Below, one piece after another: positions 1 through 64,000 of a DNA stretch of 64,000 bases (position 1 is its first letter; every line of letters starts with the position of its first letter). Location of the stretch: positions 1,427,015 through 1,491,014 of the forward strand of contig JBMNJZ010000001.1 of assembly GCA_050951925.1 (NCBI GenBank), in the 5' to 3' direction. A program made the translations under genes and the position numbers. The notes below the pieces were generated by a model that searched no databases, had not been told where the DNA came from, and saw nothing but the letters and a program-made list of their open reading frames with translations. The stretch is from Saccharofermentanales bacterium (GTDB lineage: Bacteria > Bacillota > Clostridia > Saccharofermentanales > DTU023).

Positions 1-56
1 AAAGCTGCGAATTTTGTCGTTTTTGCGCCAAATGCTCCTGAATGCTCGTCAGCAAA

Positions 57-3000
57 TTATCTTCTGCGCCGGCGTTTATTGTCTCGTCTGATGCTATAGC
101 CTAAGAATATGAGTACAACAATCAGAACGACAACCAGCAGGAAAAATAAAACCCAGCTCAGCGATGAGAAACTAAATCCGGAACTGCTCTTGGTCAGTTC
201 CGAGTTAGTTGTCGTCATGTTTTCACTTCCCACTGTTGTTGATGCAGGCTCAGACTCAGTATCCGGGCTTTCAGCAACTGTTTCTTGGCCGGTCACGGTA
301 TTCACAGATGGGTGTGTGAAATGGCTGGTCGATATCGGGCTGTCAGGATCGTCAGCGGCCAGCTGATAGCCGGAATAGGCCCGGCCGTAATTACCCGGAT
401 CTTGCCCGTGAGGAGTAACACCCAGTTTCTCTGCACCCTCTTCCAGCAAAGACCGCATCAGAACATCAATACCCAGCGGATGTCCCTTATATTTCAGTTC
501 CGCACCGAGGATAACTCCAATCAGAAGACGATCATCATGAGTAGTTCCCGCACCGACCAGACAATAGCCTGCCAGATCAGTTGTGCCTGTTTTTACGCCA
601 TCATAGCTCTTAAAGTAGCTTGAGCCGTACAATGCAGGCGAGGCCAAAACCAGTTTATTGGTGTTGCGGAGTATTTTCCAACCCGCGACAGGGTGTTTGC
701 TATTAGCCGGCATGCGGTAAGCACTAGTTGTTACCAACTTATGAAAAAAATCATTTTTTAAGCCCTCTTGGGACAACAATGCCAGATCATAAGCTGTAGA
801 ATAATGGTCGCCTTGAGTGAAGCCGCTGGGATTAGTAATTGCTGTATTTTCAGCGCCTAACTTATGGGCGAATTCGGTAGCCATGGCGCAAAATGCATTT
901 CTTTTCTCCAGCGCTGTTCCTTTCTGCAAGGGAGAATAGTTCTCAGCCAGGACATTAGCGCAGTCATTGGCCGAATGTACCATCAAGGCATATAGACATT
1001 CCTCAGTAGTGATCTGCTCGCCGGACACTACACCAGCCCGGGCTGATACGGCTGATGGCAGCTGTGTTGCCTGCGGTGAGACTGTTACAATTCTGTCCGG
1101 ATCAAAACCCGGAAGATTAAGTACGGTAAGAGCCGTTAATATCTTGGTAGTACTTGCCATAGGCAGACGTTTATAGCCGTTGTAATCAATAATAACTTCT
1201 CCTGTTGCGGCATTAAGAACTAAGTAAGCCTTAGCCTTTATGTCTTCGAGCTGCGGCCAATAATCAATTATTTCTGCTGCATTATCTGTCTGAATGTCGA
1301 GATTTTCGGCTGCCGATGTTGTCGTTGATTCTTCGGCTTCAAAATCAGCTGCTTCGGTTTCAAGTTTGCTTTCTTCAATTTGCGCAGTAGCGCTAATGTC
1401 CGCCTCGCCCGCAGCAAGAACAGACCTGGCCGGCGAATTTATCAAGCTGATGGCTGTGAGCAGTGCCAGCAATAAGGCCACAGCATTAGCTCCGGCATGA
1501 TAACCGGTGCGACCCCCTCGTTGTTTCCAGCGCACCCATAACGGGCTGGCCAGAAAGAGCGATGAATAGGTCCCGGCCGCAATGCCGAACATCATAGGCA
1601 AGGCAAACTCAGTAATGCTGGACAGGCCGTATAACTGAGCGAAGATAAAGGCAACGGCAACTGCCAGAAAGGTTGCTGCCGAAGTATTGACGGAGCGTGA
1701 CAGGGATTGGCGAATTGACTTATTTACCAGCTCATCCAGAGGAATCGTCCCACCGGTCAGACGGATATTTTCACGAATGCGATCATAAACCACAATCGTA
1801 TCATTGATTGACCAGCCCAAAATAGTTAAGATCACTGCGATGATGGTTTCGTTAATGGCATCGCCGATCAAGACAATAAAGAAAAATACAGCTAGAATAT
1901 CGTGCAACAATGCTAACAAAGCCATAAACCCCGCGGACGGACCGGACATGCTTCGGAATGAGAACCAGATATAAATAATGATCAGAGCCGAAGCCAGTAG
2001 TACGGCCTTGAGACCATTGAGCAGCATTTCCTTACCGATCAAAGGATCAACCAACTGCGAGGAGGAGAGTTTGATATCGGTTCCCGGATATGCTTGCTCC
2101 AGTGCCTTTGTTACCTGATCCAGCTGTTCGGGGGTAAGTGACTGATTGCCGGCGATATTGAAAGAGATTTCTGTCCTGCTATCGGCTCTGGAAACCATTG
2201 TCTGGGCGCCAACTTCCCGGTTCAATTCAGTCTTTAGCAATGAACTCGCTTCTTCAGGATCTATCTGCCCCTCATAAGCATAATTAATAATACTGCCGCC
2301 GCGGAAATCAATATCAAGATTGACGCCTCGAATCACCGATACAACAACACCGGCTAAAATCAGCACAGCAGATAAAACTGCGAAAGTACGCACATGCCTA
2401 CAGTAATCGTAGGGTTCTTTATGAGGCTTATTGCTTGTTTTGCGCTTGCCATAGAGCCAAGGGTTTTGGAAATATTTGTTGTTAGCTAAAGAACCAATCA
2501 TCAGCCTAGTCATCCAGACACCGGTAATTCCGTTCATGATGACCCCCACCAACAGCGAGTAGCCAAAAGACAAGGTAGTGCCTGAACCGAAGAACATCAG
2601 CATGGCCGCAGCAATCGCTACCGTCACATTGCCGTCAAAGACTGATGAGAATGCTCTGGTAAAACCATTACTGAGTGCAGTAGGAAGATTATCACCGGCA
2701 TTAAGTTCTTCTTTAATGCGCTCCGATATGATGACATTGGCATCTACGCCCATGCCGATCGAAAGAATAATGCCGGCAATACCTTGCAAAGTCAGGGTCT
2801 GTTGCGGGATGGAAATAGCAAGCAGAATGCCGGCTACCTGCGTGTAGAGAGACAGACAGGCGGCAAAACCGGTCAGACGGTAATACAGCAACATATAGAT
2901 GCTGAGAAGCAACAGAGCTATAATGCCGCTGATCACCATCACTTTGAGGGAATCCTGACCCAAGCTGGGACTGATAGTAGATGAACTGGTCGCTTTAAGT

Positions 3001-3728
3001 GCAAAAGGCAGGGCACCGGCATTAATAGTCTGAGCCAGTTCCGAGGCGGATTCGGTAGTGAAGTTGCCGGAGATCTCAGCTTGTCCATCAAGAATCGGCA
3101 CCCTTACAGACGGCAGACTTATTACCTGGTCGTCCATATATATAGCGAGAACATCCTGATTAACCGCCAGGCGGGTGGTTACTTCAGCAAATTTTTCCCG
3201 CCCCTGTTCTTGTAGCTCCAGCAGAACAACCGGACTTTGGCTATTGGGATCCATACCGAAACGAGCCCGTTTAACATCGGCTCCGGTCAGAGCAACGGTA
3301 CCATCGGACTCGCGAAAAGTCAGAAGAGCCATCTCGCCCAGTTCTTGCAACGCTTCTTCCGGATTGAAGTCAGCTTCGTCTGCCTTCCAGGGAAAGCGCA
3401 CAATTATCCGGTCACTGTCGCGTCCGACAATCACATCACGATCAAGAATCTGCCGATTGTCCAGCCTCTGGTTTATGATGCGGCTGGCAGCATCCATCTG
3501 CTCAGCGGTAGGCTTGCCCTCAAAGCCTTGTGGGGTAAAGATTGCCTCTACCCCACCCCTGATATCAATACCAAAACGAATATCCCGGGCGCCTTTGATC
3601 TGAGTCTGTCCGCCGAGCCTGATGCCGAAAATCGCCACCAGGCTCAGCAGAATGACCAGAATTATTATCACGACAATCGTGCCGGGCTTACCCTTGACTC
3701 CAACTTTGGCAAATGATCGTTTCGCCAT
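57..3728 (-). CDS. secDF: SecD/SecF protein-export membrane protein fused to a C-terminal DD-carboxypeptidase (PBP5/DacB-like, peptidase S11) domain with a terminal TM anchor
   Basis: Single 1223-aa ORF. The N-terminal two thirds look like SecD then SecF (12 TM, periplasmic loops). An extra TM follows (AVALLLALLTAISLI), then an acidic linker. The last domain has SxxK (STTK, nt 1152-1154 Ser), SxN (SAN) and KTG (nt 591-593) motifs, and ends in a hydrophobic anchor plus RRRRR. Confidence 0.8.
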   Translation of the reverse strand: MAKRSFAKVGVKGKPGTIVVIIILVILLSLVAIFGIRLGGQTQIKGARDIRFGIDIRGGVEAIFTPQGFEGKPTAEQMDAASRIINQRLDNRQILDRDVIVGRDSDRIIVRFPWKADEADFNPEEALQELGEMALLTFRESDGTVALTGADVKRARFGMDPNSQSPVVLLELQEQGREKFAEVTTRLAVNQDVLAIYMDDQVISLPSVRVPILDGQAEISGNFTTESASELAQTINAGALPFALKATSSSTISPSLGQDSLKVMVISGIIALLLLSIYMLLYYRLTGFAACLSLYTQVAGILLAISIPQQTLTLQGIAGIILSIGMGVDANVIISERIKEELNAGDNLPTALSNGFTRAFSSVFDGNVTVAIAAAMLMFFGSGTTLSFGYSLLVGVIMNGITGVWMTRLMIGSLANNKYFQNPWLYGKRKTSNKPHKEPYDYCRHVRTFAVLSAVLILAGVVVSVIRGVNLDIDFRGGSIINYAYEGQIDPEEASSLLKTELNREVGAQTMVSRADSRTEISFNIAGNQSLTPEQLDQVTKALEQAYPGTDIKLSSSQLVDPLIGKEMLLNGLKAVLLASALIIIYIWFSFRSMSGPSAGFMALLALLHDILAVFFFIVLIGDAINETIIAVILTILGWSINDTIVVYDRIRENIRLTGGTIPLDELVNKSIRQSLSRSVNTSAATFLAVAVAFIFAQLYGLSSITEFALPMMFGIAAGTYSSLFLASPLWVRWKQRGGRTGYHAGANAVALLLALLTAISLINSPARSVLAAGEADISATAQIEESKLETEAADFEAEESTTTSAAENLDIQTDNAAEIIDYWPQLEDIKAKAYLVLNAATGEVIIDYNGYKRLPMASTTKILTALTVLNLPGFDPDRIVTVSPQATQLPSAVSARAGVVSGEQITTEECLYALMVHSANDCANVLAENYSPLQKGTALEKRNAFCAMATEFAHKLGAENTAITNPSGFTQGDHYSTAYDLALLSQEGLKNDFFHKLVTTSAYRMPANSKHPVAGWKILRNTNKLVLASPALYGSSYFKSYDGVKTGTTDLAGYCLVGAGTTHDDRLLIGVILGAELKYKGHPLGIDVLMRSLLEEGAEKLGVTPHGQDPGNYGRAYSGYQLAADDPDSPISTSHFTHPSVNTVTGQETVAESPDTESEPASTTVGSENMTTTNSELTKSSSGFSFSSLSWVLFFLLVVVLIVVLIFLGYSIRRDNKRRRRR

Positions 3729-3880
3729 TTTTGCGCCTTCCCCGAACTATTTATGAATCATAATATGTTCAGATAATTATAGATATTCGCGCAAGTCATG
3801 GCAAATCAGATCAAATCTTTAATTTAGCGATATAGATACTTTAGTATCTGATCTTTGCCAATCAGCAACGCTACACAGGC

Positions 3881-4717
3881 TTAACCTACCTTTTCGCCCT
3901 TGGCATTGGTAAAGGCAGGCACCACAGAGCCATCATAGGTTTCTTCAATAAATTTCTTCACCTTTTCCGTCTGCAGAGCAGCTATCAGCTTCTGGAATTT
4001 TTCAGCCTCCAGCTCCTCGGTACGGACAGCGATAATATTGACATAAGGCGATTCGGCACCTTCAATTGCCAGCGCATCCTTGACCGGATTCAGACCGTGC
4101 TGGATAGCATAATTGCCGTTAATAACTGCAATCGCGGCATCACCATAGACAGTCGGGATTGCTGCGGCTTCCAAAGCCGTAAACTTCAGATTCAGACGAT
4201 TCTCTGTCACATCCTTCTCCGTGGCAGTTACACTATCCACGCCGAGTTTGATAAGACCCTGGGCTTGCAACAGTAACAGAGCACGGCCACAGTTAGTAGT
4301 ATCGTTGGGAATCATGACCTCATCACCGTCTTTGAGTTCATCCAGAGACTTCAAGCTCTTGGAATAAATGCCCATTGGCTCAATATGAATACCGCCCAGA
4401 TTGGACAGTTTCAGATCGCGCTCGGCAATAAACTCCTCAAAATACGGAATATGCTGAAAGAAATTGGCATCAATCTCTTTTTCCGCCAAATCTATATTGG
4501 GCTGGACATAATCCGAGTACTCTTTGATAGTAACTTTGACACCATCTTTTTGCAGATCTTCCACAACCTGCTTGACAATGTCCGCATGGGGCGATGGTGA
4601 GACACCGATCACGATCTCATCGTCTTTGGTTTCTTTTTTACTGCAGGAAGCACCTATCACTGCCGTAAAGGACAGAATAAATACTAATACCAAAATCAGA
4701 ACATTTTTCTTTTTCAT
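3881..4717 (-). CDS. metQ: Methionine ABC transporter substrate-binding lipoprotein (NlpA/MetQ family)
   Basis: Signal peptide with lipobox (VIGASC), MetQ-like sequence, last gene of the metN-metI-metQ arrangement. Confidence 0.85.
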   Translation of the reverse strand: MKKKNVLILVLVFILSFTAVIGASCSKKETKDDEIVIGVSPSPHADIVKQVVEDLQKDGVKVTIKEYSDYVQPNIDLAEKEIDANFFQHIPYFEEFIAERDLKLSNLGGIHIEPMGIYSKSLKSLDELKDGDEVMIPNDTTNCGRALLLLQAQGLIKLGVDSVTATEKDVTENRLNLKFTALEAAAIPTVYGDAAIAVINGNYAIQHGLNPVKDALAIEGAESPYVNIIAVRTEELEAEKFQKLIAALQTEKVKKFIEETYDGSVVPAFTNAKGEKVG

Positions 4718-4771
4718 TTTTTCAACCTCACAATAATAATTTTTGCGTCTGATGAGCTCAGACCTTAATTT

Positions 4772-5419
4772 TTATCTATGGTCAATCGCTCTGCTAAGAG
4801 CGTTACCAAGCAATTGAACTATTTGCACTAAGGCCACGATCATAAGAACTGCAATCACTAACTTCTCCGTGTGCCGATTATACAAGCCCCAGCGAATAGC
4901 CAGATCGCCTAATCCGCCGCCGCCAACCACACCAGCCATAGCCGAATAACCGATAATATTGATAACGGTTGTGGTCATGCCTTTGATCAGGGCCGGCAAA
5001 GACTCCGGCACTAACACTCTCGTAATCAGCTTGGGGATCGACGTGCCCATTGCCAGAGCTGCTTCAATCACACCGGTTCCTACTTCATTGATGCTTGTCT
5101 CCATAATGCGCGCAATGAAAGGAATTGCTGATAGTGTCAGTGATACTGTCATAGCCGGCGTACCGGAAGAACGACCTGTCAGAAGCTCTGACAAAGGTCT
5201 AAAGACCACAATCAGAATAATGAACGGAAACGAACGGAACAAATTGATGATGACGTCCATTATTCGATACAGTTTAGGCCGAGGCACAATCCCGTCCGGA
5301 TGGGTCAATACCAGCACAATGCCCAGAGGAAGTCCGATCGCAATCGAAAAGAAACTGGACAATCCAACCATAACCAGGGTTTCGTTTAAGCCCTGTAAAT
5401 AATCACCCATTATTATCAC
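4772..5419 (-). CDS. metI: Methionine ABC transporter permease
   Basis: Polytopic membrane protein with an ABC permease EAA-like loop. Its start overlaps the metN stop (ATGA coupling). Confidence 0.85.
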   Translation of the reverse strand: MIIMGDYLQGLNETLVMVGLSSFFSIAIGLPLGIVLVLTHPDGIVPRPKLYRIMDVIINLFRSFPFIILIVVFRPLSELLTGRSSGTPAMTVSLTLSAIPFIARIMETSINEVGTGVIEAALAMGTSIPKLITRVLVPESLPALIKGMTTTVINIIGYSAMAGVVGGGGLGDLAIRWGLYNRHTEKLVIAVLMIVALVQIVQLLGNALSRAIDHR

Positions 5420-6480
5420 CTCCCCCCGACTATCGAATTAACTTGAACGGCAAGCTGCTCTGCGCCGGCTTCCGGCTCAATTTTCTTAATATGTACATTC
5501 ATTGAACGCAAATAAGCGAGCGCCTCAACTACTTTAGCCGGATCCTCCTCGCTAAAAGTAACTGCCAGCCAGCCCAGCTGCTCATCCTGCAGAACATTGA
5601 TATCACCAGCCAGCAAATTGATATCCAGCCCGAACTTTCTGGACAGTTCAGAAATCAGCGGCCTGGCCACTTCGCTCCCGGAAAAGCCCAGTCTGTAAAC
5701 ATCAGCTTTGACGAAGGCGCCCAACTGCGAGAGCGGTCTCTCTTCGTCCAGGCTGCGGATCAGAGCTACCGTCCGCGGGTGCTTCGGCTCTAAGAACAGC
5801 TCCCTTACCGTGTTCTCCTCAATAATCTGTCCGTCTTCCATTACGGCAATCCGGTCACATATGCGGCGAGCCACCTCCATCTGATGCGTAATCATCACTA
5901 TGGAGATCTTAAGCTCATCAACCGTCTTGCGCAGCAAATCCAGAATCAGGATTGAAGTTGCCGGGTCCAGAGCAGAAGTACCTTCATCCGACAGCAGCAA
6001 TTTGGGAGAAGTTGCCAAAGCGCGAGCAATCGCAACTCTTTGTTTTTGTCCGCCGGACAGCTCAGACGGATAGGCTTTAACCTTGTCCGAAAGCTCTACA
6101 AAACCCAGAAGCTCTTCAACTCTGCGGGCGACTTCCGCTTTGCCCTTGCCTTGCAGCTCCAGAGGATAGGCAATATTATCCTTTACGGTCTTCTGGGCAA
6201 ACAGATTAAAGTGCTGGAATATCATGCCTATCTGCCGTCTCTTTGCTCTCAGTTCTTGCGGAGAAAGCAATGTCAAATCCACACCTTCAAAAAAGACTTT
6301 GCCGCTGTCCGGCTTCTCCAGCATATTGATACAGCGGATTAAGGTCGATTTCCCTGCTCCGGATAAACCGATCAAACCATAGATTTCACCCGGCGCCACT
6401 CTAAAAGACACATTCTTCACAGCCTCGATATCACCCTCCGGTGTTTGGAAGCTTTTATTTATTTCTCTTAACTCCAGCAT
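5416..6480 (-). CDS. metN: Methionine ABC transporter ATP-binding protein
   Basis: Walker A GLSGAGKST, signature LSGGQKQR, Walker B LLLSDE, C-terminal NIL/ACT-like domain. I moved the start to the ATG at 6480, preceded by GGAGGAGAG. The track start at 6555 would run into the leader terminator. Confidence 0.9.
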   Translation of the reverse strand: MLELREINKSFQTPEGDIEAVKNVSFRVAPGEIYGLIGLSGAGKSTLIRCINMLEKPDSGKVFFEGVDLTLLSPQELRAKRRQIGMIFQHFNLFAQKTVKDNIAYPLELQGKGKAEVARRVEELLGFVELSDKVKAYPSELSGGQKQRVAIARALATSPKLLLSDEGTSALDPATSILILDLLRKTVDELKISIVMITHQMEVARRICDRIAVMEDGQIIEENTVRELFLEPKHPRTVALIRSLDEERPLSQLGAFVKADVYRLGFSGSEVARPLISELSRKFGLDINLLAGDINVLQDEQLGWLAVTFSEEDPAKVVEALAYLRSMNVHIKKIEPEAGAEQLAVQVNSIVGGR

Positions 6481-6549
6481 CTCTCCTCCGCTGAACCATT
6501 CTTCATTCCGCCGATTCCCGGCTATTCCCGCCCTCATCGCCGCTTTCCC

Positions 6550-6584
6550 AAACAAAACAAAAAGGGAAGCACTCGCTTCCCTCC
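6550..6584 (-). terminator. Intrinsic terminator in the metNIQ leader (attenuator)
   Basis: Minus strand reads AGGGAAGC-GAGT-GCTTCCCT followed by TTTTGTTTTGTTT. It lies between the promoter/leader ORF and the metN start. Confidence 0.75.
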
Positions 6585-6606
6585 CACAGACCGGATCTAT
6601 TCCGAC

Positions 6607-6702
6607 TTATTGCATGAAGAAGGAAGCGAAGACAGGGCCGGGCATCATCATAGCTCTGGACATAGCTGGAGCAAAATCAGATTTCAGATTCAACACGGTC
6701 AT
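6607..6702 (-). CDS. Candidate Met-rich leader peptide (31 aa: MTVLNLKSDFAPAMSRAMMMPGPVFASFFMQ)
   Basis: ATG at 6702 sits 5 nt after AAGGAAG, and the stop TAA is at 6607-6609. Six of 31 codons are Met, including an MMM run. The ORF covers an antiterminator segment that pairs with the 5' arm of the terminator. Confidence 0.4.
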   Translation of the reverse strand: MTVLNLKSDFAPAMSRAMMMPGPVFASFFMQ

Positions 6703-6742
6703 CTCGGCTTCCTTTCTTGAATATTTTTTCAACTATTTGGAA

Positions 6743-6771
6743 ATTTTAGCTTTAACCTGCCCCCCTGTCAA
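6743..6771 (-). promoter_or_regulatory. Sigma-70-type promoter of the metNIQ leader
   Basis: Minus strand: TTGACA (6771-6766), 17-nt spacer, TAAAAT (6748-6743). Confidence 0.6.
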
Positions 6772-6783
6772 GCCCTGAATCAA

Positions 6784-8094
6784 CTAAATATAAAAATATC
6801 TTTCCACATCATTTCTGATTAAATCATCATAGCTTTGCCTCTTAACCGCAAGTCGGCATTCACCGTTTTTTGCGAAGACAACAGCAGGCTTTTTCATTCC
6901 GTTGTAGTTGGAACTCATGGAATAGTTATAGGCGCCGGTAGAGGGAATGACTAAAATATCTCCGGGACTTGCTTCGGGAAGCTTTATACTTTTAATTAAA
7001 ATGTCTCCTGTTTCACAGAGTTTTCCTGCTACTGTATACTCCTGAACAGGTTCATCATTTATCTTGTTGGCTATTCCCGCCTCATATTCGGCCTGATAAA
7101 GAGCGTGACGGGGGTTGTCCGTCATACCGCCATCTACAAATAAATACCGGCGCCCCGTGATGGTTTCTTTGATGCTTCCAATGGTATAAATTGTGGAACC
7201 GAAATCATTTATTAAAGACCTGCCCGGCTCAATACTTATAATTTCTACATCGAAATCCAAAGAACTTAATTTTTCTTCTATTGTGTGAACATATTTTTTC
7301 AAAAACTGAGACAAGTCGAAAGGCCGATCTTTTTCTGTGTAATAAACTCCAAAGCCGCCACCAAGATTAATTTCTTTAATATCTAAATCCAGCTTGGTCT
7401 CAATATCGTGGGCAAACTGAATCATGGCCAGGGCAGCTGCAAAGAAAAATTTTTCATCAAATATTTGGGATCCTATATGACAATGAATACCCCTGAAGTC
7501 TACATATTCATCATTATTTATCTCTTCTATCAACTCTTGAGTTTTTTCATTAAAGATGCTCATGCCAAATTTGGAATCATGCTTTGCGGTCTGGATATAC
7601 CTATGGGTTTCAGCTTCAATTCCCGGATTTACCCTTAGAAGAATTGACACCTTCACCCGGTCCCTATTTGCTATCTTGGAAATCAACCGGTATTCATATT
7701 CATTGTCAGCTACAACTGTTCCCACATCGCCGGATATGGCAAATTCCAGTTCTTCATATAATTTGTTATTCCCGTGACAGTAGATTCTTTCCGGAACCAT
7801 CCCGCCCTTTAATGCTGTATATAACTCGCCGCCGCTTACCACATCTATATATAGGCCTAATTCTGCTGCCAAATTGACCATATATAAATTTGTAAAGGCC
7901 TTGGATGCATAAATCACCCTGGTTTCAAATTTGTCCGACTGGAAATTATCTAAAAAGATTTGAGTTTTTTCTTTAAAACCCTCTTCGTCAACAATATACA
8001 AAGGCGTTCCGAATTCCTCCCTGAGTCTTTCCACGCCTACGCCTCCAATGTAGAGTTCATTGTTTCTGGCCTCCATCGTTCCAAAAAATTTCAC
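6784..8094 (-). CDS. lysA: Diaminopimelate decarboxylase
   Basis: Fold-III PLP decarboxylase motifs (YASKAF PLP-Lys region, HIGSQ, CETGD). The start is probably GTG at 8094 (SD AAGGGAG) or ATG at 8076. The track start at 8127 lies inside the upstream terminator. Confidence 0.85.
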   Translation of the reverse strand: MKFFGTMEARNNELYIGGVGVERLREEFGTPLYIVDEEGFKEKTQIFLDNFQSDKFETRVIYASKAFTNLYMVNLAAELGLYIDVVSGGELYTALKGGMVPERIYCHGNNKLYEELEFAISGDVGTVVADNEYEYRLISKIANRDRVKVSILLRVNPGIEAETHRYIQTAKHDSKFGMSIFNEKTQELIEEINNDEYVDFRGIHCHIGSQIFDEKFFFAAALAMIQFAHDIETKLDLDIKEINLGGGFGVYYTEKDRPFDLSQFLKKYVHTIEEKLSSLDFDVEIISIEPGRSLINDFGSTIYTIGSIKETITGRRYLFVDGGMTDNPRHALYQAEYEAGIANKINDEPVQEYTVAGKLCETGDILIKSIKLPEASPGDILVIPSTGAYNYSMSSNYNGMKKPAVVFAKNGECRLAVKRQSYDDLIRNDVERYFYI

Positions 8095-8124
8095 TGAATA
8101 CACTCCCTTGAAATTACGATTAAA

Positions 8125-8155
8125 CACAAAAAACCACGAGCAAAAGGCCTCGTGG
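8125..8155 (-). terminator. Intrinsic terminator after the hexapeptide-transferase gene
   Basis: Minus strand: CCACGAG-GCCTTTTG-CTCGTGG followed by TTTTTTGTG. Confidence 0.7.
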
Positions 8156-8227
8156 TCACAGTAATCCTTCTGCCCAAACGCGAGCAGCGCTCCAAATAAA
8201 TACCGTCGCAGCCTTAGAGTAAAACAA

Positions 8228-8899
8228 CTAGGCCTTGATTGTCACTATCTCTCCGTTCTGTTTCAGGATCGAATGGGCCGGCACATATCCTCGCACCGTT
8301 GTTAGCGGATAAATTCTGCTACCTGCACCTATCACAGAACCGGGATTAAGTACAGCATTGCAACCAATTTCCACCTGGTCGCCGATCATTGCTCCCATCT
8401 TCCTAAGATCGGTTTTTATTCTGTTTTCCGAGATTCTTATTTCCACATTTGTTCTATCAGATTTTATATTTGATGTAATTACTCCTGCGCCCAGATGGGC
8501 ACCATAGCCCAGAATCGAATCGCCGACATAGTTAAAATGGGGCGCTTCTACTTTCTCAATTAAGATAGAGTTCTTTATTTCAGTAGAATTGCCTACAACA
8601 CAATTGTTGCCAATCAGAGCATTGCCGCGCAGAAAGGCACAATGTCTGATTTCAGTTCCCGGGCCGACAATGATATTTGTGCCTAAAAAAGCCGACCTGG
8701 CTATGATGGCGGATCTGGCTATCCAGACATTGCCGGAATGTTTGACATAGTCGGACTCCGGCAATTTATTGCCTAAGGCCTCAATAAAGCCGCCAATATC
8801 TTTAAGGATTTCCCAAGGGTATTCAGAGCTTTTTAGCAGTTCTTCCGCCATGCCGTATCCATGTGGGAATAATGCTCTTGTTGTCAAAAAATTCTCCAT
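8228..8899 (-). CDS. Left-handed beta-helix (hexapeptide repeat) transferase, GlmU C-terminal-like
   Basis: Repeated [LIV]-G-x4 hexapeptide pattern through most of the 223 aa. Substrate unknown. Confidence 0.55.
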   Translation of the reverse strand: MENFLTTRALFPHGYGMAEELLKSSEYPWEILKDIGGFIEALGNKLPESDYVKHSGNVWIARSAIIARSAFLGTNIIVGPGTEIRHCAFLRGNALIGNNCVVGNSTEIKNSILIEKVEAPHFNYVGDSILGYGAHLGAGVITSNIKSDRTNVEIRISENRIKTDLRKMGAMIGDQVEIGCNAVLNPGSVIGAGSRIYPLTTVRGYVPAHSILKQNGEIVTIKA

Positions 8900-8933
8900 A
8901 TACTTCCTCAGCTCTTAGTAGTTAATATCTGCC

Positions 8934-8966
8934 ATACAAAACCCGTAGGCGTACAACACCTACGGG
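8934..8966 (-). terminator. Intrinsic terminator after tRNA-Pro
   Basis: Minus strand: CCCGTAGG-TGTTGTACG-CCTACGGG followed by TTTTGT. Confidence 0.7.
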
Positions 8967-8971
8967 GCTCG

Positions 8972-9047
8972 TGGTCGAGGTGAAGGGACTCGAACCCCCG
9001 ACATCTTGCTCCCAAAGCAAGCGCGCTACCAGCTGCGCTACACCTCG
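8972..9047 (-). tRNA. tRNA-Pro (anticodon UGG), CCA encoded
   Basis: I folded the cloverleaf by hand. Acceptor is CGAGGTG/CACCTCG, anticodon stem CTTGC/GCAAG with loop TTTGGGA, T-loop TTCGAGT, 3' ACCA. Confidence 0.85.
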
Positions 9048-9057
9048 AAACAACGCC

Positions 9058-9087
9058 ATTGTAACCATAGTGCCGATAATCTGTCAA
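9058..9087 (-). promoter_or_regulatory. Sigma-70-type promoter of tRNA-Pro(UGG)
   Basis: Minus strand: TTGACA, 18 nt, TACAAT, ending about 10 nt before the tRNA 5' end. Confidence 0.6.
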
Positions 9088-9122
9088 TTTATCCTCCAGC
9101 TCTTTGACCGGCAGTAAACTTC

Positions 9123-9887
9123 TTAATTTGCAGCCATTAGATCAATCTGGCAATCGATTTGCGGATAGTTCAACAAGCTGTCAATCACGTCAAAAGACGG
9201 GTTCAAATTCTCACCAGCCAAAAGCAACGGGGCTGTCAAAGAAATTTTTTCTTTTCGTACCGGGTGAATAAAATCCATTCTGTAGCTGTGAAGGGCTAAA
9301 GTCGGAACCCTTTGATCCAGCTCAGAGCCCTGACCATAGCGCCTATCACCTAATAAAGGCAGATTGCGCAAAGAAAACTGGACCCGAATCTGGTGCGGGC
9401 GTCCGGTTATAAGTTCGATTAGAACAAAAGAAAGGGGCTCATCCGCGACAGTGAGAGAAAACAATACCTTGTATTCAAGCGCCGCTTCTTTTCCCGCTGT
9501 AGAAGTGACCGCGTAATAACGACCGTTAATTCTATCAAGAGAAAGATAATCGCGGAACTCTCCCCCCGTTTCTTTTGGTTTCCCTTTGACTAGAGCCAGG
9601 TAATATTTGCCGACAAGATTATTCCTGAAAGCCTCAGACAATCTATCCGCTGCTTTTGAGGTAAGAGCAAAAATCATCAGACCGCTGGCCGGCTGATCGA
9701 GGCGATGTACCAGTCCCAGCCAGGCCTTTCCGGGTTTAGCTCTGGATTTTACAAGGTAATCCTTGATTAGATTGACCATATCAGGTCTCCCGGAGGCATC
9801 AGCCTGTGACAGCACGCCCGGTTTTTTAATAGCCGCCAGCACATGATTGTCTTCATATATTACTAATAGAGAATTATCAGATGTCAT
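9123..9887 (-). CDS. RluA-family pseudouridine synthase
   Basis: HRLDQPASGL catalytic-Asp motif and GRPHQIRVQ motif. I chose the start at MTSDNS (9887). The longer track ORF overlaps the divergent response-regulator start. Confidence 0.8.
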   Translation of the reverse strand: MTSDNSLLVIYEDNHVLAAIKKPGVLSQADASGRPDMVNLIKDYLVKSRAKPGKAWLGLVHRLDQPASGLMIFALTSKAADRLSEAFRNNLVGKYYLALVKGKPKETGGEFRDYLSLDRINGRYYAVTSTAGKEAALEYKVLFSLTVADEPLSFVLIELITGRPHQIRVQFSLRNLPLLGDRRYGQGSELDQRVPTLALHSYRMDFIHPVRKEKISLTAPLLLAGENLNPSFDVIDSLLNYPQIDCQIDLMAAN

Positions 9888-9960
9888 CGTTTTTTGCTCT
9901 GGTATAAAAACTGTAATGCTAACAATTATACAGTATAATAGATAAATCAGGAGGGCAGCT

Positions 9961-10650
9961 ATGACACCACATATTCTCATTTGCGACGATGATCATGTCG
10001 TGCATGAATCTTTAATTATCTATCTTGACGCTGAGAACTATACTCATATCTCTGCTTTTGATGGTTTGGAAGCCATAAAATTATGGGAAAGCGAGAAGCC
10101 GGATCTGATTATTCTTGATTTGATGATGCCCAAAATGTCAGGTATGGATGTCTGTCGCGAGATTCGAAAAAAGTCTAATGTTCCGGTTATCATGCTGACC
10201 GCCAGAGGTGAAGAAATTGACCGTATTCTGGGTTTGGAGCTGGGTGCCGATGATTATATTGTCAAGCCCTTTAGCCCGCGCGAAGTCATTGCCAGGATTA
10301 AAGCAGTACTGCGCCGATTCCATGATAATGACACCGGATCGGCCTCTTCTATATTGCGCTTTGAAGGTTTGGAAATTAGCCTTGACAATTATCAGGTCAA
10401 AGTCAAGGGAGAGAATGTGGCTTTCACACCTAAGGAAGTTGAGATTCTCCATCTCCTGGCTTCCCACGCGGGACAAGTCATGGACCGCGAGCAGATATTG
10501 TCCAAGGTCTGGGGTTATGATTATTTTGGCGATACCAGAACTGTTGATACTCATATTAAGCGCATCCGCCAGAAAATTGATCAAGCCGATGCCAAATACG
10601 GTCTGATTACAGTGTATGGCGTAGGTTATAAATTTGAAGCTGAAAAATGA
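9961..10650 (+). CDS. OmpR/PhoB-family response regulator
   Basis: Receiver domain (DD...D...K pattern, DLMMP) plus a winged-helix C-terminus (VDTHIKRIRQKI, GYKFE). Confidence 0.9.
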   Translation: MTPHILICDDDHVVHESLIIYLDAENYTHISAFDGLEAIKLWESEKPDLIILDLMMPKMSGMDVCREIRKKSNVPVIMLTARGEEIDRILGLELGADDYIVKPFSPREVIARIKAVLRRFHDNDTGSASSILRFEGLEISLDNYQVKVKGENVAFTPKEVEILHLLASHAGQVMDREQILSKVWGYDYFGDTRTVDTHIKRIRQKIDQADAKYGLITVYGVGYKFEAEK

Positions 10651-12665
10651 AAAACAGTTTCTTAGTACGTAGATTTTTTATTTTGCTAGTGGTAGCAGTT
10701 ATTCTCTGGACTGCTCTGACAGCAGTCTTCTACTCATTTATCGCCCAACCGGTTTTCACACGCATCAAAGTTAAAGAGATTACCCCTCGTATTGACGTCA
10801 TTTCGCGCCGGGTTGCCGGCACTACCAGTTATGACCCTTTTGTCAGCGATACTGTCTCCATGTCTTACGCCTTATTCGGCAATTGGATCTTTTTAGTTGA
10901 TCAGCAAGGCATAAAACTTCATACGGAAATCGAGTTTGAATCTCAGCAAGCCCGGGACACTCTGCTTAAACATGTATATGAGTCCCATCTGCAGATGTTA
11001 GATTCCGATGAAGAGGTCAAATCACGCATTGAACGGGTCCCGGATATTAAGGGCTCCCTGATCTTTGTTTCCGTGCCGATTAGAGCTGACGGCTTTCGAT
11101 ACGGAACCGTAGTAGCGGTTCATCCCATGCAGGAGATGAATGCCAGTATTCTTAGTTTAAATTTGGCTTTGCTGTTTTCCTCCCTGGTTGTTTTGCTGAT
11201 TATGACAGTGCCAGTTCTGATTGCAGCCTTTCGCATTGTACGACCCCTGCAGTCAATCCGAAATGTCGCAATAGCTATTTCTGCCGGCGACTTCACACAA
11301 AGAGCGGAAGAAAAAGAGGCAGGAGAAATCGGTGATCTCAGTAGAGCCATGAATCAATTAGCTTCGCAGCTTTCTCAGGCTTTCTCCGATTTACGAATTG
11401 AACGCAATCGTCTGCGTCAAATACTGGATGGCATACAGGAAGGGATCATCGCCACCGACAGCAATGGTTTGGTTACACATTCCAATACCGCGGTCTGGTC
11501 TGTTTTCGGCATCAAAGGCCCGGATTTAAAAGGCTTGTCCCCCGACGCTTTTCTGCGCACCTCGCGACTGGATAATTTCTTCAGTCAGGCTATGCGCACA
11601 TGTACAACCACACATGTAGTAATATCAAAAGATCATCGTCAAATCGACTGCCTCATCACACCTCTGGAAACAGATCAGCATGTCGTTGACGGTGCCGTTG
11701 GTCTCTTTCGGGATATAACGGAAGCCGAGCGTCTGGAAATGACCAGAAGAGACTATATTGCCAATGTCTCCCATGAACTGCGCACTCCCCTCACCGCCAT
11801 GCGCGGATTGCTTGAACCTCTAAGCGAAGGTATGGTCAAGTCTGACAGCGACCGGCAACGTTATTACGAAATTCTGATGCGGGAAACACATCGTTTGTCG
11901 CGCCTGATCAATGATATGCTTGAACTCTCGCGGATTCAGACCGGGGAAGCGATTATTAAGCAACAGGCATTCTCCATAGATCGCATGCTGTCCGATTTGA
12001 TCTTCAGATTCCAGCTTACTGCTGAGGAGAGCAATCTAACCCTGAGTTTGGAAAACGAACATCCCCTGCATGAAATCCCCTCGCTGTGGGGTAATCCTGA
12101 CCGAGTAGAACAGATTCTTGTTATCCTGCTCGACAATGCAATCAAATATACGCCGGAAGAGGGCAAGATCGTCATCAAAGTCAGAGAGCAGGAGCAACAT
12201 TTAGCAATCGTTGTCCATAATTCGGGACCCGGTATCAGAGGCGAAGATATTGATCATGTCTTCGACCGCTTTTTCAAGGCTGATCGCGCCCATGCTCAAC
12301 CCGGAACCGGCCTTGGTCTTTCTATTGCTAAAGAACTTGCAGCCCATATGGGACACGATCTGGATGTTCATAGCGAACCGGGTCAGGGGGCGGATTTTCG
12401 TCTTTTAATTCCCTATGCGGACACAATTATGAATTCCCAGCAAAATATTAAGGAAGTATTTTCCAGCCTGCCCGAAGACCACGAATTAGTCATAGACAGC
12501 ATTGACGAAGACGTCATCAATCCATCCGGCTCCTCTGAGTCCGGATACGCCGGCGATCAGGCCATAATCAGTACCGAAACGGATACCAGGGACCTGTCGC
12601 TGTCAGATGCCATCAAATCTCTATTCAAAAATAAGGATTCTCACGATGAGCAAGATCCGAATTAA
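10647..12665 (+). CDS. Sensor histidine kinase (2 TM, HAMP, PAS, HisKA, HATPase_c)
   Basis: H-box SHELRTPL, N-box LLDNAIKYT, G-boxes GTGLGLSI. Overlaps the response-regulator stop (ATGA). Confidence 0.9.
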   Translation: MKNSFLVRRFFILLVVAVILWTALTAVFYSFIAQPVFTRIKVKEITPRIDVISRRVAGTTSYDPFVSDTVSMSYALFGNWIFLVDQQGIKLHTEIEFESQQARDTLLKHVYESHLQMLDSDEEVKSRIERVPDIKGSLIFVSVPIRADGFRYGTVVAVHPMQEMNASILSLNLALLFSSLVVLLIMTVPVLIAAFRIVRPLQSIRNVAIAISAGDFTQRAEEKEAGEIGDLSRAMNQLASQLSQAFSDLRIERNRLRQILDGIQEGIIATDSNGLVTHSNTAVWSVFGIKGPDLKGLSPDAFLRTSRLDNFFSQAMRTCTTTHVVISKDHRQIDCLITPLETDQHVVDGAVGLFRDITEAERLEMTRRDYIANVSHELRTPLTAMRGLLEPLSEGMVKSDSDRQRYYEILMRETHRLSRLINDMLELSRIQTGEAIIKQQAFSIDRMLSDLIFRFQLTAEESNLTLSLENEHPLHEIPSLWGNPDRVEQILVILLDNAIKYTPEEGKIVIKVREQEQHLAIVVHNSGPGIRGEDIDHVFDRFFKADRAHAQPGTGLGLSIAKELAAHMGHDLDVHSEPGQGADFRLLIPYADTIMNSQQNIKEVFSSLPEDHELVIDSIDEDVINPSGSSESGYAGDQAIISTETDTRDLSLSDAIKSLFKNKDSHDEQDPN

Positions 12666-13356
12666 TCGATATATCTCTGCCGCCGGATACTGTAGCAGAC
12701 GTGAGGCGGACAAATTGATTAAGGCCGGTCTTGTAAGGCTCAATGGTAAGCTTGCCAAAATCGGCGATCTGATCGGCGTTAAGGATATTGTCAAGATTGA
12801 TGGCGAAACCATCGTACCACTTGAGCAAGATCTGCTAGTGTATCTGGCCTTCCATAAACCTGTCGGGATTACTACCACTACCGATAGGAGAAGAAAGGAT
12901 AATATCATCGATTATCTCAATTATCCAAAGCGAATCTTTCCGATCGGCAGATTAGACAGAATGTCAGAAGGTCTGATCTTATTGACTAATGACGGGTCAA
13001 TGGTTAACCCTATTTTGCGGGCAGAGAATAAGCATGAAAAGGAATATGAAGTCGTTGTCAATAAAATAATCAATGATGAGGAGCTTTGGCAACTGCAGAA
13101 CGGAGTTCCGGTTCTGGGACAGATCACAAAATTCAGTAAAATCAAACGCTTAGGCAAAAACTCTTTTCGCATTATTCTGACTCAAGGCTTAAACCGTCAG
13201 ATTCGGCGCATGTGCGAATATCTGGGCTTTGAGGTTGTCTCCTTAAAGCGGATCAGAATTATGCATATTAATCTTGGCAATCTGGCGCCGGGGACCTGGC
13301 GTTATTTGACCTATAAAGAATTGGCTGAATTAAAGCGACTGACAGGCAATTTGTAA
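12646..13356 (+). CDS. RsuA/RluF-family pseudouridine synthase with S4 domain
   Basis: S4 motif (INRYISAAGYCSRREADKLI) and catalytic GRLDRMSEGLILLTNDG. Start taken at MSKIRINRY. Confidence 0.85.
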   Translation: MSKIRINRYISAAGYCSRREADKLIKAGLVRLNGKLAKIGDLIGVKDIVKIDGETIVPLEQDLLVYLAFHKPVGITTTTDRRRKDNIIDYLNYPKRIFPIGRLDRMSEGLILLTNDGSMVNPILRAENKHEKEYEVVVNKIINDEELWQLQNGVPVLGQITKFSKIKRLGKNSFRIILTQGLNRQIRRMCEYLGFEVVSLKRIRIMHINLGNLAPGTWRYLTYKELAELKRLTGNL

Positions 13357-13361
13357 TATTG

Positions 13362-13856
13362 CTACACATCTTCTGCCTTGAAAGAAATGCAGATTTCCCC
13401 TAGCTCAGGCTCCAGCTTAACCAACTCTACACCGGCTGACATCAGCATTCGTTTGGAAGCTATGACAACATCCGTTTCGCTGTATTTATCCGATAGATAT
13501 AGTACTTTTGTAATACCGGATTGTATGATAGCTTTGGCGCACTCATTGCAGGGAAATAAAGGCACATAGATGCGGCAACCCTGCAAGTCACGGCCGGAGG
13601 CGTTCAAAATAGCATTTAATTCCGCGTGACAGACATAGAGATATTTTGTCTCCAGGGCGTCTCCACTGCGGCTCCAAGGAAATTCATCATCACTGCAGCC
13701 ATATGGCATGCCATTATAGCCGATACTGACAATTTTATTTTGTGGCGATACAATGCAGGCACCCACCTGTGTGCCCGGATCTTTACTCCGTCTGGCAGCC
13801 AGCAGCGCAACACCGAGAAAATAATCATCCCATGAAATATAATCAGCTCTTTTCAT
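13362..13856 (-). CDS. comEB: dCMP deaminase (ComEB-type)
   Basis: Zinc motifs HAELNAI and PCNECAKAI. Start taken at MKRADY, overlapping the upstream stop. Confidence 0.85.
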   Translation of the reverse strand: MKRADYISWDDYFLGVALLAARRSKDPGTQVGACIVSPQNKIVSIGYNGMPYGCSDDEFPWSRSGDALETKYLYVCHAELNAILNASGRDLQGCRIYVPLFPCNECAKAIIQSGITKVLYLSDKYSETDVVIASKRMLMSAGVELVKLEPELGEICISFKAEDV

Positions 13857-16800
13857 ATTAGGCTCTCTATTTCTATGCGCTGCTTGACCCGGGTTTTCCA
13901 CAAGCCGTGAACAGTACAGAATTCATAGACTTCGGCAGGTTCATTTTTGAGCATAAATTCGATATCGCCTTCATCCTGATCAGGGAAACAAATCTGATAA
14001 CGATTGCCTTGTACCACAGCAACCCAGGTAATTACGCCATCAGCGGCTTGCTCATGATCAGTTCTGGCTTTGACAATGATGCCGCGATCCGTTTTTTCCA
14101 CTAAAGGCGTATGGTCATAAACATCATCACCGGTTGTCTTGGCCTCGAGAAGTTCCATAGGCTCATCACAACATATAAGCTCACCTGCTCCTTCATTCAA
14201 TAGAACAACGAGATTAGCACAGGCATCGCAATAATAGAAACGAATCTTTTTCATATCATTCCCCCTGTCAGAAATATAAGTTATTCCTTCATCCAATATT
14301 TCATCAGTACTGAAAGTTGAATCTTGTGCGGTAATAAAAGCTAAGGACATCTGCTCGCGTTCGGATTTGCGGCGCCGCAAAATATAAATTATTAATTTAA
14401 TCAAAGCTATCATCAACAAAATAGCCAGAGCAATTAGAGTAATCGCGGCACCATCTCTGAAGCCATAGGGCAGGAAGGACATTTCAACAGTATGTTCGCC
14501 CGCTTCCAGCTCCAATGCCATCAGAGAATCATTAACTGTCAGGATAGTCTGAGGCTTACCGCCTACTTCCGCTGTCCAACCGCGGTCATAAGGAATAGTC
14601 AATAAGAGCAAACCGGCTTCGGGCATCGTGATCCTGCCACTAAAATAAGTATCCGAGAAATCTGTCAAGTCAAGCTGCGCCGCTTGCAAACGGTGGAAAC
14701 CGGCGGTAAATGCTTCTTGATCCAATTTTGCAGCATATAATTCAATTTCTCCTGATTTTTCCGCTTTAGCGCTGAGGCTAATCTCAATACTAGCGGTCTG
14801 CCCTGCCTCGAGATAGCCAACTTCCGCATTGCCAATTGCCTTGGCTGAGAAATTGAAGCTTCTGTCTTCGATTGTGATCTTTCCTGAGGAAGTGCGGTGG
14901 CCTCTCATATCGAAGGCCAGATTATAAGTACCCGCCTCAGCCGCTGTTAATAGGAAAGTATAAGTTGGGGTACTGTCATCGGAGTTTTTCTCAAAACTGA
15001 AGATATTATCTGATTCACCATAATAATCAATATTCCCTTGCAGTGCCGGTCCGATTTCAAGCGGCATATCAACGAAAACATCTGAAAACTCAGGATCCAT
15101 GGCGCAGAGCAAGCGATTTTGATTTTCGAGCGGATTTTCACCGGCACTGTCATAATGCAGAACTCCAGAAGATACCTTGTATCCCAAGTTCAAAGCATAG
15201 GGATTTTCCAACGCTTCAACATCATCATTAGACAAAACTAAATACCTATTTGAATCCTGCCAGTAATCCTTGTTGCGCAAGATCAGATAGCGGATGCCGA
15301 ATAAACTATCAAGGACAATATTCGATCCGTCATACTTATAACTGTTAATGCCATTGCTGAATAAACCTAATTCTTTAAAAAAACGAACCGGTTTCTCCGG
15401 AACAGTTGAATCAAAAAGAGTCAGACCCTTTAGGCCATATAGGCAAGGATCATTAGAGGTTTTAGCAGGATAGACCTCAGTACGGAAAAAAGAGGTATCT
15501 TCAGTAAAATCCTCCAACTGTATTGCTGCGGCACGCACCGATTCCGCTACCGGACCGCTGGCATAACCGTCCCGACTGCCAAAATATTCATTTTTATCGA
15601 GATAATAAAGCCCGGTACAAGTGGAAAAAACCGACTCTACAATAATTACGGCAAGTAGCAAAAGAGTCACCGGTCTCCTGCGCTGCTCGGCATCCAACAA
15701 ACGGATAAAAACTACTGTGTACAGCAAAAGAAAAACAATGCTGATTAAAGCGCTGTAACTTGAGGCTTTATTTTCACCCATTTTCTCAACCACGATAATC
15801 AATGCAATCAGGGTAAATGCAAAACAGAAAATAGTCTCCCGTCTTAGCTGTCTAATGCCCGGAAGAGCCTCATATAGAAAGGTCAGGATAACAAAAATAT
15901 AGACAAATGAATTTCTGAAAGGCAGCTGATTGGGATAATGGAAACCATGCCAGATAAAGTTGAGAATATTAGTACTGAAGCTTAAAATCATAAAAGCAAT
16001 AACTGACAGACTAAGAACTCGGTCTCTCAATTTAACCCTTGAGTTCAGAAAAGCAATAGGCAAAAGGAGTAAAACCGGAATTCCCGAATAAAGATTGGGA
16101 AAACCGCTGCGAACCGTAGGCTCAACCAACAAAAGATGTTGGCCGAAATAGTCAAATAAGGTGGCAACTTTCTCAACTGCAGTCGGAAAAGTATCATTCG
16201 CTGCGGAAGTGACCTGCATAGCCAGGTAAGTCGGCCAGAGCATAAAAGCAGAAAGACCTGCGCCCAGTGCGGTAAAAAATACAGTTTTCACTGTGGTCAG
16301 CAACTTTATCAACGGTCTATGTTCCGGCGCGAAACGAAACAAGAACGGAAGGTATAATAATGCAGCCATGAGGCAGACAAACCAGGCCATATAGAAATTG
16401 ACGAATAACAGATAAGCCAAACTCAAAGTATAAAGCCAGAATTTGTTATCCCTGATCAGGTAAACCATTCCCAAAATTACCAACGGCGCCACATATAATG
16501 AATCAAGCCACATGATATTCCAGCTATAAGCAATCACATAGGAAGAAACAGCATACATGGTTGAAAAGCCAACAGCCAGCGGACCATGCTTCCGGAAAGT
16601 TTTTCTAAGGAACATATTAAAAGTAAAGCCTGCCAGAGACAGTTTAATTAATGTCAGCAGTAAAATTCCTTCCGTCAGGAATGCCGCGGGAAAGAGCAAA
16701 AGGATTAAATTTAAGGGGCTGGCCAGATAATATGCGCTCAGAGCATAGAAATTAACTCCCAATCCGCCGGCGAAACTGTAAAATAAACTGTCGCCGCTAA

Positions 16801-17008
16801 GAATTTTTGTTCGCAATTCAGCAAGAAAGGGCGCATATTGATGATAAAGATCCACTGTCAAAATATGTTTATCGCCAAAGGGGAAAATTGCTCTGGTGGC
16901 GTATGCAATCGATAAAATCAGAAAAGGCAGGAAGAACGACATTACCGCATAGCTGCGGTCCGCCTGTCTGGTTAAATCACGTTTAGATTCTAAACTGCGA
17001 TCAGGCAT
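13853..17008 (-). CDS. YfhO-family polytopic membrane protein fused in frame to a C-terminal desulfoferrodoxin-like domain
   Basis: About 900 aa with many TM helices plus a large extracytoplasmic domain, typical of YfhO. A final TM and RRRK follow. The last 133 aa (13853-14254) carry CxxC...CC (desulforedoxin-type) and a partial SOR-type His/Cys ligand set. Confidence 0.7.
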   Translation of the reverse strand: MPDRSLESKRDLTRQADRSYAVMSFFLPFLILSIAYATRAIFPFGDKHILTVDLYHQYAPFLAELRTKILSGDSLFYSFAGGLGVNFYALSAYYLASPLNLILLLFPAAFLTEGILLLTLIKLSLAGFTFNMFLRKTFRKHGPLAVGFSTMYAVSSYVIAYSWNIMWLDSLYVAPLVILGMVYLIRDNKFWLYTLSLAYLLFVNFYMAWFVCLMAALLYLPFLFRFAPEHRPLIKLLTTVKTVFFTALGAGLSAFMLWPTYLAMQVTSAANDTFPTAVEKVATLFDYFGQHLLLVEPTVRSGFPNLYSGIPVLLLLPIAFLNSRVKLRDRVLSLSVIAFMILSFSTNILNFIWHGFHYPNQLPFRNSFVYIFVILTFLYEALPGIRQLRRETIFCFAFTLIALIIVVEKMGENKASSYSALISIVFLLLYTVVFIRLLDAEQRRRPVTLLLLAVIIVESVFSTCTGLYYLDKNEYFGSRDGYASGPVAESVRAAAIQLEDFTEDTSFFRTEVYPAKTSNDPCLYGLKGLTLFDSTVPEKPVRFFKELGLFSNGINSYKYDGSNIVLDSLFGIRYLILRNKDYWQDSNRYLVLSNDDVEALENPYALNLGYKVSSGVLHYDSAGENPLENQNRLLCAMDPEFSDVFVDMPLEIGPALQGNIDYYGESDNIFSFEKNSDDSTPTYTFLLTAAEAGTYNLAFDMRGHRTSSGKITIEDRSFNFSAKAIGNAEVGYLEAGQTASIEISLSAKAEKSGEIELYAAKLDQEAFTAGFHRLQAAQLDLTDFSDTYFSGRITMPEAGLLLLTIPYDRGWTAEVGGKPQTILTVNDSLMALELEAGEHTVEMSFLPYGFRDGAAITLIALAILLMIALIKLIIYILRRRKSEREQMSLAFITAQDSTFSTDEILDEGITYISDRGNDMKKIRFYYCDACANLVVLLNEGAGELICCDEPMELLEAKTTGDDVYDHTPLVEKTDRGIIVKARTDHEQAADGVITWVAVVQGNRYQICFPDQDEGDIEFMLKNEPAEVYEFCTVHGLWKTRVKQRIEIESLI

Positions 17009-17065
17009 AGTTTTTCCTACCTTACAATTTAGTTAAGTATAACACTTCAGATATTTCACATGGAT

Positions 17066-17093
17066 GAAAAAGCGACTACATTTTATAGTCGCT
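17066..17093 (-). terminator. Intrinsic terminator
   Basis: Minus strand: AAGCGACTA-TAAAATG-TAGTCGCTT followed by TTTC, downstream of the 17119..17658 gene. Confidence 0.6.
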
Positions 17094-17118
17094 TAGTCCT
17101 TGCATAATCAAAACAAAT

Positions 17119-17658
17119 TTAGAAAAAGGTCTTCTTGTCTTTCTTATTCTTCTTGGTTTTCTTTTTAGTTTTCTTCTTGCCGCCTGCTTTCTTCAGGATG
17201 GCAGATAATCTCTTCACTGCATTAACAGCAGCAATGACCTGTTGAAGAGTGCTCCTTGGGGATTTTCTTTTACTTTTGCGGGAAAAGAAAGACTGAACAG
17301 AATCCACAATGCCAATCGTTGCGGAACCCACAGTTTCCACAACATCAGCCGCAGTTCCGCTGACTGCCTCTACATCTTCAAGGATTGCAGGTATAGTGTC
17401 GCCGGCTTGTTCCGTAATCAGAGAAATATCCTCGATTATCACATCAACTTTTTCCAGCAACACGGGCAGTTGTCGGATAGTATCGGTAAGAGCAGTTCTG
17501 TTTGCCTTAAGTAGATTATTTGTTTCTTTGACGGTCTGAGCAGCTCGGATCAGGAGCATTGTCAGAGCTATCAATGCTGCCGCACCACAAAGGATTACCA
17601 GTGCTAGCAGTAAATCTGTAAGTTCAATGGTCACAGCAAGATATACTAGGTACTGCAT
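17119..17658 (-). CDS. DUF948-like membrane-anchored coiled-coil protein with Lys-rich tail
   Basis: N-terminal TM, helical repeats, C-terminal KKKTKKKTKKNKKDKK. The family assignment is from memory of DUF948 architecture. Confidence 0.45.
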   Translation of the reverse strand: MQYLVYLAVTIELTDLLLALVILCGAAALIALTMLLIRAAQTVKETNNLLKANRTALTDTIRQLPVLLEKVDVIIEDISLITEQAGDTIPAILEDVEAVSGTAADVVETVGSATIGIVDSVQSFFSRKSKRKSPRSTLQQVIAAVNAVKRLSAILKKAGGKKKTKKKTKKNKKDKKTFF

Positions 17659-17766
17659 ACTAATCTCCTAATCTGTTATCTGCTCAATTTGAGGCCGGAG
17701 AGCGATATCAAGTCAAAAATTTGCTGTAGATTTTGTTTAAACATCTGTCTTTGCTTCTTTAGCAGC

Positions 17767-18060
17767 CTAATCTTCGATGTCCTCGGCAAACTCAGCATCA
17801 TCCTTGTTCAGCATGGATTTAACTTCCTGAAATTTCTCTTTTGCGGTTTCAGCGGCTTTGCAACCAAATTCACGGGCTTTCTCTACGCCAACTTCAAAAC
17901 CGGCCTTTATATCTGCTCGCGTTTCCTTGCCTGATTGCGGCGCCAGAAGCAAAGCTGTTACTCCGCCGATAATTACTCCGCCCAATAGTCCCAGGAGTGT
18001 TCCTTTACAAACATTTGACTTATCAGTCACGCCAAAATAATTTTTTAGTCCTCTTGTCAT
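17767..18060 (-). CDS. YtxH-like general stress protein
   Basis: Gly-rich TM followed by LLAPQSGKETR, the characteristic YtxH motif. Confidence 0.6.
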   Translation of the reverse strand: MTRGLKNYFGVTDKSNVCKGTLLGLLGGVIIGGVTALLLAPQSGKETRADIKAGFEVGVEKAREFGCKAAETAKEKFQEVKSMLNKDDAEFAEDIED

Positions 18061-18278
18061 GTTTTTGTCCTCACAATTTATCTATTTGCGCATTATCGGG
18101 CACATACCGATTGACAGCCATTCCATTTCTCTAAATATATTTAAGTTGTCAGCCAGACTTACTTCTCAGTATATCTGAGGTGGGCTTCAAGCCCATATGT
18201 TAATTAAGAAACATAATAGCTGTATTGCTCATAATACACGAATTTGGTCAGCTTGTCCCGATTAATCTAATTATTTAA

Positions 18279-19451
18279 CTATCCAGAATTCTTGCGCCAG
18301 GAAAAACTGCCAATTACAACTTCATTGCAATCGCCGGCGCAGATCTCAGTCCGGCCAATAATTCGTGTCTCAATCTGATACTTTGCCGCAATTGCCATCA
18401 GATCTGCTGAAATAGCCGGATTGCAATAGATTTCCATACGGTGTCCCATATTGAAAACTCGGTACATTTCCTTTTCGCTAATCTGGCCGGTATTGAGAAT
18501 AGCTTGAAATAATGCCGGCATTGGAAACAGATTGTCCTTAACATATCGGATGCCTTTGGCAAAATCAATACATTTTACCTGTCCGCCGCCTGTACAATGG
18601 ATGATGCCGTGAATGTTATCACGATGGGTCTCCAACATTTCCTTTACCGGCGGCAGATAAGATCTTGTAGGTGATAATAAAGCCTCGCCGATACTCAAAC
18701 TACTGCCTGGCAGTTTATCCTCAAGCAGATATGAACCTGTGTATACTTTGTCATCAGCTATTGTTTCGGAATAAGATTCAGGATACTTCTCAGCATAGAC
18801 ATGGTGCAGAAGCAGATGCCTGGCTGCGGTTAAGCCATTGGAGGAAAGGCCGGAATTCTCTTGCTCTTCATATATTGCCCTGCCGGTCGATGACAGGCCT
18901 ACAATATCAAGGCCGGGTTTAATCGCGCCTATATTAACTACTTTGTTGCGGGGCAATCTCGCCATCATCGTGCTGTCGCAGATAACTGTTCTGACCAGAT
19001 CACCGACATCAGCAGTCTCTCCTCCTGTCATTATTATTTTTATTCCATATTCAGCCAAGCGGGATATTGCTTTGTCATATCCTGCTATTATGCCAACTAA
19101 AATATTGCCGTGGATACGATGAGCATTTCTGCCAATGGTGTTCGATAGTAGGAAAGGCCCGGTTGCGCCGATTGCCAATAAATCATCCGAATTCATAACC
19201 AAAGAATCTTGGGCAATCCCTTCAAACCAAGTGCAATCACCGGTTTCACGATACATTAAATATGCCATAGCCGACTTGGTACCGGCGCCATCAGCATGAA
19301 AAGCAGCGCACCATTCCGGATCCCCTGACGGATCAGGGATAATTTTGCAAAATGAACCTGGAAATAATCCGGGGTCTTGTTGTGAAATTGCCGCTTTCAC
19401 ATCATCCTTGGTCGGAGAAACCCCGCGCGACAAATAAGCTTCAGAAGTCAT
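18279..19451 (-). CDS. purM: PurM-like AIR synthase family protein (long form)
   Basis: PurM/AIR-synthase-like N- and C-terminal domains. I set the start at ATG 19451, preceded by GGAGGACAAA. The track start at 19511 lies inside the RNase P RNA. Confidence 0.65.
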   Translation of the reverse strand: MTSEAYLSRGVSPTKDDVKAAISQQDPGLFPGSFCKIIPDPSGDPEWCAAFHADGAGTKSAMAYLMYRETGDCTWFEGIAQDSLVMNSDDLLAIGATGPFLLSNTIGRNAHRIHGNILVGIIAGYDKAISRLAEYGIKIIMTGGETADVGDLVRTVICDSTMMARLPRNKVVNIGAIKPGLDIVGLSSTGRAIYEEQENSGLSSNGLTAARHLLLHHVYAEKYPESYSETIADDKVYTGSYLLEDKLPGSSLSIGEALLSPTRSYLPPVKEMLETHRDNIHGIIHCTGGGQVKCIDFAKGIRYVKDNLFPMPALFQAILNTGQISEKEMYRVFNMGHRMEIYCNPAISADLMAIAAKYQIETRIIGRTEICAGDCNEVVIGSFSWRKNSG

Positions 19452-19466
19452 TTTGTCCTCCAATAT

Positions 19467-19809
19467 GCTTTCGAGTATACCTGTAAGCCGGGTTCTGTCG
19501 AGAACAGTCATCTATCTTGGCCCGTTGTCTCCAAAGGGCTCGAGCCACCTCCTCGGGACTGCGGATCTCCATTATCCCACCACGGTGTTGCTCCGGACGG
19601 GGTTTACAAGGCCAGCCGGTTACCTGACTGCCGGTGAGCTCTTACCTCACCCTTTCACCCTTACCTTTTCAGGCGGTATCCTTTCTGTTGCACTTTCCTT
19701 AAAGTCACCTTTACCGGGAGTTACCCGGCGCCCTGATCCTGGGAGCCCGGACTTTCCTCCGCGCATCACTTTCGCATCAGCGCGGCGACTGTCCAGTATA
19801 CTCGAAAGC
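19467..19809 (-). ncRNA. rnpB: RNase P RNA (bacterial, type-A-like)
   Basis: Minus strand contains GAGGAAAGTCCGGGCTCC, ACAGAAAG, GGTAAGGGTGAAAGGGTGAGGTAAGAGCTCACC and AGATAGATGACTGT...ACAGAACCCGGCTTA. P1 pairs TTCGAGTATAC with GTATACTCGAA at the two ends. Confidence 0.88.
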
Positions 19810-19854
19810 TTTTTTCATTATACTGAATCTGCAGGCAACGTAAAGATACAGACA

Positions 19855-20553
19855 TTACAATGCATATCTGTGTGCCAATAACCGGTGTATATATGCAGTA
19901 ATTTCCCGATCGACAGCAGAGGGCTGAAACATCTTGGCCCTATATCTTAACTCGCGTTCTAACAGCATGCGTTCAGCAGCCGTTGGTTCCCGGCTCTGCC
20001 ATCTATATGTCAATAAAGGACCCAATGCCACTTCAATGTCGGACAATTTATATTCCACTGTCTCAGTTAGCACCGAAATAATCACATAGGGATAAGATTT
20101 GGCTTCTACGACATCTTCAGCCAAGAACATCCAATTATTAGCCTGTAAGAACTTGCGCACTAAGACCAGATCACTTTGCGCTTGGATAATAAGCTTCACT
20201 CCCCCGGGCAGCGGCAAGGCATCAGAGAGAATAGAAATAATCTCTTTACCTCCCAGTCCGGCTAAAACAATAATGTCGGTCGCTTTAACTGTCACTGCCT
20301 TAAGTCCTTCACTATTTATCAGCCTGATGCTGTTCCCTGCGCCGGCTCGCAAAATACTCTTTCGCGCACGATCGCAAGCAGCACTGCTAATATCAATCGC
20401 AATTATTTCCTCGCATTTATTTTGGTAAGCCAATGCCAAGGGCAGCAGAGCATGATCTGTACCAATATCAATCACTCTCCGGCAGTACCCTACAGCATTA
20501 ATAATATATTGCAGTCTGCGATCTAATTTGGTGACTAAATTTCTCTTAGTCAA
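19855..20553 (-). CDS. trmK: tRNA (adenine22-N1)-methyltransferase
   Basis: [10 protein letters not shown] motif and the conserved position downstream of rpoD. TTG start overlaps the rpoD stop. Confidence 0.7.
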
Positions 20554-22090
20554 GGTATTCTCTCAACTTTTTACTGCGGCTGGGATGCCTCATTTTCCTT
20601 AATGCTTTTGCTTCAATTTGTCTTATTCTTTCACGTGTAACATTGAATTCGCGACCAACTTCTTCCAAGGTTCGTTGACGACCATCGTCAAGACCAAAGC
20701 GCAGACGCAACACTTTCTCTTCCCTGGCGGTCAGCCCTTTTAATACCTCCAGCAACTGCTCTTTCAGTAGGGTAAAAGCAGCCTGGTCAGCCGGAGACGG
20801 CGCATCATCATCAGGAATGAAATCTCCCAGATGGCTATCTTCTTCTTCTCCAATCGGTTTTTCCAGTGAAACCGGTTCTTGAGATTTTTTCATAATTTCT
20901 CTGACTTTTTCCGGGGTAATATCCATCTCGTTGGCAATTTCTTCTATCTCAGGCTCCCTGCCCAGCTCTTGCAACAATTGTCGTTGGATGCGGATCAACT
21001 TATTAATAGTTTCCACCATATGGACGGGTATACGAATCGTCCTCGCCTGATCAGCTATAGCTCTGGTAATGGCCTGACGAATCCACCAAGTAGCGTAGGT
21101 ACTGAATTTAAAGCCTTTGGTATAATCAAATTTATCCACTGCCTTGATCAGTCCAAGATTACCTTCCTGAATCAAATCCAAGAATTGCATGCCTCTTCCC
21201 GTATACCGCTTGGCAATACTTACTACTAAGCGTAAATTTGCTTCTGTCAAATGTTGTTTGGCAAATTCATCACCGGCCTCCATACGTATCGCCAACTCTC
21301 TCTCCTCTTCAGCCGTCAGCAGATCAACTTTGCCAATTTCTTTCAGATACATGCGAACCGGGTCGTCAACCAACATAGAATCATTAAAAGCCTCAGCTTT
21401 TTTATTTCGATCGTGCTCTCGCTCCGCTTCCTCTTTCTCATCAATGACCTCAATGCCGGCCCGCTCCAGTCCATCGATAATCTCATCCAGGCGGTCTTCT
21501 TCAAATTTTATGCGCTCCAAATAATCAAGCACATCATCTTGCTTAAGGGTTTTTTTGTTTGCTCTGCCTTTAGTAATCAATGGACGCAAAACGGACATAT
21601 CGAGATCGGACAATGGTACATCATCAATATCAAGATCATCATCAAGCTCATCATCACTCAAATCAAAAATATCTTCTTCAATATTATCTTCCGTGTCATC
21701 AGAAATATCATCAAACATATCGACATCTAACTCTTCATCTTCGCCTGCTTCAAATTCGTCAATAGTTTTGTCATCATCCAGAAAATCCTCTGCTTCCGGA
21801 TTGTCCTCATACTCATCTAAGTCCTGAACAACTTCCTCAGTTGCGGCTAAACTCCGTTCGTCGGTCTCAAGCGGCAATTCCACTTCCTTAGCCTTTGCCT
21901 CAGTTTTGCTTTTTACGGTTTTTTTTGTCGCGACAGCTTTTTTTTCTGTTGTGTCCTTTCTTTTAGACTCAGTTGCAGCTTGTTTTTTTTCAGTTTTACC
22001 GCGGCTGGATTTCCGGACTGCAGTTTCTTCATTTTCTGCTTGACGGTCAGAACTTTTATTAGCAGTATCCATTTTTTCGTTTTTGCTCAT
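20546..22090 (-). CDS. rpoD: Primary RNA polymerase sigma factor
   Basis: Regions 2-4 recognisable ([30 protein letters not shown], region 4 [15 protein letters not shown]). Long Lys-rich then acidic N-terminal extension. Confidence 0.92.
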
Positions 22091-22232
22091 ATGATTCTCC
22101 TTGTATATTTAAGTTCGTCAGGATCGTGGTATCTTGACGGTATTTTCTGTTAATCCCATAAGCCACGTGGGATAATAGAACCGTGCAGTTGAGGGCGTCG
22201 GCATCCTCCTTAGTAATAGTTGAAATAATTAA

Positions 22233-24083
22233 TTAGTAGAGTTTTTGTTTCCATTTGATCGCCTGAGTTTGTAATTCCTTATATCTGGACATATATTCAG
22301 CTCTGTCAGAGGGGCTGGCAGCAGCTTTCGCCTTAGCTAGCAGTGCTTCGCCTTCTCTGTCGAATCTCTCTGATCTCAGGCGATGGAATAAACGTTCTAT
22401 TGCAGCTCGCTTTTGCCGCATACCTGTTAACTCAATTGAATTTATGCTGGCTTCCATCAAAGAATTGGCAAGATCACGGTCGCCATCGCCACCAATTGAT
22501 TCCTCAATAATTCCAGGCAGATTGGCAGTCGAAAAAGATCCGTCTTCGCTGGCAGCTAACAGTCTGCTTGCAACTTCTCGCAGCAGGCCTGCAGAAAAGT
22601 CTTCAGGCTCAACCACAAAATCAAGTTCAGTCAGCAGATCATTAAACTCACTCAACAGGATAATAAGTTGTATCTCATCCTCTCTGGCAGCGGAGATATC
22701 TTTCGCCCTTGCTCCGGCCCTTGAGATTGTCCCTCCATCCAAAGCCTTTCTGTCCTGACTATTTTGATCGGGATTACGCCTCCGGGCGATTTCAGTCATA
22801 ACGGCCTTTGTTGTTGTACCGATTTCTGCAGCTACTTTGGCAGCATAAATCTCCCGCAGTATAGCGTTCTTTTCTTTAGCAAGCAGATTGCAGGCCAGAT
22901 TCTGATAGCCCAGGATTTGTAAAACTCCATCCTCGGATAATGATTCCTGCCTAATCATTTCCAGCTCAAAGGCCAACGGCTCCATCACATTATCTAACAG
23001 GGCCTTAAACCTGGTAGGTCCATAGGCGCGGACATAATCATCCGGGTCTTTATTTTCGGGGATAAGCAGTACGGACACCTCTATTCCGACTCTCTCCAGC
23101 AGAGCGGTAGCTTTCGAAGTGGCGTTTCTGCCTGCCCGATCCGCATCAAAACAAGTAATGACACGATCAGTATGCCTTTTTAGTAAATTGGCCTGGGCAG
23201 AAGTTAGAGCAGTACCCAGTGTTGCTGCGGCATAATCAATCCCAGCCAAGTATAGACTTATTACATCAAAATATCCTTCAACTATAATTATCCTGTCTGA
23301 CTGGCTGGACTTGACAAAATTGAGCCCATACAAATGCTTGCCCTTATGATAAATTGCAGTTTCATTGGTATTCAAATATTTAGGTCCTGATTCATCTAAA
23401 GCACGTCCGCCAAAAGCAATCAGATTGCCTTGAACATCAAAGATCGGAAAAATAATCCGGTTGCGGAAAAAGTCAATTAATGTTTTTTGTCTGCTATATA
23501 TAGCCAAACCTGAGGTGAGCATTTCCTCTTGTGTATAGCCCTTGCTTTGCAGGTGCTGACAAAGTTGATCCCAGGCGGCCGGCGCAAAGCCCAAGCCAAA
23601 TCTTTTAGCAACAGATTGATGAATTGTTCTTTGCTCCAGATAGTATCTCGCCTTAAGCCCCTCATCATCCAGAAGCTTAGAATAGTAGAATCGCGCCGCA
23701 TCCAACATAATAGCCAGGAGTCTCTTTCTGGCGCGTTGTCTTGCGATCAGTTGAGGGTCATCGTCTTCCGGTATTTCAAGGTTGACACGTTTAGCCAGGA
23801 AACGTACAGCATCCGGGAAAGATAAATGCTCAATTTCTTGGATAAATTTAATTGCATTGCCACCTTTATGGCAGCCGAAACAATAGAATATCTGTTTTCT
23901 GGGTGCTACGCTAAAAGAAGGAGTCTCCTCCTCGTGAAAAGGACAGAGTCCAAAAAGATTGGCCGAACTCTTTTTTTCAAGCGGGACATAAGAAGAAACC
24001 AAATCAACTATATCCGTTCTGGCCAATACCTCACTGATTAAATTTTCCGGGATCAGACCTGCCAAAGAGCTTCCACCAATCAT
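22233..24083 (-). CDS. dnaG: DNA primase
   Basis: Zinc ribbon (CPFHEEETPSFSV...CFGC), TOPRIM (EGYFDVISL, DADRAGR), upstream of rpoD. Confidence 0.92.
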   Translation of the reverse strand: MIGGSSLAGLIPENLISEVLARTDIVDLVSSYVPLEKKSSANLFGLCPFHEEETPSFSVAPRKQIFYCFGCHKGGNAIKFIQEIEHLSFPDAVRFLAKRVNLEIPEDDDPQLIARQRARKRLLAIMLDAARFYYSKLLDDEGLKARYYLEQRTIHQSVAKRFGLGFAPAAWDQLCQHLQSKGYTQEEMLTSGLAIYSRQKTLIDFFRNRIIFPIFDVQGNLIAFGGRALDESGPKYLNTNETAIYHKGKHLYGLNFVKSSQSDRIIIVEGYFDVISLYLAGIDYAAATLGTALTSAQANLLKRHTDRVITCFDADRAGRNATSKATALLERVGIEVSVLLIPENKDPDDYVRAYGPTRFKALLDNVMEPLAFELEMIRQESLSEDGVLQILGYQNLACNLLAKEKNAILREIYAAKVAAEIGTTTKAVMTEIARRRNPDQNSQDRKALDGGTISRAGARAKDISAAREDEIQLIILLSEFNDLLTELDFVVEPEDFSAGLLREVASRLLAASEDGSFSTANLPGIIEESIGGDGDRDLANSLMEASINSIELTGMRQKRAAIERLFHRLRSERFDREGEALLAKAKAAASPSDRAEYMSRYKELQTQAIKWKQKLY

Positions 24084-24119
24084 ATTTCAATCTTTGCTCA
24101 TTGATAGATTCGCTTCAAA

Positions 24120-25499
24120 TCAGAATTTATCCTCTCTGCGGGTACTTTTTCTATATGCGAGCCAGAGCGCGCATTCAAGCCTTTTCTTCATTAAGCGGCA
24201 ACTGATCTCATTCAAGCCGGTGAGATCGCCATTGACATGAAGAACATCCGCCGCGCAACCGCCGCCACAATGATATCGTGCCCAGCAGCTTGAGCACGGC
24301 TCCTGATCGGACAGTAAAAAGCGGTAGAAACTTTCCCGGACAGATCGCTTTAGATTATGTCGTTCATTGCGGACAGAGCCCAAGAGATACTCTCTCTCTC
24401 CTACCAGTTGATGACAAGGATAGATATCCCCGTTTGCCGCGACAGCACAATATTCCAAACCAACACCACAGCCCTTAAGCCTCTTGTACAGACAAGGGCC
24501 GCCGGATAGGTCCAACGCAAAATGAAAATAATTGATATCTTTGCCCCGTCTATCAAGCTCATCAATGGCTAAGGCCAACTTTTCATACTCCATTTCAATA
24601 GCAGGAATATTCTCCAAACCTATACCATAATCACAACCGGGAGCTGAAATAACGGGTTCCAGAGAAATATTGCTGCCAAATTCAGCCAGATGAAGAGCGT
24701 CAGCAGTGAAATCTAAATTATATACGGTGAAAGTGCCGCGGATATAATACTCCTGTCCCGCTCTTTCAGCAATAAAATCACGAATCTTTGGAGCCACCAT
24801 GTCATAAGAGCCATTTCCTCCGGCATCTAGGCGCATACGGTCATTTACTTCCCGCCTGCCATCGAGCGAAAGTACCACATTTTTGAAATATTTATTGATA
24901 AAAGAGGTTTTTTCAGCATCCAAAGAGGTTGCATTAGTAGTCAAAGTCAATCTTATATTCTTGCCTGCAGCTAAACCGGCTTGTCCGGCATATACTGCCA
25001 GTTGCTTAACTACATTCCAGTTAAGCAATGGCTCACCGCCAAAAAAGTCCAGGTCTAAGTTTTTTCTACCTGCCGATTTTTCGATGAGAAAATCTACAGC
25101 GCGCTTTCCCGTCTCGTAGCTCATCATGCTCTGCTCTGAATCGCCATAAGTGCCATCTGCTGCGAAACAATATCTGCATCTAAGATTGCAAGCCTGGCAA
25201 ATTATCAGACACATAGCCTTAAGCACTACACCGTCCGGATATAATTGATCAGCACTAATCTTGACGCCTTCGGCAAAAAGCTCGCCGGCTTCAATCAGTT
25301 GTTCTATCTCGGAGCATAAAACAGCCACTTCCTCAGCTGGCAGCTTCGGAACATAATCTCCGGGCCGATCCGGCATTTTTGAACCGTTAGCCTGACAAGC
25401 CTGAATAAGTAAAAAAGCGGCTTCATCCAGGTGATGGAAGGCGCCGCTTTCGCTGTCATAGGCAAAAAACTCACCGTTAAATTGGAAAGTATGAGTCAA
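24120..25499 (-). CDS. scfB: Radical SAM/SPASM maturase for the SCIFF peptide
   Basis: CNLRCRYC radical-SAM cluster motif and a Cys-rich SPASM C-terminus, directly downstream of a SCIFF precursor. The start is probably TTG at 25499, overlapping the scfA stop (AATTGA). The track N-terminal extension overlaps scfA. Confidence 0.85.
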   Translation of the reverse strand: MTHTFQFNGEFFAYDSESGAFHHLDEAAFLLIQACQANGSKMPDRPGDYVPKLPAEEVAVLCSEIEQLIEAGELFAEGVKISADQLYPDGVVLKAMCLIICQACNLRCRYCFAADGTYGDSEQSMMSYETGKRAVDFLIEKSAGRKNLDLDFFGGEPLLNWNVVKQLAVYAGQAGLAAGKNIRLTLTTNATSLDAEKTSFINKYFKNVVLSLDGRREVNDRMRLDAGGNGSYDMVAPKIRDFIAERAGQEYYIRGTFTVYNLDFTADALHLAEFGSNISLEPVISAPGCDYGIGLENIPAIEMEYEKLALAIDELDRRGKDINYFHFALDLSGGPCLYKRLKGCGVGLEYCAVAANGDIYPCHQLVGEREYLLGSVRNERHNLKRSVRESFYRFLLSDQEPCSSCWARYHCGGGCAADVLHVNGDLTGLNEISCRLMKKRLECALWLAYRKSTRREDKF

Positions 25500-25648
25500 T
25501 TCTGAGTATCTCTCTTTTCGCAAGGCTGGTTCGCTACGGTGCAGGAGGTCTTGCATGCTGACTGGCATGAAGTTTGACACTCGCCGCAGGCTTTGCCGTC
25601 TTTGCTTGACAGTTTAGTTTTATTCTGAATTGTCTTAATATACTGCAT
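25496..25648 (-). CDS. scfA: SCIFF (six-cysteines-in-forty-five) ribosomal peptide precursor, 50 aa
   Basis: My own translation is MQYIKTIQNKTKLSSKDGKACGECQTSCQSACKTSCTVANQPCEKRDTQN, containing the hallmark CGECQTSCQSACKTSCTV core. It is below the 60-aa cutoff of the ORF track. Confidence 0.85.
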   Translation of the reverse strand: MQYIKTIQNKTKLSSKDGKACGECQTSCQSACKTSCTVANQPCEKRDTQN

Positions 25649-25656
25649 TATGCTAC

Positions 25657-25944
25657 CTACTTTTCTTCCTCATCCTCAGTTTCCAATACAGGTCTGCTTA
25701 CACTGGAAATGGCATTTTTCTTAAAAGTCATCATAGTGTTGGCTACGCTGGTATAAATCGTCACTTCATTTTCCGTCATACTGGCAATACGACCGACAAT
25801 TCCTCCGATAGTGAGCACATTATCTCCTACCCTCATGGCATCGAGCTGCTCTTTCAGCTTCTTCTCCTTTTTCTTTTGAGGCCTTATCATCAGAAAATAC
25901 ATCACCACAAAAAGCAGTACAAATGGGGCAATCATACCCAACAT
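25657..25944 (-). CDS. yajC: Preprotein translocase subunit YajC
   Basis: Single TM followed by IRPQKKK and the GDNVLTIGGIVGRI motif. Start probably at MLGMIAPF. Confidence 0.8.
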   Translation of the reverse strand: MLGMIAPFVLLFVVMYFLMIRPQKKKEKKLKEQLDAMRVGDNVLTIGGIVGRIASMTENEVTIYTSVANTMMTFKKNAISSVSRPVLETEDEEEK

Positions 25945-26088
25945 GCTGCCGGTGCCCGGCTGGCTATTGAGCGCACAATATTGTAAACTAAAAGTCATTA
26001 TATATCCTCCAGTATATATTCAGATATGCCATATCATATCATTAAAAGAAAAATACTGTAAAGGGAGTAAAGTCGCAGGTATAGAACT

Positions 26089-26919
26089 ATGAGTTATGCT
26101 GACAAAATCTTTGTTGAAAACTGCAGAACCATTTTAAACGAGGGCATTAGTAATGAGGGTACAGCTATTAGACCTCGCTGGCAGGACGGTACTCCTGCCT
26201 ATTCAATCAAAAAATTCGGCCTTGTCAATCGCTATGATCTAAGTAAAGAGTTTCCACTTCTTACTTTAAGGCCAATCAATTGGAAAGCTGCCTTGCGCGA
26301 GATTCTCTGGATCTGGCAGAAAAAATCCAATATTATTGCCGAGCTCGGCAGCAAGATCTGGGATCAATGGGAAATGCCTGACGGCACGATCGGCAAGGCC
26401 TACGGTTACCAACTGGGGCAAAAGCATATCTATCCTGAGGGAGAATTTGATCAAGTTGACCGTATTCTTTGGGAATTAAAGCATACTCCGTCCAGCCGTC
26501 GTATGCTGACCAGTCTGTTTAATTTCGCAGATCTGCATCAGATGGCACTATATCCTTGTGCCTGGAGCATGACATTTAATGTCGAAGGCGACAAACTCAA
26601 TGCCATTCTTAATCAAAGATCGCAGGATATGCTTGCTGCCAATAATTGGAATGTAGTTCAGTATTCTGCATTGGTAATGATGATTGCTCAAGTTTCGGGA
26701 TTCCAACCCGGCGAATTTATCCATGTCATTGCGGATGCCCACATTTACGATCGACATATTGAGCTGGTGGAAAATGTTATATCTCGCCCTGCTTTTACTG
26801 CTCCTGTATTCAAAATTGATCCCGCAGTTAAGAATTTCTATGACTTTACTATTGACAGCTTTGAGGTCGAGGATTATCAGCATGGCGATAAGATCGGCGC
26901 CTTCCCGATTGCCGAATGA
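26089..26919 (+). CDS. thyA: Thymidylate synthase
   Basis: ThyA motifs (LREILWIW, PCAWSMTFNV active-site Cys region, NQRSQD). Confidence 0.9.
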   Translation: MSYADKIFVENCRTILNEGISNEGTAIRPRWQDGTPAYSIKKFGLVNRYDLSKEFPLLTLRPINWKAALREILWIWQKKSNIIAELGSKIWDQWEMPDGTIGKAYGYQLGQKHIYPEGEFDQVDRILWELKHTPSSRRMLTSLFNFADLHQMALYPCAWSMTFNVEGDKLNAILNQRSQDMLAANNWNVVQYSALVMMIAQVSGFQPGEFIHVIADAHIYDRHIELVENVISRPAFTAPVFKIDPAVKNFYDFTIDSFEVEDYQHGDKIGAFPIAE

Positions 26920-26941
26920 AAAACAAACTTAGGGGAATCTG

Positions 26942-28480
26942 ATGAAAATAGTAGTAGCTTGTGATCGCAACTGGGGAATCGGTTTTGAGGGCAACCTCTT
27001 GGCGCATATCAGGGGTGATTTAAAGCGCTTTCAAGCAATTACTGCTAATAATATTGTTGTCTATGGCCGCAAATCTCTTGCTACTTTTCCCGCCGCACAG
27101 CCCCTAAAAAACCGTCTTAATCTGATTCTGACCACAGATAAGAATTTCTCTGCACCCCCGGCTTTAATTGTTTACAGCCTGCCGGAATTATTGGCACTGC
27201 TACAGAAATTAAAATTGCAATTTGCAGAGAAAACTATTTTTATCATTGGGGGGGCAAGTGTTTATGAACAATTGCTGCCTTACTGTGATGAGATCTTTTT
27301 GACTGAGATCGATACGGAATTTGTTGCCGACAGTTACTTTCCTGATCTGACAAGATATGAGAATTGGCACAAGTCCAATGTAGAATCCTGGCAAGAAGAA
27401 GAAGGTCTCAGATATCGCTATGTCAACTATAAACATATTAGAAAACTGACAATACGCAGGCTAGTCCTTAGTGATGCTTCAGAGTTGGCAAAACTAGGTC
27501 TGGCAGGTCTGCCGACTACAGCTAAGCAACTGCGTTCATTGTTTAGACTCTGGAATCAAGCCGACAGCGGCAGCATCCTTTATTCAATACTCGACCGGGG
27601 TAATGTAATTGGCTTGGCACGGGTAGTCCAACCTGTATTGAATAGTGACTTAGTCTGTCTGAGCTGGCAGACGCCTCATTCCCTTACACAGTCTGATTAT
27701 GAATCAATAATTGATCAGGTTCTTAGTTTTAATTCTGAGTTTTACAGACTAGAAGTTATTTCTGAGCTGGAATTGGCAAACTCAGAAAAAACCTTAGCGC
27801 TATTGGGCACCAAAAGCGGTCAACATGCCCCCGCCTATTGCAAAACAGTGTTTCGACCGGATCGCGCAGGCTTGGCAATTGCCTTCGTTCCCTTCCGTTC
27901 TTTTGGTTACTTGACCATCAAAGCATTGGCAACGGAGGCCAGGGTAGTAGAAATCTCTTTTTGGCGTTCAGACGAAATCCTGGCTGATCCCGATCTCCTT
28001 TCTGCCGCTGAGCACTTGGGTTTGATAGACAATAACGGCAGGCCAATTTTAGAAGACTCTGATCGGACAATATATGCCGGTGAGTTAAATCGGGATTATC
28101 TAATACAAGTTAGTGCTGATTTGCTGAATTATTTGTCCGGCAATATTGCGTCCCCTCCGATTCAATATGAATTACTACAGTCAACTGAATTCCAGCGCAG
28201 AGTTTGGCAGGAAATTATGAACATTCCCTATGGCAGCACCGCCACCTATGAGCAGATAGCCGCCCGGGTAGTGCCGGAAGCTGAGAATCATCAGAACTAT
28301 GCCCGAGCGGTTGGGAATGCTTGCGCGGCCAATCCCCTGCCTTTAATAATTCCTTGTCATAGGGTTATTGGCAAAGACAGCAATTTGGTTGGTTTTAGCG
28401 GCGGCGTAGATATAAAAGATTATCTTCTTAATCTTGAAATGCAAAATGCCCAAAAACTCTTCCGGTCTTTTGATGAATAA
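26942..28480 (+). CDS. folA: Dihydrofolate reductase fused to an uncharacterised (GNAT-like?) middle region and a C-terminal O6-alkylguanine-DNA alkyltransferase (MGMT/Ogt) domain
   Basis: N-terminal ~165 aa are DHFR-like (VACDRNWGIG, DLKRFQAIT, IIGGASVYEQ). The C-terminus has TEFQRRVWQEI...IPCHRVIG (PCHRV active site, Cys codon 28355-28357). Confidence 0.75.
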   Translation: MKIVVACDRNWGIGFEGNLLAHIRGDLKRFQAITANNIVVYGRKSLATFPAAQPLKNRLNLILTTDKNFSAPPALIVYSLPELLALLQKLKLQFAEKTIFIIGGASVYEQLLPYCDEIFLTEIDTEFVADSYFPDLTRYENWHKSNVESWQEEEGLRYRYVNYKHIRKLTIRRLVLSDASELAKLGLAGLPTTAKQLRSLFRLWNQADSGSILYSILDRGNVIGLARVVQPVLNSDLVCLSWQTPHSLTQSDYESIIDQVLSFNSEFYRLEVISELELANSEKTLALLGTKSGQHAPAYCKTVFRPDRAGLAIAFVPFRSFGYLTIKALATEARVVEISFWRSDEILADPDLLSAAEHLGLIDNNGRPILEDSDRTIYAGELNRDYLIQVSADLLNYLSGNIASPPIQYELLQSTEFQRRVWQEIMNIPYGSTATYEQIAARVVPEAENHQNYARAVGNACAANPLPLIIPCHRVIGKDSNLVGFSGGVDIKDYLLNLEMQNAQKLFRSFDE

Positions 28481-28605
28481 TCCCATCGTATTTTGATAAA
28501 TAAAGTCGCCGCAAATTATACCATCTACTCTCACATGGAAAAATTTAAGTGATATGATTAGCAATAGCTAAGGTGTAAATATGATTGGGCGGACAGTTCG
28601 ATTGA

Positions 28606-28634
28606 TTGACAGAACGCCCTTAAAACAGTACAAT
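28606..28634 (+). promoter_or_regulatory. Sigma-70-type promoter of tRNA-Pro(CGG)
   Basis: TTGACA (28606-28611), 17 nt, TACAAT (28629-28634), ending 11 nt before the tRNA. Confidence 0.65.
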
Positions 28635-28645
28635 TCCATAGAAAT

Positions 28646-28721
28646 CGGGGTGTGGCTCAGGTGGTAGAGCGCTTGGTTCGGGACCAAGAGGCCGCAAGTT
28701 CAAGTCTTGTCACTCCGACCA
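28646..28721 (+). tRNA. tRNA-Pro (anticodon CGG), CCA encoded
   Basis: Acceptor CGGGGTG/CACTCCG (one G-U), anticodon stem CTTGG/CCAAG with loop TTCGGGA, T-loop TTCAAGT, 3' ACCA. Confidence 0.85.
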
Positions 28722-28722
28722 A

Positions 28723-28776
28723 GCAAAATGCCCTTGGAGGAAATTGCAGTTTGTCAAGGGCATCTTTGCTTTTTTA
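28723..28776 (+). terminator. Intrinsic terminator after tRNA-Pro(CGG)
   Basis: GCAAAATGCCCTTG ... CAAGGGCATCTTTGC followed by TTTTTT. Confidence 0.7.
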
Positions 28777-28993
28777 TGCAGTTTGTGGTGTCAATTTTTC
28801 TTAACGGTGATAATCCCTCGTCTATGCTCGGGGATCTTTGTATTCTCACTGCGCCTATCCCGTTGCATATGATCGTTATATACAAATATATAATTCCTAA
28901 TCTAGCTAATATTATGATAAAGTAATACTGGCAATTACAATAGCGAATGTTTGTCATGTAATGCATGATAATTCCAGATGAAAGGTTCTTCTC

Positions 28994-29860
28994 ATGGATA
29001 CTAATATACTTAAATACATGGCTTTTATTAAAACTGTGGAGACAGGCAGCTTTACTAAAGCTGCTGCCGCTCTTAATTATTCACAGTCTGGTATTAGCCG
29101 GATGATCAACGACCTGGAGAAAGAATGGGGCATTGCTCTAATGGAGCGAAGCAGAGCCGGAGTGCACCTAACCTCGGATGGAATGCAACTTCTGCCTCAT
29201 GCCAAAAATCTCTGTGCCGCCTATCACAAATTGCAAATGCAAATTGATGAGTTGAGTGACCTGCAAGCCGGTCTGATTCGCATTGCAGCCTTGACCAGCG
29301 TCGCTACCCATTGGCTGCCGAATATCATTAAAGAGTTCCAGAAGGACTATCCAAATATTGACTATGAGCTGGTTCTGGGGGATTATAACGAAATTGGAGA
29401 GTGGGTATCCGACGGTGCGGTGGATTGCGGTTTCACGCGCCTGCCCACACTACCGGGTCTAGAGACAATTTTTCTCGATCAGGATAAGAATATAGCCATT
29501 TTGCCTGAGGGACATCCTCTGGCAGGTCTTGACAAAGTTCCGGTAGCTTCTTTATGTGACTACCCTTTCTTGCTCCTGGAAAAAGGCTCTAAGGCTGAAA
29601 TTTCTGAAATATTTGAAAGTTACGGTTTGACACCGAAAATATTCTTCACCACCTGGGATGATTATGCCATTATGTCTATGGTTGAAAGCGGCCTGGGTAT
29701 TAGTGTCCTGCCACAATTAGTATTGAAGCGTGTTCCCTACCGAATAGTTCTCAAAGAGCTGGATGTTCCTGCTGCTCGTGATATCGGACTTGTCCTTAAA
29801 GACAAGAAAACCGCTTCTTTAGCAGTCAAGCGGTTTCTTGATTATTTGCACTATAGATAA
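28994..29860 (+). CDS. LysR-family transcriptional regulator
   Basis: N-terminal wHTH (FIKTVETGSFTKAAAALNYSQSGISRMINDLE) plus a LysR substrate-binding domain. Confidence 0.88.
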   Translation: MDTNILKYMAFIKTVETGSFTKAAAALNYSQSGISRMINDLEKEWGIALMERSRAGVHLTSDGMQLLPHAKNLCAAYHKLQMQIDELSDLQAGLIRIAALTSVATHWLPNIIKEFQKDYPNIDYELVLGDYNEIGEWVSDGAVDCGFTRLPTLPGLETIFLDQDKNIAILPEGHPLAGLDKVPVASLCDYPFLLLEKGSKAEISEIFESYGLTPKIFFTTWDDYAIMSMVESGLGISVLPQLVLKRVPYRIVLKELDVPAARDIGLVLKDKKTASLAVKRFLDYLHYR

Positions 29861-29907
29861 TTCCGAGCCGGCAAGGATTAAGCAGAATACTGCTAATCCT
29901 CACTGTT

Positions 29908-30873
29908 CTAATCATCTGTCAGGGTTCTTTGATATACAGTCCAGGTATCCAGAATCAAAACAATGGCAAATAAGCCAATTACAGTAATCGCAGATACTTT
30001 CTGATTCATGGCGTCTAGATACGATTTAATAACAGCTATTTTTACAACATTGAAAAAGAAAAGCGCCGCTGAACCAAAGGCCAGCAGATTTGTCACAATA
30101 TTGGCCGCAAATATAAGCTTATCCCAGCGGGGATGCACCAGGCGTACGATAGATTCAAGAATAATTACACTAAAAAAAATCATAATCCATGGCCATAAAC
30201 CCTGCCAGTTAGGATTTGCTTGCACCAATACCTCAGAGATAAAACCGGAAGCAGAAACGGAAGCAATTCGGACCAGAAGCTCCGGCAGATACATCAGCAA
30301 GATCATTGCAAAAGCATTAATAAGCAAGGAAAGCACAGTTTTAACTCTGGAGATCCGATTTTTATCTGTCTGGCTTGGCATTAAATCAGCTACCGTCCAT
30401 TCCTGGCCCTTGATAGGTATCTGCGTCTTATCCATGACCAGATACACAATGAATGTGATTAAAGATGCATACATAGTTGCTTCAACAATATCGTATTCTC
30501 TCAGGAAGACAATTTTCTCCATACAGCTGTTTAAAGTCACGGCAAAAAAAGCTATTGAAATAATCAGGTAAATAGCAATGGTAGCCCAGAGTATAGCAGG
30601 CAGAGTGCGCACAAACGATTTATAATAGACACCCTTCAGCAAACCTTTGCTTTTCCCAGCTTTTTTAGCCGCTAATTCCCGAGGATCGCCCAACTCATTG
30701 AGAACATCTTCTACAGCTTTAAACTCATGTATTCCCTGAGCCAGCTTAGTCTGATATAGCTCCTGAACTTCGTGTTCTAACTTATTTCTCTCTTCGGCAC
30801 GAATTTCCTCCGGCCAACTCTTAGCATATCGATCTAAGTACCGCATCATAAGATCCTGAGCACTAATCTGCAT
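29908..30873 (-). CDS. Polytopic membrane protein with an N-terminal DUF1700/HAAS-like helical domain
   Basis: The N-terminal ~75 aa resemble DUF1700 (…ELGDPRELAAK), followed by about 6 TM helices. Start set at MQISAQ (SD GGGAGG). Confidence 0.4.
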   Translation of the reverse strand: MQISAQDLMMRYLDRYAKSWPEEIRAEERNKLEHEVQELYQTKLAQGIHEFKAVEDVLNELGDPRELAAKKAGKSKGLLKGVYYKSFVRTLPAILWATIAIYLIISIAFFAVTLNSCMEKIVFLREYDIVEATMYASLITFIVYLVMDKTQIPIKGQEWTVADLMPSQTDKNRISRVKTVLSLLINAFAMILLMYLPELLVRIASVSASGFISEVLVQANPNWQGLWPWIMIFFSVIILESIVRLVHPRWDKLIFAANIVTNLLAFGSAALFFFNVVKIAVIKSYLDAMNQKVSAITVIGLFAIVLILDTWTVYQRTLTDD

Positions 30874-31018
30874 CACAATCCTCCCAATATAAAATTTTGC
30901 GTGAAGCCATTTTATCAGTATTGGATCATTATTGATAGTTAATATAGGTAATTGCACCTGAATTATCTTCAAAATTTAGTGTGTTTTTATACATTACGTT
31001 GATTTGGTTCAATAATAC

Positions 31019-31257
31019 TTGACCTTTTTTGATCTCAAACGTACGATAATCGACAATACAAAAGGAGAACCTTATGAGACAACGATCCAGCAGCTTCAAC
31101 TTTTTTTGCTACCTGAGACGACGTCTGTAGTCGGGTTCACTCGGGATGCAGACGTACGTCTAGCATCCCGGTGGCTAAAAACCAGCCTTCCGGGAGACCG
31201 GAAGGGATCAAGTAATTGCCCGCCCGGTCAACAAAAATTGACCGGGCGGTTTTTATT
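31019..31257 (+). promoter_or_regulatory. Promoter plus about 200-nt structured leader ending in a strong intrinsic terminator, upstream of the ABC importer operon
   Basis: TTGACC (31019-31024), 17 nt, TACGAT (31042-31047). Mutually exclusive hairpins follow. The terminator is CCGCCCGGTCAA-CAAAAA-TTGACCGGGCGG plus TTTTT (31220-31257). A 18-aa ORF (31074-31130) with SD AAAGGAGAA encodes MRQRSSSFNFFCYLRRRL. Confidence 0.6.
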
Positions 31258-31276
31258 CTCCGCAAGGGAGGAAACT

Positions 31277-32332
31277 ATGAAAAAGCACTTAGTACTGATT
31301 TCTTTACTAGTAGCACTGGCATTGCTAGCCGGTTGTACTCAGTCCGCCAACAAGGCTGACTCTCAAGAAAAAGATCCGAGTCAAGAGATCAATGCGCCAA
31401 ATGATGACACTGAACAAGTTGATGCAACTACCGATAGTGCCGGCACCACTGTCGTTGACAACAAAGTAATTAAAATTGGCATTTTACAGCTTATGGCTCA
31501 TGAATCACTTGATTCTGCCTGTACAGGCTTTCTCGACCGCCTGGCGGAAACCGGCTATAGAGATGGAGAAAATATCTCTGTAATCATGCAAAATGCTTTC
31601 GGTGAACAGGCCAATCTCAAGAGCATGGCGGAAAAGCTTTTGCGGGAATGCGACTTGGTTCTGGCAATTACCACTCCTGCTGCACAAACAGTGGTAGGTT
31701 TGTCGCCAAGTATTCCTGTTCTCTTTACAGCCGTTACCGATCCGATAGATGCGGGATTGGTAGAAACACTGGAACAACCCGGGCGCGAAGTTACAGGCAC
31801 CAGTGATCAAGCTCCCGTAGATCGCCAGATTGATCTCTTGCTCTCATTGAAAGAAATGTCACATATCGGTTTGATTTACAACGCCGCCGAGCCGAACTCC
31901 GTTTTACAGGCCGCAGAGGCCGAAGCTCAGATTGAGAAAGCGGGTAAGAAGGTAGTCGCAGTCACAGTAGCTTCTACAAATGATGTCCAGCAGGCAATGA
32001 CAACATTAGTAACCAAAGTTGATGGCATCTACATACCTACTGACAATACAATGGCCAGTACAGCCGCGGCAAGCGGCATGATTGCGCAAGAAGCCGGGAT
32101 CCCTATTGTAGCGGGTTCTATCGATCAGACTGCAGTGGGCGGAACCGCAACTATCGGCATCAGCTATTATGACTTGGGCAGGCAAACTGCTGACCAGGCT
32201 CTAAAAATACTGACCGGAGAAAAGAAAGCTTCCGAAATCGCGGTTGGTTTTGCGGATAATCTGGAATTATTCGTCAATCAAGAATATGCGGTTGCAATCG
32301 GGATTGATCCGGATTCAATAACAATTCCCTAA
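31277..32332 (+). CDS. ABC transporter substrate-binding lipoprotein (PF04392-type ABC_sub_bind family)
   Basis: Signal peptide with lipobox LLAGC. IGILQLMAHESLD...AITTPAAQ resembles the PF04392 family. Start at ATG 31277 (SD AGGGAGG). The track N-terminal extension is leader RNA. Confidence 0.75.
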   Translation: MKKHLVLISLLVALALLAGCTQSANKADSQEKDPSQEINAPNDDTEQVDATTDSAGTTVVDNKVIKIGILQLMAHESLDSACTGFLDRLAETGYRDGENISVIMQNAFGEQANLKSMAEKLLRECDLVLAITTPAAQTVVGLSPSIPVLFTAVTDPIDAGLVETLEQPGREVTGTSDQAPVDRQIDLLLSLKEMSHIGLIYNAAEPNSVLQAAEAEAQIEKAGKKVVAVTVASTNDVQQAMTTLVTKVDGIYIPTDNTMASTAAASGMIAQEAGIPIVAGSIDQTAVGGTATIGISYYDLGRQTADQALKILTGEKKASEIAVGFADNLELFVNQEYAVAIGIDPDSITIP

Positions 32333-32343
32333 GGAGATTACAC

Positions 32344-33234
32344 ATGCTGAATATTATCCTCTCATCAGTATCTCAAGGTTTCCTTTGGGCAGTGATGGCG
32401 ATAGGGGTATATATTATGTATCGCATACTCGACATCGCTGATTTGTCCGCTGAAGGCACATTCCCATTAGGCGCAGTAGTTGCCGCCAAAGCAATTGCGA
32501 CCGGATTATCTCCCTGGCTGGCAATTGCTTTGAGCCTGATAGCGGGGATGATCACTGGAATTATAGCAGGATTCATACACACAAAGCTGAAAATACCCGG
32601 TTTACTAACAGGCATACTTGTCTTGACAGGACTTTATTCGGTTAATCTGCGAATTCTCGGTGCGCCAAATATAACATTGCTGGGGAAAGAGACAATCATC
32701 TCACAGTTGCGCACTATAGTGGACAATCGAAATGTTGCGGCTCTGATTCTGGGAACCACAATCACTTTGATTATTACGCTGATACTAATCCTCTTTCTGA
32801 AAAGCGAAGTAGGACTGGCCTTGCGGGCAACCGGCGCCAATGAAATTATGGCAGTTGCCAATGCAATCGCTACAGATTCAATGAAGATAATCGGTTATGC
32901 TCTGGCTAACGGAACTATCGCACTGGCCGGTGCTCTGCTAGCGCAAAATTATGGTTATGCTGATGTTGGAATGGGAATCGGAACCATAGTGATCGGGCTG
33001 GCCTCGATAATTATCGGTGAGAGATTGTTGGGAGCTTCTTCACTATTACGCTCATTACTGGCAGTCGTATCCGGTGCCGTTATTTATAGAATCGTAATCG
33101 ATACCGTACTATATCTCGGTGTCAATCCTCAGGATATCAAGCTTTATTCTGCCATTGTACTCGCCATTGTGCTCTGGTTGGGCCACCGTACCAAGGAAAA
33201 CAATTTGGGAAGGGGGAAATCTTATGCTGCTTAA
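32344..33234 (+). CDS. ABC transporter permease (BPD_transp_2-like)
   Basis: About 8-10 TM helices. Operon partner of the PF04392 SBP and the ATPase. Confidence 0.75.
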   Translation: MLNIILSSVSQGFLWAVMAIGVYIMYRILDIADLSAEGTFPLGAVVAAKAIATGLSPWLAIALSLIAGMITGIIAGFIHTKLKIPGLLTGILVLTGLYSVNLRILGAPNITLLGKETIISQLRTIVDNRNVAALILGTTITLIITLILILFLKSEVGLALRATGANEIMAVANAIATDSMKIIGYALANGTIALAGALLAQNYGYADVGMGIGTIVIGLASIIIGERLLGASSLLRSLLAVVSGAVIYRIVIDTVLYLGVNPQDIKLYSAIVLAIVLWLGHRTKENNLGRGKSYAA

Positions 33235-33994
33235 ACTTGATTCAGTCAAAAAAACCTTTTGCTCGCAGACAGTAAATGAAACTGCTGTTTTGGCCGACTT
33301 AACCTTTTATGTCGAAGAGGGAGAATTTATCTCTATTCTCGGCAGCAACGGCACAGGTAAATCAACTCTTTTGAATTTAATTGCCGGGATTGAACGTCCC
33401 GACGAGGGAGAAATAGAGTTTTGCGGCCAGAATGTATTGAAACAATCGCCTCGCAAGTTGGCCGCTGACATTGGACGAGTCTTTCAGGATCCCAAAAGCG
33501 GAACCGCGGGAAATCTATCCATTCAGGAAAATCTGGCAATTGCCTCCCGGCGCGGGAATAAAAACACTCTGCGTCGCGGCGTTTCTCCCCAAGCTAAAGC
33601 TAGCTTCAGGGACGCCCTGTCAGATCTTGGTCTTGGTTTAGAGGATCGACTTTCCACACCGGCAGGAGTTCTCTCCGGGGGACAAAGACAAGTCTTGACA
33701 CTTTTAATGGCGACGATAAAAAAACCGCGACTGCTTTTACTTGATGAGCATACGGCAGCACTTGATCCTGCAACCAGCCAAATAGTATCGGAGATGACAG
33801 ACCGCATAGTTAAACAATATGGGCAAACTACGCTTATGGTCACCCACAATGTCGATGCTGCAATAAAGTACGGCAGCAGATTGATCATGTTAAATCGAGG
33901 CCGGATTGTAGCTGATGTCAGAGGTAATGAGAAACAGTCCCTATGTAAGGATGAAGTGCTAGCACTTTATCATAATGAATTGGATTGGGAATAG
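33224..33994 (+). CDS. ABC transporter ATP-binding protein
   Basis: Walker A GSNGTGKST, signature LSGGQRQ, Walker B LLLLDEH. Start at MLLKLDS (SD GGGGGAAA), overlapping the permease end. Confidence 0.85.
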   Translation: MLLKLDSVKKTFCSQTVNETAVLADLTFYVEEGEFISILGSNGTGKSTLLNLIAGIERPDEGEIEFCGQNVLKQSPRKLAADIGRVFQDPKSGTAGNLSIQENLAIASRRGNKNTLRRGVSPQAKASFRDALSDLGLGLEDRLSTPAGVLSGGQRQVLTLLMATIKKPRLLLLDEHTAALDPATSQIVSEMTDRIVKQYGQTTLMVTHNVDAAIKYGSRLIMLNRGRIVADVRGNEKQSLCKDEVLALYHNELDWE

Positions 33995-34020
33995 CAGAAG
34001 CTCTAAGTCCGAATGATTGA

Positions 34021-34059
34021 GCAAAACAGGGGTCGTTCTAAAATAGAACAACCTCTGTT
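34021..34059 (-). terminator. Intrinsic terminator after pnp, between convergent genes
   Basis: Imperfect 16-bp hairpin (AACAGAGGTTGTTCTA/TAGAACGACCCCTGTT on minus) followed by TTTTGC on the minus strand. Confidence 0.6.
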
Positions 34060-34102
34060 CTGCAAACAATGGTACCGTTGTTAATTCAAAATGCGAACAA
34101 GC

Positions 34103-36424
34103 TCAGAAATCTCTTTGATTTCTGGGCTTTGAACGCTCTCGGCGGCTTGAAAGTTTCCGGCCGGAATCAGTCTCCTGATCAGGAAAATCACGTCTGTCTC
34201 TTCTGCCGCCTGCTTTTCTATCCGGATCACTCTTAGTCCTGCCGCCGCTGGGATTTGATCTGGCACTGTCTCGCCGGTCACGTCGTCTGCCACCCTCTTC
34301 AGCGCCGGAATTCGCACTTTCCGGCTTTTCCATCAGATCCCGCATTGAGAGATTGAGTCTGCCTTGCGAATCAATCTCAGTTACAACAACCTTTACCGAT
34401 TGTCCCGGTTCTACGGCATCTTCCACACGCTCAATCCGCTGCCACGACATCTTAGAAATATGTACCAGGCCTTCTCTGCCCGGCGCGATTTCCACAAATG
34501 CCCCAAAGGGCATCAGACGGGTTACAACTCCTTCAAATTCAGCGCCCGGTTCAGGATCAAGCGCTATTGCCTTGATCAATTTGATAGCTTCAGAAGCATT
34601 TTTCTGATTTGGGGACGATATGTACACATGTCCGACCGGACCATCCTCTTCAATATCAATCTCAGTATCAGTCTCTTCAGTTATCCGGCGAATCACTTTA
34701 CCACCGGAACCGATAACTTCGCGTATTTTATCTGATGGAATGTCAATAATCTCAATTTTTGGAGCCCATTCCGAAAGTTCTGCTCTGGGCTCCGGAATTA
34801 CAGGTAGAATCACTTCATCAATAATCTTATGTCTGCCCTGTCGTGTAATTTCTAAAGCGTCCCGAATCATATCATAGCTAAGGCCATCGATTTTAATATC
34901 CACCTGGATAGCTGTAATCCCGTCCTTGGTACCAGCTACTTTGAAATCCATATCACCGAAGAAGTCTTCAATTCCTTGAATATCAATAAAAACCAGATAA
35001 TCATCTTCGTCCGCCTCATTTACAATCAAACCACTGGATATGCCAGCCACCGGCTTGGTAATGGGAACACCGGCAGCCATCAACGCCAGAGTTGAAGCAC
35101 AGACTGCACCCTGCGAGGTAGAACCATTCGACATCGTAATTTCAGAAACATTGCGAATAGAATAAGGGAAATCGTCTTCAGACGGCAATACGGGTAGCAA
35201 GGCACGTTCAGCTAAGGCGCCATGACCAATTTCACGTCTGCCCGGCGAGCGATTGGGTCTGGCTTCGCCAACACTATAAGATGGGAAATTATAATGATGG
35301 ATATATCGTTTCTTCTCTTGAATTGTCGTGCCGTCCAAACGCTGAGCATCAGATGGCGTACCAAGTGTACAAATTGTTAGAACTTGTGTTTGCCCACGCT
35401 CAAATAAGCCACAGCCGTGAACTCTGGGGATTATGTCTACCCGGGCTGAGAGCGGACGTATCTCATCCAAGGCTCGTCCGTCTACCCTGCGTTTTTCTCG
35501 AAAAAGATAGTCTCGAACAACATTTTTTTCTACAGCATCAAGGACATCTGAAGTCCAGACACCCCAATCATCATTAATCGAAACCAAGTGTTTTTCCAGC
35601 TCTTCCTTCAATTTTTTGAGGTTAAGATCTCTTACGGATTTGTCGGAGCTTAAAACGGCAGTTCTCATCTTATCCCAAAGGTATCCCCTGCCCTCTGCCA
35701 AAATTTCCTCGGGAACAGCAACAGATTCGTAGACAAATTTTTCCTTGCCTATTTCGTCTTGCATTGTCTGCAATAAGTGGCAGATGCCAATGATTTCCTG
35801 ATGCCCCTTAATGATAGCCTGCATCATATCTTCTTCCGAAATTTCGCAGGCACCGGCTTCAATCATGCATACTTTTTCTTTGGTACCGGCAATAAAAAGA
35901 TCCAAAGTGCTGGCCTCAGCCTGCTCCAGATTGGGATTAATAACAATCTCACCTTCTATCATTCCCACTTGTACTCCGGCAACAGGACCTTTCCAGGGGA
36001 TGTCAGAAATCATGATAGCAGCTGCAGTACCAATTAAGGCTACTACCTGCGGGGAATTATCATGATCGATAGACAGGGCGAGGTTGCTGACCACAACGTC
36101 GTTGCGCAAATCAGCAGGAAATAAGGGTCTAATCGGTCTATCAACCGATCGTGCTATCAGGATTGCATTTTCTGATGGGCGTCCTTCGCGTTTTAGATAA
36201 CCACCGGGTATTTTGCCCACCCCATACATTTTCTCTTCATAGTCCACTGATAGGGGGAAATAGTCGATACCCTCGCGCGGTGAGTCTGTTGCAGTTACAG
36301 TCGAAAGAATTGTCGTGTCGCCATAACGCACCAAAACAGCGCCATTGGCAAATTGAGCAAGCTCTCCCGTTTCCAGCAGCAATTTACGACCATTTAAGTC
36401 GTATTCAAACATTCTTTTTGTCAT
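34103..36424 (-). CDS. pnp: Polyribonucleotide nucleotidyltransferase (PNPase) with a ~75-aa Arg-rich C-terminal tail
   Basis: Two RNase PH domains, KH and S1 domains recognisable. The tail is GGRRRDRRDSARS...RRERSKPRNQRDF. Confidence 0.93.
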   Translation of the reverse strand: MTKRMFEYDLNGRKLLLETGELAQFANGAVLVRYGDTTILSTVTATDSPREGIDYFPLSVDYEEKMYGVGKIPGGYLKREGRPSENAILIARSVDRPIRPLFPADLRNDVVVSNLALSIDHDNSPQVVALIGTAAAIMISDIPWKGPVAGVQVGMIEGEIVINPNLEQAEASTLDLFIAGTKEKVCMIEAGACEISEEDMMQAIIKGHQEIIGICHLLQTMQDEIGKEKFVYESVAVPEEILAEGRGYLWDKMRTAVLSSDKSVRDLNLKKLKEELEKHLVSINDDWGVWTSDVLDAVEKNVVRDYLFREKRRVDGRALDEIRPLSARVDIIPRVHGCGLFERGQTQVLTICTLGTPSDAQRLDGTTIQEKKRYIHHYNFPSYSVGEARPNRSPGRREIGHGALAERALLPVLPSEDDFPYSIRNVSEITMSNGSTSQGAVCASTLALMAAGVPITKPVAGISSGLIVNEADEDDYLVFIDIQGIEDFFGDMDFKVAGTKDGITAIQVDIKIDGLSYDMIRDALEITRQGRHKIIDEVILPVIPEPRAELSEWAPKIEIIDIPSDKIREVIGSGGKVIRRITEETDTEIDIEEDGPVGHVYISSPNQKNASEAIKLIKAIALDPEPGAEFEGVVTRLMPFGAFVEIAPGREGLVHISKMSWQRIERVEDAVEPGQSVKVVVTEIDSQGRLNLSMRDLMEKPESANSGAEEGGRRRDRRDSARSNPSGGRTKSDPDRKAGGRRDRRDFPDQETDSGRKLSSRRERSKPRNQRDF

Positions 36425-36471
36425 TCAATTTTCCTCTCTTCAAAATGTCACAGAAAATTATTGATCAACAA

Positions 36472-36560
36472 GATGTAGTAGGTAGATTCTGCATCGGTGC
36501 CATTAAGACAGGATTCTCTACATCCCACATAGAACCGATGCACAATCTACGTCCTACATT
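36472..36560 (-). promoter_or_regulatory. Long imperfect hairpin in the rpsO-pnp intergenic / pnp 5' leader
   Basis: Minus strand: GTAGGACGTAGATTGTGCATCGGT ... ACCGATGCAGAATCTACCTACTAC (about 22 bp with mismatches), 40-50 nt upstream of the pnp start. Confidence 0.55.
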
Positions 36561-36590
36561 CATGTTGTCCCATTAACTAAAGTAAGGGAA

Positions 36591-36612
36591 AGCCGGCATA
36601 TACACGCCGGCT
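36591..36612 (-). terminator. Hairpin after rpsO (partial terminator/attenuator)
   Basis: Minus strand: AGCCGGC-GTGTATAT-GCCGGCT followed by an interrupted T-rich tract (TTCCCTTACTTT). Confidence 0.45.
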
Positions 36613-36616
36613 ATCA

Positions 36617-36880
36617 TTACTTTCTGATATTCAGTCTGGCAATTAATTGACGATATTTTTCGATGTCTTTGCTAGCAAGATAGTCTAACAAACCACGTCT
36701 TTTACCTACCATCATCAACAGTCCGCGCCTTGAATGGTGATCATTTTCATGCTCTTGCAAATGTTGTGTTAGATGATTAATCCGATACGTCAATAATGCA
36801 ATCTGAACTTCAGGAGAGCCGGTATCATTCTCGTGGGTAGCATAGCTCTCCATGATTTCTTTCTTTACTTTTTTGTCCAT
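36617..36880 (-). CDS. rpsO: 30S ribosomal protein S15
   Basis: 87-aa sequence typical of S15 ([28 protein letters not shown]). Confidence 0.93.
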
Positions 36881-36944
36881 AAAACCTCCAAATATTCCTA
36901 AAACCCAGTAGATGGCCGGACAAACCAGTTAACCGAGTACAGGA

Positions 36945-36972
36945 AACTCCAAGTATTATAGCATATAATAAG
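36945..36972 (-). promoter_or_regulatory. Sigma-70-type promoter of rpsO
   Basis: Minus strand: TTGTCA, 16 nt, TATAAT. Confidence 0.55.
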
Positions 36973-37046
36973 CGCGTGACAATATATTGTGAATAAGCCA
37001 ATTAGCTATTTCTATGCCTTTAAATCAAAAGAATATTTATCTTGGC

Positions 37047-38366
37047 TTAAATATCTTTTCTATCATTCTGATTCTGAAGCCAATGTATTTGGCAGGATCG
37101 CTCATTGGGCACTGTACCGGAAACAACCTCGAAGAGCAATCTTCTTAATAAATCACCTATTTGTCTACCCTGTTTTAAGTTCAGTATCTGCATAATATCC
37201 TCACCATTGATTTTAAGGTCAGAAACCGAAATTGGTAAATTTTCTGACATATAGCTGTGAAACAAATGGGAAAAACTCTCGATCTTATGTCTATTGACGC
37301 CTGAAAGATATTGAGCACAGATTAAAAATAATTTTATATTATTGGCTCCATAACCGATTAAGATTTTATGTATTAATTGACGTTCCTCAGACTCGTAAAA
37401 AGCGCTAACGTCAGGCCAGATTATTTTTTCGATATCGAGAATTAAATTGAATAGCGCCATAGCGGCTTTGCAAAATTGTCTGCTATAGTGCAAATCAGCC
37501 AACACCGTCATAAATTCGTCTCTGGAAGCTTCACTATTTTCAGCCAGAATAATCATCTGCAACAGTGTCGGATGATCCAAATTTACCGCCGCAGAAACAA
37601 CATTTTCTTGCTCTTGAACATCTAGGCACCATACTTGCTTTTTAAGACGGCTGATATAGGGAATAAATACAGAAATAATTTCTTTGTTCCCCTGTACAAT
37701 CTCAAGCCATTTTTGACCCAGTAATATTTGATTCCATTCAGAGGCAATACGTTCCCCGGCAATTCTTAGCAGACTATATCTATATCGGTGCATGGCTGAT
37801 CCGGTGGCATCCTCTATGCTGAAATCCAGAATCGCAGCAAATCTTAATGCCCGCAGAATGCGCAAAGGATCCTCAGCAAATCTATCCTCAGGATTGCCTA
37901 CCGCCCGGATGACTCCTGCCGTCAGATCGGCTATCCCGCCGGCCTCATCAAAAATACCGCGGTCCGGATGCCAGGCTATCGTATTGATGGTAAAGTCCCT
38001 GCGCTTAAGATCCCGGGATAAACTATCCGAATAACTGATCCGGTCCGGATGTCTAAAATCACTATAGTCTGATTCTTGGCGGAAAGTTGTGATCTCACAT
38101 TTGAGCTGACTATCAAGTCTAACCGTAGCAGTGCCAAAATTTAAACCGGTGGCTATAACCTTGTATCCGGCATCCGATAAAATATTGCAAACTTGCTCCG
38201 GCAGTGCCGCTGTCGCTAAATCAAAATCATCATTTGCCCTGCCCAACAGAACATTTCTTACAGCTCCTCCCACCAGCCAAGTTTCATATCCTGCTATTTC
38301 CAGCAGACTGATTAGTGCAAGGACTTTCCGGGGAAAATGATCAGCTGAAATAGTGTTTATCGCCAT
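37047..38366 (-). CDS. cca: tRNA nucleotidyltransferase (CCA-adding enzyme / poly(A) polymerase family)
   Basis: GGAVRNVLLG...DFDLAT head-domain motif and RDFTIN motif. Confidence 0.75.
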   Translation of the reverse strand: MAINTISADHFPRKVLALISLLEIAGYETWLVGGAVRNVLLGRANDDFDLATAALPEQVCNILSDAGYKVIATGLNFGTATVRLDSQLKCEITTFRQESDYSDFRHPDRISYSDSLSRDLKRRDFTINTIAWHPDRGIFDEAGGIADLTAGVIRAVGNPEDRFAEDPLRILRALRFAAILDFSIEDATGSAMHRYRYSLLRIAGERIASEWNQILLGQKWLEIVQGNKEIISVFIPYISRLKKQVWCLDVQEQENVVSAAVNLDHPTLLQMIILAENSEASRDEFMTVLADLHYSRQFCKAAMALFNLILDIEKIIWPDVSAFYESEERQLIHKILIGYGANNIKLFLICAQYLSGVNRHKIESFSHLFHSYMSENLPISVSDLKINGEDIMQILNLKQGRQIGDLLRRLLFEVVSGTVPNERSCQIHWLQNQNDRKDI

Positions 38367-38369
38367 TTT

Positions 38370-39800
38370 TTATAAGCTCAAAACCAGATGGCGGAATACT
38401 TCTCCCCTTTCCTCAAAATTGAAGAATTGATCAAAGCTGGTTCCCGCCGGGGATAATAATACAGATTCTCCCGGCTTTGCAATTTTTGCCGCTAGGTTTA
38501 CTGCTTCTTCATAATTTGCAGCTTCAAACATTGGCAGTTGATCTGCTGTTTTTCCTGCGTATATAATAGCTGAACGAATCTGTTTAGAGTTTTCGCCGCA
38601 GAAGATAATCCGGGACACGGTTTTGGCAATCATCTGACCTAATTCCGAGTAGTCCAAATCTTTATCTCGTCCACCGCAGAGCAAAATAATAGGTCTCCCC
38701 TGGTCATACAGAGTCTCTAATGTTGTAGTCGTGCGCGTGGGCGTGCTATCGATAGAACTGTTGTACCAGCGTATGCCGTTGTGTTCTCTGACCAATTCCA
38801 GACGATGAGGGACCCCCTTAAATTTGACAGCAATTTCTTGCAGGTACTTGGGCGCAATCCGATCTGCCACAGCAGCCCATGCTGCCATATAATTGTCAAT
38901 ATTAAAACGACCCGGCAAGACTATGTCTTCGATATTAAGCAATATCTCACTATCATTTTGTCCGCGCTGCGATAAAATATTTTGTCCGGAGCACCAGATA
39001 TTCAGCCCATCATAGGGCTCTTTGCGATTGAACCAGACTACCTCTCCCCTGGTTTGCTGTGCAAAAACATGTGACTTCCGATCCGAATAATTAAGTACCA
39101 GACGATCAAATGGTCGTTGCGCCTTAAAAATATTTTGTTTAGCACAAATATATTCTTCGTAATCCGTATGAATATCGAGATGATTAGGCGAAATATTAGT
39201 AATAACTGCAGTATCAATATACGGAACCAGGTCAAATAGTTGGAAACTGGAGAGTTCGACTACCACTTCATCTTCAATTCCAATTTCAGTTATTTTGTCC
39301 AGTAGCGGCGTGCCTATATTACCGCCGACCCACACCTTCTTGCCCGCAGCCTCATACAGTTCTCCAATCAAAGTCGTTGTAGTGGTTTTGCCGTCACTAC
39401 CCGTTATGCCCGTAACATGGGCAGGACATAGAGATAGAAAAACGGACATTTCTGAAGTGATGATTGCGCCCTCAACAGCAGCCTTAATTAACGCAGGATG
39501 ATCAGGTCTCATAATTGGCGTTCTGAAGACAAGATCAAAGCCATGCAGCCCATCTAAATAATTATCCCCTATCGACCATTCAAGCTCCAAATTGTCTAAG
39601 GCAAATTTATCTTGGATTTCTCGCAAACGCGGGTTATCCGCAGTCATTTGGTCAAATACGGTGATCCTTTGCGTCATCCGATAAAGCCATCTGATTAACG
39701 GCCGATTGCTGATCCCGGCTCCGACCACTGCAATTTTTTTGTCACAAACCCAGTTGCAAAAATCTTCTTTACTATAGTGGCGCACGGTATAACCCCTCAT
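38370..39800 (-). CDS. murD: UDP-N-acetylmuramoylalanine--D-glutamate ligase
   Basis: Mur ligase P-loop GITGSDGKTTTT, MurD-like N-terminal Rossmann (VVGAGISN). Confidence 0.85.
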   Translation of the reverse strand: MRGYTVRHYSKEDFCNWVCDKKIAVVGAGISNRPLIRWLYRMTQRITVFDQMTADNPRLREIQDKFALDNLELEWSIGDNYLDGLHGFDLVFRTPIMRPDHPALIKAAVEGAIITSEMSVFLSLCPAHVTGITGSDGKTTTTTLIGELYEAAGKKVWVGGNIGTPLLDKITEIGIEDEVVVELSSFQLFDLVPYIDTAVITNISPNHLDIHTDYEEYICAKQNIFKAQRPFDRLVLNYSDRKSHVFAQQTRGEVVWFNRKEPYDGLNIWCSGQNILSQRGQNDSEILLNIEDIVLPGRFNIDNYMAAWAAVADRIAPKYLQEIAVKFKGVPHRLELVREHNGIRWYNSSIDSTPTRTTTTLETLYDQGRPIILLCGGRDKDLDYSELGQMIAKTVSRIIFCGENSKQIRSAIIYAGKTADQLPMFEAANYEEAVNLAAKIAKPGESVLLSPAGTSFDQFFNFEERGEVFRHLVLSL

Positions 39801-39834
39801 AAATATAGACTTCAGGAAAAGTATAGAATACGGC

Positions 39835-39863
39835 TTGCAATTTTACCACCCTTGAGATATCAT
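39835..39863 (+). promoter_or_regulatory. Sigma-70-type promoter of tRNA-Leu
   Basis: TTGCAA, 17 nt, TATCAT, ending 12 nt before the tRNA. Confidence 0.5.
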
Positions 39864-39875
39864 AACTCTGCTAAT

Positions 39876-39962
39876 GCGGAAATGGCGGAATTGGCAGACG
39901 CGCTAGTTTCAGGTACTAGTGATCGATCGATCATGCAGGTTCAAGTCCTGTTTTCCGCACCA
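39876..39962 (+). tRNA. tRNA-Leu (anticodon CAG), long variable arm, CCA encoded
   Basis: Acceptor GCGGAAA/TTTCCGC, anticodon stem CTAGT/ACTAG with loop TTCAGGT, variable stem TGATCG/CGATCA, T-loop TTCAAGT. Confidence 0.88.
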
Positions 39963-39967
39963 ATCAA

Positions 39968-40011
39968 ATGCAGTGATTGATACATATGTATCGTTCACTG
40001 CATCGTTTTTT
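39968..40011 (+). terminator. Intrinsic terminator after tRNA-Leu
   Basis: ATGCAGTGA ... TCACTGCAT with an inner GATACA/TGTATC extension, followed by CGTTTTTT. Confidence 0.7.
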
Positions 40012-40027
40012 AACCCCTAAAAACCCA

Positions 40028-40081
40028 GATAACAAAAATCAACATCGCCTCACGATTCTAAAGCACAAGCGTAAGGCGATG
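40028..40081 (-). terminator. Possible terminator of the island operon
   Basis: Minus strand: CATCGCCT-(23-nt loop)-AGGCGATG followed by TTGATTTTTGTT. The large loop makes this weak. Confidence 0.35.
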
Positions 40082-40107
40082 CGCACATAACAAATCAAAA
40101 CAAATAA

Positions 40108-41715
40108 CTAAACACTGAAATCTGGTGTGTTCTCTCTGCAGTAGGAAACCCAGTTGCCGTTTTCGATTAATTCTTCTCGACCGAGCTGGCGGAACAACTC
40201 CATACGGCTCTGTGGGGCGAGATCGTACCGCAGGGCAGCCGACGCAAAGAGATGTTTCATTTTTTCATGGTCAATGCTCTTTCGAGCCAAGGACTGCTTG
40301 CCGTAGTATCCCGAAACAAAAACCGTCACCGCGGAAAGACTTCCCCATAGAATCTTAATCCAAACTCGCAAAGTAAAACCGGAAAGAACAATCACCATGG
40401 CGTTCCGGAAGAAATACTCCAAAACCAAGGCTAACAGCCAGAGTACTATGGTGCAAGTCAACATGGCGCGGGTAGCGAGTTCCTGGGTACGGTGCTTTCC
40501 GGCATCCCTGCGCTCAGCTCTTTCGTGGTAGGCTCTTTGGCCGTCAATCCAGGCCTTTTTTACCACATCGGCCGGCACGGCTTCCTTTTCCGGAGCGCCG
40601 ATTAAAAGCGCATAGACCGCGCTTTTTACCCACGTGGCATCGTGCTTCTGTGTCCAGGTAAAGTCATCGCAAACACATTCCCTGCTGCCAAGCGCATAAA
40701 GATATAGCTGAACCCGCAAGGCCTCCGCCAGAGCTCTATACTGTAGGTATTTATCGTGCTGCCGCCGGCGCGCAATCTGTTGGTAGAAAAGAGCATATAG
40801 GACTATGGCACCGCCATATCCGATTAGACATATATTGAGCTCGGCCTCATCGTAGAGCAGGTAAAACATCACCAGCATTACGCTGAATGCGGCAAGCACG
40901 CCCATAATCTTTAAGTAGTGTTTCTGCCACTTCATCGAGAGCTGATCCGCCGCATCATATACCTTTTGAAGCCTGTTGCTTACAGCATGATGAATATATT
41001 CCGGAGCTAAGAGCGGTTCGACGTCCTGAAAGCTTTCCTTTCGCACATCTCGGTTAAAGCGATCTGTTTGTGCCAACACTTCCTTCAGGCTCCCCGCTTC
41101 ATTTTCCAGCAAGTTCACCGTAACGGGGAATTCCTGAGTTTTCGATACTCTGGGTGTAGCGATGTGGATTACCGCGCCCTCATTAGAGGGGCGGAACATT
41201 TTGCCGTTCTGATAATCGCCTTTCAACATAAAGTCCACAGCCTCTGCCGTTCCGCATCCATGCTCCGAACCAGGCTCTCCGTTCCACAGCGCAAGCAGTA
41301 CATGGCTGTGAGCAGCCACGTAAATACCTGTCTGGCGATAAAGATTGTCTCGTTCTTCTCCTTCCGGCCCGCTATAAGGAACCACGAACACATCCGCGGC
41401 CTTGTTTCGCAGGGCTTGATACTCTTCCGACTCTTCGGCACTAAAGTCCTTGCGGTACTCCTCTTCGGGCATGGGAAGCGGGCAATAGAGCGGAATTTGC
41501 AGAGAAAACGCCACGCGGGCACAGAGTTGATCTGCCCCCGCCGCCAGTGAATTCAGCATCCAAACAGGAGAATTGGGATGCTTCCGTTGAATCTTTTGTA
41601 ATTCTCCTGAAACGGCATTTTCCAGTGCGGGGATATCCTCCTTACGGATATCCCTGTGGCCGGTAACACCCACCACGATGGGTATTGTGTTCTTGTTTGC
41701 CTGTGTGTCGCTCAT
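40108..41715 (-). CDS. SLOG-domain (YpsA/DprA/LOG-like) protein with a C-terminal four-TM module (SLATT/LSDAT/DUF4231-like)
   Basis: N-terminus has IVVGVTGHRD, LAAGADQL, PLYCPLP and GCGTAEAV, which match the Rossmann-like SLOG pattern of YpsA/LOG. The C-terminal half has two pairs of TM helices, each preceded by an amphipathic helix (KWQKHYLKIMGVL.., WIDGQRAYHERAERR..). Start at MSDTQ, 20 nt after the upstream stop. Confidence 0.6.
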   Translation of the reverse strand: MSDTQANKNTIPIVVGVTGHRDIRKEDIPALENAVSGELQKIQRKHPNSPVWMLNSLAAGADQLCARVAFSLQIPLYCPLPMPEEEYRKDFSAEESEEYQALRNKAADVFVVPYSGPEGEERDNLYRQTGIYVAAHSHVLLALWNGEPGSEHGCGTAEAVDFMLKGDYQNGKMFRPSNEGAVIHIATPRVSKTQEFPVTVNLLENEAGSLKEVLAQTDRFNRDVRKESFQDVEPLLAPEYIHHAVSNRLQKVYDAADQLSMKWQKHYLKIMGVLAAFSVMLVMFYLLYDEAELNICLIGYGGAIVLYALFYQQIARRRQHDKYLQYRALAEALRVQLYLYALGSRECVCDDFTWTQKHDATWVKSAVYALLIGAPEKEAVPADVVKKAWIDGQRAYHERAERRDAGKHRTQELATRAMLTCTIVLWLLALVLEYFFRNAMVIVLSGFTLRVWIKILWGSLSAVTVFVSGYYGKQSLARKSIDHEKMKHLFASAALRYDLAPQSRMELFRQLGREELIENGNWVSYCRENTPDFSV

Positions 41716-41735
41716 TCTTAACGGTCTCTTTTTTA

Positions 41736-43718
41736 TTACATTCTGTAAACAGTCAAGCCGTCGTACCAACGAATGAGCTCCAACATCTTTTCCATGGGCA
41801 CGGCATCCTTGGTTTTTTCCGCTTCTGGCAATTGTTCAAAGGGAACCATATCGTGATGCATGCGGGTACATTCTCGCATGATATTGTCGTTCTTGCCGTT
41901 CGGCAGCTTTCCGACATGGCCGGTACCGAATTGCCAGCCCATATCACTCTTCTCGTCGCACCAGCGCCGGTGCTCCGCTCCGGCGATAACTTCCATATCC
42001 GCAGGAGTAAAATGAGCAACAGTTTCATAGTCTACGGCACGATCAGTATAAAAGCAGTTGATCTTTTCCAGCACGGCGGCAAATCCCTTGGCCTGCGCGA
42101 TATTAGAAAGCTTATACTCAAGAGAAAGATCCTCTTCAAAAGCCCGCACCATATCTTCGGGTGTTCCGGCGCCGCAGTAGCTAGCGTGGAGAGACAGAGC
42201 GAAACGATAGAAGTTCAGATAATTGCTGTCGGAGAGATACAGCCCCGTACGTTTTGCTTTCTCTACCGAAGAAACGGCGATAGTACCGCTGTAATCCGGC
42301 TTTTTTACATCGCTTTCAAACTTGGGGATGATATCACGAAGAGCCACTATCTCGTCGATATCATCTAAAAACTTACTGCGATGCTCTCGCACGGCACCGG
42401 ACTTTTTGATATAGCCGCCGCTGAGCATATTCTGATAGTCTTTACTGTCGAGGGTTCTGTCCTTGTAGGCCTTGTCGTAAAAAAAAGTCCACGTTACGCT
42501 ATCCTCCGACGGGAATACCATGTCGAAATCAAAGGCGTAAATATCGCTGCGGGTATTTTGGCCGTAAGAAGCACGATCCCAGCACTGCAGTTCGTCACAA
42601 AGTATCAAAAGGTAGGCCAGTGGTTGACCGTCCTTAAGACGCAAAGGCTCGTCGGTATAAAGAAAGCTCCGCATGGTGAACTGAAAAAGGCTGTTATGCA
42701 GAATTATGGCGCAAAAACTATCAAGCACGGCTTTCGGGATTTGCTCCAAGCTTTCGATTTCCCGATGACGATTTAGATAAGTCTTCGCCAACACCAGACC
42801 GCTGAAATAAGCATGGTCCATGTAGAGATAGTCCTTCTCCGCCGGGTTCTCGTGAACCGCACGATCTTTAAGAGCTTTTTCCAACTTGTGGCGGCAAAGA
42901 TAGGGCTCGGCCTCCGTGCGGGATAGATAACTTTCGGCCAAGCGTTCAGTAATGGCGTGAGCGTAAAAATCGTTCAAGTCTCCTAAACGAGACATGCTGA
43001 ATTCGTCCATGCGCTTATACGACACATAGGGAGCGAAACCTCTGTCATCGTTGTTATTTTTATCTAACTTACACACATAGGCTTTCATCTGCTGATGAGC
43101 GATTTCAAAGGGATAGCCTATGTCGTGGAAGAGACTGGTCATTCCCCAAAACTCCAGGAAGTGACAGGCCGCTTCCCGCCCTTCCTCAAGGCAGAAGCGA
43201 GCATTATAGGCTTCTCGAAAAAGCCGGTGGTTTTTGTAGATGGAAAGACCTATGCAAAATACATATACACTGTGAGAATAATGGTCACGGTGCCTCATCA
43301 GAAGAGAGCTTGCATTATACTCGTGTTCCGAGAGCATCTCCAACAGAATTCCGGTAGCATCATAACCGGCTCCGAAGGGCTCAAAAATTTCGCAGTAACA
43401 GTAGTAGATGTCAAAAGCGTCTTCCCGTGAACCACTGTCCAAAAAACGACCGATGGCCTGCTCAAAGCTGAGGCGGTCCAAATCGCGTTCCATGTTGAAG
43501 GGAATCCGGCTACGACCGCTGCTACGGCCGTCTAAGTCGTTCAGTTCATGGCGGGAAGGATCAAACTTTAAGTCTTCGCAGCAATCCCGCAGGAAAGACA
43601 GGGAATCCTGCCCGTAACTGCTGCGGCACTGAGGCAGCGGCGGAATAAGCACGGTATCGAAAAGACCGTACTGATCCCGATTTTTCTTTTGCATCTTTTC
43701 CAGGGCACGATAAGCCAT
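41736..43718 (-). CDS. HD-domain phosphohydrolase with a C-terminal RyR (ryanodine-receptor repeat, PF02026-like) domain
   Basis: HD ligand pattern: RHRDHYSHSVYV ... LFHDIGYPFE ... IILHN ... LCDELQCWDR. The C-terminus AEHRRWCDEKSDMGWQFG...HHDMVPFEQLPEAEKTKD matches the RyR-domain consensus (He.W...GW.yG...hp.lvpyeeLpe.ek.kD). Start at MAYRALE (SD AGGAGA), 11 nt after the upstream stop. Confidence 0.65.
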   Translation of the reverse strand: MAYRALEKMQKKNRDQYGLFDTVLIPPLPQCRSSYGQDSLSFLRDCCEDLKFDPSRHELNDLDGRSSGRSRIPFNMERDLDRLSFEQAIGRFLDSGSREDAFDIYYCYCEIFEPFGAGYDATGILLEMLSEHEYNASSLLMRHRDHYSHSVYVFCIGLSIYKNHRLFREAYNARFCLEEGREAACHFLEFWGMTSLFHDIGYPFEIAHQQMKAYVCKLDKNNNDDRGFAPYVSYKRMDEFSMSRLGDLNDFYAHAITERLAESYLSRTEAEPYLCRHKLEKALKDRAVHENPAEKDYLYMDHAYFSGLVLAKTYLNRHREIESLEQIPKAVLDSFCAIILHNSLFQFTMRSFLYTDEPLRLKDGQPLAYLLILCDELQCWDRASYGQNTRSDIYAFDFDMVFPSEDSVTWTFFYDKAYKDRTLDSKDYQNMLSGGYIKKSGAVREHRSKFLDDIDEIVALRDIIPKFESDVKKPDYSGTIAVSSVEKAKRTGLYLSDSNYLNFYRFALSLHASYCGAGTPEDMVRAFEEDLSLEYKLSNIAQAKGFAAVLEKINCFYTDRAVDYETVAHFTPADMEVIAGAEHRRWCDEKSDMGWQFGTGHVGKLPNGKNDNIMRECTRMHHDMVPFEQLPEAEKTKDAVPMEKMLELIRWYDGLTVYRM

Positions 43719-43729
43719 GTTTTCTCCTA

Positions 43730-44710
43730 TCAGTTCATAACTTCTACTGTAAACGGAGCATTCTCCGGAATCTCCACCGGGAAAATATTTGCCATTATGC
43801 ATACAGTCTCCAGCTCTGCGCAATAAAGCAAAGGTTCCAGAGTTTCCAATTCCCCGCCGGCTATGCTAATTTTGCGAAGTTGAGGGAAATACTGCATGTA
43901 TTTAAGCAGCTCCTCGTTGCAATTATTAAGCCAAATCTCATCATTTGAACAGGTTGTCAAATTCTCGTAGGTCAGAGGTGTCTCCTGGCCCCAATCGTAA
44001 AAGCCAATGGCATCATATAGCATCTCCCGGGTCTTTTCCGACTCAAAGACTATCTCTTCCGTCAGCTTTTGATTGGTCTGCTCAAAGATACCGTGGGTAA
44101 TGACATTGGATCCCATCTGTACCACTTCTTTCGGCTCCGGCTGCTCTGCAAGCGCCACCGGCGCAAGGCCGGGGAGCATATCGTTGAACCAACCGTTATT
44201 CAGGCCGTAGACACCTGTGCCAAGTGCGATTATGAGGCAGACCGCAACGGCGATGATAGCTGTCCAGAAGTTACCCTTCTTTGCGGTACCGACACCTCGT
44301 TCATAGCCGGTGACTCCATCGCCTATGAGGACATCGTCCAGCAAGGCTCGAAGCTCTGCGTATTCCTTAACGGTCTCACATCCGGAAAGCTTGGGATGGA
44401 CTTTATCCCCCAGGGTAAACTGATATACTGGGCGAGTATCCGCTCCGGCGTGCACCACTTCGTTTTCGCAGTTGGGAGAGATTAAGGATTCTTCCGACAC
44501 AAACACCAATACCGCGGAGGCGGCGCGGAGGTGATCTTCTATGTTCTTCGGCCATTCACTGCCCGGGGCTATGCCTTCGTCATACCAGAGCCTATATTTC
44601 TCGGAAAAAAGGGCTTCGATTATGGGCATCACCTTTTCGGAATTCCGGTGGGCATAGCTTACGAAGATATATGGCTCGCGGCCTTCATAAGCGGGAATAC
44701 GTTCACTCAT
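43730..44710 (-). CDS. TIR domain - single TM - extracytoplasmic domain with short LRR-like C-terminus
   Basis: N-terminus matches the TIR_2 pattern: PYIFVSYAHRNSEK...RLWYDEGIAPGSEW...AVLVFVSEESLISPNCENEVVHA. TM is FWTAIIAVAVCLIIALGTGVYGL with Lys on the N-side. The C-terminus has L..L..I.I-type repeats. Start at MSERIP (SD AAAGGAGGG). Confidence 0.7.
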   Translation of the reverse strand: MSERIPAYEGREPYIFVSYAHRNSEKVMPIIEALFSEKYRLWYDEGIAPGSEWPKNIEDHLRAASAVLVFVSEESLISPNCENEVVHAGADTRPVYQFTLGDKVHPKLSGCETVKEYAELRALLDDVLIGDGVTGYERGVGTAKKGNFWTAIIAVAVCLIIALGTGVYGLNNGWFNDMLPGLAPVALAEQPEPKEVVQMGSNVITHGIFEQTNQKLTEEIVFESEKTREMLYDAIGFYDWGQETPLTYENLTTCSNDEIWLNNCNEELLKYMQYFPQLRKISIAGGELETLEPLLYCAELETVCIMANIFPVEIPENAPFTVEVMN

Positions 44711-44726
44711 TTTATTCTGCCCTCCT

Positions 44727-45593
44727 TTAGTGTTCCACAACGACAGTGATTCCGGCATTGCATAGATCGCGGGCGAAGATCACTTGGTCTTGGCTGATTT
44801 TTACGATTTCAATACCCTTAACCTGCGCAAGCGGCCACAGGGCTACATTTGAGGGAATATCCGAAACATTTACCGTGGTAGCGGATACTTCTTTGATGTT
44901 TAGGAGTGTGGTAAAAGTTCCGCCCGAGAGGTCGAGTTCACCCACAGCTTTTCCCGCCATGGCGGCAATGCCCTCGTCGCTGTATTTGGCTATATTCACA
45001 TATTTGCTTCCATTCGTGTTCTGCAGAATGTATGCTGCCGACGTGCGCTCACGTATCATCGAGCCAACATACAGGGCAAAGACCAGTACGACTACTGCCA
45101 CCATAGCAGCTATGATGTAATTTCGCTTGCGGTTGAATTTGCGTTTTTCCATGCCTTCGCCTACCATGGCCTGAGTCAGCACCCCGCTTTTAGTTAAGGC
45201 TTCCGCCGTTTCCTCAGGGCTGCCAAGGGCAATCACCGGAATGTTGGCAAGCTGCATGTCCAGGCCGTAGCCGAGCTGAAATTCTCCAAATTTTACACAG
45301 ACAAGGGGCTTTCGCAGGCTCAACAGGTAGTTGATGGCATTGCGGAAGGCGAGGCTTTCTATGCTCTTTTCCGACAGGAACACCACCGCTCCGCTGCAGT
45401 GAGTTATGGTCTCCGCCAGTGCCGCGGGGCTTTGAGCGAACTTGCCGCCGCAACTATCGCAGCTCAGCCTAAAACCGCGGCTCACAAGAATATCCGCAAC
45501 AGCCGCCGCCGCAGGCTCATCGGCCGGACTACAACCTATATAGGCAAAATCGCCTATACCTGCATAGGGAAGATAGCTAAAGTGCTTTTTCAT
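44727..45593 (-). CDS. Degenerate TIR-like domain - single TM - small extracytoplasmic LRR-like domain
   Basis: Same architecture and spacing as its neighbours (DFAYIGCSPADE...AVVFLSEKSIESLAFRNAINYL). TM is YIIAAMVAVVVLVFALYVGSMI, preceded by KRKFNRKRN. Start at MKKHFS (SD AAGGAGAG). Confidence 0.5.
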   Translation of the reverse strand: MKKHFSYLPYAGIGDFAYIGCSPADEPAAAAVADILVSRGFRLSCDSCGGKFAQSPAALAETITHCSGAVVFLSEKSIESLAFRNAINYLLSLRKPLVCVKFGEFQLGYGLDMQLANIPVIALGSPEETAEALTKSGVLTQAMVGEGMEKRKFNRKRNYIIAAMVAVVVLVFALYVGSMIRERTSAAYILQNTNGSKYVNIAKYSDEGIAAMAGKAVGELDLSGGTFTTLLNIKEVSATTVNVSDIPSNVALWPLAQVKGIEIVKISQDQVIFARDLCNAGITVVVEH

Positions 45594-45604
45594 ATTATCT
45601 CTCC

Positions 45605-47203
45605 TTAGTTGTAGTAGTAGTTGTCGCAATACTCGATGACAAAATGTGCGTCTTGCAACTGTTCATCAGCCAGCTCTCTCATATCTGATGAGATAATCAG
45701 GCGTCGCAGAGACTGAAGTTGCTGAACAGGAGTCAGGTCGCTTAGATTCTGACAGAAATGTATGTCCAGAATATCTATACCCTCAAAGAGCTCCAAGCCA
45801 TCCAAAGAGGATACTGTACTCCAGCCTAAACTTAGTACACCACCGAGATTGATAACAATACCGCTCAATTCCCGCAAAGAGTCTATTTGCAGGCCTTGCC
45901 ATGAAAACTCACGGATGGGTTTTCCTTCTATATATGGCAATACGGCCTGCAATTCATCCTGATCAACAAAAAGCTTATCAAAACTCTCTATATCGCCAAG
46001 CGAAGAATACTCATCTATCTGCGTCTCCCTGATATCAAGATGGATGTATGGAAGAGTATTAAGAGCGGGAAGCTTGCTAACCGGGGCAGCGTTTATAATA
46101 AGGCAGTTCAGCTTATTTGCCGTACTCAGCGCTGAAATGTCCCTCACATTGGTAGCACCTATGTTCAGGTGCTCAAGCTTTGATAGCCTTTCGACACCCG
46201 AAATGTCGGAGACGTAAGTCGCATCCAACATAACGAACACAAGATTTTGGCAGTCCCACAGCGGCGAGGGATCGGTAATATCTGTGGCGGTAAGGAAGAT
46301 GGCTTCCAGATTGCTGAGTGCCCCTATTCCCTCTATAGAAGAAATGGGGTTGGCGCTCAGGTCGAGATAGCTAAGTTTTTTCAAGCAAAACAAGGGTGAA
46401 ATATCGGTAATTTGGTTGCCGCAGATGCAAAGGTATTCCAAATTGGGCATATACGAGAAGATTTCAAGATCTTCGGAAGTCAGGCTGCCCACCGGGACAG
46501 GTCCTTGAACTTCCATATTGTCGTTTACGCTCATACCAAATTGAACAGCACTACGATCGCTGAACTCATACCAGCCGTGAACAAGACTGCCGTATGCCCG
46601 GTCTCCCACAATATAGAGTTCCGTAATGCTCTCTAAATCTTCTCTGGTCAAGCCCCAGCGCTGTGCCGCATTCTCGAGCGCCTTGGCGGGAGCAATAAGC
46701 AGAGGATTCACAACAGCAAAGAACAAAATTACTGCAGCTACAATTGGCGCCGTCACCATTGTGATGGCACGATTGCGCTGATATTTCTTCTGGGCCTTGG
46801 TTACGGCCATATCTCGGAAAATGAAAGCTTCTTTCAGCTTGGAGACAAAAGCCTCGTCCATGTTGTCCGCGAACAGCGCCTGCTGGCTGCCGAGCTGCAT
46901 GGTGCTCCAAGGCGTAGAGGGGATATCTTCCAAATATACACTGAGTATTTTCTGTCCGCGGGCAACAGCCGTATCCACTATGGAGCGAAAGCGTTCGCTT
47001 GCGGAGAACTCCGCCGTAACGAATAGCAGCACGCCGAAGGCCCGTTGCAAGCGCCCTTTTTCGCGGCGGTCGAAGCGGTCCGCGTACCAGAATTGTGCGC
47101 CATCTACGGCCAAAGTTTCCAGCACCGGAAGAATCTGTTCCTCTTGTTCCCGCGGGAATGCAACATAGATATAGGGTCTGTCATTTTTGCAGTAGCGTTC
47201 CAT
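45605..47203 (-). CDS. TIR-like domain - single TM - leucine-rich-repeat (internalin-type, 22-aa period) ectodomain
   Basis: N-terminus: PYIYVAFPREQEE...QFWYADRF...VLLFVTAEFSASERF. TM at aa 146-171, preceded by KAQKKYQRNR. From aa ~252 there are at least 7 consecutive 22-residue repeats of L..L..L.L....I.DISPL type. SD is AGGAGGGAATC. Confidence 0.7.
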   Translation of the reverse strand: MERYCKNDRPYIYVAFPREQEEQILPVLETLAVDGAQFWYADRFDRREKGRLQRAFGVLLFVTAEFSASERFRSIVDTAVARGQKILSVYLEDIPSTPWSTMQLGSQQALFADNMDEAFVSKLKEAFIFRDMAVTKAQKKYQRNRAITMVTAPIVAAVILFFAVVNPLLIAPAKALENAAQRWGLTREDLESITELYIVGDRAYGSLVHGWYEFSDRSAVQFGMSVNDNMEVQGPVPVGSLTSEDLEIFSYMPNLEYLCICGNQITDISPLFCLKKLSYLDLSANPISSIEGIGALSNLEAIFLTATDITDPSPLWDCQNLVFVMLDATYVSDISGVERLSKLEHLNIGATNVRDISALSTANKLNCLIINAAPVSKLPALNTLPYIHLDIRETQIDEYSSLGDIESFDKLFVDQDELQAVLPYIEGKPIREFSWQGLQIDSLRELSGIVINLGGVLSLGWSTVSSLDGLELFEGIDILDIHFCQNLSDLTPVQQLQSLRRLIISSDMRELADEQLQDAHFVIEYCDNYYYN

Positions 47204-47247
47204 GATTCCCTCCTGAGTTGTTGCGATATATGATTACAAAATTGGCA

Positions 47248-47282
47248 GTATGATATTATCATACATGCTTTCTGTCTTACAA
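47248..47282 (-). promoter_or_regulatory. Predicted promoter of the island operon with an overlapping perfect palindrome (operator candidate)
   Basis: Minus strand: TTGTAA (47282-47277), 18 nt, TG-n-TAATAT (47258-47253). The 17-nt palindrome GTATGATA-N-TATCATAC (47248-47264) covers the -10. Confidence 0.45.
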
Positions 47283-47550
47283 TTTACTACTTCCCGGCCG
47301 GTTTGTCTTAAGAAAAAAGCGGCGAGCCGAACGATTGCACATAAAAAGCTCATATACCAGTTTTATCCCATGAACCCAAATTGAATAAGATTCGCATTGG
47401 ATGAGAGAATATGAAAGACGTAGATAACCTAAATGAGATATGAGCATCTTGTCATACAGAATAAAAAGTGTTCTTATTTAGATGAACTACAACATGAAGC
47501 AAACACTTGCAAAATGATCACTCTGGCCAAGAAAGAAACGAGGTAATAAA

Positions 47551-48129
47551 ATGAAAAAGTTAAGCTGTTTGATTGCTCTGTTGCTTGCCTTCTTCATGCT
47601 CCTGCCTTTTACAGGCTGCAAGCAAAATTCGCCTGCAGGATCAGATAACAAGGTATCCGGTTCACCTGCCGCAAACGATTCTTCCATCGTATCCGAACCG
47701 AAGGATAGTTCTGAGCCGGCGCTTCCGGCGGAACCGTCCTTTGTCAAGCACAATTCCATTCAATCCGCACTTCCGTCACCTGGAGATGCCACAGTAACAA
47801 TGACCGGCGACGAGACTATTGATCTGACCGGCATCCCGCTTGCGGGGCGCAAGGAAATCATTTTGGACGGCCACATACTGACATTGACTGGAGCTTACGG
47901 TATTTCAGCGGATGCAGTTTTGGATATCAAGCCGGGCAATGGCACAAACGGAGGTACGCTTAACATGGCGGGTATGACATTTGACTTCGGCTTCCTTGAC
48001 GGAGAGCTTCCTCCCGAAAAGGCACTCGTGGAGATACGCCCCGGCGTAACGATAGTCGAACCGGAATACCCGGAAGGTGTCAGCATAAGGGAGTTCCCGG
48101 GCGTATTGACAGTCATTCAATGTGATTAA
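47551..48129 (+). CDS. Predicted secreted lipoprotein of unknown function
   Basis: Signal peptide with lipobox LPFTGC, Ser/Pro-rich linker, small Gly/Thr-rich C-terminal domain. Divergent from the TIR operon. Confidence 0.6.
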   Translation: MKKLSCLIALLLAFFMLLPFTGCKQNSPAGSDNKVSGSPAANDSSIVSEPKDSSEPALPAEPSFVKHNSIQSALPSPGDATVTMTGDETIDLTGIPLAGRKEIILDGHILTLTGAYGISADAVLDIKPGNGTNGGTLNMAGMTFDFGFLDGELPPEKALVEIRPGVTIVEPEYPEGVSIREFPGVLTVIQCD

Positions 48130-48161
48130 GTATATAGATAGATCAATAATTTATACATTTG

Positions 48162-48200
48162 GAGTCGTCGGGTCGTCGAACCAGACGACTCTTTTGTATT
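48162..48200 (+). terminator. Intrinsic terminator after the lipoprotein gene
   Basis: GAGTCGTC-(14 nt)-GACGACTC followed by TTTTGTATT. Confidence 0.65.
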
Positions 48201-48315
48201 AGACTGCTTTCTTTATTAGCCAATACAATTATAGTTCTCTGCCAGTAAATTCATTGACTTGAGTAGTTTATTTGGCTCTGTACTGCTCAACATTCAGATA
48301 TAATGTTCACAGTGC

Positions 48316-50844
48316 TTGAAAGGAAGAATCACCTTGGCTGCTAAAGATACATTGCTTGTCAGCAAAATCTCGGTTCGCCAACTGGTTGCCGGCGCAAGAA
48401 AAACCGGCAGCCTGACCAACCCCAGCTATAGCTCCGCCCGGGCCGCGGATGGTATTAAAGCACATAAGAAATTTGTCAATTTGATGGCGGAACAAATTGA
48501 TAATCCTGATCTGTTCAGCGAATTTTCTTTAGAAACATCTTTTACCACAGAAATTTGCGGTTTGCAGTATCGATTGGAGATCTCAGGTCGTTGCGACCTC
48601 TGGTACCCGGACCGGGATGGTCCATGCCTAATTGAGATCAAAAGTTATCGCGGACAAGAGCGTGCTGAGAATGAGTCCGGGAATTCATTGCACTGGGCTC
48701 AGGCGGAAACTTATGCTTATATGCTCCTGCAAAAAGTTCCTGCCCTGCAAAACTGCAGAAAGATACGTGTCTGTTTAGCTTATGTTGCAGTAGATAGCAA
48801 TGATTATTATTTAATCGAACGAGCATTCGATTCGCCCGCTCTGAAGAAAAAATTCACAGATCTCTGTACCGGCTGGCTGCAAAATACTGTCAGCCTGATA
48901 GATTACCGGAAGACTAGAAATCTTGTGAATGCTGCTGGGGGCTTCCCCTATGACAATCTGCGTGAAGGCCAACGCTTTTTTATGCGGCAGGCAATTGCGG
49001 CTATGCGCGATCGCAGCACTTTATTTGCCCAAGCTGCTACAGGCAGTGGCAAAACAATGGCGGTAGTTTATCCTGCGTTAAAAGCGCAGGCAGCCGGACT
49101 CGGTTCAGTCATCTTCTATCTGACAAATATGTCGTCAACGAAATTGATAGCAGAACAGGCTATTGCCGATTTAAGACAGAATGGCTTTCTGGTACGCAGT
49201 CTCACTTTGACTGCCAAAGAAAAAATTTGTCTGCAACCAGATCTCTACTGCGAAATGAAGATTTGCCCTTATGCTCAGGACTATTATGAAAGATTGCCCT
49301 CCGCTCTCCTGGAGCTGGCATCCATAAAAATGGCGGATCACGATACGATTATAGAGATTGCGCAGAAGCATAGACTGTGTCCTTTTGAGTTGCAGCTGGA
49401 CTTTTCTGAATGGTGCGACATTGTGATCGGCGACTACAATTATCTTTTTGATCCTCGCGTTTATCTGAGCAGATTTTTTGCCGACGACAATAAGGATGCG
49501 CATATTATCCTGATCGATGAAGCCCATAATTTGCCGGCAAGGTCACGACAGATGTACAGCTCCTTCCTGGAGCTTTCCGCTTTACGCCGAGTTGAGCAAC
49601 TGCTGTCGGCACCTGACATCGCCGATCTGGGACCCACTAAACATGCTTTGAACCGCCTTCGTCAAATAATTGGCTGTTTAGATGGGCTTCTGCCTTATTT
49701 GCGCGACCTTGGATTGCAGTTCGCGGATCAAAATTTATTGGGTACGAAAATTAACCAACAGGAACTGCTGCGCACGGAACGGTTCATTGGAGCCAGAAAA
49801 CCTTTGGCGAATTTTATCAGCAATATAGGTTCTTTAGTCTATGCTTTAGGGCAGTTTCTGGATTGCTTCCCGGAATGGGAGTCGCGGCGTACCGTGCTGG
49901 AACTTTGGTTTGAGCTGAATTTTTTCCTGCGCGTAGCTGAATCCTACTATGACAAAAACTATATCACTATGATCCGTCAAACTGCACCAGACGATCTGAC
50001 GATCGGCTTGCTATGTCTGGATGCGGCCAAAAGTCTTACAAACAGATATTATCGACGCTATCCGATAATCTTTTTCTCTGCGACTTTGAGTCCTGCCTCT
50101 TACTACCAGAGGTTGCTATATTCTTATATGACAGAAAATCCACCGGATTTTCTTCAGCTCGCTTCGCCCTTCGCGTCGCGAAACAGATTTGTGCTTACAG
50201 TTGATCATTATTCTGTTCGCTATCAAGATAGAGCAAATACTCTTTTCCCTATTTTGCGTTTAATTTACCAAGCGGTTCAAATCAGACCAGGACATTATCT
50301 CGTATTTTGCCCGTCATTTGTTTATTTGCGGCAAGTAGCTCAGGCACTGAAACAAATTAACATCTCAGAGGAATGGCAAATTATGATCCAGAAACCTAAA
50401 CTCAGCGAGCAAGAAAAAAACAAATGGTTGGATCGCTTCCGCAACACAGGCGGTAAACCACTATTAGCTTTTGCCTGTCTCGGCAGTATTTTTAGCGAAG
50501 GGATTGATCTAATCGGAGAGCAATTAATTGGCGTGTTTGTTATTGGCACCGGTCTGCCCCGTCCCTCACCGGAACGTGAGCTGATGCGCCAATATTACGA
50601 GCAGGAATTCGGCAGTGGTTTTCACTTTGCCTATACTTTCCCCGGTTTTAATCGGGTTATGCAGGCTGCCGGCCGGCTAATCCGCCATGAGGACGACCGG
50701 GGAATAATCATTCTGATTGATGATCGCTATTCACGTGAAGATTATCGGGAAATTATCCCGACTGACTGGTTGGCGCAATCTGTTCATGATGATGAGGAAA
50801 CATTAGCCTTGATCACAGAATTCTGGGACTGTCAATTGACCTAA
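48316..50844 (+). CDS. DinG/XPD-family (Rad3-like) SF2 helicase with an N-terminal PD-(D/E)xK RecB/Cas4-like nuclease domain
   Basis: N-terminus has GRCD...IEIKS plus QAETYAY (the D/ExK and QxxxY motifs). Then Walker A AATGSGKT, four Cys (CLQPDLYCEMKICP...LCPFE, FeS-type), DEAHNL box and C-terminal helicase motifs (QAAGRLIR). Start is uncertain: TTG at 48316 or TTG at 48334. Confidence 0.75.
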   Translation: MKGRITLAAKDTLLVSKISVRQLVAGARKTGSLTNPSYSSARAADGIKAHKKFVNLMAEQIDNPDLFSEFSLETSFTTEICGLQYRLEISGRCDLWYPDRDGPCLIEIKSYRGQERAENESGNSLHWAQAETYAYMLLQKVPALQNCRKIRVCLAYVAVDSNDYYLIERAFDSPALKKKFTDLCTGWLQNTVSLIDYRKTRNLVNAAGGFPYDNLREGQRFFMRQAIAAMRDRSTLFAQAATGSGKTMAVVYPALKAQAAGLGSVIFYLTNMSSTKLIAEQAIADLRQNGFLVRSLTLTAKEKICLQPDLYCEMKICPYAQDYYERLPSALLELASIKMADHDTIIEIAQKHRLCPFELQLDFSEWCDIVIGDYNYLFDPRVYLSRFFADDNKDAHIILIDEAHNLPARSRQMYSSFLELSALRRVEQLLSAPDIADLGPTKHALNRLRQIIGCLDGLLPYLRDLGLQFADQNLLGTKINQQELLRTERFIGARKPLANFISNIGSLVYALGQFLDCFPEWESRRTVLELWFELNFFLRVAESYYDKNYITMIRQTAPDDLTIGLLCLDAAKSLTNRYYRRYPIIFFSATLSPASYYQRLLYSYMTENPPDFLQLASPFASRNRFVLTVDHYSVRYQDRANTLFPILRLIYQAVQIRPGHYLVFCPSFVYLRQVAQALKQINISEEWQIMIQKPKLSEQEKNKWLDRFRNTGGKPLLAFACLGSIFSEGIDLIGEQLIGVFVIGTGLPRPSPERELMRQYYEQEFGSGFHFAYTFPGFNRVMQAAGRLIRHEDDRGIIILIDDRYSREDYREIIPTDWLAQSVHDDEETLALITEFWDCQLT

Positions 50845-50885
50845 TACTCTGAGTTCGTTCAGAGGCTCCCTTAAAAACAGAAATT

Positions 50886-51656
50886 TTAATCCCTATTGTT
50901 GTCAGAATTTATTATCGTTTCAAAGCTATCCATCAACTTGAGGCGAGTATATTGTTTTTCCAGTTTTTCAGTCAAATAAAGATCGATAAATGACAGCAGT
51001 TCTGACCGAACCCGATTGCTGATTTTAAAATTAAACAAAATCTTGTAATCAGCCTGCACTATATATAGCAATGAAGCTATAGCCGGTTGCGATAGATAGA
51101 TGCAAGCTTCCTGATTAATCTGTTCCTTGCTGCAGACTAAGCCTGAGTCAGGAAAACTAAAACAGCCCCTCTGATCAATCTCGGCATGGCAGCATATGCA
51201 ATCATTAAGCCAAGGGGCATAGCCTAGATCTGAAATCAAACGAAATGCTGCAATTTGAGCAACAATAGCCGGATCATCACTGTGGCACAACTCATGCAGG
51301 GTATATCCCCAGAGCTTATAGGCAGCAGGCTCAGCAACACCTTGTACCAGAGAATCAATAGTCACCTGGCTAAGATGAGCTGCCGCAGTAAGCTTGGCAA
51401 TATCTTGCTGGAGAGGGAGAAATGCTTCAATCAAATCACCGGCGTCAATCGTAATCCGATCTTTATAATAGAATATTTCATATTCTGCCAGTACAAACGG
51501 CATGGTAACAGCTTGCAATCGGCTTTTGCTGCTTGAGGCTCCATAGGCCATCGCGACCGACAAACCTTGCTGCTCGGAAAATAGATGAAGCAGTCTGTCT
51601 TTTTGTCCAAAAGGTACAGATTTTAATACGAACGCCTTAAAACTCTGATGTCTCAT
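50886..51656 (-). CDS. recO: DNA repair protein RecO
   Basis: OB-fold N-terminus typical of RecO, Cys-rich zinc motif (CICCHAEI...C..C), position upstream-adjacent to era. Confidence 0.75.
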   Translation of the reverse strand: MRHQSFKAFVLKSVPFGQKDRLLHLFSEQQGLSVAMAYGASSSKSRLQAVTMPFVLAEYEIFYYKDRITIDAGDLIEAFLPLQQDIAKLTAAAHLSQVTIDSLVQGVAEPAAYKLWGYTLHELCHSDDPAIVAQIAAFRLISDLGYAPWLNDCICCHAEIDQRGCFSFPDSGLVCSKEQINQEACIYLSQPAIASLLYIVQADYKILFNFKISNRVRSELLSFIDLYLTEKLEKQYTRLKLMDSFETIINSDNNRD

Positions 51657-53086
51657 GAAAAATGTTTGCTGTCAAAATCCAGCTCTTGTAAATGATGTGG
51701 TTTATTGCGCCAATCAGCCCTAACCTTGACAAATAAATATAAGTCTACAGGACAATCCGCCATCACTTCCAGCTCCTGACGTGCCTTGATACCGATACTC
51801 TTGATCATGTTGCCGCCTTTACCCAAGATAATTCTCTTATGGCTTTCTTTCTCTGTAAATACTGCGGCGCTGATTTTAATTCTTGTGCGTACGCCTGCAG
51901 AGTCAAATACTTCCTCGTACTCTTCAATCATTACAGCAATCCCATAGGGTAATTCCTCATGAAGACGATAGAGAATAGATTCGCGAATTAATTCCGCAGC
52001 TAACATCCTTTCAGTCTGGTCAGTATAATCACTTTCATCATAATATGGCTGAGAAACAGGTAATTTCTGCTTGATTTCTTGAATTAACAAGGACACGCCG
52101 TTACCATGTTTTGCAGACATTGGAATAATGGACGTGATCCCGTATTCTTGATTATACAGCGCAATTAAGGGCAGCAGATTTTCTTTCTTAGCGGCATCAG
52201 TTTTATTGATAACAACAATAATCGGTTTGCTCATTGCAACTGCTTTATCAAGAATATTCCGCTCTATCTTATCAATAAACGGTTTGAATCCCGCTTCAAT
52301 CATCAGGCAAATCACATCTGACTCTATAAAAGCCTGCTCAGAGGCCTGAAGCATATATTGACCTAATCTGTTAGTTGGTTTATGGACTCCGGGAGTATCC
52401 AAAAAAATGATCTGGGCTTCATTGTCAGTATAGACTCCCCTTATCATTTTCTGTGTAGTTTGAGGCTTAGGTGAAATAATAGAAACCTTTGTGCCGATCA
52501 AACGATTAAGCAGAGTGGATTTACCTACATTAGGCCTACCAATAATTGACACAAACCCTGACCTGAATCTTGGAAAATCTAATGTGCGCATTATCTCTTC
52601 TTGCAGAATAAACATCCTCTCAGCAGCAAAGCAATCTTTGTGATCATAGCCCAACAGATGTAAAGTTGCGTGCACTGTTAAAAAAAGTATTTCTTCCAGT
52701 AGGCTGTGATTATGTTCTGAAGCCTGCAAGGCCGCCTGTTCCGGACATATTACAATATCCCCTAAGTTCAGAAATTTAGAATTATCTATAACTTCTATAT
52801 CCCAAACCTGCACCGGCGCGGCCAGTCTCCCTTCAATCATTTGCAAGGCTGGGAATGACAACACATCTGTCACTTCGTTTATACGGCGAAATTGCTGGTT
52901 TAAACGGCGGATTTCTTCACTGTCAGTTAACAGGATCGAAAGCTTAGGAATCAGACACATTCTTTCAAGCTCTCCGGCAAAATCAAAAGAGCTGATCGTC
53001 ACAGTGACAGCGGACTTAATGTCAGATTCGATTTCGACATCGATTAAATCTGTGAAATTGTTCCCAATCTGAACAATCATGGGCAC
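51653..53086 (-). CDS. era: YbeY endoribonuclease fused to GTPase Era
   Basis: The N-terminal ~165 aa carry the YbeY zinc motif HATLHLLGYDH. The remainder is Era: G1 GRPNVGKST, G3 DTPG, G4 NKTD and the C-terminal KH domain. Confidence 0.85.
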   Translation of the reverse strand: MPMIVQIGNNFTDLIDVEIESDIKSAVTVTISSFDFAGELERMCLIPKLSILLTDSEEIRRLNQQFRRINEVTDVLSFPALQMIEGRLAAPVQVWDIEVIDNSKFLNLGDIVICPEQAALQASEHNHSLLEEILFLTVHATLHLLGYDHKDCFAAERMFILQEEIMRTLDFPRFRSGFVSIIGRPNVGKSTLLNRLIGTKVSIISPKPQTTQKMIRGVYTDNEAQIIFLDTPGVHKPTNRLGQYMLQASEQAFIESDVICLMIEAGFKPFIDKIERNILDKAVAMSKPIIVVINKTDAAKKENLLPLIALYNQEYGITSIIPMSAKHGNGVSLLIQEIKQKLPVSQPYYDESDYTDQTERMLAAELIRESILYRLHEELPYGIAVMIEEYEEVFDSAGVRTRIKISAAVFTEKESHKRIILGKGGNMIKSIGIKARQELEVMADCPVDLYLFVKVRADWRNKPHHLQELDFDSKHFS

Positions 53087-55260
53087 TAATTAGCCTCAAC
53101 AACTACTCTATCTGTAGGATACGAAACACGTTGATGAAAGTGACCGGCGTAAACATGTAAAAATGATTTAATAATGCTTTCAACCTGGGCAAAAGAAAGA
53201 CCTGATTTAATCAGCTGATTTTGATCCGTTTTAGTCTTCACTACGCGTCTGATCATACTTTCTGCTTCTTGGAGATTCTTTGGACTGACTGATCTCATGG
53301 CAGCCTCTACCGAATCAGCAAGCATTACAATAGCAGACTCTTCGGAATTCGGCACTGGGGTCGGATAACTGTATGATTCAGGTGAGGGCAACGGTTTTCC
53401 TTCTTTCTCCGCAATGTTGCAAGCTTTATGATAAAAATACTGCAAGACAGTGGTGCCATGGTGCTGCAAAATTATATTAAGTACAGGTTGCGGCAAACGA
53501 TGCTTCCTGCCTAATTTAACTCCATCTTCCGGATGACGGGTAATCAGCTTGCAGCTTTCTTGCGGCAACATGAAGTCATGAGGATTATCACCGGATTGAT
53601 TCTCAGTAAAAGCTAAAGGATTCTCTAATTTGCCGATATCATGGAAATATGATCCTACTCGTACGATCATGGCATTGGCACCGACTGCTTCCGCGGCTGC
53701 TTCGGCCAAATTGGCCACCATCATGGAATGCTGTGATGTGCCGGGAGCCTCGATAAATAATCGTCTTAACAAAGGATGGCTCGTCTGGGAGAGCTCAATC
53801 AGGCGCAGAGGAGAAACAGTATTAAAAAGCATTTCAAAAATAGGCATAACACCGATAGCCACTACGACAGAAAACATTCCACTAAGAACCGCCTGCAGTA
53901 TATGTGTAAGCATCCTGTCCAGGGGTTCATGAGCCAATAAACCAAAAACAGCGCTCATGCTCAAAGTGACAACGGCGGTAGAAACAATAATTTTGGCATA
54001 ATTGTCATGGCGTCCGATTCCCTTTGTGTATAAGGACGCTACCAGGCAGCCGGCTAGCGCTGTCATTGGAAATGCCATCTCAAAACCCGTCATAGGAATT
54101 AGCATGATGATCAAAAGAATAGACATGACAGTTGCGGTTCTAAAACCGAAATAAGCAGCAATTACCACTGCAGCAAAATAAACCGGCGGCGTTAGAGGAT
54201 TATGCTGAGCCAGATAGATAGAAGTTACCATCGGAATCAAAAGCGCCAGAGAAAGCGCCATTAAAGTTCTTGGAGTATCAGCAATATTAGGATGATAGCG
54301 TTGGAAATATAATACGGCCAGACCCGCTAAAATAATAACAAGGAGTAAAATGCCAAGCAGACGGAACCAATCAATACCAGTTTGACCAGTCAGATCCAAA
54401 TCTAGAAGCATTTGCCAGTTTGCCTCAGTTATCATATCACCTTTGGACACGATTCTGGTTCCTCTGTTTACCATTACAGGATTATTAATAACCCGATCAT
54501 AGGCAGCTTTTCGCGCATTGATCGTCGCCTCCTCATTGGGAACAACATTAGGCTTCAAAATCAACTGTAAAGTTTGGCCAATCAATGTCACATCATCTAC
54601 ATAATATTCACTGTTGTCTTTAAGGTTTTCGGCCGCATCATTGATTGCTATGGCAAGACGTGCTTGGTCAAGTGAGTCAGCCATAATCGCTTCTGTCTGA
54701 GTTAACAGTACTTCTGAAAAATTGTTAAAACGGACTTCTGACATCTTCATCAACTGTTGGGCATCTGCAGCCGGTAAAGTAAGACCAAGAGTCTGATCGA
54801 GACCTGAAATCAAAGACGAGGCAGAAAGCTGAAATTCAGTTTCTGTCGGTTGACGTAAATTTGTTGATGGTTCTTGTTGAGTCTCATTTGTAGGCTCTCC
54901 CCTGGCATTGTTGCCATCAGAATCAGGAACTTCGGTATCAGGGGACTGAACTTTATAAATTGCTTCTCTGCGTTCTTGCACAATATCCAGAAAACGCGTC
55001 ACATCTGAAATTACTGCCGAACTGGTCTGCTCTGATCGCATCATGACAGTTTGAATATCCGCCTGAGCCTGAGCTGCCCGCTTTTGCGTCTCAACACTGT
55101 CCGCAATCGCGCGTGGAGCGACAATATCATAATCACTGACGTCGCCTATACTTAGATTATATTTTTCTGGTTGAGAACCAATATATATAGACAAAGTAAA
55201 AATTGCTACTGTCAACAAAAGCGTGATCAAAGTTAATCTCTTCTTGGCATTGGATTTCAT
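53086..55260 (-). CDS. 7TM-HD membrane phosphohydrolase (PgpH/YqfF family)
   Basis: N-terminal signal anchor, extracellular domain, 7 TM helices, C-terminal HD domain (SQHSMMVA, FHDIGK). Confidence 0.8.
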   Translation of the reverse strand: MKSNAKKRLTLITLLLTVAIFTLSIYIGSQPEKYNLSIGDVSDYDIVAPRAIADSVETQKRAAQAQADIQTVMMRSEQTSSAVISDVTRFLDIVQERREAIYKVQSPDTEVPDSDGNNARGEPTNETQQEPSTNLRQPTETEFQLSASSLISGLDQTLGLTLPAADAQQLMKMSEVRFNNFSEVLLTQTEAIMADSLDQARLAIAINDAAENLKDNSEYYVDDVTLIGQTLQLILKPNVVPNEEATINARKAAYDRVINNPVMVNRGTRIVSKGDMITEANWQMLLDLDLTGQTGIDWFRLLGILLLVIILAGLAVLYFQRYHPNIADTPRTLMALSLALLIPMVTSIYLAQHNPLTPPVYFAAVVIAAYFGFRTATVMSILLIIMLIPMTGFEMAFPMTALAGCLVASLYTKGIGRHDNYAKIIVSTAVVTLSMSAVFGLLAHEPLDRMLTHILQAVLSGMFSVVVAIGVMPIFEMLFNTVSPLRLIELSQTSHPLLRRLFIEAPGTSQHSMMVANLAEAAAEAVGANAMIVRVGSYFHDIGKLENPLAFTENQSGDNPHDFMLPQESCKLITRHPEDGVKLGRKHRLPQPVLNIILQHHGTTVLQYFYHKACNIAEKEGKPLPSPESYSYPTPVPNSEESAIVMLADSVEAAMRSVSPKNLQEAESMIRRVVKTKTDQNQLIKSGLSFAQVESIIKSFLHVYAGHFHQRVSYPTDRVVVEAN

Positions 55261-56240
55261 CTTCTGCTCCCCCGCTTTTTCTTTTGTCTGAGCAATTCAG
55301 CTTCTTCATAGGCCTGAATGATTCGCTGCACCAAAGGGTTTCGTACCACATCTCTTTGGGTAAGCCTGATCTGCCCGACTCCTTTTACCTTACTTAGTAG
55401 CAGTGCCGCCTCTTCTAAACCACTTCTCGTATTGGCAGGGAGATCAATTTGGGTAATATCTCCGGTTACAACAGCTTTGGCATGGAATCCTATCCTGGTC
55501 AAAAACATTTTCATTTGTTCTCTGGTCGTATTTTGCGCCTCATCAAGAATAATAAAAGCATCATCTAGTGTACGTCCGCGCATATATGCCAGAGGCGAAA
55601 CTTCAATTAGTCCCTTTTCCAAATTTTTCAGATATTGCTCATTACCCATCAGATCATTTAGCGCATCATATAGAGGACGCATATACGGATCAACTTTATT
55701 TTGAAGGTCACCTGGTAAAAAACCCAGTTTTTCTCCTGCTTCAACTGCAGGCCTGGTTAAAATAATCCGCGATATTTCATGTGCACGAAAAGCCTTAACT
55801 GCCATTGCTACTGCCAGATATGTTTTGCCCGTGCCTGCAGGACCGATGGCAAATGTTAATTCATTTTTTTCTATGGACTCAATATATTTTTTTTGTCCAT
55901 ATGTCTTGCTTAAGATGGGTCTGCCTTTTGAGTTGACGCAGATAATATCCGGCGAAAATTCTTTAAAAGCTTCAACTTCGCCATCCTTAACAACATTAAT
56001 CAAATAGTTCACCAACTGATCAGTTAATGGTTGGCCACTACCGTGCAAATCATTCATCTTGCGATAAACTTCAGTTGCCGCAGTAATATTATCCGGTCTA
56101 TCCCCACGTATGACCAAGCCATTCGAAGTTGCCTCAGTTTCTACCTGAAAAGATTCATCAACAAGCTTTGCATGGTCATTGAAGGCTCCCAGCACTGCCA
56201 TTCCCGTACTCGTATGATCGAATTGAATACTATATTCCAT
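55257..56240 (-). CDS. phoH: PhoH-like ATPase (YbeZ)
   Basis: Walker A GPAGTGKTYLAVA, Walker B ILDEAQN, conserved phoH-pgpH-ybeY-era neighbourhood. Confidence 0.88.
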   Translation of the reverse strand: MEYSIQFDHTSTGMAVLGAFNDHAKLVDESFQVETEATSNGLVIRGDRPDNITAATEVYRKMNDLHGSGQPLTDQLVNYLINVVKDGEVEAFKEFSPDIICVNSKGRPILSKTYGQKKYIESIEKNELTFAIGPAGTGKTYLAVAMAVKAFRAHEISRIILTRPAVEAGEKLGFLPGDLQNKVDPYMRPLYDALNDLMGNEQYLKNLEKGLIEVSPLAYMRGRTLDDAFIILDEAQNTTREQMKMFLTRIGFHAKAVVTGDITQIDLPANTRSGLEEAALLLSKVKGVGQIRLTQRDVVRNPLVQRIIQAYEEAELLRQKKKRGSRR

Positions 56241-56257
56241 ATGAAAGTAGTATAACT

Positions 56258-56971
56258 TTATTCTACAGGTACCAGCAAATCATTTTGGTACGCAATCCTA
56301 TCTTCGCGCAGAGCAGGAATTACTAATTTCTTTTCGTGCTTAATAGTAATTGTCCAGTTTTCACCCTCTAATTCTTTGAGAATTACCCCTCGCACATTTT
56401 CCAGATAAGGAATAATATACTCGTCTATCGAATCCGGATTAACAATTGCTCTGATCTCAAAAGTATCGTTGCGATCAAAACGAACGCCATTGATAATTAT
56501 CTGGTCATCATTAGCTCTGATTTCCGTAGTCGCCACCTTACGCTCGCCATTAATTGAAACTGCCTGAGCGCCGAGAGAAGCTAGTTCATTAACAAATTGC
56601 CTCAGAACCGAATCTCTCATTCTTGCCGGAGCATTGCTGGTCAACGAAATAATCACTCCGTCGTTTTCAACTTTGCGTAAGCCTGCAAAAACAGCATATT
56701 GCTCTTTTTCTTCAATAATTTTCGCCAAAACTCCAGTTTCAGATCCGCTTAACTCATTCTCAAGAGTTCGGATATAGTCATGCAATTGATTATTACGTCG
56801 GTCAAGATCCTGATTCTTTTTTTGATATTCAATCACAGAATTCTGTAGTTCCTGTAAGCTATCACGGGTAACAGATTTTCTATTTAGACCCTTCATCTGT
56901 AAAGCGAGCAAGATACCTAGAACAATGCATAAAACAATTACAAAGGCACTGCGACCAAATCTAATTTTCAT
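56258..56971 (-). CDS. DUF881-family protein (division/sporulation-associated, YlxW-like)
   Basis: N-terminal TM, coiled coil, then the DUF881-type C-terminal domain. Paralogous to its upstream neighbour. Confidence 0.55.
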   Translation of the reverse strand: MKIRFGRSAFVIVLCIVLGILLALQMKGLNRKSVTRDSLQELQNSVIEYQKKNQDLDRRNNQLHDYIRTLENELSGSETGVLAKIIEEKEQYAVFAGLRKVENDGVIISLTSNAPARMRDSVLRQFVNELASLGAQAVSINGERKVATTEIRANDDQIIINGVRFDRNDTFEIRAIVNPDSIDEYIIPYLENVRGVILKELEGENWTITIKHEKKLVIPALREDRIAYQNDLLVPVE

Positions 56972-57788
56972 TTCTAGTGGCCTCCAAATAGGTAATATAT
57001 TCTCTGAAATTTTCGTATTCCGAGAACGTTGGAACGACTACTTGGCCTGTCTGGATCTCCATGCGGATCCCGACCTCATTCGAAGTAATCCTCTGTAGAT
57101 ATCTATCAGTTTCTAAAACTGTCAACATTTCCTCTATAGGTCCAATCACAATAATCACATAAGGAGGTGCCAAGCGCCGGGAATAGAATAAAATAGTCGG
57201 GCCTATACAATAAATCTGAGGTACAGCAGTAATTCTAGTTCCGTTAAAAGATAGAGCCCTTGCCCCAGCTCCATTTAGTAAATTAATTATATAAGTAATT
57301 GTGCCGTCATGTATTAAGGCATCCGACTTATCTACCAGCGGGTCATATCCTTCCTTGTCATTCATTGTAATAGTCAAACCTGTTCCGGTTACAGTTTCCA
57401 GACCAGCAAGGAGTCTTGCTGCTCTTAATTCCTGTATTAGCTCCGGGCGCTTAGTCGTAATCTCCAGCGAATCCAGTAAATCACGTCGCCTGTTCTCCAA
57501 AGTTTTCTGCTGTTTCAATAAGGACTCATTGTTAAGAACCAGAGTATTAAACTCATGCTGAATTGTCTCGTATTGACTAAATATTTCTTCCATTTCATTT
57601 CTAGTCCCAAAATTTTTAATAATGACTGAGATTGAAAACCCGAACACGATCAGCAAAACAAATAGCAGTAGTTTCATCTCCGGTGCCAATGTCCCGCTAT
57701 TTCGAGAATCAATAATTTTGCCGGAGTACGATTTTCTTCGAGGTCTAATTCTCTCTTTCACCGCGCATATACTCCATAACAAAATCAA
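56961..57788 (-). CDS. DUF881-family protein (start uncertain)
   Basis: Same architecture as 56258..56971. The first ATG overlaps rluD by 44 nt. The alternative ATG at 57677 has a poorly spaced SD. Confidence 0.5.
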   Translation of the reverse strand: MILLWSICAVKERIRPRRKSYSGKIIDSRNSGTLAPEMKLLLFVLLIVFGFSISVIIKNFGTRNEMEEIFSQYETIQHEFNTLVLNNESLLKQQKTLENRRRDLLDSLEITTKRPELIQELRAARLLAGLETVTGTGLTITMNDKEGYDPLVDKSDALIHDGTITYIINLLNGAGARALSFNGTRITAVPQIYCIGPTILFYSRRLAPPYVIIVIGPIEEMLTVLETDRYLQRITSNEVGIRMEIQTGQVVVPTFSEYENFREYITYLEATRNEN

Positions 57789-58656
57789 ATTCCGGCGGTA
57801 GCTTTGACGATAGACTTATTGTCTCTCCGGATACAGGATGTATAAATTTCAGACTTTTTGCATGCAATAACTGGCCATCTCCATAAATAATAGGTTTGTT
57901 TTTGCCGTAAACCATATCACCTACCACAGGATGACCAATATATGATAAATGTACTCTGATTTGATGTGTTCTGCCCGTTGTCAATTGACAACTAAGATGC
58001 GCTCCGCGGCAAGCTTGTTCAATCAGATCTATTTTAGTAACAGCAGGTTTCCCGTCTGCTACTACAGCCATTCGTTGACGATTTCCAGGATCTCGGCCAA
58101 CAGGTGCATCTATTAATACTGTTTTTGCCTCCATTTGGCCCCAGACAATAGTCTGGTAAATACGCACCAGCGATCTTTTTGCCAGCTGATTAGCAATATG
58201 ACGATGGGCTTGATTGTTCTTGGCAATAATTATCAAGCCGGAAGTATCTTTATCAAGCCGGTGAACAATGCCCGGACGGTCATATCCCTGAACATCAGAG
58301 AGATTGGCCGAGCCATACGCCAATAAAGCATTGACAAGAGTCCCTTTGTGATTTCCGGCAGCAGGATGAACTACCATTCCCCTGGCTTTATTGACTACTA
58401 TCAGCACCTCATCCTCATAAACTATCTCCAAAGGCAATTCCTCGGGAACTATATCCGATGTTTTCTGCTCTTCATTGACCAAAAATGTTTGACCTCTCAA
58501 TACCGCCTGAGATGGCTTGACCGCCTTAGCATTCAACGATACTTTGCCTGCCAAAATCAATTGCTTTATCGCTGACCTCGAAACTCCACATTGTCGTGCC
58601 AGCCAGCTATCAAGCCTAGGTGCGTCTTCCATAGCAACTATAGTCCGCATTGTCAC
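57745..58656 (-). CDS. rluD: 23S rRNA pseudouridine synthase RluD
   Basis: S4 domain, HRLDKDTSGL, GRTHQIRVH. Lies downstream of lspA, as in many Firmicutes. Confidence 0.88.
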   Translation of the reverse strand: MTMRTIVAMEDAPRLDSWLARQCGVSRSAIKQLILAGKVSLNAKAVKPSQAVLRGQTFLVNEEQKTSDIVPEELPLEIVYEDEVLIVVNKARGMVVHPAAGNHKGTLVNALLAYGSANLSDVQGYDRPGIVHRLDKDTSGLIIIAKNNQAHRHIANQLAKRSLVRIYQTIVWGQMEAKTVLIDAPVGRDPGNRQRMAVVADGKPAVTKIDLIEQACRGAHLSCQLTTGRTHQIRVHLSYIGHPVVGDMVYGKNKPIIYGDGQLLHAKSLKFIHPVSGETISLSSKLPPEFDFVMEYMRGEREN

Positions 58657-59147
58657 TCAGCATCACCTATTTCAGGAGCGATATTCCCGGTAATTTGCTC
58701 CATAAAACTATGGTCCAGGAGCAAAAAAAGTATCGCCAAAATAACTCCTATCGTGACGAATGCGTCTGCCAGATTAAAAACCGGAAACTTGTAGGAACCG
58801 AAATTAAATGATAGGAAATCTGTCACCCGCCCAAAGCGAATGCGATCAATTAAATTGCCAATACCGCCCGCTGCTATGAGCACCAGAATCATTTTGGCCT
58901 TGAATCCTTGAGCTCTGCCCAAATAGAATAAAACCACTATGCTTACAATCAAAGAGCTGATAGATAGGAGAGTAATTCCCCAGCTTTTTGCAGCAAGAAA
59001 ATTCCAAGCTGCTCCGGAATTCCAAGTTAGTTCCAGCTCAAAAAAGCCTGGGATAATCCTAATGGTCCCCCCGGCGAGATAATATTCCGCCAAAGACTTG
59101 CTATACTGGTCTAGGACAACCAGGATCAATATAGTTACTACGGCCAT
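58653..59147 (-). CDS. lspA: Lipoprotein signal peptidase II
   Basis: 4 TM helices, conserved NSGAAW and GGIGNLIDR motifs. Confidence 0.9.
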   Translation of the reverse strand: MAVVTILILVVLDQYSKSLAEYYLAGGTIRIIPGFFELELTWNSGAAWNFLAAKSWGITLLSISSLIVSIVVLFYLGRAQGFKAKMILVLIAAGGIGNLIDRIRFGRVTDFLSFNFGSYKFPVFNLADAFVTIGVILAILFLLLDHSFMEQITGNIAPEIGDAE

Positions 59148-61195
59148 ATGGTTAACTCCTCCAATCCAAAATAAGGATTATCAACATTCAGGCCTATGTT
59201 GCCTTCAATTCTTTCACCATAGCAGATAATATTACATGGCACAGCAACTCCTATCATATTGTATTGCTGTAATAGTTCTATCAATGCCATTATACCTGCC
59301 AATCTGGCACTGGAATTATTCTCATAGCCATCTGTACTTCCGGAAAGCTCCGACGATCTCCCCGTCAATCTATGCGAATAGAGTTCTTTAAGTACAAGTA
59401 GAGATTCATTGTCTGTCACCCCTGCTCCTCCCGCTGCTTTAAAAAATAGATACGGCTCATACAGATCAGCCGCAGAGAGCATCAATTTTAAAGCTGCTGT
59501 CTCGGGAACCTGCGCAGGATCAAGTAATTTCGGGGTCGGCTCGGGCGTAATACTGGGCAAATATATGATATTGGGATCCGGCGTTGGCGTTGGCGGCAAG
59601 GTTTCCGTTGGCGTTGGAGTCAAAGAGGGGTCGGGCGTACTCTCCGGGATCAGGCTCTCTCCCGCTCGCACAACTGGTACTTGCTGCAATCTCAATTCTC
59701 TTCTGATTTCCTCGCCGACAATATCCGCCACATCAAGCTGAGGCCAAGTCATTAATAATGGTTGAACGGGATCGTCATGCAGCCACACAAAATCAGCCTC
59801 AGCGAATAACTCCTCTAACTTTTGTTTTATCTCCTGAGTGGAGGGCAAAAAAGGGTGACTGCCCCTCTCCGGAATTGGAGAATACAGCCAGGATCCTGCT
59901 GGTCTATCCACCGTCAAAGCTGAGCGCAAAAAAGCCTTGGTAAGAGACTGCAAATATTGTCCGTTGTTAAGAGGGGGAACCCCTACATCTAGTTGCAAAT
60001 AAACGAAATGCCCAGTCGGAAGCTTCCGAGTCCTGAGATCCTTAAGCCCGCCAAATCGAGGCCAAGATGCGGCAGATAAGAGGAGCAGATCAATGTCCTT
60101 GCTCATGAAAGCATTTATCGCCTGTTGATGCGAATCGTAAGCTAAGACTCTAATTACCAGCTCATTATCATTTCTAGTTTGCTTGAATTTGGCTTCGCCG
60201 GTAATTAGTTGTTCTACGCAATACCAATTCCCTATTCCTGGCGGAAATGCCGAAAGCAAACCTCGAGAATAAATAGCAGGTATAATCGGTATAGCTAAAA
60301 AATCAAGTAGATTATCGCATCTCTCAAACAAATGTATTTCTATAAAAGAATCTGCGGCCACCACCTGTTTAATCGCAGCCATCGCCTGTTCACGGTTAAG
60401 ATAGATGAGTTCTTCAATATCCGGAGTATCCGTATGAGCCCAGATATCCTCAACTGTCTCAGAAGCTTCAACGCTCATACTATCGCTGCTTTTCGCAGTA
60501 TCAGCATTATAATCTTCTGTATCTGTATTCTCGGCAAGTTCCGCAGTCGCTTGTAGTGTTTCAACGGAATTCCCCGTAGTTTCAACGATTGCGGGATAAA
60601 CACTCTCCGACATATGAGAATTTTGCCCGATAGTCCCATATATTATGTCATCTTGTCCTGACGACACATCATCAATGTCAGGAGCATTATTGACAACCCA
60701 CCCCTTGTTTGCTACCCAACTTTCTATTGAAGCTTTAACATCTTCCGTATTCAAGACTGTGCCATCGGAAAATTCTAGGCCTGGTTCAATATCTATTTTA
60801 ATTTTTAGGCGGTCACCTGACCATCTGTAATCAGTCGCTATCACGGGACAGATATAACCCATGTCATCAGTAGCAAACAGGGTCTGGTATAGCAGACTAT
60901 AGATACCTTTCTGCTCTGCCGTTGCTGGATGTAGTGGATTGTAATCCCGTGGCTTTTGCCACCAGAGCCTCAGCTCACCTGTACCGGGCTTAATAGTTGT
61001 TGCAGGCGATGGCAAGATAATTTGACTTGATGTAGAAATTGCTCCTGGTGTTTCATTACTCTGAGCTTCTTCCAACACGCAAGCTGTCGTAAAGTTGAGC
61101 ATAAATATCAGAATCAAAACCAGAGCTGTCAGTCTATATGCAGTTCTATATAAATATTGCCACCGAAATAAAGTTTTGGGACTGAAATTTTTCAT
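59138..61195 (-). CDS. Lipoprotein related to family-5 (oligopeptide-type) solute-binding proteins, with a Pro/Thr-rich insert
   Basis: Lipobox FTTAC. The N-terminal region resembles SBP_bac_5 (YNPLHP...LYQTLFATDD...LEFSDGTVLNTEDVKASIE). PT-rich linker: TPDPSLTPTPTETLPPTPTPDP. Confidence 0.5.
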   Translation of the reverse strand: MKNFSPKTLFRWQYLYRTAYRLTALVLILIFMLNFTTACVLEEAQSNETPGAISTSSQIILPSPATTIKPGTGELRLWWQKPRDYNPLHPATAEQKGIYSLLYQTLFATDDMGYICPVIATDYRWSGDRLKIKIDIEPGLEFSDGTVLNTEDVKASIESWVANKGWVVNNAPDIDDVSSGQDDIIYGTIGQNSHMSESVYPAIVETTGNSVETLQATAELAENTDTEDYNADTAKSSDSMSVEASETVEDIWAHTDTPDIEELIYLNREQAMAAIKQVVAADSFIEIHLFERCDNLLDFLAIPIIPAIYSRGLLSAFPPGIGNWYCVEQLITGEAKFKQTRNDNELVIRVLAYDSHQQAINAFMSKDIDLLLLSAASWPRFGGLKDLRTRKLPTGHFVYLQLDVGVPPLNNGQYLQSLTKAFLRSALTVDRPAGSWLYSPIPERGSHPFLPSTQEIKQKLEELFAEADFVWLHDDPVQPLLMTWPQLDVADIVGEEIRRELRLQQVPVVRAGESLIPESTPDPSLTPTPTETLPPTPTPDPNIIYLPSITPEPTPKLLDPAQVPETAALKLMLSAADLYEPYLFFKAAGGAGVTDNESLLVLKELYSHRLTGRSSELSGSTDGYENNSSARLAGIMALIELLQQYNMIGVAVPCNIICYGERIEGNIGLNVDNPYFGLEELTIWP

Positions 61196-61989
61196 GATCT
61201 AATGTCTTCTAATTTGATATCAAGTCTTTTTATTGATCGCGCTTGACCGCAGCAATGATCTACTTTAATTACTGCTCCCTGAATATGAACATTACCAGAG
61301 TGTAACTTATAAGGTGTTGGCAGATAAGTGCAAAATCGACGTAAAGAATGCTCTCTGTCCATACCAATCACTCCATCAAGACTCCCGGTCATCCCAAGAT
61401 CCGATATATAGGCGGTACCGGAACCAATTATCCTCTCATCTGCTGTCTGCACATGGGTATGAGTTCCGCATACTGCGGCTACTTTGTCCGCAAGATACCA
61501 GGCCATGGCACATTTTTCTGCAGTTGCTTCGGCATGGAAGTCGACAACTGTAATTTGTGGCCTGACTCTGTCTAGCAGATCTTGAAAGTAGCGTTCCATA
61601 AAATAGAACGGATTGTCTGCGCCTTGCATAAAAATCTGACCCAATAAATTTATGACTAAGACCTTACCATGATTTCCTTTATGCACATAATATCCTTGCC
61701 CGGGCCATGATGGTGCACCATTCCAAGGCCGAATCACTTCCGGAAATCTATCTGCATCATCCAGCCAGGACCTCTGTTCCCACGCATGATTGCCAAGGGT
61801 GATTACATCCACTCCGGCATCCTGTAACTCTCTGACAATATTGTCTGTAATGCCTTTACCTCCGGCGGAATTTTCGGCATTGGCTATACATAGATCAATC
61901 ATGTATGTCTTCTTATAGGTCGGCAACCAAAATGTCAGAGCATCTCTGCCTTCACGGCCAACAATATCGCCAATCATCAGAATATTCAT
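61192..61989 (-). CDS. ymdB: YmdB-family metallophosphoesterase (2',3'-cyclic-nucleotide 2'-phosphodiesterase)
   Basis: MNILMIGDIVGREGR, GNHAW and DFHAEATAEK motifs. Conserved position downstream of rny. Confidence 0.85.
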   Translation of the reverse strand: MNILMIGDIVGREGRDALTFWLPTYKKTYMIDLCIANAENSAGGKGITDNIVRELQDAGVDVITLGNHAWEQRSWLDDADRFPEVIRPWNGAPSWPGQGYYVHKGNHGKVLVINLLGQIFMQGADNPFYFMERYFQDLLDRVRPQITVVDFHAEATAEKCAMAWYLADKVAAVCGTHTHVQTADERIIGSGTAYISDLGMTGSLDGVIGMDREHSLRRFCTYLPTPYKLHSGNVHIQGAVIKVDHCCGQARSIKRLDIKLEDIRS

Positions 61990-62127
61990 GCTGTCCTCCG
62001 CTAGCTAATTGTATCACAGAATAGTTATGCTTCCGGGCGGATATTGGGGCAATCAAGCAGTTACCAAACTAAATAAACCAGTAGTTTATGCTTGCTCCTT
62101 ATGGTTGAAATAGCTTTACTGTAATAT

Positions 62128-62167
62128 AAAATAATAAACCGGACAGGATTTGGTACCTCCTGTCCGG
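62128..62167 (-). terminator. Intrinsic terminator after rny
   Basis: Minus strand: CCGGACAGGA-GGTACCAA-TCCTGTCCGG followed by TTTATTATTTT. Confidence 0.7.
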
Positions 62168-62235
62168 CATCTTACATCTCTTGAACTAATTGCTCGTGCA
62201 ATTCTTTTGCCTTTCCTATTATGATTCGATCAATA

Positions 62236-63771
62236 CTACTTGGCGTAATCTGCTACCCTGCTTTCACGTATCATATTAATTTTGATCTGACCCGGGAAAT
62301 TAAGCTCCGCTTCGATCTGTTTGGCGATACGATGGGCAATCAAAGGCATCTCATCATCTTTAACCTGATCCGGCAGGACAATAACTCGTATTTCACGCCC
62401 GGCCTGGACAGCATAAGACTTTTCGACACCGGTCATTGAATTAGCAATTTCTTCTAATTTCTCAATGCGCTTGATATAAGTTTCTACATTCTCTCTACGT
62501 GCACCCGGTCTGGCAGCCGATATGGCATCCGCCGCCGCAACCAAAGAAGCAATCATTGTCGTAGGTTCTTCATCTCCATGATGAGATGCGATAGCATTTG
62601 TTGTCACTTCATCCAATTTAAGCCTTTTCGCAATATCAACTCCCAATTGGATATGTGAACCCTCCATTTCAAAGTCAACGGCTTTACCTATGTCATGCAG
62701 CAAACCTGCCCTCTTGGCAGACATTACATCAAGACCCAGTTCTGAAGCCATAATTCCGGCAATTCCGCTTACTTCTACAGAATGCTGCAGGACGTTCTGA
62801 CCATAACTGGTGCGATACTTTAAGCGACCAAGTATTTTAACAGCTTCAGGATGGATACCGACGACACCGGATTTAAAGACAGCCTCCTCACCAGCCTCCT
62901 TAATAGATTGGTCGATTTCCTTCTTAGCTTTCTCAACCGTTTCTTCAATCCTGGCAGGATGGATACGTCCATCCTGAACCAGCTTTTCTATGGCAATTCT
63001 GGCTATCTCACGTCGTATCGGATCAAAGCTGGATAAAATCACTGCTTCCGGAGTATCGTCAATAATCAAATCAACTCCGGTCATCGTTTCGATAGTTCTG
63101 ATATTTCGACCTTCTCTGCCGATGATCCTGCCTTTCATTTCTTCATTGGGCAAGGCAACAACCGACACCGTTGCATCTGAGACAAAATCTGAAGCATATC
63201 TTTGGATGGCATTTACTACAATCTCTTTAGCCATCACATTGGCGTTTTCCCTGGTTTCTTCCTCAATTTGACGAAACAGGATTGCCATATCATGTTCATA
63301 CTCCACTCTGGCTTCATCAAGAACCTGTTTCTGAGCTTCTTGTACAGATAATCCGGATATGCGTTCCAGTTCTTCGACTTTACGTTGTTCAGTCTCCTGT
63401 AGCCGCTTTTCCGCTTCCAGCAAATCACATTGCCTTTGCTCAATATCCTGCTCTTTTTGTTCAAGAGCGGAAATCTTACGATCCAGAGCTTCTTCTTTCT
63501 GATCAATCCGGTTTCTCTCTCGCGACAACTCGCTTCTTTTGTCGCGAGCATCTCTCTCCAATTCCGCTTTTGCTTTGTGTACTTCTTCTTTGGCTTCCAG
63601 TAGAAACTCACGTTTCTTGTTCTCGCCTTCTTTGCGTGCCTCTAAGATCAATGCTTTTATGTCCTCAGCAGTTTTTAATTTCTGCTCTTGTAACGCAATA
63701 CTCTGTTTACTCAGACCACGTCTGTACCAGGTAATTGTAACAATTGCTATCAGTACAGAGCCTGTAATCAA
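62236..63771 (-). CDS. rny: Ribonuclease Y
   Basis: N-terminal TM, long coiled coil, KH domain ([12 protein letters not shown]), HD domain (LLHDIGKA). Confidence 0.93.
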
Positions 63772-64000
63772 GCCAATAACTAAATATAGCCACTCTATGT
63801 CTAATCACCTCCATAATTAATTTTTCAAGTTGCGAGTTAAAACATAAGCAACGCCTCGCTGAGGCGCTGTGAATACTATTCAATATTTTATAGATAAAAG
63901 TGCATATCTGTCAATTTATTCAATAAGTATGTCCTAAACTTTAGTCGTCAAATTATTTTGTAGGCTTTTATATATAATGTATTATGTTTAATAGCACTCT

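Follow-up and report, generated by a model that had tools for sequence, protein, structure and literature searches.

What does a ryanodine receptor (RyR) type domain do in a bacterium when its gene sits among genes for TIR proteins? The question arises from a window of 64,000 nucleotides of a Saccharofermentanales genome (GCA_050951925.1, JBMNJZ010000001.1:1427015-1491014), in which one gene of a TIR-containing operon encodes a protein with conserved His/Asp motifs and a C-terminal RyR domain. Bacterial RyR domains had no known function until mid-2026, and the initial annotation of this locus still called their function essentially unknown. That view is outdated, as two 2026 preprints now report that phage copies bind or cleave the cADPR signals of Thoeris. 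[quoted passage not shown] The literature that we found consisted of these phage RyR preprints and a survey of Thoeris systems, and described no host RyR-TIR, RyR-SLOG or RyR-SMODS link. What is new here is that a RyR domain keeping the ligand residues of the phage proteins is host-encoded, fused to a conserved enzyme-like core and linked to TIR genes.

The core-RyR gene is part of a mobile cassette

The gene is real. It occupies 41736-43718 on the minus strand, encodes 660 aa and is the fourth gene of a five-gene mobile cassette (40083-47377; Table 1). The open reading frame extends over 41736..43823 (minus strand), and the most plausible start is the ATG at 43718, which is preceded by AGGAG 7 nt upstream. 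The closest homologues, at 60-90% identity, match over their full length and are also 660 aa. The cassette has 83-85% nucleotide identity to a locus in a Bacillota MAG (L001) exactly over 40083..47377, with unrelated flanks, and its GC content is ~0.50 compared to 0.41-0.46 in most adjacent 2-kb bins. The mobility of the cassette and an AbiEii neighbour in L001 are indirect hints of a possible anti-phage role.

Table 1. Features of the core-RyR protein and of the cassette that encodes it.
Feature	Coordinates	Strand	Basis
Mobile five-gene cassette, extent	40083..47377	.	Block of identity with L001; GC shift
SLOG-like N-terminus and four hydrophobic helices with SLATT domain; downstream gene, probable membrane effector	40108..41715	-	SLATT_3, DUF4231
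Core-RyR protein, CDS, 660 aa	41736..43718	-	ORF, start codon and RBS, homologues of the same length
C-terminal RyR/Repeat12-like region, aa 496-660	41739..42233	-	PF02026, profiles, Foldseek, ligand residues
Canonical RyR repeat, aa 570-655	41754-42011	-	Within the C-terminal RyR/Repeat12-like region
Beta-rich linker, aa 396-495	42234..42533	-	AlphaFold2 strands; no family match
All-alpha His/Asp-rich conserved core, aa 75-395, HD-like, probable metal-dependent hydrolase	42534..43496	-	Invariant residues; 1,330 representatives; sub-threshold PF01966 matches; no significant HD match in structure or profile
N-terminal extension, aa 1-74, clade-specific	43497..43718	-	No Pfam match; matches of many superfamily members begin at ~aa 73-90 of the query
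TIR-TM-C-terminal domain protein	43730..44758	-	TIR_2 E 5.3e-15; TM helix seen in sequence; Glu at putative catalytic column
Second TIR-TM protein, probably non-catalytic, likely start 45593	44727..45629	-	Weak TIR_2; TM helix; Ala at catalytic column
TIR-like-TM-LRR protein, first gene of the operon	45605..47203	-	LRR_4 5.9e-17, LRR_8 7.9e-12; Ile at catalytic column

The core-RyR gene is closely packed with its neighbours. The stop codon of the TIR gene at 43730-44758 lies 11 nt ahead of the core-RyR ATG, and the ATG of the downstream gene is 20 nt past the core-RyR stop. Among the three TIR proteins of the cassette, the product of 43730-44758 is the only one with the putative catalytic Glu. 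This residue occupies the aligned column in 54 of 74 partner TIRs; the column was assigned as catalytic by the TIR motif rather than by a structure. The second TIR protein matches TIR_2 below the cut-off (E 1.6e-4 to 4.7e-4), and in the LRR protein the N-terminal 130 aa match a local TIR profile and are followed by a TM helix at ~aa 145. The downstream gene product matches NCBIfam SLATT_3 (E 3.8e-6) and Pfam DUF4231 (E 1.1e-3), with a weak YpsA-SLOG match (E 0.12) over 129 model positions. In PADLOC, the core-RyR protein had no match, one cassette TIR protein had weak ThsB/TIR-related matches (E 6e-4 to 2e-3) and the SLATT protein was matched at chance level only.

Searches of Pfam, NCBIfam and PADLOC with the whole core-RyR protein and its four fragments returned nothing beyond a sub-threshold RyR match. 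The initial annotation recognised no motif in the first part of the protein, and we agree: the conserved core begins at ~aa 75, and residues 1-74 are specific to the clade of the query. In the AlphaFold2 model, the linker contains strands at 397-401, 409-415, 435-437, 443-445 and 480-485, and its conservation is confined to the core-RyR family.

The RyR/Repeat12 domain keeps the ligand residues of phage proteins

The C-terminal RyR domain proposed earlier is real, but 'almost residue for residue' exaggerates its match to the repeat consensus. In the whole protein, PF02026 is found at aa 575-650 with E 9.9e-5 and 23.0 bits, and the C-terminal fragment alone reaches 26.6 bits, still under the 27.4-bit cut-off; the alignment with phage RyR Tad shows 21% identity and contains an insertion of 14 residues. 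The family gives a clearer result than this single protein. PF02026 is matched in 30 of 33 close homologues and 48 of 80 distant ones (best 3.8e-19), and a superfamily profile detects solved RyR repeats among PDB sequences with E 6.5e-32. We conclude that, at the level of sequence, the RyR/Repeat12 domain is confirmed for the family and marginal for this one member.

Structure comparison points the same way. Every confident Foldseek match in the PDB is a RyR Repeat12 domain, with crystal structures of RyR3, RyR1 and RyR2 R12 at the top (probability 0.9-1.0, ~200 aligned columns), although target-normalised TM scores are 0.4-0.55 and E-values are just 0.02-0.5. Phage RyR proteins were matched in BFVD. 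The best matches by structure and by profile are to R12 of animal ryanodine receptors, a site where nucleotides and drugs bind through the residues kept here (PMC13232231). In those receptors, two clear repeats stand in tandem within a channel of 5,000 residues, whereas the window protein, which is soluble and enzyme-like, ends in a single clear repeat and a degenerate partner. A comparison of aa 470-566 with aa 567-660 detected no internal sequence repeat, so the one indication of a two-repeat R12 in cis is the Foldseek coverage. From the model, in which ~200 residues align to the two-repeat domain, the R12 unit of the window protein is probably monomeric.

The residues that contact ligand in the phage proteins are conserved. 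Mutagenesis identified H129/W132, K147/H154 and K170/D171 as the 3'cADPR-binding residues of RyR Tad (10.64898/2026.06.04.730250), and these align with H583/W586, R615/H621 and K637/D638. BLAST pairs H154 of RyR Tad with H622; we prefer H621 from family conservation and its spacing to the VPF motif. H583, W586, R615, H621, K637 and D638 are retained in 104, 106, 106, 103, 105 and 99 of 106 family members, respectively. In line with an earlier suggestion, the RyR domain is best read as a ligand-binding module, with a TIR product as the predicted ligand.

RyDEP (mycobacteriophage DyoEdafos gp78) and RyR Tad (Pectobacterium phage CB1 gp68) share with the window protein PF02026, the ligand-contacting residues (the EHxxW His and Trp, a basic residue, a His and the Lys-Asp pair) and the same arena of TIR-derived cADPR signals. 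However, they are small phage proteins (183 aa for gp68) that act as homodimers against the host, while the window protein is host-encoded, 660 aa long, fused to a 320-aa His/Asp core and located inside a TIR operon.

The conserved core carries invariant His/Asp motifs and is tentatively HD-like

The His/Asp motifs listed in the initial annotation are present where it placed them: RHRDHYSHS at aa 142-150, LFHDIGYPFE at 196-205, IILHN at 338-342 and LCDELQCWDR at 373-382 (nt ~42573-43295). In 106 family members, down to ~35% identity, E133, R144, D145, H146, H149, S150, H198, D199, D301, H302, H341, N342, D375, E376, Q378 and R382 are invariant. Most of these positions are also unchanged in 17 very diverse core sequences, and the His/Asp motifs are invariant across more than 200 homologues. 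Judged by this conservation, the motifs are not a product of chance. Invariance of ~16 His/Asp/Glu/Arg positions to 35% identity indicates strong constraint, which fits a catalytic output domain.

In the AlphaFold2 model and alignment, the ordered H ... HD ... D metal-ligand motif is present on helices and all of its residues are invariant. Helix 146-163 has H149 in its first turn, helix 181-196 is followed by H198-D199, and D301-H302, H341 and D375 are at or within helices. The motif spacing is H..H-(48)-HD-(102)-DH-(39)-HN-(33)-D. The order and spacing of RxxHSxxV ... (L/F)HDIGxP resemble those of HD dNTP triphosphohydrolases (E. coli Dgt, SAMHD1-like enzymes and anti-phage dGTPases), and the further His/Asp residues of the core are compatible with a binuclear site.

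However, the HD label given to the protein is not statistically established. PF01966 fails at standard thresholds: neither the protein nor any of its fragments had an HD match in Pfam at a cut-off as loose as E<=10, and 33 close homologues had none. NCBIfam likewise gave no HD match. Among PDB sequences, RyR was the only match, whether the query was the single protein or a profile of the close family, the superfamily or the core alone; the core itself matched nothing at E<=10. Foldseek found no HD structure in the PDB for the full model (pLDDT 87) or for a separately predicted model of residues 1-396, which had no significant match for the core (best E 1.2, TM <0.2); against BFVD, the full model returned neither HD nor any other significant fold for the core. 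Weak all-alpha Foldseek matches (IDO1, terpene synthases, transporters; TM <0.2) were dismissed as noise. The ~4,800 translated segments of related loci, searched with a local HMM of the core, contained no relatives beyond the family. In contrast to HD phosphohydrolases, the core has no HD_assoc, and 176 residues separate HD from the last Asp, large insertions included. Failure of the Pfam, PDB-profile and Foldseek tests leaves the chemistry of the output domain uncertain.

Weaker signals do recur. PF01966 is matched in 16 of 80 distant homologues, always below threshold (best E 1.2e-3; 15-17 bits where scores are shown, against a 22-bit cut-off), over model positions 2-40 and once to 87. It is the sole enzyme family that recurs among the weak matches. 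With hhalign, four genuine HD proteins were matched at motif level (P 0.0025-0.016), and the signal was driven by the motifs. The RNase Y of this window (P 0.0025), an HD protein (P 0.013) and an HD_5 protein (P 0.016) aligned over just 11-19 columns around the HD motif. Dgt alone aligned in register as far as the first His (P 0.0036; 64 columns), pairing its H69 with H149 and its H117-D118 with H198-D199, so that both motifs were in register. Against a background of 776 proteins (E. coli Dgt and YfbR plus 774 unrelated local proteins), the three HD proteins included ranked 2nd, 7th and 10th. Dgt ranked 2nd to 3rd of 776, yet its P (0.004-0.005) is at chance level for the best of 776 comparisons, and family profiles gave no match to E. 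coli YfbR. The sub-threshold matches in distant homologues and these motif-level alignments are the signals that point to HD, and we describe the core as HD-like and as a probable metal-dependent hydrolase.

TIR genes are the consistent partners of core-RyR genes

The core has no Pfam or NCBIfam name, but the core-plus-RyR superfamily has 1,330 representatives (50% identity) at E<=1e-3. Its occurrence with TIR genes spans Clostridia, Coriobacteriia, Erysipelotrichaceae, Anaerolineae, Smithella and Gastranaerophilales. Among the 45 loci with at least 3 kb of flank on both sides, at least 35 have a TIR gene within 7 kb, which upholds the TIR part of the TIR/SLOG operon setting first proposed. 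The SLOG part does not hold as a conserved partnership, since a SLOG-type gene is present in 12 of the 45 loci. A PDDEXK_4 nuclease gene is found in 14. Some TIR or TIR-like proteins missed by the local model were added by Pfam (a TIR-WD40 protein, a DUF4062-STAND-WD40 protein and an 823-aa TIR protein), and the linkage extends to very distant members, with a TIR-STAND-TPR protein near P0233 and a linked TIR gene in MT836912.1. Genes in these operons are spaced by 10-20 nt, with translational coupling between core-RyR and TIR genes.

The accessory genes differ from operon to operon, whereas TIR and core-RyR genes stay. The accessories are SLOG/SLATT genes in some operons and, in others, the PDDEXK_4 nuclease with a 454-aa RyR protein. 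Six of the 45 loci have no recognisable same-strand partner other than TIR, which makes the core-RyR protein the only effector candidate there. One distant member adjoins a Metallophos/5'-nucleotidase gene.

RyR domains are attached to at least three unrelated N-terminal regions in these operons (the core, the 454-aa family and a 661-aa family) and also occur as a 121-aa stand-alone protein. The EHxxW...H...KD set is intact in these domains, clearly so in the 454-aa family. By analogy with CARF, SAVED and SLOG, the spread of one domain over different N-termini is the pattern of a sensor module.

Thoeris, as described in the searchable text and tables of Yirmiya et al., pairs the TIR protein ThsB with a signal-binding effector, including SIR2-SLOG in type I, the SLATT protein ThsH in type VII and a predicted '4TM SLOG' class. 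The operons described here resemble it in that TIR genes adjoin proteins with nucleotide-binding and output domains, and the downstream gene of this window fits the '4TM SLOG'/SLATT effector classes in those parts of the survey. They differ from Thoeris in having three to five genes rather than two and in their TIR proteins, which either are anchored in the membrane and bear LRR ectodomains or are joined to WD40, TPR or STAND modules. The same searchable text and the searchable parts of the tables contain no RyR-bearing or HD-like effector.

A possible receiver and effector of TIR signals

Tight, widespread linkage to TIR genes, the domain architecture and the conservation of putative catalytic and ligand residues are what the analysis shows. 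We tentatively propose, at a little short of an even chance, that the protein is a Thoeris-like effector in which the RyR domain receives a TIR-made ADPR-type signal and activates the attached hydrolase. The core-RyR protein would be the cytosolic component of a Thoeris-like TIR signalling cassette, and its RyR/Repeat12 region would receive an ADP-ribose-derived nucleotide, probably a cADPR isomer, from the neighbouring TIR protein. Binding would switch on the His/Asp-rich HD-like metal-dependent hydrolase, which would damage or starve the cell or phage, with nucleotides or nucleic acid as likely targets. In this window, it would act alongside a second receiver-effector, the downstream SLOG-like/SLATT membrane protein. 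At least one cassette TIR retains the putative catalytic Glu, which speaks for this proposal. Since TIR genes are adjacent and phages use RyR domains to capture cADPR, the RyR domain is probably the bacterium's own receiver too. RyR/R12 binding of 2'cADPR, 3'cADPR and cADPR is known from the literature; we infer that the host domain binds a TIR product, that this turns the hydrolase on instead of supplying it with substrate, and that the core is a phosphohydrolase of the HD type.

A dedicated effector (SLOG/SLATT or a PD-(D/E)XK nuclease) is already encoded in many loci, this window among them, and this leaves room for a regulatory role. The main rival to our proposal, possible but somewhat unlikely, is that the protein processes the signal, with the RyR domain holding a TIR-made cADPR isomer as a substrate to be destroyed or converted. 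A protein that destroys the signal would serve as a reset or threshold; its route could be RyDEP-type glycosidase cleavage to ADPR, HD-type pyrophosphate cleavage or both. A protein that converts it could, for example, cleave the pyrophosphate of 2'cADPR and so yield a pRib-AMP-like molecule for a SLOG-type effector to sense. The HD enzymes HD-GYP, PgpH and SpoT hydrolyse signalling nucleotides, and core-RyR-SLOG triple fusions exist; these, together with the nucleotidase gene beside a distant member, are consistent with processing, and the separate SLOG-type or PDDEXK_4 proteins could then be the true effectors. Type III CRISPR ring nucleases are a functional analogy for this alternative only: they share the logic of a host enzyme removing its own second messenger, with no sequence or fold relationship to the window protein.

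A parallel comes from RyDEP, a 2'/3'cADPR glycosidase in which H75 of the catalytic dyad activates water and D117 protonates the leaving group (PMC13232231). Mapped by analogy through RyR Tad, this dyad corresponds to the conserved H583 (the EHxxW His) and D638 (the KD Asp), so the RyR domain itself could be catalytic. However, sponge-type phage homologues keep both the His and the Asp and do not cleave (PMC13232231; 10.64898/2026.06.04.730250), and conservation of the dyad therefore predicts nothing. The HD chemistry is also putative, and a degrader without an effector would make little sense in the six TIR-only loci, unless TIR itself is the effector and depletes NAD. Of the two roles suggested in the initial annotation, a destroyer of the signal or a second effector, the context leans towards the effector or receiver.

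Human RyR3 R12 binds ATP and ADP (PDB 6uhh and 9l9b, among the Foldseek matches), so the ligand need not be a TIR product. The RyR domain could instead read ATP, ADP or ADPR, reporting NAD or energy collapse to a state-gated hydrolase that merely accompanies TIR NADases, but we consider this very unlikely. It would agree with the closest solved structures, which are of RyR3 Repeat12 crystallised with ATP, ADP or AMP-PCP (PMC12627627), with the many bacterial TIR proteins that deplete NAD as effectors rather than make signals (according to the searchable text of Yirmiya et al.), and with the sensor-like repeats (LRR, WD40, TPR, STAND) that the TIR partners themselves carry. However, phage R12 proteins achieve their nanomolar affinity for cADPR isomers through exactly the residues conserved here, and SLOG-type receivers encoded in the same operons speak for a dedicated signal.

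We also give little credence to a core that is not an enzyme of the HD type. In that case, a new all-alpha fold would use its His/Asp residues to bind metal or ligand structurally, or as a scaffold that docks, for example, onto TIR assemblies, which would leave the RyR domain as the one functional site for nucleotides and make the protein a host-encoded sponge or buffer. The failure of Foldseek to match residues 1-396 and of PDB sequence searches to match the core, and translational coupling to TIR genes, are compatible with such a role. Against it, the spacing of the motifs at helix ends and their absolute invariance are typical of a catalytic metal centre, PF01966 is the one recurrent enzyme match, and all four genuine HD proteins compared align at the HD motif.

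Two further explanations were rejected. A housekeeping role, with orthologues outside such neighbourhoods as the initial annotation had allowed, does not agree with a mobile cassette, variable neighbours and consistent TIR linkage. A phage origin or anti-defence role was set aside as the main reading, as a homologue was found on one 8.3-kb 'UNVERIFIED Bacteriophage sp.' contig and is paired with TIR there too.

Implications for nucleotide-based immunity

If the RyR domain is a receiver of TIR signals, it would join SLOG, Macro, SAVED and CARF as a new sensor domain in nucleotide-based immunity, and the source of the phage RyR sponges would become clear. The attached core would offer a new effector or signal-processing chemistry to characterise. 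Furthermore, it would provide a simple bacterial test of cADPR recognition by R12, a question that is still open for animal ryanodine receptors.

A wider reading, which we hold to be doubtful, is that RyR/Repeat12 is the native bacterial receiver of TIR cADPR signals and that RyDEP, RyR Tad and animal R12 all descend from such host receivers. The debated link between cADPR and the ryanodine receptor would then be an inheritance from prokaryotic immunity. Signals in this window would be issued by membrane proteins with the shape of Toll-like receptors (TIR-TM-LRR), and the HD-like domain might also convert the bound signal, for instance by opening the pyrophosphate to yield a pRib-AMP-like molecule for the SLOG-type effector. 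The TIR-TM-LRR receptors of the cassette are of interest as bacterial proteins with the topology of Toll-like receptors.

A RyR domain with conserved ligand residues

In Pfam searches, PF02026 matches aa 575-650 of the core-RyR protein (a His/Asp-rich core followed by a C-terminal RyR/Repeat12 domain) with an E-value of 9.9e-5 and 23 bits, and the isolated C-terminus scores 26.6 bits; both are just below the 27.4-bit cut-off. The RyR domain proposed in the initial annotation thus misses the threshold in the window protein itself but is borne out by its relatives, with PF02026 matches in 30 of 33 close and 48 of 80 distant homologues (best E 3.8e-19). A superfamily profile matched crystal structures of RyR repeats (E 6.5e-32). 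In addition, the only confident Foldseek matches of the full AlphaFold2 model (pLDDT 87, pTM 0.91) are RyR Repeat12 domains, with alignments spanning ~200 columns, the size of the two-repeat R12 unit. No sequence repeat was detected between the two halves of the RyR region, and a clear repeat is seen in the second half only (aa 570-655). The RyR assignment is secure at the family level.

The earlier statement that prokaryotic RyR domains have essentially no known function has been overtaken by work on phage proteins. [quoted passage not shown] RyR Tad (Pectobacterium phage CB1 gp68), whose structure was solved with 3'cADPR bound, also binds 2'cADPR and canonical cADPR (10.64898/2026.06.04.730250). 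The binding residues of RyR Tad, H129/W132, K147/H154 and K170/D171, align with H583/W586, R615/H621 and K637/D638 of the core-RyR protein, positions that 94-100% of 106 family members retain. Given its conservation in the family and its distance from the VPF motif, H621 rather than H622 is probably the counterpart of H154.

An invariant His/Asp core

The initial annotation also described an HD phosphohydrolase. The motifs it listed are present and belong to a set of residues invariant in 106 sequences with identity down to ~35%: E133, R144-D145-H146, H149-S150, H198-D199, G201, P203-F204-E205, D301-H302, S306, H341-N342, D375-E376, Q378 and R382. Most of these are retained across a maximally diverse set of 17 core sequences, and in the AlphaFold2 model they are located at helix ends of an all-alpha domain. 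A confident HD label, however, fails formal tests. There was no HD match in Pfam at E<=10, no NCBIfam match, no match for the core in PDB sequence searches with close, broad and core-only profiles, and no HD structure among Foldseek matches of either the full model or a dedicated model of residues 1-396 (pLDDT 74).

Weaker signals do point towards HD proteins. PF01966 is the sole enzyme family recurring among weak matches in distant homologues (16/80, best E 1.2e-3), always spanning the segment from the first His to the HD (model positions 2-40, once to 87). Using hhalign, the family profile placed H149 on H69 and H198-D199 on H117-D118 of E. coli Dgt (P 0.004-0.018). All four verified HD proteins compared (Dgt, the window RNase Y, and one HD and one HD_5 protein from related loci) aligned with the profile at the HD motif (P 0.0025-0.016), and the three within a 776-protein background ranked 2nd, 7th and 10th. 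Since the signal is largely the short motif itself, these alignments are only suggestive. We consider the core to be probably a very divergent HD-superfamily domain. Its spacing, H-x-x-H ... HD ... D(H), is also reminiscent of class-I phosphodiesterases. HD or not, the core resembles a metal-dependent hydrolase, and strong purifying selection seems to act on it.

The core-RyR gene lies in a mobile cassette

The core-RyR gene is a single ORF and comes fourth in a row of five genes that are closely packed or overlap; it most plausibly starts at an ATG preceded by an AGGAG box.

Cassette genes and other features of the window
Coordinates	Strand	Feature
40083-47377		Five-gene cassette
40108-41715	minus	SLOG-like N-terminus, four hydrophobic helices with SLATT domain
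41736-43823	minus	ORF of core-RyR gene; start at 43718, 660 aa
43730-44758	minus	TIR-TM protein, shorter
44727-45629	minus	TIR-TM protein, shorter
45605-47203	minus	TIR-like N-terminus, one TM helix, LRRs
47551-48129	plus	Beside cassette: 192-aa lipoprotein-like ORF, signal peptide ending ...FTGC, without family match
48316-50844	plus	Beside cassette: 842-aa DinG/XPD-type helicase (DEAD_2, Helicase_C_2), N-terminal PD-(D/E)XK nuclease match
62239-63804	minus	RNase Y (RNase_Y_N, KH, HD at 3.5e-17); genuine HD-domain control from same genome

The whole block is 83-85% identical in DNA to a Bacillota MAG locus (L001:4741-13633), where the flanks are unrelated and the insertion lies between different genes, and its GC content is higher than in most of its surroundings. 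Therefore, it behaves as a mobile cassette. The MAG copy has a duplicated LRR gene and is adjoined by an AbiEii/HTH pair. In the window, housekeeping genes (Mur ligase, a CCA/poly(A) polymerase-family gene and PNPase) lie on one side and the DinG-type helicase on the other.

All three cassette TIR proteins have a Toll-like-receptor-like layout: a TIR or TIR-like domain at the N-terminus, a single hydrophobic helix around aa 145-190, and an LRR or other C-terminal part predicted to be outside the membrane. The putative catalytic Glu is kept only in the 43730-44758 product, the others having Ala or Ile. Among partner TIRs of related loci, a TM helix follows the TIR in 23 of 65, most of them in the close, window-like clade. 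Besides its four hydrophobic helices, the SLATT gene product has a SLATT_3/DUF4231 match, and its N-terminal 'IPIVVGVTGHRD' domain has only a weak YpsA-SLOG match (E 0.12). Among the effector classes of Yirmiya et al., this protein resembles '4TM SLOG' (a putative Thoeris effector class in Table S1) and type VII SLATT. The cassette may work like Thoeris. In the searchable parts of its text and tables, that survey does not mention an RyR, HD or LRR component.

TIR genes are the most frequent partners

To describe genomic context, we used 78 non-redundant loci (Clostridia, Coriobacteriia, Erysipelotrichaceae, Anaerolineaceae, Smithella and Gastranaerophilales MAGs), 45 of which have >=3 kb on both sides, and scored TIR neighbours with a locally iterated TIR profile. 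A TIR gene lies <=7 kb from the core-RyR gene in 35 of these 45 loci (78%). This may be an underestimate, because Pfam revealed further TIR or TIR-like neighbours that the profile had missed: TIR-WD40 (L029), DUF4062-STAND-WD40 (L009) and an 823-aa TIR protein (L063). SLOG-type genes occur in only 12/45 loci, so the TIR half of the TIR/SLOG association emphasised earlier stands better than the SLOG half. Further RyR proteins are found in 13/45, and TIR is the only recognisable same-strand partner in 6/45.

Two kinds of operon predominate. In the window type, TIR-TM-LRR genes are followed by core-RyR and then SLOG/SLATT; in the distant type, core-RyR is followed by TIR-repeat, a PDDEXK_4 nuclease and a 454-aa protein that carries a C-terminal RyR of its own, sometimes joined by a 661-aa RyR paralogue, DUF2779 or a stand-alone RyR of 121 aa.

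A word-indexed search returned 2,079 relatives, none named, and an exhaustive profile search with residues 1-396 gave 1,330 cluster representatives at E<=1e-3 (412 at E<=1e-10). The conserved unit begins at ~residue 75, and no model of the core domain exists in Pfam or NCBIfam. Most members carry the C-terminal RyR, which in some is joined by a SLOG-like domain (core-RyR-SLOG, 756-824 aa); further members, of ~920 aa, have no extra domain recognised.

Possible role of the core-RyR protein

Literature searches for a connection between RyR domains of hosts and TIR, SLOG or SMODS systems returned only the two phage preprints (PMC13232231 and 10.64898/2026.06.04.730250). We therefore regard the cassette as a TIR signalling system in which the proposed receiver domain and the unnamed output domain are both new. 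Our tentative preference is that the core-RyR protein is a Thoeris-like effector, in which the RyR pocket would receive the TIR product and reception would be coupled to enzymatic output of the His/Asp core. The steady pairing with TIR fits this, as do the variable accessory effectors, the occurrence of RyR in combination with several unrelated N-terminal domains, and the fact that both pocket and His/Asp site are strictly conserved.

The main alternative, which we consider less likely, is that the signal itself is what the protein acts on, clearing it or maturing it for a SLOG-type effector. Ring nucleases and RyDEP, whose His/Asp dyad is conserved in the core-RyR protein, offer analogues for clearing. 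The co-occurrence of dedicated effectors in the window and many other loci speaks for this alternative, as do the core-RyR-SLOG fusions. However, loci without any other effector argue against signal processing. That the RyR senses ordinary adenine nucleotides, or that the core is non-enzymatic, we regard as improbable in either case. The original observation holds in part, and its interpretation is supported in part.

Other architectures and outlying loci

P0152, P0166 and P0168 (the last at L088:1555-3861) combine the His/Asp core, RyR and, at the C-terminus, a SLOG-like domain (weak DNA_processg_A / YAcAr matches) in one polypeptide, placing two putative nucleotide-binding modules on one enzyme-like core. 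The distant-type four-gene operon recurs in L064:8974-15665, L044, L047, L049, L053, L055, L060, L061, L065 and L084; its TIR-repeat protein is of Flg_new or LRR_5 type and its nuclease is 405 aa. The 454-aa family has an unrecognised N-terminus, and its RyR keeps the ligand residues EHxxW...H...KD. A 640-675-aa family in these operons (L075:13241-15226, L046:936-2855) also joins an unrecognised N-terminus to a C-terminal RyR (PF02026, 8.6e-8). The 121-aa stand-alone RyR (L059:12940-13305) is the size of phage sponges and is encoded in a host operon.

P0233 (L090:2054-11197), a very distant member of 572 aa (RyR 1.9e-17), has a different TIR context. Upstream are a 1,064-aa TIR-STAND(NPHP3_N/AAA_16)-TPR protein, a methyltransferase and a 589-aa unknown protein; downstream are an adjoining Metallophos/5'-nucleotidase and an HSP70-VWA protein. 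It should also be noted that a single record in the phage collection, an 8.3-kb unverified contig (L091; MT836912.1, 'UNVERIFIED: Bacteriophage sp.'), encodes a full-length homologue (32% identity), here again paired with a TIR gene in the order core-RyR, TIR (2066-6506). This contig is a bacterial fragment that was misassigned or else a copy of the system carried by a phage.

Follow-up and report, generated by a model that had tools for sequence, protein, structure and literature searches.

On the minus strand of the window (the whole stretch of 64,000 nucleotides analysed), three neighbouring ORFs of the ORF list, at 43730-47203, encode the paralogs g1, g2 and g3, and this raises the question of what proteins that join a TIR domain, one transmembrane (TM) helix and LRRs would do in a bacterium. 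The locus is carried by a Clostridia bacterium of gut or digester. On balance, the probable answer is that the three proteins belong to a Thoeris-like TIR signalling system of five genes, which is horizontally mobile and has a membrane-spanning receptor as its sensor.

With starts chosen as an ATG preceded by an AGGAG-type ribosome-binding site, g1 (47203..45605; ribosome-binding site AGGAGG) encodes 532 aa, g2 (45593..44727) 288 aa and g3 (44710..43730) 326 aa. Two further genes, absent from the first-pass annotation, lie downstream: g4 (41736..43718; 660 aa), with an N-terminal HD-like and a C-terminal RyR part, and g5 (40108..41715; 535 aa), in which a SLOG domain at the N-terminus is followed by a SLATT-type region of four TM helices; these, and all features described below, are on the minus strand. 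Given that the five genes overlap or are separated by gaps of no more than 25 nt, a single transcript is suggested, and promoter-like sites (47250..47282), which are consensus matches only, precede the g1 start by 45-80 nt as two overlapping 9/12 matches. The cassette has a GC content of 0.50 vs ~0.43 in its flanks and adjoins a tRNA-Leu.

Domains and predicted topology of g1, g2 and g3

The N-terminal TIR domain that the first-pass annotation had read in each of the three proteins is borne out by Pfam, profile-profile comparison, AlphaFold and Foldseek, which agree. The clearest case is g3 (aa 1-128; Pfam TIR_2 5e-15), whose AF2 model (pLDDT 86.3) matches solved TIRs of SPARTA, TLR15, RUN1, MyD88, BcThsB and AbTir with a Foldseek probability of 1.0. 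Its predicted catalytic residue, Glu84 (codon 44459..44461), lies in the motif S78-P-N-C-E-N-E84 and, like S72, C81 and W42-Y-D-E-G, does not vary among 53 members of the family; by the S-x-W-C-x-x-E motif, we take it to be the TIR NADase Glu (BcThsB E85, RUN1 E100). The three family profiles are mutually homologous over the TIR, the TM helix and the first LRRs, with hhalign probabilities of 99.3-99.7% and E-values from 5e-20 (g1 against g3, 99.3%) to 3e-25 (g2 against g3, 99.7%). The TIR-like domain of g1 (aa 1-135; 46799..47203) has no direct Pfam match, and TIR_2 is matched by another member of its family, P0031; in the g1 model (pLDDT 89.7) this domain consists of five strand-helix units that alternate as in g3. 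Here E84 of g3 aligns with I76, and the position is I, V or A across an alignment of 32 g1 family sequences. The degenerate TIR of g2 (aa 1-135) matches Pfam TIR_2 at only 4.7e-4, its family profile reaches ThsB (9uv0) at 0.006, and the catalytic position, variable in the family, holds no Glu. Judged by these residues, a catalytically intact TIR pattern is present in g3 only and is lost in g1 and g2, and since the TIRs of g1 and g2 are without the catalytic Glu, the trio looks like one enzyme and two adaptor or sensor subunits.

The C-terminal parts are LRRs of the internalin type, as had been proposed for g1, in which the three quoted repeats are exact and lie at aa 252-317. The g1 LRR region (aa 244-532; 45608..46474) has ~12-13 repeats, six canonical ones of 22 residues and about six degenerate, behind an N-terminal beta-rich cap (aa 186-243; nt 46475-46648). 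It is matched by Pfam LRR_4 (6e-17), LRR_8 (8e-12) and LRR_EndoS (1e-10) and by Foldseek to InlA (1o6v, 1.1e-11) and InlF (4fmz), and in the AF2 model it folds as the expected solenoid, with 13 strands ~22 residues apart. The shorter segments said to end g2 (aa 190-288; nt 44730-45026) and g3 (aa 216-326; nt 43733-44065; capped) have about three repeats each and are likewise LRRs, g2 matching LRR proteins of the PDB at 5e-9 by family profile and g3 internalin and Roco LRRs at 1e-15.

Between the two domains there is exactly one Kyte-Doolittle (KD) hydrophobic segment per protein, of 19 residues and KD 2.5-2.7: aa 147-165 of g1 (46709..46765; KD 2.63, preceded by KAQKKYQRNR), aa 160-178 of g2 (nt 45060-45116) and aa 152-170 of g3 (nt 44201-44257). 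The K/R cluster described before each helix is present: the 15-residue flanks of g1, g2 and g3 hold 5, 6 and 3 K+R on the N side vs 1, 2 and 0 on the C side, and the N side is the richer in 31/32 g1, 20/25 g2 and 47/53 g3 family sequences. The segment keeps its position in 110 homologs, residues 136-182 of the g1 model form one unbroken helix, no g1, g2 or g3 family sequence has an N-terminal signal-like segment, and g1-g3 have neither a signal peptide nor an LPXTG motif. With only one helix to cross the membrane, the TIR and LRR ends must be on different sides of it. A crude hydropathy and charge calculation, together with the AF2 helix, thus supports the prediction of type II single-pass proteins with the TIR in the cytoplasm and the LRR outside, and the orientation earlier drawn from the positive-inside rule holds as a charge bias in all three families. 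With TIR, single TM helix and LRRs each checked, the earlier comparison to a Toll-like receptor (TLR) in type II orientation also stands.

The linked genes g4 and g5 and the distribution of the system

The RyR domain of g4 (aa 570-655; nt 41754-42011) is identified by its family profile, which matches RyR repeat12 (6uhi) at 4.8e-31, and its invariant residues include H583, W586, G594, W595 and D638. For the N-terminal region we infer an HD-like domain from motifs alone (aa 140-380; nt 42579-43301), the invariant residues being H146/H149, H198-D199 ('LFHDIGYP'), D301-H302, H341 and D375, with no supporting Pfam or PDB match to the region. In g5, a SLOG domain (aa 10-225; nt 41041-41688) precedes a SLATT-type region of four hydrophobic helices (aa 250-460; nt 40336-40968). 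Among the 22 members of its family, 19 match DUF4231/SLATT, 10 the YAcAr SLOG family (best 7e-6), one YpsA and one SLATT_3; g5 itself matches NCBIfam SLATT_3 at 3.6e-6, and the SLOG and SLATT matches of this window's copy fall below curated cut-offs. Phage proteins with a RyR domain bind 2'/3'cADPR or cleave it (PMC13232231). In Thoeris, 3'cADPR is bound by ThsA through its SLOG domain, the type VII effector that responds to cADPR is SLATT, and 'SLOG and 4TM' is catalogued as a putative effector (all three in bioRxiv 10.64898/2025.12.03.692087). The domains of g4 and g5 therefore point to a plausible pathway downstream of the TIRs and link the locus with signalling of the Thoeris type.

The survey for this architecture that had been suggested found related TIR-TM-LRR sets in at least 63 loci. 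The trio of g1, g2 and g3 is found in about 25 Bacillota loci (Clostridia, Erysipelotrichaceae and Anaerovoracaceae), in that order in nearly all and as g2-g3-g1 in locus L006. Each trio locus has one copy of g2 and one of g3, and g1 is the variable member, with 1-4 copies. Close g1 homologs share 81-87% identity in the TIR vs 62-66% in the LRR, and LRR lengths vary from 470 to 1857 aa; by these sequence comparisons, g1 is the fast-evolving member of the trio, varying in copy number and length. The faster evolution of the LRR and its variation in length were counted as sensor-like features of g1. RyR, SLOG or SLATT genes adjoin 19 of the 30 TIR-TM-LRR loci that are flanked on each side by 4 kb of DNA or more, and these signal-reading parts are modular: L006 has a standalone SLATT_1 (1.5e-22) and an 80-aa RyR, loci L001 and L005 have SLOG-only proteins, and the g4+SLOG module is also paired with TIR-WD40, TIR-LRR_5 and TIR-FHA-PP2C proteins. 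Genomic neighbours differ at every locus, and such shifting neighbours, the atypical GC and the adjacent tRNA-Leu were counted as signs of mobility.

Relation to known systems

The nearest known systems are those of Thoeris anti-phage defence, above all types VII (TIR and the SLATT effector ThsH, with canonical cADPR), I (ThsA, SIR2-SLOG) and III (several TIR proteins and a SLOG effector) and the unvalidated 'SLOG and 4TM' class, in the effector catalogue of Yirmiya et al. (bioRxiv 10.64898/2025.12.03.692087). Shared features are a catalytic-type TIR gene beside a SLOG sensor fused to a membrane-disrupting module, several TIR paralogs per operon, modular sensor and effector parts, and the expected logic of a TIR-made ADPR-derived signal that activates an effector. 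Nevertheless, the TIRs of g1-g3 differ in being membrane-anchored with extracellular LRRs, two of the three are without the catalytic Glu, and here there is a second partner, the HD-like and RyR protein g4; neither RyR nor LRR is mentioned in the text of that paper or in its available supplementary tables. The Thoeris models of PADLOC and NCBIfam leave the system unrecognised, with ThsB matched at only 0.0019 and ThsA and type III unmatched.

With animal TLRs and the IL-1 receptor and its accessory protein, the trio shares an ectodomain of LRRs, a single TM helix and a TIR on the cytoplasmic side, and a heteromer of a variable ligand-binding chain and invariant co-receptor chains is plausible. 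However, the chain order is reversed, in type II orientation and without a signal peptide, the LRRs are of the bacterial 22-residue internalin type, and there is no MyD88-like adaptor; furthermore, the g3 TIR keeps the enzymatic Glu, so that a pure adaptor role is unlikely. The TLR-like architecture was almost certainly assembled independently, and the resemblance is one of analogy, not orthology. The Listeria class 1 internalins (InlA, InlB, InlF, InlH), which have the same capped 22-residue LRR solenoid, are the best structural and sequence matches of the LRRs, but g1-g3 have no inter-repeat Ig domain or GW anchor, in addition to no signal peptide or LPXTG motif, NCBIfam scores are ~77 bits vs cut-offs above 1000, and what fixes the LRR to the membrane is an N-terminal signal-anchor helix joined to a TIR. 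Like phage RyDEP and RyR-domain (PF02026) proteins, g4 has one RyR repeat, at its C-terminus, in which the H..W, GW, H and D positions are conserved; it differs in being host-encoded, fused to an HD-like region of ~560 aa and in genetic linkage with TIR genes instead of opposing them, and it probably serves as a sensor or terminates the signal. Zorya (ZorAB) and Kiwa (KwaA), which are membrane-located phage sensors, share the idea that attack is detected at the envelope, but their proteins are unrelated to g1-g3, with no TIR, LRR or nucleotide signalling.

Alternative explanations and a proposed mechanism

Since the related TIR-LRR_5 and TIR-WD40 proteins that partner g4 are without a TM helix, the hydrophobic segment of g1-g3 might not span the membrane, or might do so with the N-terminus outside, and the LRRs might be cytoplasmic as in plant TIR-NLR-type sensors. 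This is extremely unlikely: the segment is similarly hydrophobic in all three proteins and fixed in position among the homologs, the K/R excess is consistently on the TIR side, AF2 shows one long isolated helix between two domains, and export of a folded 145-aa TIR that uses cytoplasmic NAD+, without a signal peptide, is implausible. It is also very improbable that the proteins are surface adhesins, with LRRs that bind host or substrate surfaces, a signal-anchor TM helix and TIRs that are a non-enzymatic oligomerisation platform. The closeness of the LRRs to InlA, InlF and InlH and the two TIRs without a catalytic residue would suit such a role, but the invariant Glu and surrounding motif of g3, the absence of both a signal peptide and LPXTG, and the tight linkage to RyR, SLOG and SLATT genes would not.

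Two further readings are unlikely, though less so. SPARTA, CBASS and Pycsar have TIR effectors that deplete NAD+, and the trio could be a self-contained switch of this kind, in which a surface event is sensed and the g3 TIR depletes NAD+ with no second messenger; g4 and g5 would then be optional extras or make up a distinct system next to it. Of the 15 trio-type loci with both flanks present, 8 lack RyR, SLOG and SLATT genes within ~10 kb, and no other conserved neighbour is common to them, which indicates that the trio can work without linked g4 and g5, and NAD-depleting SPARTA TIRs are among the best Foldseek matches of the g3 TIR. Nevertheless, the direct adjacency of such genes in 19 of 30 fully flanked loci, in several modular forms, and the spacing suggestive of one five-gene operon argue against this, and ligand-responsive RyR, SLOG and SLATT modules make little sense without a signal. 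The other reading, to which a similarly low probability is given, is that the system serves outside-in signalling of a cue from the environment, a host or other cells (for instance the state of the cell wall, cells nearby or gut polymers), the TIR-made nucleotide being an ordinary second messenger that regulates the SLOG-SLATT channel and the HD hydrolase. In its favour, known defence genes are not clearly enriched in 147 neighbouring proteins from 63 loci, the systems stand among housekeeping genes, a search of 2.9 million viral contigs gave a single match, g4 is conserved at 55-90% identity in more than 100 clusters, some g4 contexts hold FHA-PP2C and Ser/Thr kinase signalling genes, and internalin-type LRRs are typical surface-binding domains. 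Against it are the patchy distribution, varying genomic position and atypical GC, the paralog expansion, extreme LRR length variation and faster evolution of the ectodomain than of the TIR, and the fact that conflict systems are where SLATT and TIR have been known until now.

The Thoeris-like receptor reading is favoured by the architecture and charge bias of g1-g3, the trio as a conserved unit, the asymmetry of E84 in g3, the RyR/SLOG/SLATT linkage, the sensor-like evolution of g1 and the signs of mobility. Counting against it are the 8 of 15 trio-type loci with no such linkage, the lack of a clear enrichment of defence genes, the missing PADLOC/NCBIfam Thoeris match, the motif-based HD assignment in g4 and the SLOG and SLATT matches of g5 below cut-off; TIR systems, moreover, do not usually sense from outside the cell. 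In the mechanism proposed for it, g1, g2 and g3 would form a hetero-oligomer in which the long LRR of g1 is the ligand sensor and g2 and g3 are invariant co-receptors. When a ligand binds, or the envelope is disturbed on the outer side of the membrane, the TIRs in the cytoplasm would be rearranged or clustered. The dead ones, of g1 and g2, would act as scaffolds that complete the active site of g3, which would then cleave NAD+ to a cADPR-type messenger. Its reading by the RyR of g4 would switch on the HD-like hydrolase and its reading by the SLOG of g5 would open or assemble the SLATT membrane module, and growth of the cell would be arrested or the cell would die. Ligand-gated activation from outside is plausible in this analysis, and the most likely role would be to defend the cell against phage or some other attacker from outside, detected at its surface. 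The operon of TIR-TM-LRR genes with g4 and g5 thus suggests a bacterial alarm system that may be triggered from outside the cell.

Layout and sidedness of the TIR-TM-LRR trio

The locus that the first-pass annotation read as three genes holds those three within a run of five tightly packed genes on the minus strand. These are g1 (47203..45605, 532 aa), g2 (45593..44727, 288 aa) and g3 (44710..43730, 326 aa), the paralogous proteins that form the trio, followed by g4 (43718..41736, 660 aa) and g5 (41715..40108, 535 aa). The gene starts are ATG codons with AGGAGG, AAGGAG, AAGGAGG or TAGGAG ahead, the gaps or overlaps between the genes are at most 25 nt, and a putative promoter site lies 5' of g1. 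Each protein of the trio contains one strongly hydrophobic 19-residue segment (147-165 in g1, 160-178 in g2 and 152-170 in g3), and the AlphaFold2 model of g1 has one long helix at 136-182. The flanks of these segments carry 5, 6 and 3 Lys and Arg residues on the N side in g1, g2 and g3 respectively, against 1, 2 and 0 on the C side, and the N side exceeds the C side in 31 of 32 g1, 20 of 25 g2 and 47 of 53 g3 family sequences. An N-terminal signal-like segment was found in none of 110 g1, g2 and g3 homologs. The single membrane helix, with the TIR inside and the LRR outside, that had been proposed at first pass is thus supported by the one segment in each protein and by the positive-inside bias across the families, a bias which suggests that the TIR domains of g1-g3 are cytoplasmic and the LRRs external.

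Profile-profile comparison indicates that the three families are mutually homologous over the TIR domain, the helix and the first LRRs (probability 99.3-99.7%, E 5e-20 to 3e-25). Pfam TIR_2 matches g3 at 5e-15, g2 at just 4.7e-4 and g1 not at all; the AlphaFold2 model of g1 (pLDDT 89.7) has an N-terminal TIR-like strand-helix domain, and that of g3 (pLDDT 86.3) matches the solved TIRs of SPARTA, TLR15, RUN1, MyD88, BtpA, BcThsB and AbTir. The canonical TIR motif is S-x-x-C-x-x-E, and it is complete in g3 only, where E84 is invariant across 53 homologs and is accompanied in them by a very conserved 'RVWYDEGIAPGSEWP' segment. In profile alignments this glutamate stands opposite I76 in g1 and opposite a variable small residue in g2. 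The assignment of a TIR to all three proteins therefore holds for the homologous domain but not for the catalytic motif, and since that motif is complete in g3 alone, the trio combines one enzyme-type TIR with two that are probably inactive.

The repeats of g1 quoted in the first-pass annotation are exact in the sequence, and its assignment of internalin-type LRRs to g1 and of LRR-like segments to the ends of g3 and g2 was upheld, for g1 by a model match and for g3 and g2 by profile search. The g1 model consists, in this region, of a beta cap and then 13 strands at intervals of about 22 residues, and the structures it matches best in Foldseek are internalins A and F and a Roco LRR (E about 1e-11). 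The short C-termini of g3 and g2 match internalin-type LRRs in profile searches against the PDB (1e-15 and 5e-9 respectively); the g3 family profile covers the InlA/InlB cap and first repeats, and Pfam LRR_4 is present in several g3 homologs. Among close g1 homologs the LRR, at 62-66% identity, diverges faster than the TIR, at 81-87%.

In having an LRR ectodomain, a single TM helix and a TIR that is predicted to be cytoplasmic, g1-g3 resemble Toll-like receptors (TLRs). They differ in orientation: TLRs are type I proteins with a signal peptide, an N-terminal LRR and a C-terminal TIR, whereas the TIR of g1-g3 is N-terminal. The TLR TIR is a non-enzymatic adaptor platform that recruits MyD88/TRIF-type adaptors; the enzymatic glutamate is kept in g3, though not in g1 or g2, and the locus shows no gene that resembles an adaptor. 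Given that the LRRs are of the bacterial internalin type, the resemblance to TLRs is convergent. With class 1 internalins g1-g3 share a 22-residue LRR solenoid with an N-cap, but they have neither a Sec signal peptide nor an LPXTG motif, and the NCBIfam internalin models score 67-77 bits against cut-offs of 1050-1600, far from a full-length match.

The HD-like/RyR and SLOG/SLATT-type proteins

The C-terminus of g4 is a RyR domain (family profile against PDB RyR repeat12, 4.8e-31), within which H583, W586, G594, W595 and D638 are invariant in the family. In phage RyR-domain (PF02026) proteins, a conserved set of His, Trp, His and Asp mediates the binding or cleavage of 2'/3'cADPR (PMC13232231), and, going by the shared motif alone, residues of the g4 RyR domain may be equivalent to H75, W78, H100 and D117 of RyDEP. 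The N-terminal 560 residues of g4 have invariant H149, H198-D199 (in 'LFHDIGYP'), H302, H341 and D375, a pattern that fits H...HD...H...D. This region had no Pfam match in 25 family members and no match in the PDB profile search, and when g4 was aligned by hhalign to the window's own HD protein just the HD motif was matched; as nothing past the motif was recovered, the region is named only HD-like. The g4 family is very large and unusually conserved, with 2098 matches at E <= 0.001; the best 120 cluster representatives are mostly 650-720 aa long and 55-90% identical, and all are annotated as hypothetical.

Single-sequence searches of g4 and g5 against the PDB gave nothing useful, nor did the g5 family profile, and so the assignment of a SLOG domain to the N-terminus of g5 rests on matches of its homologs to Pfam YAcAr (10 of 22 family members, best 7e-6) and YpsA (one member). 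The four-helix SLATT-type region is matched by DUF4231 in 19 of the 22 members (best 1e-6); g5 itself reaches 0.001 with DUF4231 and 3.6e-6 with NCBIfam SLATT_3, both under the curated cut-offs.

Six contexts of g4 homologs were sampled. A SLOG-only protein lies beside g4 in at least three of them; two more neighbours are 546 and 248 aa long. TIR proteins lie beside it in four, in TIR-TM-LRR, LRR_5, WD40 or FHA-PP2C (with kinase) form, and the other two have no TIR gene nearby. The genes after the g4 homolog at L088:9001-18743 encode a TIR-LRR_5 protein that lacks a TM helix, a TIR-FHA-PP2C protein, a Ser/Thr kinase of 1094 aa and a SLOG-only protein that shares 50% identity with g5 residues 11-221; a TIR module is linked here to a set of phospho-signalling genes. 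At L091:4724-14822 the g4 homolog has a TIR-WD40 protein of 1030 aa on one side and a DUF4062-WD40 protein of 1586 aa on the other, so that several kinds of repeat-bearing TIR sensors are partners of the HD-like/RyR module. Outside Bacillota, two Dysgonomonadaceae MAGs encode AAA+ ATPase-RyR fusions of about 790 aa (L075:3341-5746 and L081:7601-9955) that adjoin single-chain TIR-TM-LRR proteins of about 720 aa.

Related loci and the genomic setting

Homolog contexts, together with 185,579 species genomes that were scanned, yielded 86 related loci, analysed with our own ORF calling and HMMER searches, nearly all of them from uncultured Bacillota of gut, rumen or digester. The survey for the TIR-TM-LRR layout that the first-pass annotation had called for thus recovered the complete trio in about 25 loci, in the order g1-g2-g3 in nearly all (g2-g3-g1 in L006), and in about 38 more a related set made up of a g3-like TIR-TM-LRR protein of 370-430 aa with at least one g1-like protein and, in some cases, a giant LRR protein (930-1857 aa). 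The g1 gene is present in 1-5 copies per locus; g2 and g3 are single. In an exhaustive profile search that returned 1026 cluster representatives at E <= 1e-30, the layout of N-terminal TIR, single TM helix and LRR was found in at least 79 of the best 150, with many single chains of 640-780 aa among them. At L067:11551-17124, and also in L036 and L043, there are giant TIR-TM-LRR proteins (1287-1857 aa) that are almost wholly LRR; if extended, they could, speculatively, span the Gram-positive cell wall.

The accessory parts are modular, occurring as full g4 and g5, as g4 with a SLOG-only protein (L001, L005), and as a standalone SLATT_1 protein (1.5e-22, which passes in L006) with an 80-aa RyR protein (L006, L025). 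At L003:15179-16657 and L015:14301-15782 an insertion beside g4/g5 encodes a protein of about 492 aa whose N-terminus is a multi-helix membrane region and whose C-terminus is a TIR; this protein has a weak NCBIfam match to Thoeris type III ThcB4 (0.004) and is absent from the window. In L002, which has four g1 copies, a mazE/mazF (PemK) pair lies between two g1-paralog sets (14518-15068).

The five-gene cassette (40108-47203) has a GC content of about 0.50, against 0.41-0.44 in its flanks, and a plus-strand tRNA-Leu(CAG) gene (39876-39962) lies 145 nt past the g5 stop. These two features are compatible with an inserted island; att-like direct repeats were looked for at the island boundaries and none were found. 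The cassette is surrounded by the housekeeping genes for PNPase, the CCA-adding enzyme, a Mur ligase, RecO and YbeY-Era. The adjoining lipoprotein ORF, DinG-like helicase and Mur ligase were considered as parts of the system and left out, because they have no counterparts in the other loci. The lipoprotein ORF (47551-48129, plus strand) is divergently transcribed and encodes 192 aa, which include the lipoprotein signal LPFTGC; neither a Pfam match nor a homolog among the 86 loci was found for it. The helicase (48316-50844, plus strand) is an 842-aa protein in which an N-terminal PD-(D/E)XK (Cas4-like) nuclease is fused to a DinG-type helicase, and it matches PADLOC 'typeIV_DinG' at 1.3e-108. 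It is probably a housekeeping repair helicase, given that it adjoins recO and is not kept beside other TIR-LRR loci.

A proposed receptor-messenger-reader model and its rivals

The firm ground for interpretation consists of the domain architecture, the sidedness bias and the gene linkage. The account of these that is most coherent is a receptor-messenger-reader model of four steps, in which the heteromer, the ligand gating, the signal and the outputs are all postulated. The g1, g2 and g3 chains would assemble into a membrane receptor; an extracellular event at the LRRs would rearrange the cytoplasmic TIRs; g3 would then convert NAD+ to an ADPR-derived messenger; and this messenger would be sensed by the RyR domain of g4 and the SLOG domain of g5, switching on the HD-like hydrolase and the SLATT membrane module. 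Precedent for the later steps comes from Thoeris, in which 3'cADPR is bound by the SLOG domain of ThsA, type VII has SLATT as its cADPR-responsive effector, and the listed effector classes include an unvalidated one, 'SLOG and 4TM' (bioRxiv 10.64898/2025.12.03.692087). A fuller reading casts g1-g2-g3 as a transmembrane pattern-recognition receptor, in which the binding of a ligand by the extracellular LRR (candidates being phage particles, wall fragments and the weapons of competitors) would be relayed across the membrane, TLR-style, by TIR-TIR rearrangement, and an NAD-derived messenger would be sensed by a RyR domain and by a SLOG-gated membrane module; this reading is put forward tentatively, and we regard it as less likely than not.

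Where each flank extends for 4 kb or more, RyR, SLOG or SLATT genes lie beside the TIR genes in 19 of 30 loci, comprising 7 of 15 trio-type, 10 of 12 giant-LRR and 2 of 3 other loci. About half of the fully flanked trio-type loci have no linked accessory gene or other conserved neighbour, and the trio may act alone, via NAD+ depletion, or with unlinked partners. A further rival accepts a role in signalling but not in immunity. The features that point to Thoeris are the catalytic glutamate of the TIR protein g3, which g1 and g2 lack, and the SLOG and four-TM regions of g5, whose own domain scores are under the curated cut-offs and whose arrangement is that of the listed 'SLOG and 4TM' class. 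The curated Thoeris models, on the other hand, give no match: in PADLOC g3 reaches 0.0019 with ThsB1 and ThsA is not matched, and no NCBIfam type III ThcA/ThcB model matches any of the window's five proteins. Among 147 neighbours in 63 loci, counted with no background set, there is no clear signal of defence-island enrichment, the generic PADLOC matches being mad3 (6), AriA (2), SoFic (1) and Csx1 (1). The system is also essentially missing from viral contigs, where one weak match was obtained and a phage origin was discarded. Given that all three of these results are negative, a non-immune role stays a serious rival. To return to the receptor-messenger-reader model, the system it describes is Thoeris-like in its working and a reversed TLR in its look, while departing from the Thoeris models and from the TLR orientation.

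To our knowledge, known bacterial TIR systems (Thoeris, SPARTA, and the TIR effectors of CBASS/Pycsar) sense cytoplasmic events. If the model is true, a TIR enzyme coupled to an extracellular LRR would represent the first bacterial outside-in TIR signalling and a striking functional convergence with Toll-like receptors. In a limited literature search, which is no proof of novelty, neither bacterial TIR-TM-LRR receptors nor HD-like/RyR partners of TIR genes were described. Under the pattern-recognition reading, one bacterial operon would unite TLR logic with the signalling by cADPR/ADPR to channels of the RyR and TRPM2 type, and RyR domains that bind cADPR-like ligands would gain a bacterial context. 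The linkage of host-encoded RyR domains to TIR genes complements the recent finding that phage RyR proteins bind or degrade cADPR signals, and it suggests that cADPR sensing is an ancient function of the RyR domain. RyR ORFs are present in 41 of the 86 loci (L001-L086), and the g4 family has more than 2000 members. With its conserved combination of one active and two inactive TIRs, the trio would serve as a natural model for the origin of adaptor-type TIRs from enzymatic ones. Such systems are common among the uncultured Clostridia of gut, rumen and digester, a group poorly covered by catalogues of defence systems, and the g1-g5 locus makes bacterial outside-in TIR signalling directly testable.

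Follow-up and report, generated by a model that had tools for sequence, protein, structure and literature searches.

Three adjacent genes in the window (the whole stretch of 64,000 nucleotides that was analysed) encode proteins with a TIR or TIR-like domain at the N-terminus, and the question this locus raises is which of these domains can act as an enzyme and what the others are for. A sequence-only reading, made from alignments by eye, had proposed a single competent TIR with two non-catalytic partners. Here we follow up this proposal with profile alignments, structure models, homologue surveys and comparisons of gene neighbourhoods.

Locus and gene calls

The three genes (A, B and C) are part of a five-gene operon, A to E, with short gaps between the genes and an RBS in front of every one (Table 1). 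Public gene calls for the same species (Saccharofermentanales MAG, biogas reactors) use the same starts. Within the window the operon is surrounded by housekeeping genes and a tRNA-Leu, not by a defence island; the G+C content is slightly higher over the operon. Apart from the tRNA-Leu no Rfam elements are found in or upstream of it. A promoter scan yields a weak promoter-like site upstream of A, and promoter and terminator scans are otherwise uninformative. The divergent lipoprotein gene at 47551-48129 was considered as a further member and rejected: it is present in the same species only.

None of the five proteins is named by PADLOC or NCBIfam. The PADLOC matches are marginal (ThsB1 to C at 0.0019, with D and E giving no match), and as judged from these comparisons the system belongs to no named one. 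Relatives of B were not found on known plasmids.

Table 1. Genes, predicted domains and key codons of the operon, with positions in the window
Feature	Residues	Position	Strand	Basis or remark
Gene A		45605-47203	minus	532 aa; start backed by RBS and ATG
A TIR-like domain	1-145	46769-47203	minus	degenerate; AF2 and hhalign
A TM helix	147-165		minus	hydrophobicity, positive-inside flanks
A Ile75 codon	75	46981-46979	minus	ATA; opposite C Glu84
Gene B		44727-45593	minus	288 aa; start backed by RBS and ATG
B TIR-like domain	1-150		minus	degenerate; AF2 and hhalign
B TM helix	160-178		minus	followed by short LRR-like ectodomain
B Ala86 codon	86	45338-45336	minus	GCC; opposite C Glu84
Gene C		43730-44710	minus	326 aa; RBS-supported start
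C TIR_2 domain	12-125	44336-44677	minus	canonical; Pfam TIR_2
C TM helix	152-170		minus	followed by LRR-like ectodomain
C Glu84 codon, putative catalytic Glu	84	44461-44459	minus	GAA; aligned with Cat1 Glu74
Gene D		41736-43718	minus	660 aa
D RyR Repeat12-type domain	~560-655, C-terminal		minus	profile against PDB RyR domains, 1.6e-31
Gene E		40108-41715	minus	535 aa
E SLOG-like (YpsA-like) domain	~1-197		minus	YpsA/YAcAr matches at 0.0005-0.08 in 3 of 4 N-domains
E SLATT/DUF4231-like membrane domain	C-terminal		minus	NCBIfam SLATT_3 at 3.6e-6, sub-threshold

Three TIR-fold domains under LRR-type ectodomains

A, B and C follow a common plan: an N-terminal TIR-fold domain of approximately 145 aa leads into one TM helix and then into an LRR-type ectodomain. 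The TIR relationship is evident to a different degree in each. Pfam TIR_2 matches C at 5.3e-15 and B below the threshold at 4.7e-4; the N-terminal domain of A has no TIR match in Pfam, where A gives LRR families and weak sub-threshold matches. Once family profiles are aligned with hhalign, all pairs are recovered with high scores (98.3% for A-C with E 1.8e-14, 97.1% for B-C and 97.3% for A-B). PDB searches with single sequences are uninformative, so that family profiles are needed, and a word-indexed search started from the first 206 aa of A returns one fragment only, where an exhaustive representative search succeeds.

AlphaFold models of A (residues 1-150, pLDDT 87) and of full-length B (pLDDT 90) are flavodoxin-like with the TIR order of beta and alpha elements. 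Their best fold matches in the PDB are the TIR domains of SARM1, B. cereus TIR, TRIF, RRS1, TIR-STING, SPARTA and AbTir, with RRS1 among those of A and both SARM1 and AbTir among those of B. The profile of the C family finds Cat1 (5e-6), the TIR protein 7uxr (7e-5), AbTIR and MyD88 in the PDB, and TLR TIR domains are matched as well. By profile and by model, all three N-terminal domains are TIR folds.

A cluster of Lys/Arg residues precedes the TM helix in each protein and a signal peptide is absent; because of this and the positive-inside rule the TIR domains are placed in the cytoplasm. The parts predicted to lie outside are dissimilar, as the sequence-only reading had already suggested: the ectodomain of A is an internalin-like LRR of about 360 aa (LRR_4 at 5.9e-17), against LRR-like ectodomains of about 105 aa in B and 150 aa in C. 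For B there are weak LRR matches in the PDB, and LRR_4 is matched in some homologues of C.

Only C retains the predicted active site

The central claim to be followed up was that C alone keeps the catalytic-Glu motif, with Ile and Ala at this position in A and B. The three peptides quoted for it are all present in the translations, and the codon that had been singled out indeed encodes Glu (Glu84 of C, or Glu100 if counted from an upstream ATG). Also the alignment by eye holds: all three hhalign profile-profile pairs set Ile75 of A and Ala86 of B opposite Glu84 of C. In the AF2 models both residues are the sixth of helix alphaC. Glu84 itself is aligned with the Glu of Cat1 (Glu74) and of 7uxr, and with a Gln in the scaffold protein MyD88.

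A broader comparison is possible with Cat1, whose NADase site is lined by S7, H8, N9, N10, D33, S68 and E74, while K121 and Y122 come from a second TIR, making the site a composite one (PMC12162218). In the profile-to-PDB alignment all seven positions are matched in C (Table 2), and S18, Y19, H21, D44 and E84 are invariant among homologues down to 48% identity. In total the C family has 26 invariant residues, grouped in box 1, the BB loop and alphaC. Four residues ahead of the Glu, C has an invariant Asn; the corresponding residue is Trp in Cat1 (W70) and in the 7uxr TIR.

Table 2. Residues of C, A and B aligned with the active-site positions of Cat1
Cat1	C	A	B
S7	S18	A15	G20
H8	Y19	F16	C21
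N9	A20	P17	S22
N10	H21	R18	P23
D33	D44	A41	D46
S68	S78	S69	S80
E74	E84	I75	A86

The picture differs for A and B, where according to hhalign four of the seven positions are lost. The Ser, Tyr and His of box 1 and the BB-loop motif are gone from both proteins, and A is without the six BB-loop residues PGSEWP that form the most conserved stretch of C. The canonical Asp is lost in A and kept in B. An aligned Glu or Asp in the active site of A or B would speak against the proposal of a single competent TIR; none is found by profile-profile alignment, profile-to-PDB alignment or AF2 secondary structure. Neither is there, in the AF2 models of A or B, an acidic residue three or four positions to either side of the Glu position on alphaC. 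At this level, that of alignments and AF2 secondary structure, a compensating acid in A or B is strictly still conceivable. Possible candidates are Glu79 of B, kept in 31 of 34 homologues, and the near-invariant Glu48 of A.

Could A or B then be catalytic after all, by a displaced acidic residue or by a different chemistry? Besides the retention of Glu79, one could point to the Glu that 4 of the 34 B homologues have at the canonical column, and to the invariant alphaC motif that is particular to B (R84-N85-x-I-N88, in its family form R-N-x-I/V-N). Such a catalyst would nevertheless have to do without the box 1 residues and the BB-loop motif (and, in A, the Asp), and conservation is lower in the TIR domains of A and B than in the one of C. 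We consider this explanation extremely improbable.

The opposite possibility is that none of the three is an enzyme: in the classical TLR/MyD88 view all three TIRs would be non-enzymatic scaffolds, and the Glu of C would be structural. The TLR-like architecture fits such a view, and so does the match of the C profile with the TIR domains of MyD88 and TLRs. Yet it is precisely MyD88 that has the Gln at the aligned position, whereas all seven Cat1 positions are kept in C, five of them without variation, and the neighbours D and E carry domains of a nucleotide-binding type (see below). This makes a purely scaffolding role of the trio very unlikely. The alignments rather support a predicted catalytic TIR NADase in C next to predicted non-catalytic TIRs in A and B, and in this respect the initial proposal stands: C is aligned to all seven positions and most of them are lost in A and B.

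Conservation and origin of the TIR domains

The distribution of the Glu can be followed in the families. It is present in all 120 homologues of C and in all 18 trio-type C orthologues at related loci. By comparison, it is found in none of the A orthologues (36 from the database and 24 from the loci), where the column is occupied by I, V, T, A, L, S or C. Among the B proteins it occurs in the 4 database homologues mentioned above and in none of the 20 locus orthologues (4 of 54 in total). Judged from these homologues, the pattern of Glu across A, B and C is a family trait and not a matter of chance.

Of 111 TIR_2 sequences that are more distantly related to the A domain, 81 carry the Glu. The motifs SYAH, WYD.G and NCRRE are present in these canonical relatives and lost in the A orthologues. 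Since the distant relatives are Glu-bearing canonical TIR_2 domains, A would be a degenerate descendant of a catalytic lineage. The 'MQL..Q' motif of this lineage is still kept in A; it is also found in B and is absent from C.

Differences between the three are visible in the rate of divergence too. Over the same 16 genomes the mean pairwise identity of the TIR domains amounts to 52% for C, 40% for A and 36% for B, with ectodomain identities of 33-36% for all three proteins. The higher identity of the C TIR domain fits a stronger constraint on its active site.

Synteny of the A-B-C trio

Starting from C-homologue seeds and a genome scan with the B profile, we collected 19 independent loci from Clostridia and Erysipelotrichales (Clostridiales, Oscillospiraceae, Lachnospiraceae, Anaerovoracaceae, Erysipelotrichaceae and relatives). 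Wherever a contig covers the complete trio, which is so at 16 loci, the genes come in the order A(n)-B-C, in neighbourhoods that are otherwise unrelated. In the remaining three the contigs are truncated and show nothing against this order. B and C are paired one to one at every locus with a spanning contig, and A is duplicated in three loci (4, 2 and 2 copies). For the four-copy locus, the TIR-like domains of the A paralogues are 75-93% identical and their LRR ectodomains 44-54%. At the level of sequence, this paralogue pattern points to a variable recognition subunit that docks on constant partners.

The earlier suggestion that A and B act as partners of the catalytic protein gains from these results, given the constant gene order and the slower evolution of the C TIR domain. 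The order in all 16 spanning loci makes a heteromeric receptor likely. It might be argued instead that A, B and C are independent receptors without a complex, each sensing one cue, in the manner of multiple ThsB genes. Thoeris loci typically contain more than one TIR gene, and the duplication of A in some loci would agree with separate cues. On the other hand, A and B are without catalytic residues and would hence be unable to signal alone; the gene order and the one-to-one pairing of B and C hold at every spanning locus; and the TIR-like domains of the A paralogues are near-identical, as expected for a shared docking partner. Independent receptors are therefore quite unlikely, and we retain the reading of A, B and C as parts of one receptor.

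Two of the collected loci (L006 and L017) contain extra TIR proteins. These were considered as further Glu-less members, which was rejected: their TIR domain is C-terminal and bears the Glu ('CLKEINYA').

Genes D and E and their linkage to the trio

The C-terminal part of D is a domain of the RyR Repeat12 type, both by its sequence match and by the His, Trp and Asp of the ligand contact, which are invariant in D (His583-x-x-Trp586 and Asp638). Pfam RyR (PF02026) is matched in 6 of 9 D orthologues (best 6.6e-17); D of the window taken alone scores 23 bits, below the cut-off of 27.4. The TIR products 2'cADPR and 3'cADPR are ligands or substrates of phage proteins with an RyR domain (RyDEP), which use His75, Trp78, His100 and Asp117, residues that are conserved across PF02026 (2026 preprint, PMC13232231). 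The N-terminal 480 aa of D contain invariant HD-like motifs (RDHxxH, HDxGYPxE, DH and CDExQxW), an assignment at the level of motifs only: this half has no match in the PDB, and Pfam HD is matched weakly (0.19) in one of nine members.

Protein E combines a predicted SLOG-like domain with a SLATT-like membrane domain. The SLATT_3 score is 27.1 bits against a cut-off of 45, and DUF4231 is matched in all eight E orthologues (best 5.3e-6). Both the SLOG and the SLATT matches are consistent across orthologues and all of them lie below curated cut-offs; searches by sequence found no relatives of E in the PDB. A TIR together with a SLATT protein constitutes type VII Thoeris, where the signal is cADPR (bioRxiv 10.64898/2025.12.03.692087).

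In addition we scanned metagenomes for loci centred on D, which yielded 80 loci, 25 of them flanked by 3 kb or more on each side. A TIR gene lies within 5 kb of D in 19 of these 25 well-flanked loci, usually immediately downstream. Over all 80 loci, 40 of the 55 TIR proteins near D genes have a Glu at the catalytic column. Three loci (L077, L081 and L097) show a variant order of D, B-like, C-like, large TIR protein and E, and a fourth (L071) stops inside the C-like gene. In these variants, too, a B-like TIR that lacks the Glu is paired with a C-like one that has it.

D and E adjoin the trio in the window and in about 9 of about 15 informative loci, with varying gene order. One trio locus has D without E, and at three loci E is without the SLOG-like domain. 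In about 6 informative loci the trio has neither D nor E within 7-10 kb. Considering these loci and the one with D only, the D/E signalling branch is not obligatory.

This last observation bears on a further alternative, namely that C is a terminal effector that depletes NAD+ without any signal, with D and E being accessory or unrelated (for example in the clean-up of ADPR). The loci that lack D and E agree with it, and many TIR systems, such as Cat1 and SPARTA, work by NAD+ depletion. It accounts less well for the adjacency of D and E to the trio in the majority of informative loci, in varying gene orders, for the linkage of Glu-bearing TIR genes to the D family in most D-centred loci, and for the presence in D and E of domains of kinds known to bind TIR-made nucleotides. 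We consider an NAD+-depleting effector without a signal unlikely.

Proposed mechanism

The best reading of the locus, and in our view a fairly probable one, is a Thoeris-like signalling system with a heteromeric A/B/C receptor that exposes LRRs at the surface and has C as its sole NAD+-cleaving TIR. Within this reading several points are inferred: the assembly of A, B and C into a complex, the activity as an enzyme, what the signal is, what D and E do and what the system is for. All three proteins would be single-pass membrane proteins, with the TIR inside and the LRR outside, assembled as one receptor. A may represent the variable subunit for ligand recognition, often duplicated and with divergent LRRs, and B a constant adaptor. 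Both would be pseudo-enzymes from the catalytic TIR_2 lineage that retain the fold and the conserved 'MQL' surface motif, leaving C as the only member of the trio to cleave NAD+.

An extracellular ligand, sensed chiefly by the LRR of A, would alter the packing of the cytoplasmic TIR domains. Since the NADase site of TIRs is built from two domains, as it is in Cat1, the role of the pseudo-TIRs could be to make the active site of C complete or else to keep it inactive. Upon activation C may produce an ADP-ribose-derived nucleotide (for instance a cADPR isomer), or consume NAD+. In the window, the product could be read by D through its RyR Repeat12 domain, coupled to the HD-like domain, and also by E through its SLOG-like domain, coupled to the SLATT-like membrane effector. 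Defence is a plausible purpose for such a system, and probably the actual one.

A more far-reaching version, which we put forward only tentatively, is that of a bacterial counterpart of the Toll-like receptors: interchangeable LRR subunits (A) would sense an extracellular cue and, by heteromerising with B and C through their TIR-like domains, start the synthesis of a cADPR-type messenger that acts on a host RyR protein and a SLOG-SLATT channel. If true, this would be the first pathway for TIR signalling across the membrane in bacteria, and sensing of cADPR by RyR Repeat12 domains would be an ancient cellular function that extends beyond phage counter-defence.

Relation to known systems

Known bacterial TIR systems consist of soluble proteins that sense infection inside the cell, usually as homo-oligomers. 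The present system would differ in several ways: its predicted catalytic TIR belongs, together with two degenerate ones, to a trio of genes that is conserved, each of the three proteins is membrane-tethered under an LRR ectodomain, and the variable subunit is duplicated, with fast-diverging LRRs. In the literature searched, neither a TIR-TM-LRR trio nor host proteins with an RyR domain as partners of TIRs were found to be described.

Similarities exist with Thoeris, both type I (ThsB with the SIR2-SLOG protein ThsA) and type VII (a TIR with the SLATT protein ThsH), where a Glu-bearing TIR is likewise found beside SLOG-like or SLATT-like proteins. Also shared are the several TIR genes per locus, a signal that is expected to be ADPR-derived, and a TIR gene in one operon with an effector that has a signal-binding domain (here C with the RyR domain of D and the SLOG-like/SLATT-like E). 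Unlike in Thoeris, however, the TIRs are predicted to be membrane-anchored with LRR ectodomains, two out of three are without catalytic residues and are syntenic partners, and there is an additional HD-like/RyR protein (D).

With the Toll-like receptors of animals (such as the TLR1/2 and TLR2/6 heterodimers) the trio shares the list of parts: LRR, TM and TIR. Their order is inverted though, with an N-terminal TIR and a type II topology, so that the arrangement of a TLR is not what is found here. Furthermore one subunit looks enzymatic, and the LRRs are internalin-like. From this comparison the likeness is most likely a convergent assembly of shared domains.

A parallel for the division of labour between TIRs is provided by the plant TIR-NLR pair RPS4/RRS1, in which a Glu-bearing TIR is likewise paired with a Glu-less one: the catalytic Glu of RPS4 is E88 and the RRS1 TIR is inactive. 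Whereas RPS4 and RRS1 are cytosolic NLRs with NB-ARC, the proteins described here are predicted membrane receptors and the non-catalytic partners are two. The TIR NADases Cat1, AbTir and SARM1 are a further comparison: C is aligned with all seven active-site positions of Cat1 including Glu74, and the composite site built from two TIRs gives a rationale for the non-catalytic partners. These enzymes differ from C in forming homo-oligomers or filaments that are triggered by cytosolic ligands. The trio might as such serve as a natural test case for pseudo-TIRs that regulate or complete a composite NADase site.

Finally, the C-terminal domain of D falls in the same PF02026/Repeat12 family as phage RyDEP, and its His-x-x-Trp and downstream Asp resemble H75, W78 and D117 of that protein (PMC13232231). 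In contrast to RyDEP, D is host-encoded, fused to an HD-like region of 480 aa and located beside TIR genes; and where the viral protein serves counter-defence, D would receive or terminate a signal of its own cell. Host proteins with an RyR domain beside TIR genes make the long-debated link between cADPR and RyR testable with small bacterial proteins.

Distribution of the D family and linked TIR proteins

The family of D, the HD-like/RyR protein of the five-gene operon A-E, is far broader than the trio of TIR-TM-LRR membrane proteins (A, B and C), as shown by the metagenome loci centred on D relatives (L027-L106). In these loci the gene directly after the D relative usually encodes a protein with an N-terminal TIR domain, in architectures other than those of the trio. 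One recurrent TIR type has 'SYATLLELM' surrounding the Glu, while another, of 750 aa, carries Arg at the catalytic column (the alignment position of Glu84 in C). A full-length D relative (774 aa, 32% identity) is also present on MT836912.1 and is followed by a 703-aa TIR_2 protein. This 8.3 kb scaffold is recorded as 'UNVERIFIED Bacteriophage sp.', its viral origin being only putative.

Some loci linked to D and E encode a fourth TIR protein (L006, L017), in which an N-terminal polytopic membrane domain is combined with a C-terminal TIR_2 domain (8.7e-19). The catalytic Glu is kept here within 'CLKEINYA', and 'EMHLASLQA' resembles the MQL motif, the conserved surface motif of A and B.

Variation within the operon genes

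A minority of the B homologues (4 of 34, among them P0128, P0130 and P0153 (FRNEIN)) have Glu at the catalytic column, and these still lack the box 1 and BB-loop motifs. Gene A is found in tandem copies at three loci, with conserved cytoplasmic domains whereas the LRR ectodomains have strongly diverged; a mazEF-like pair lies between the copies in L009. The Lachnospiraceae E proteins (L019, L020, L022) consist of the SLATT-like membrane domain alone (293 aa), the SLOG-like N-terminal domain being absent.

Genomic surroundings

G+C is 0.48-0.50 over the operon (window 40001-48000) against 0.41-0.46 in the flanks. This hints that the operon is an acquired island. For the divergent 192-aa ORF no family match was found, and it turned up in same-species loci only. 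The helicase just upstream of the operon is followed by the housekeeping genes recO, era and ybeY.

Positions of the features in the window and in related loci
Feature	Position	Strand	Remark
tRNA-Leu(CAG)	window 39876-39962		immediately downstream of gene E
192-aa ORF	window 47551-48129	+	divergent to operon; lipoprotein-type signal (…LLPFTGC…)
DinG/XPD-like helicase	window 48316-50844	+	DEAD_2, Helicase_C_2 (public gene calls)
Gene A copies	L009:1047-9028		4 copies
Gene A copies	L013:2759-5886		2 copies
Gene A copies	L025:6905-9982		2 copies
Fourth TIR protein	L006:12676-14154
Fourth TIR protein	L017:15206-16687
Lachnospiraceae E	L019:2726-3607
Lachnospiraceae E	L022:4587-5468
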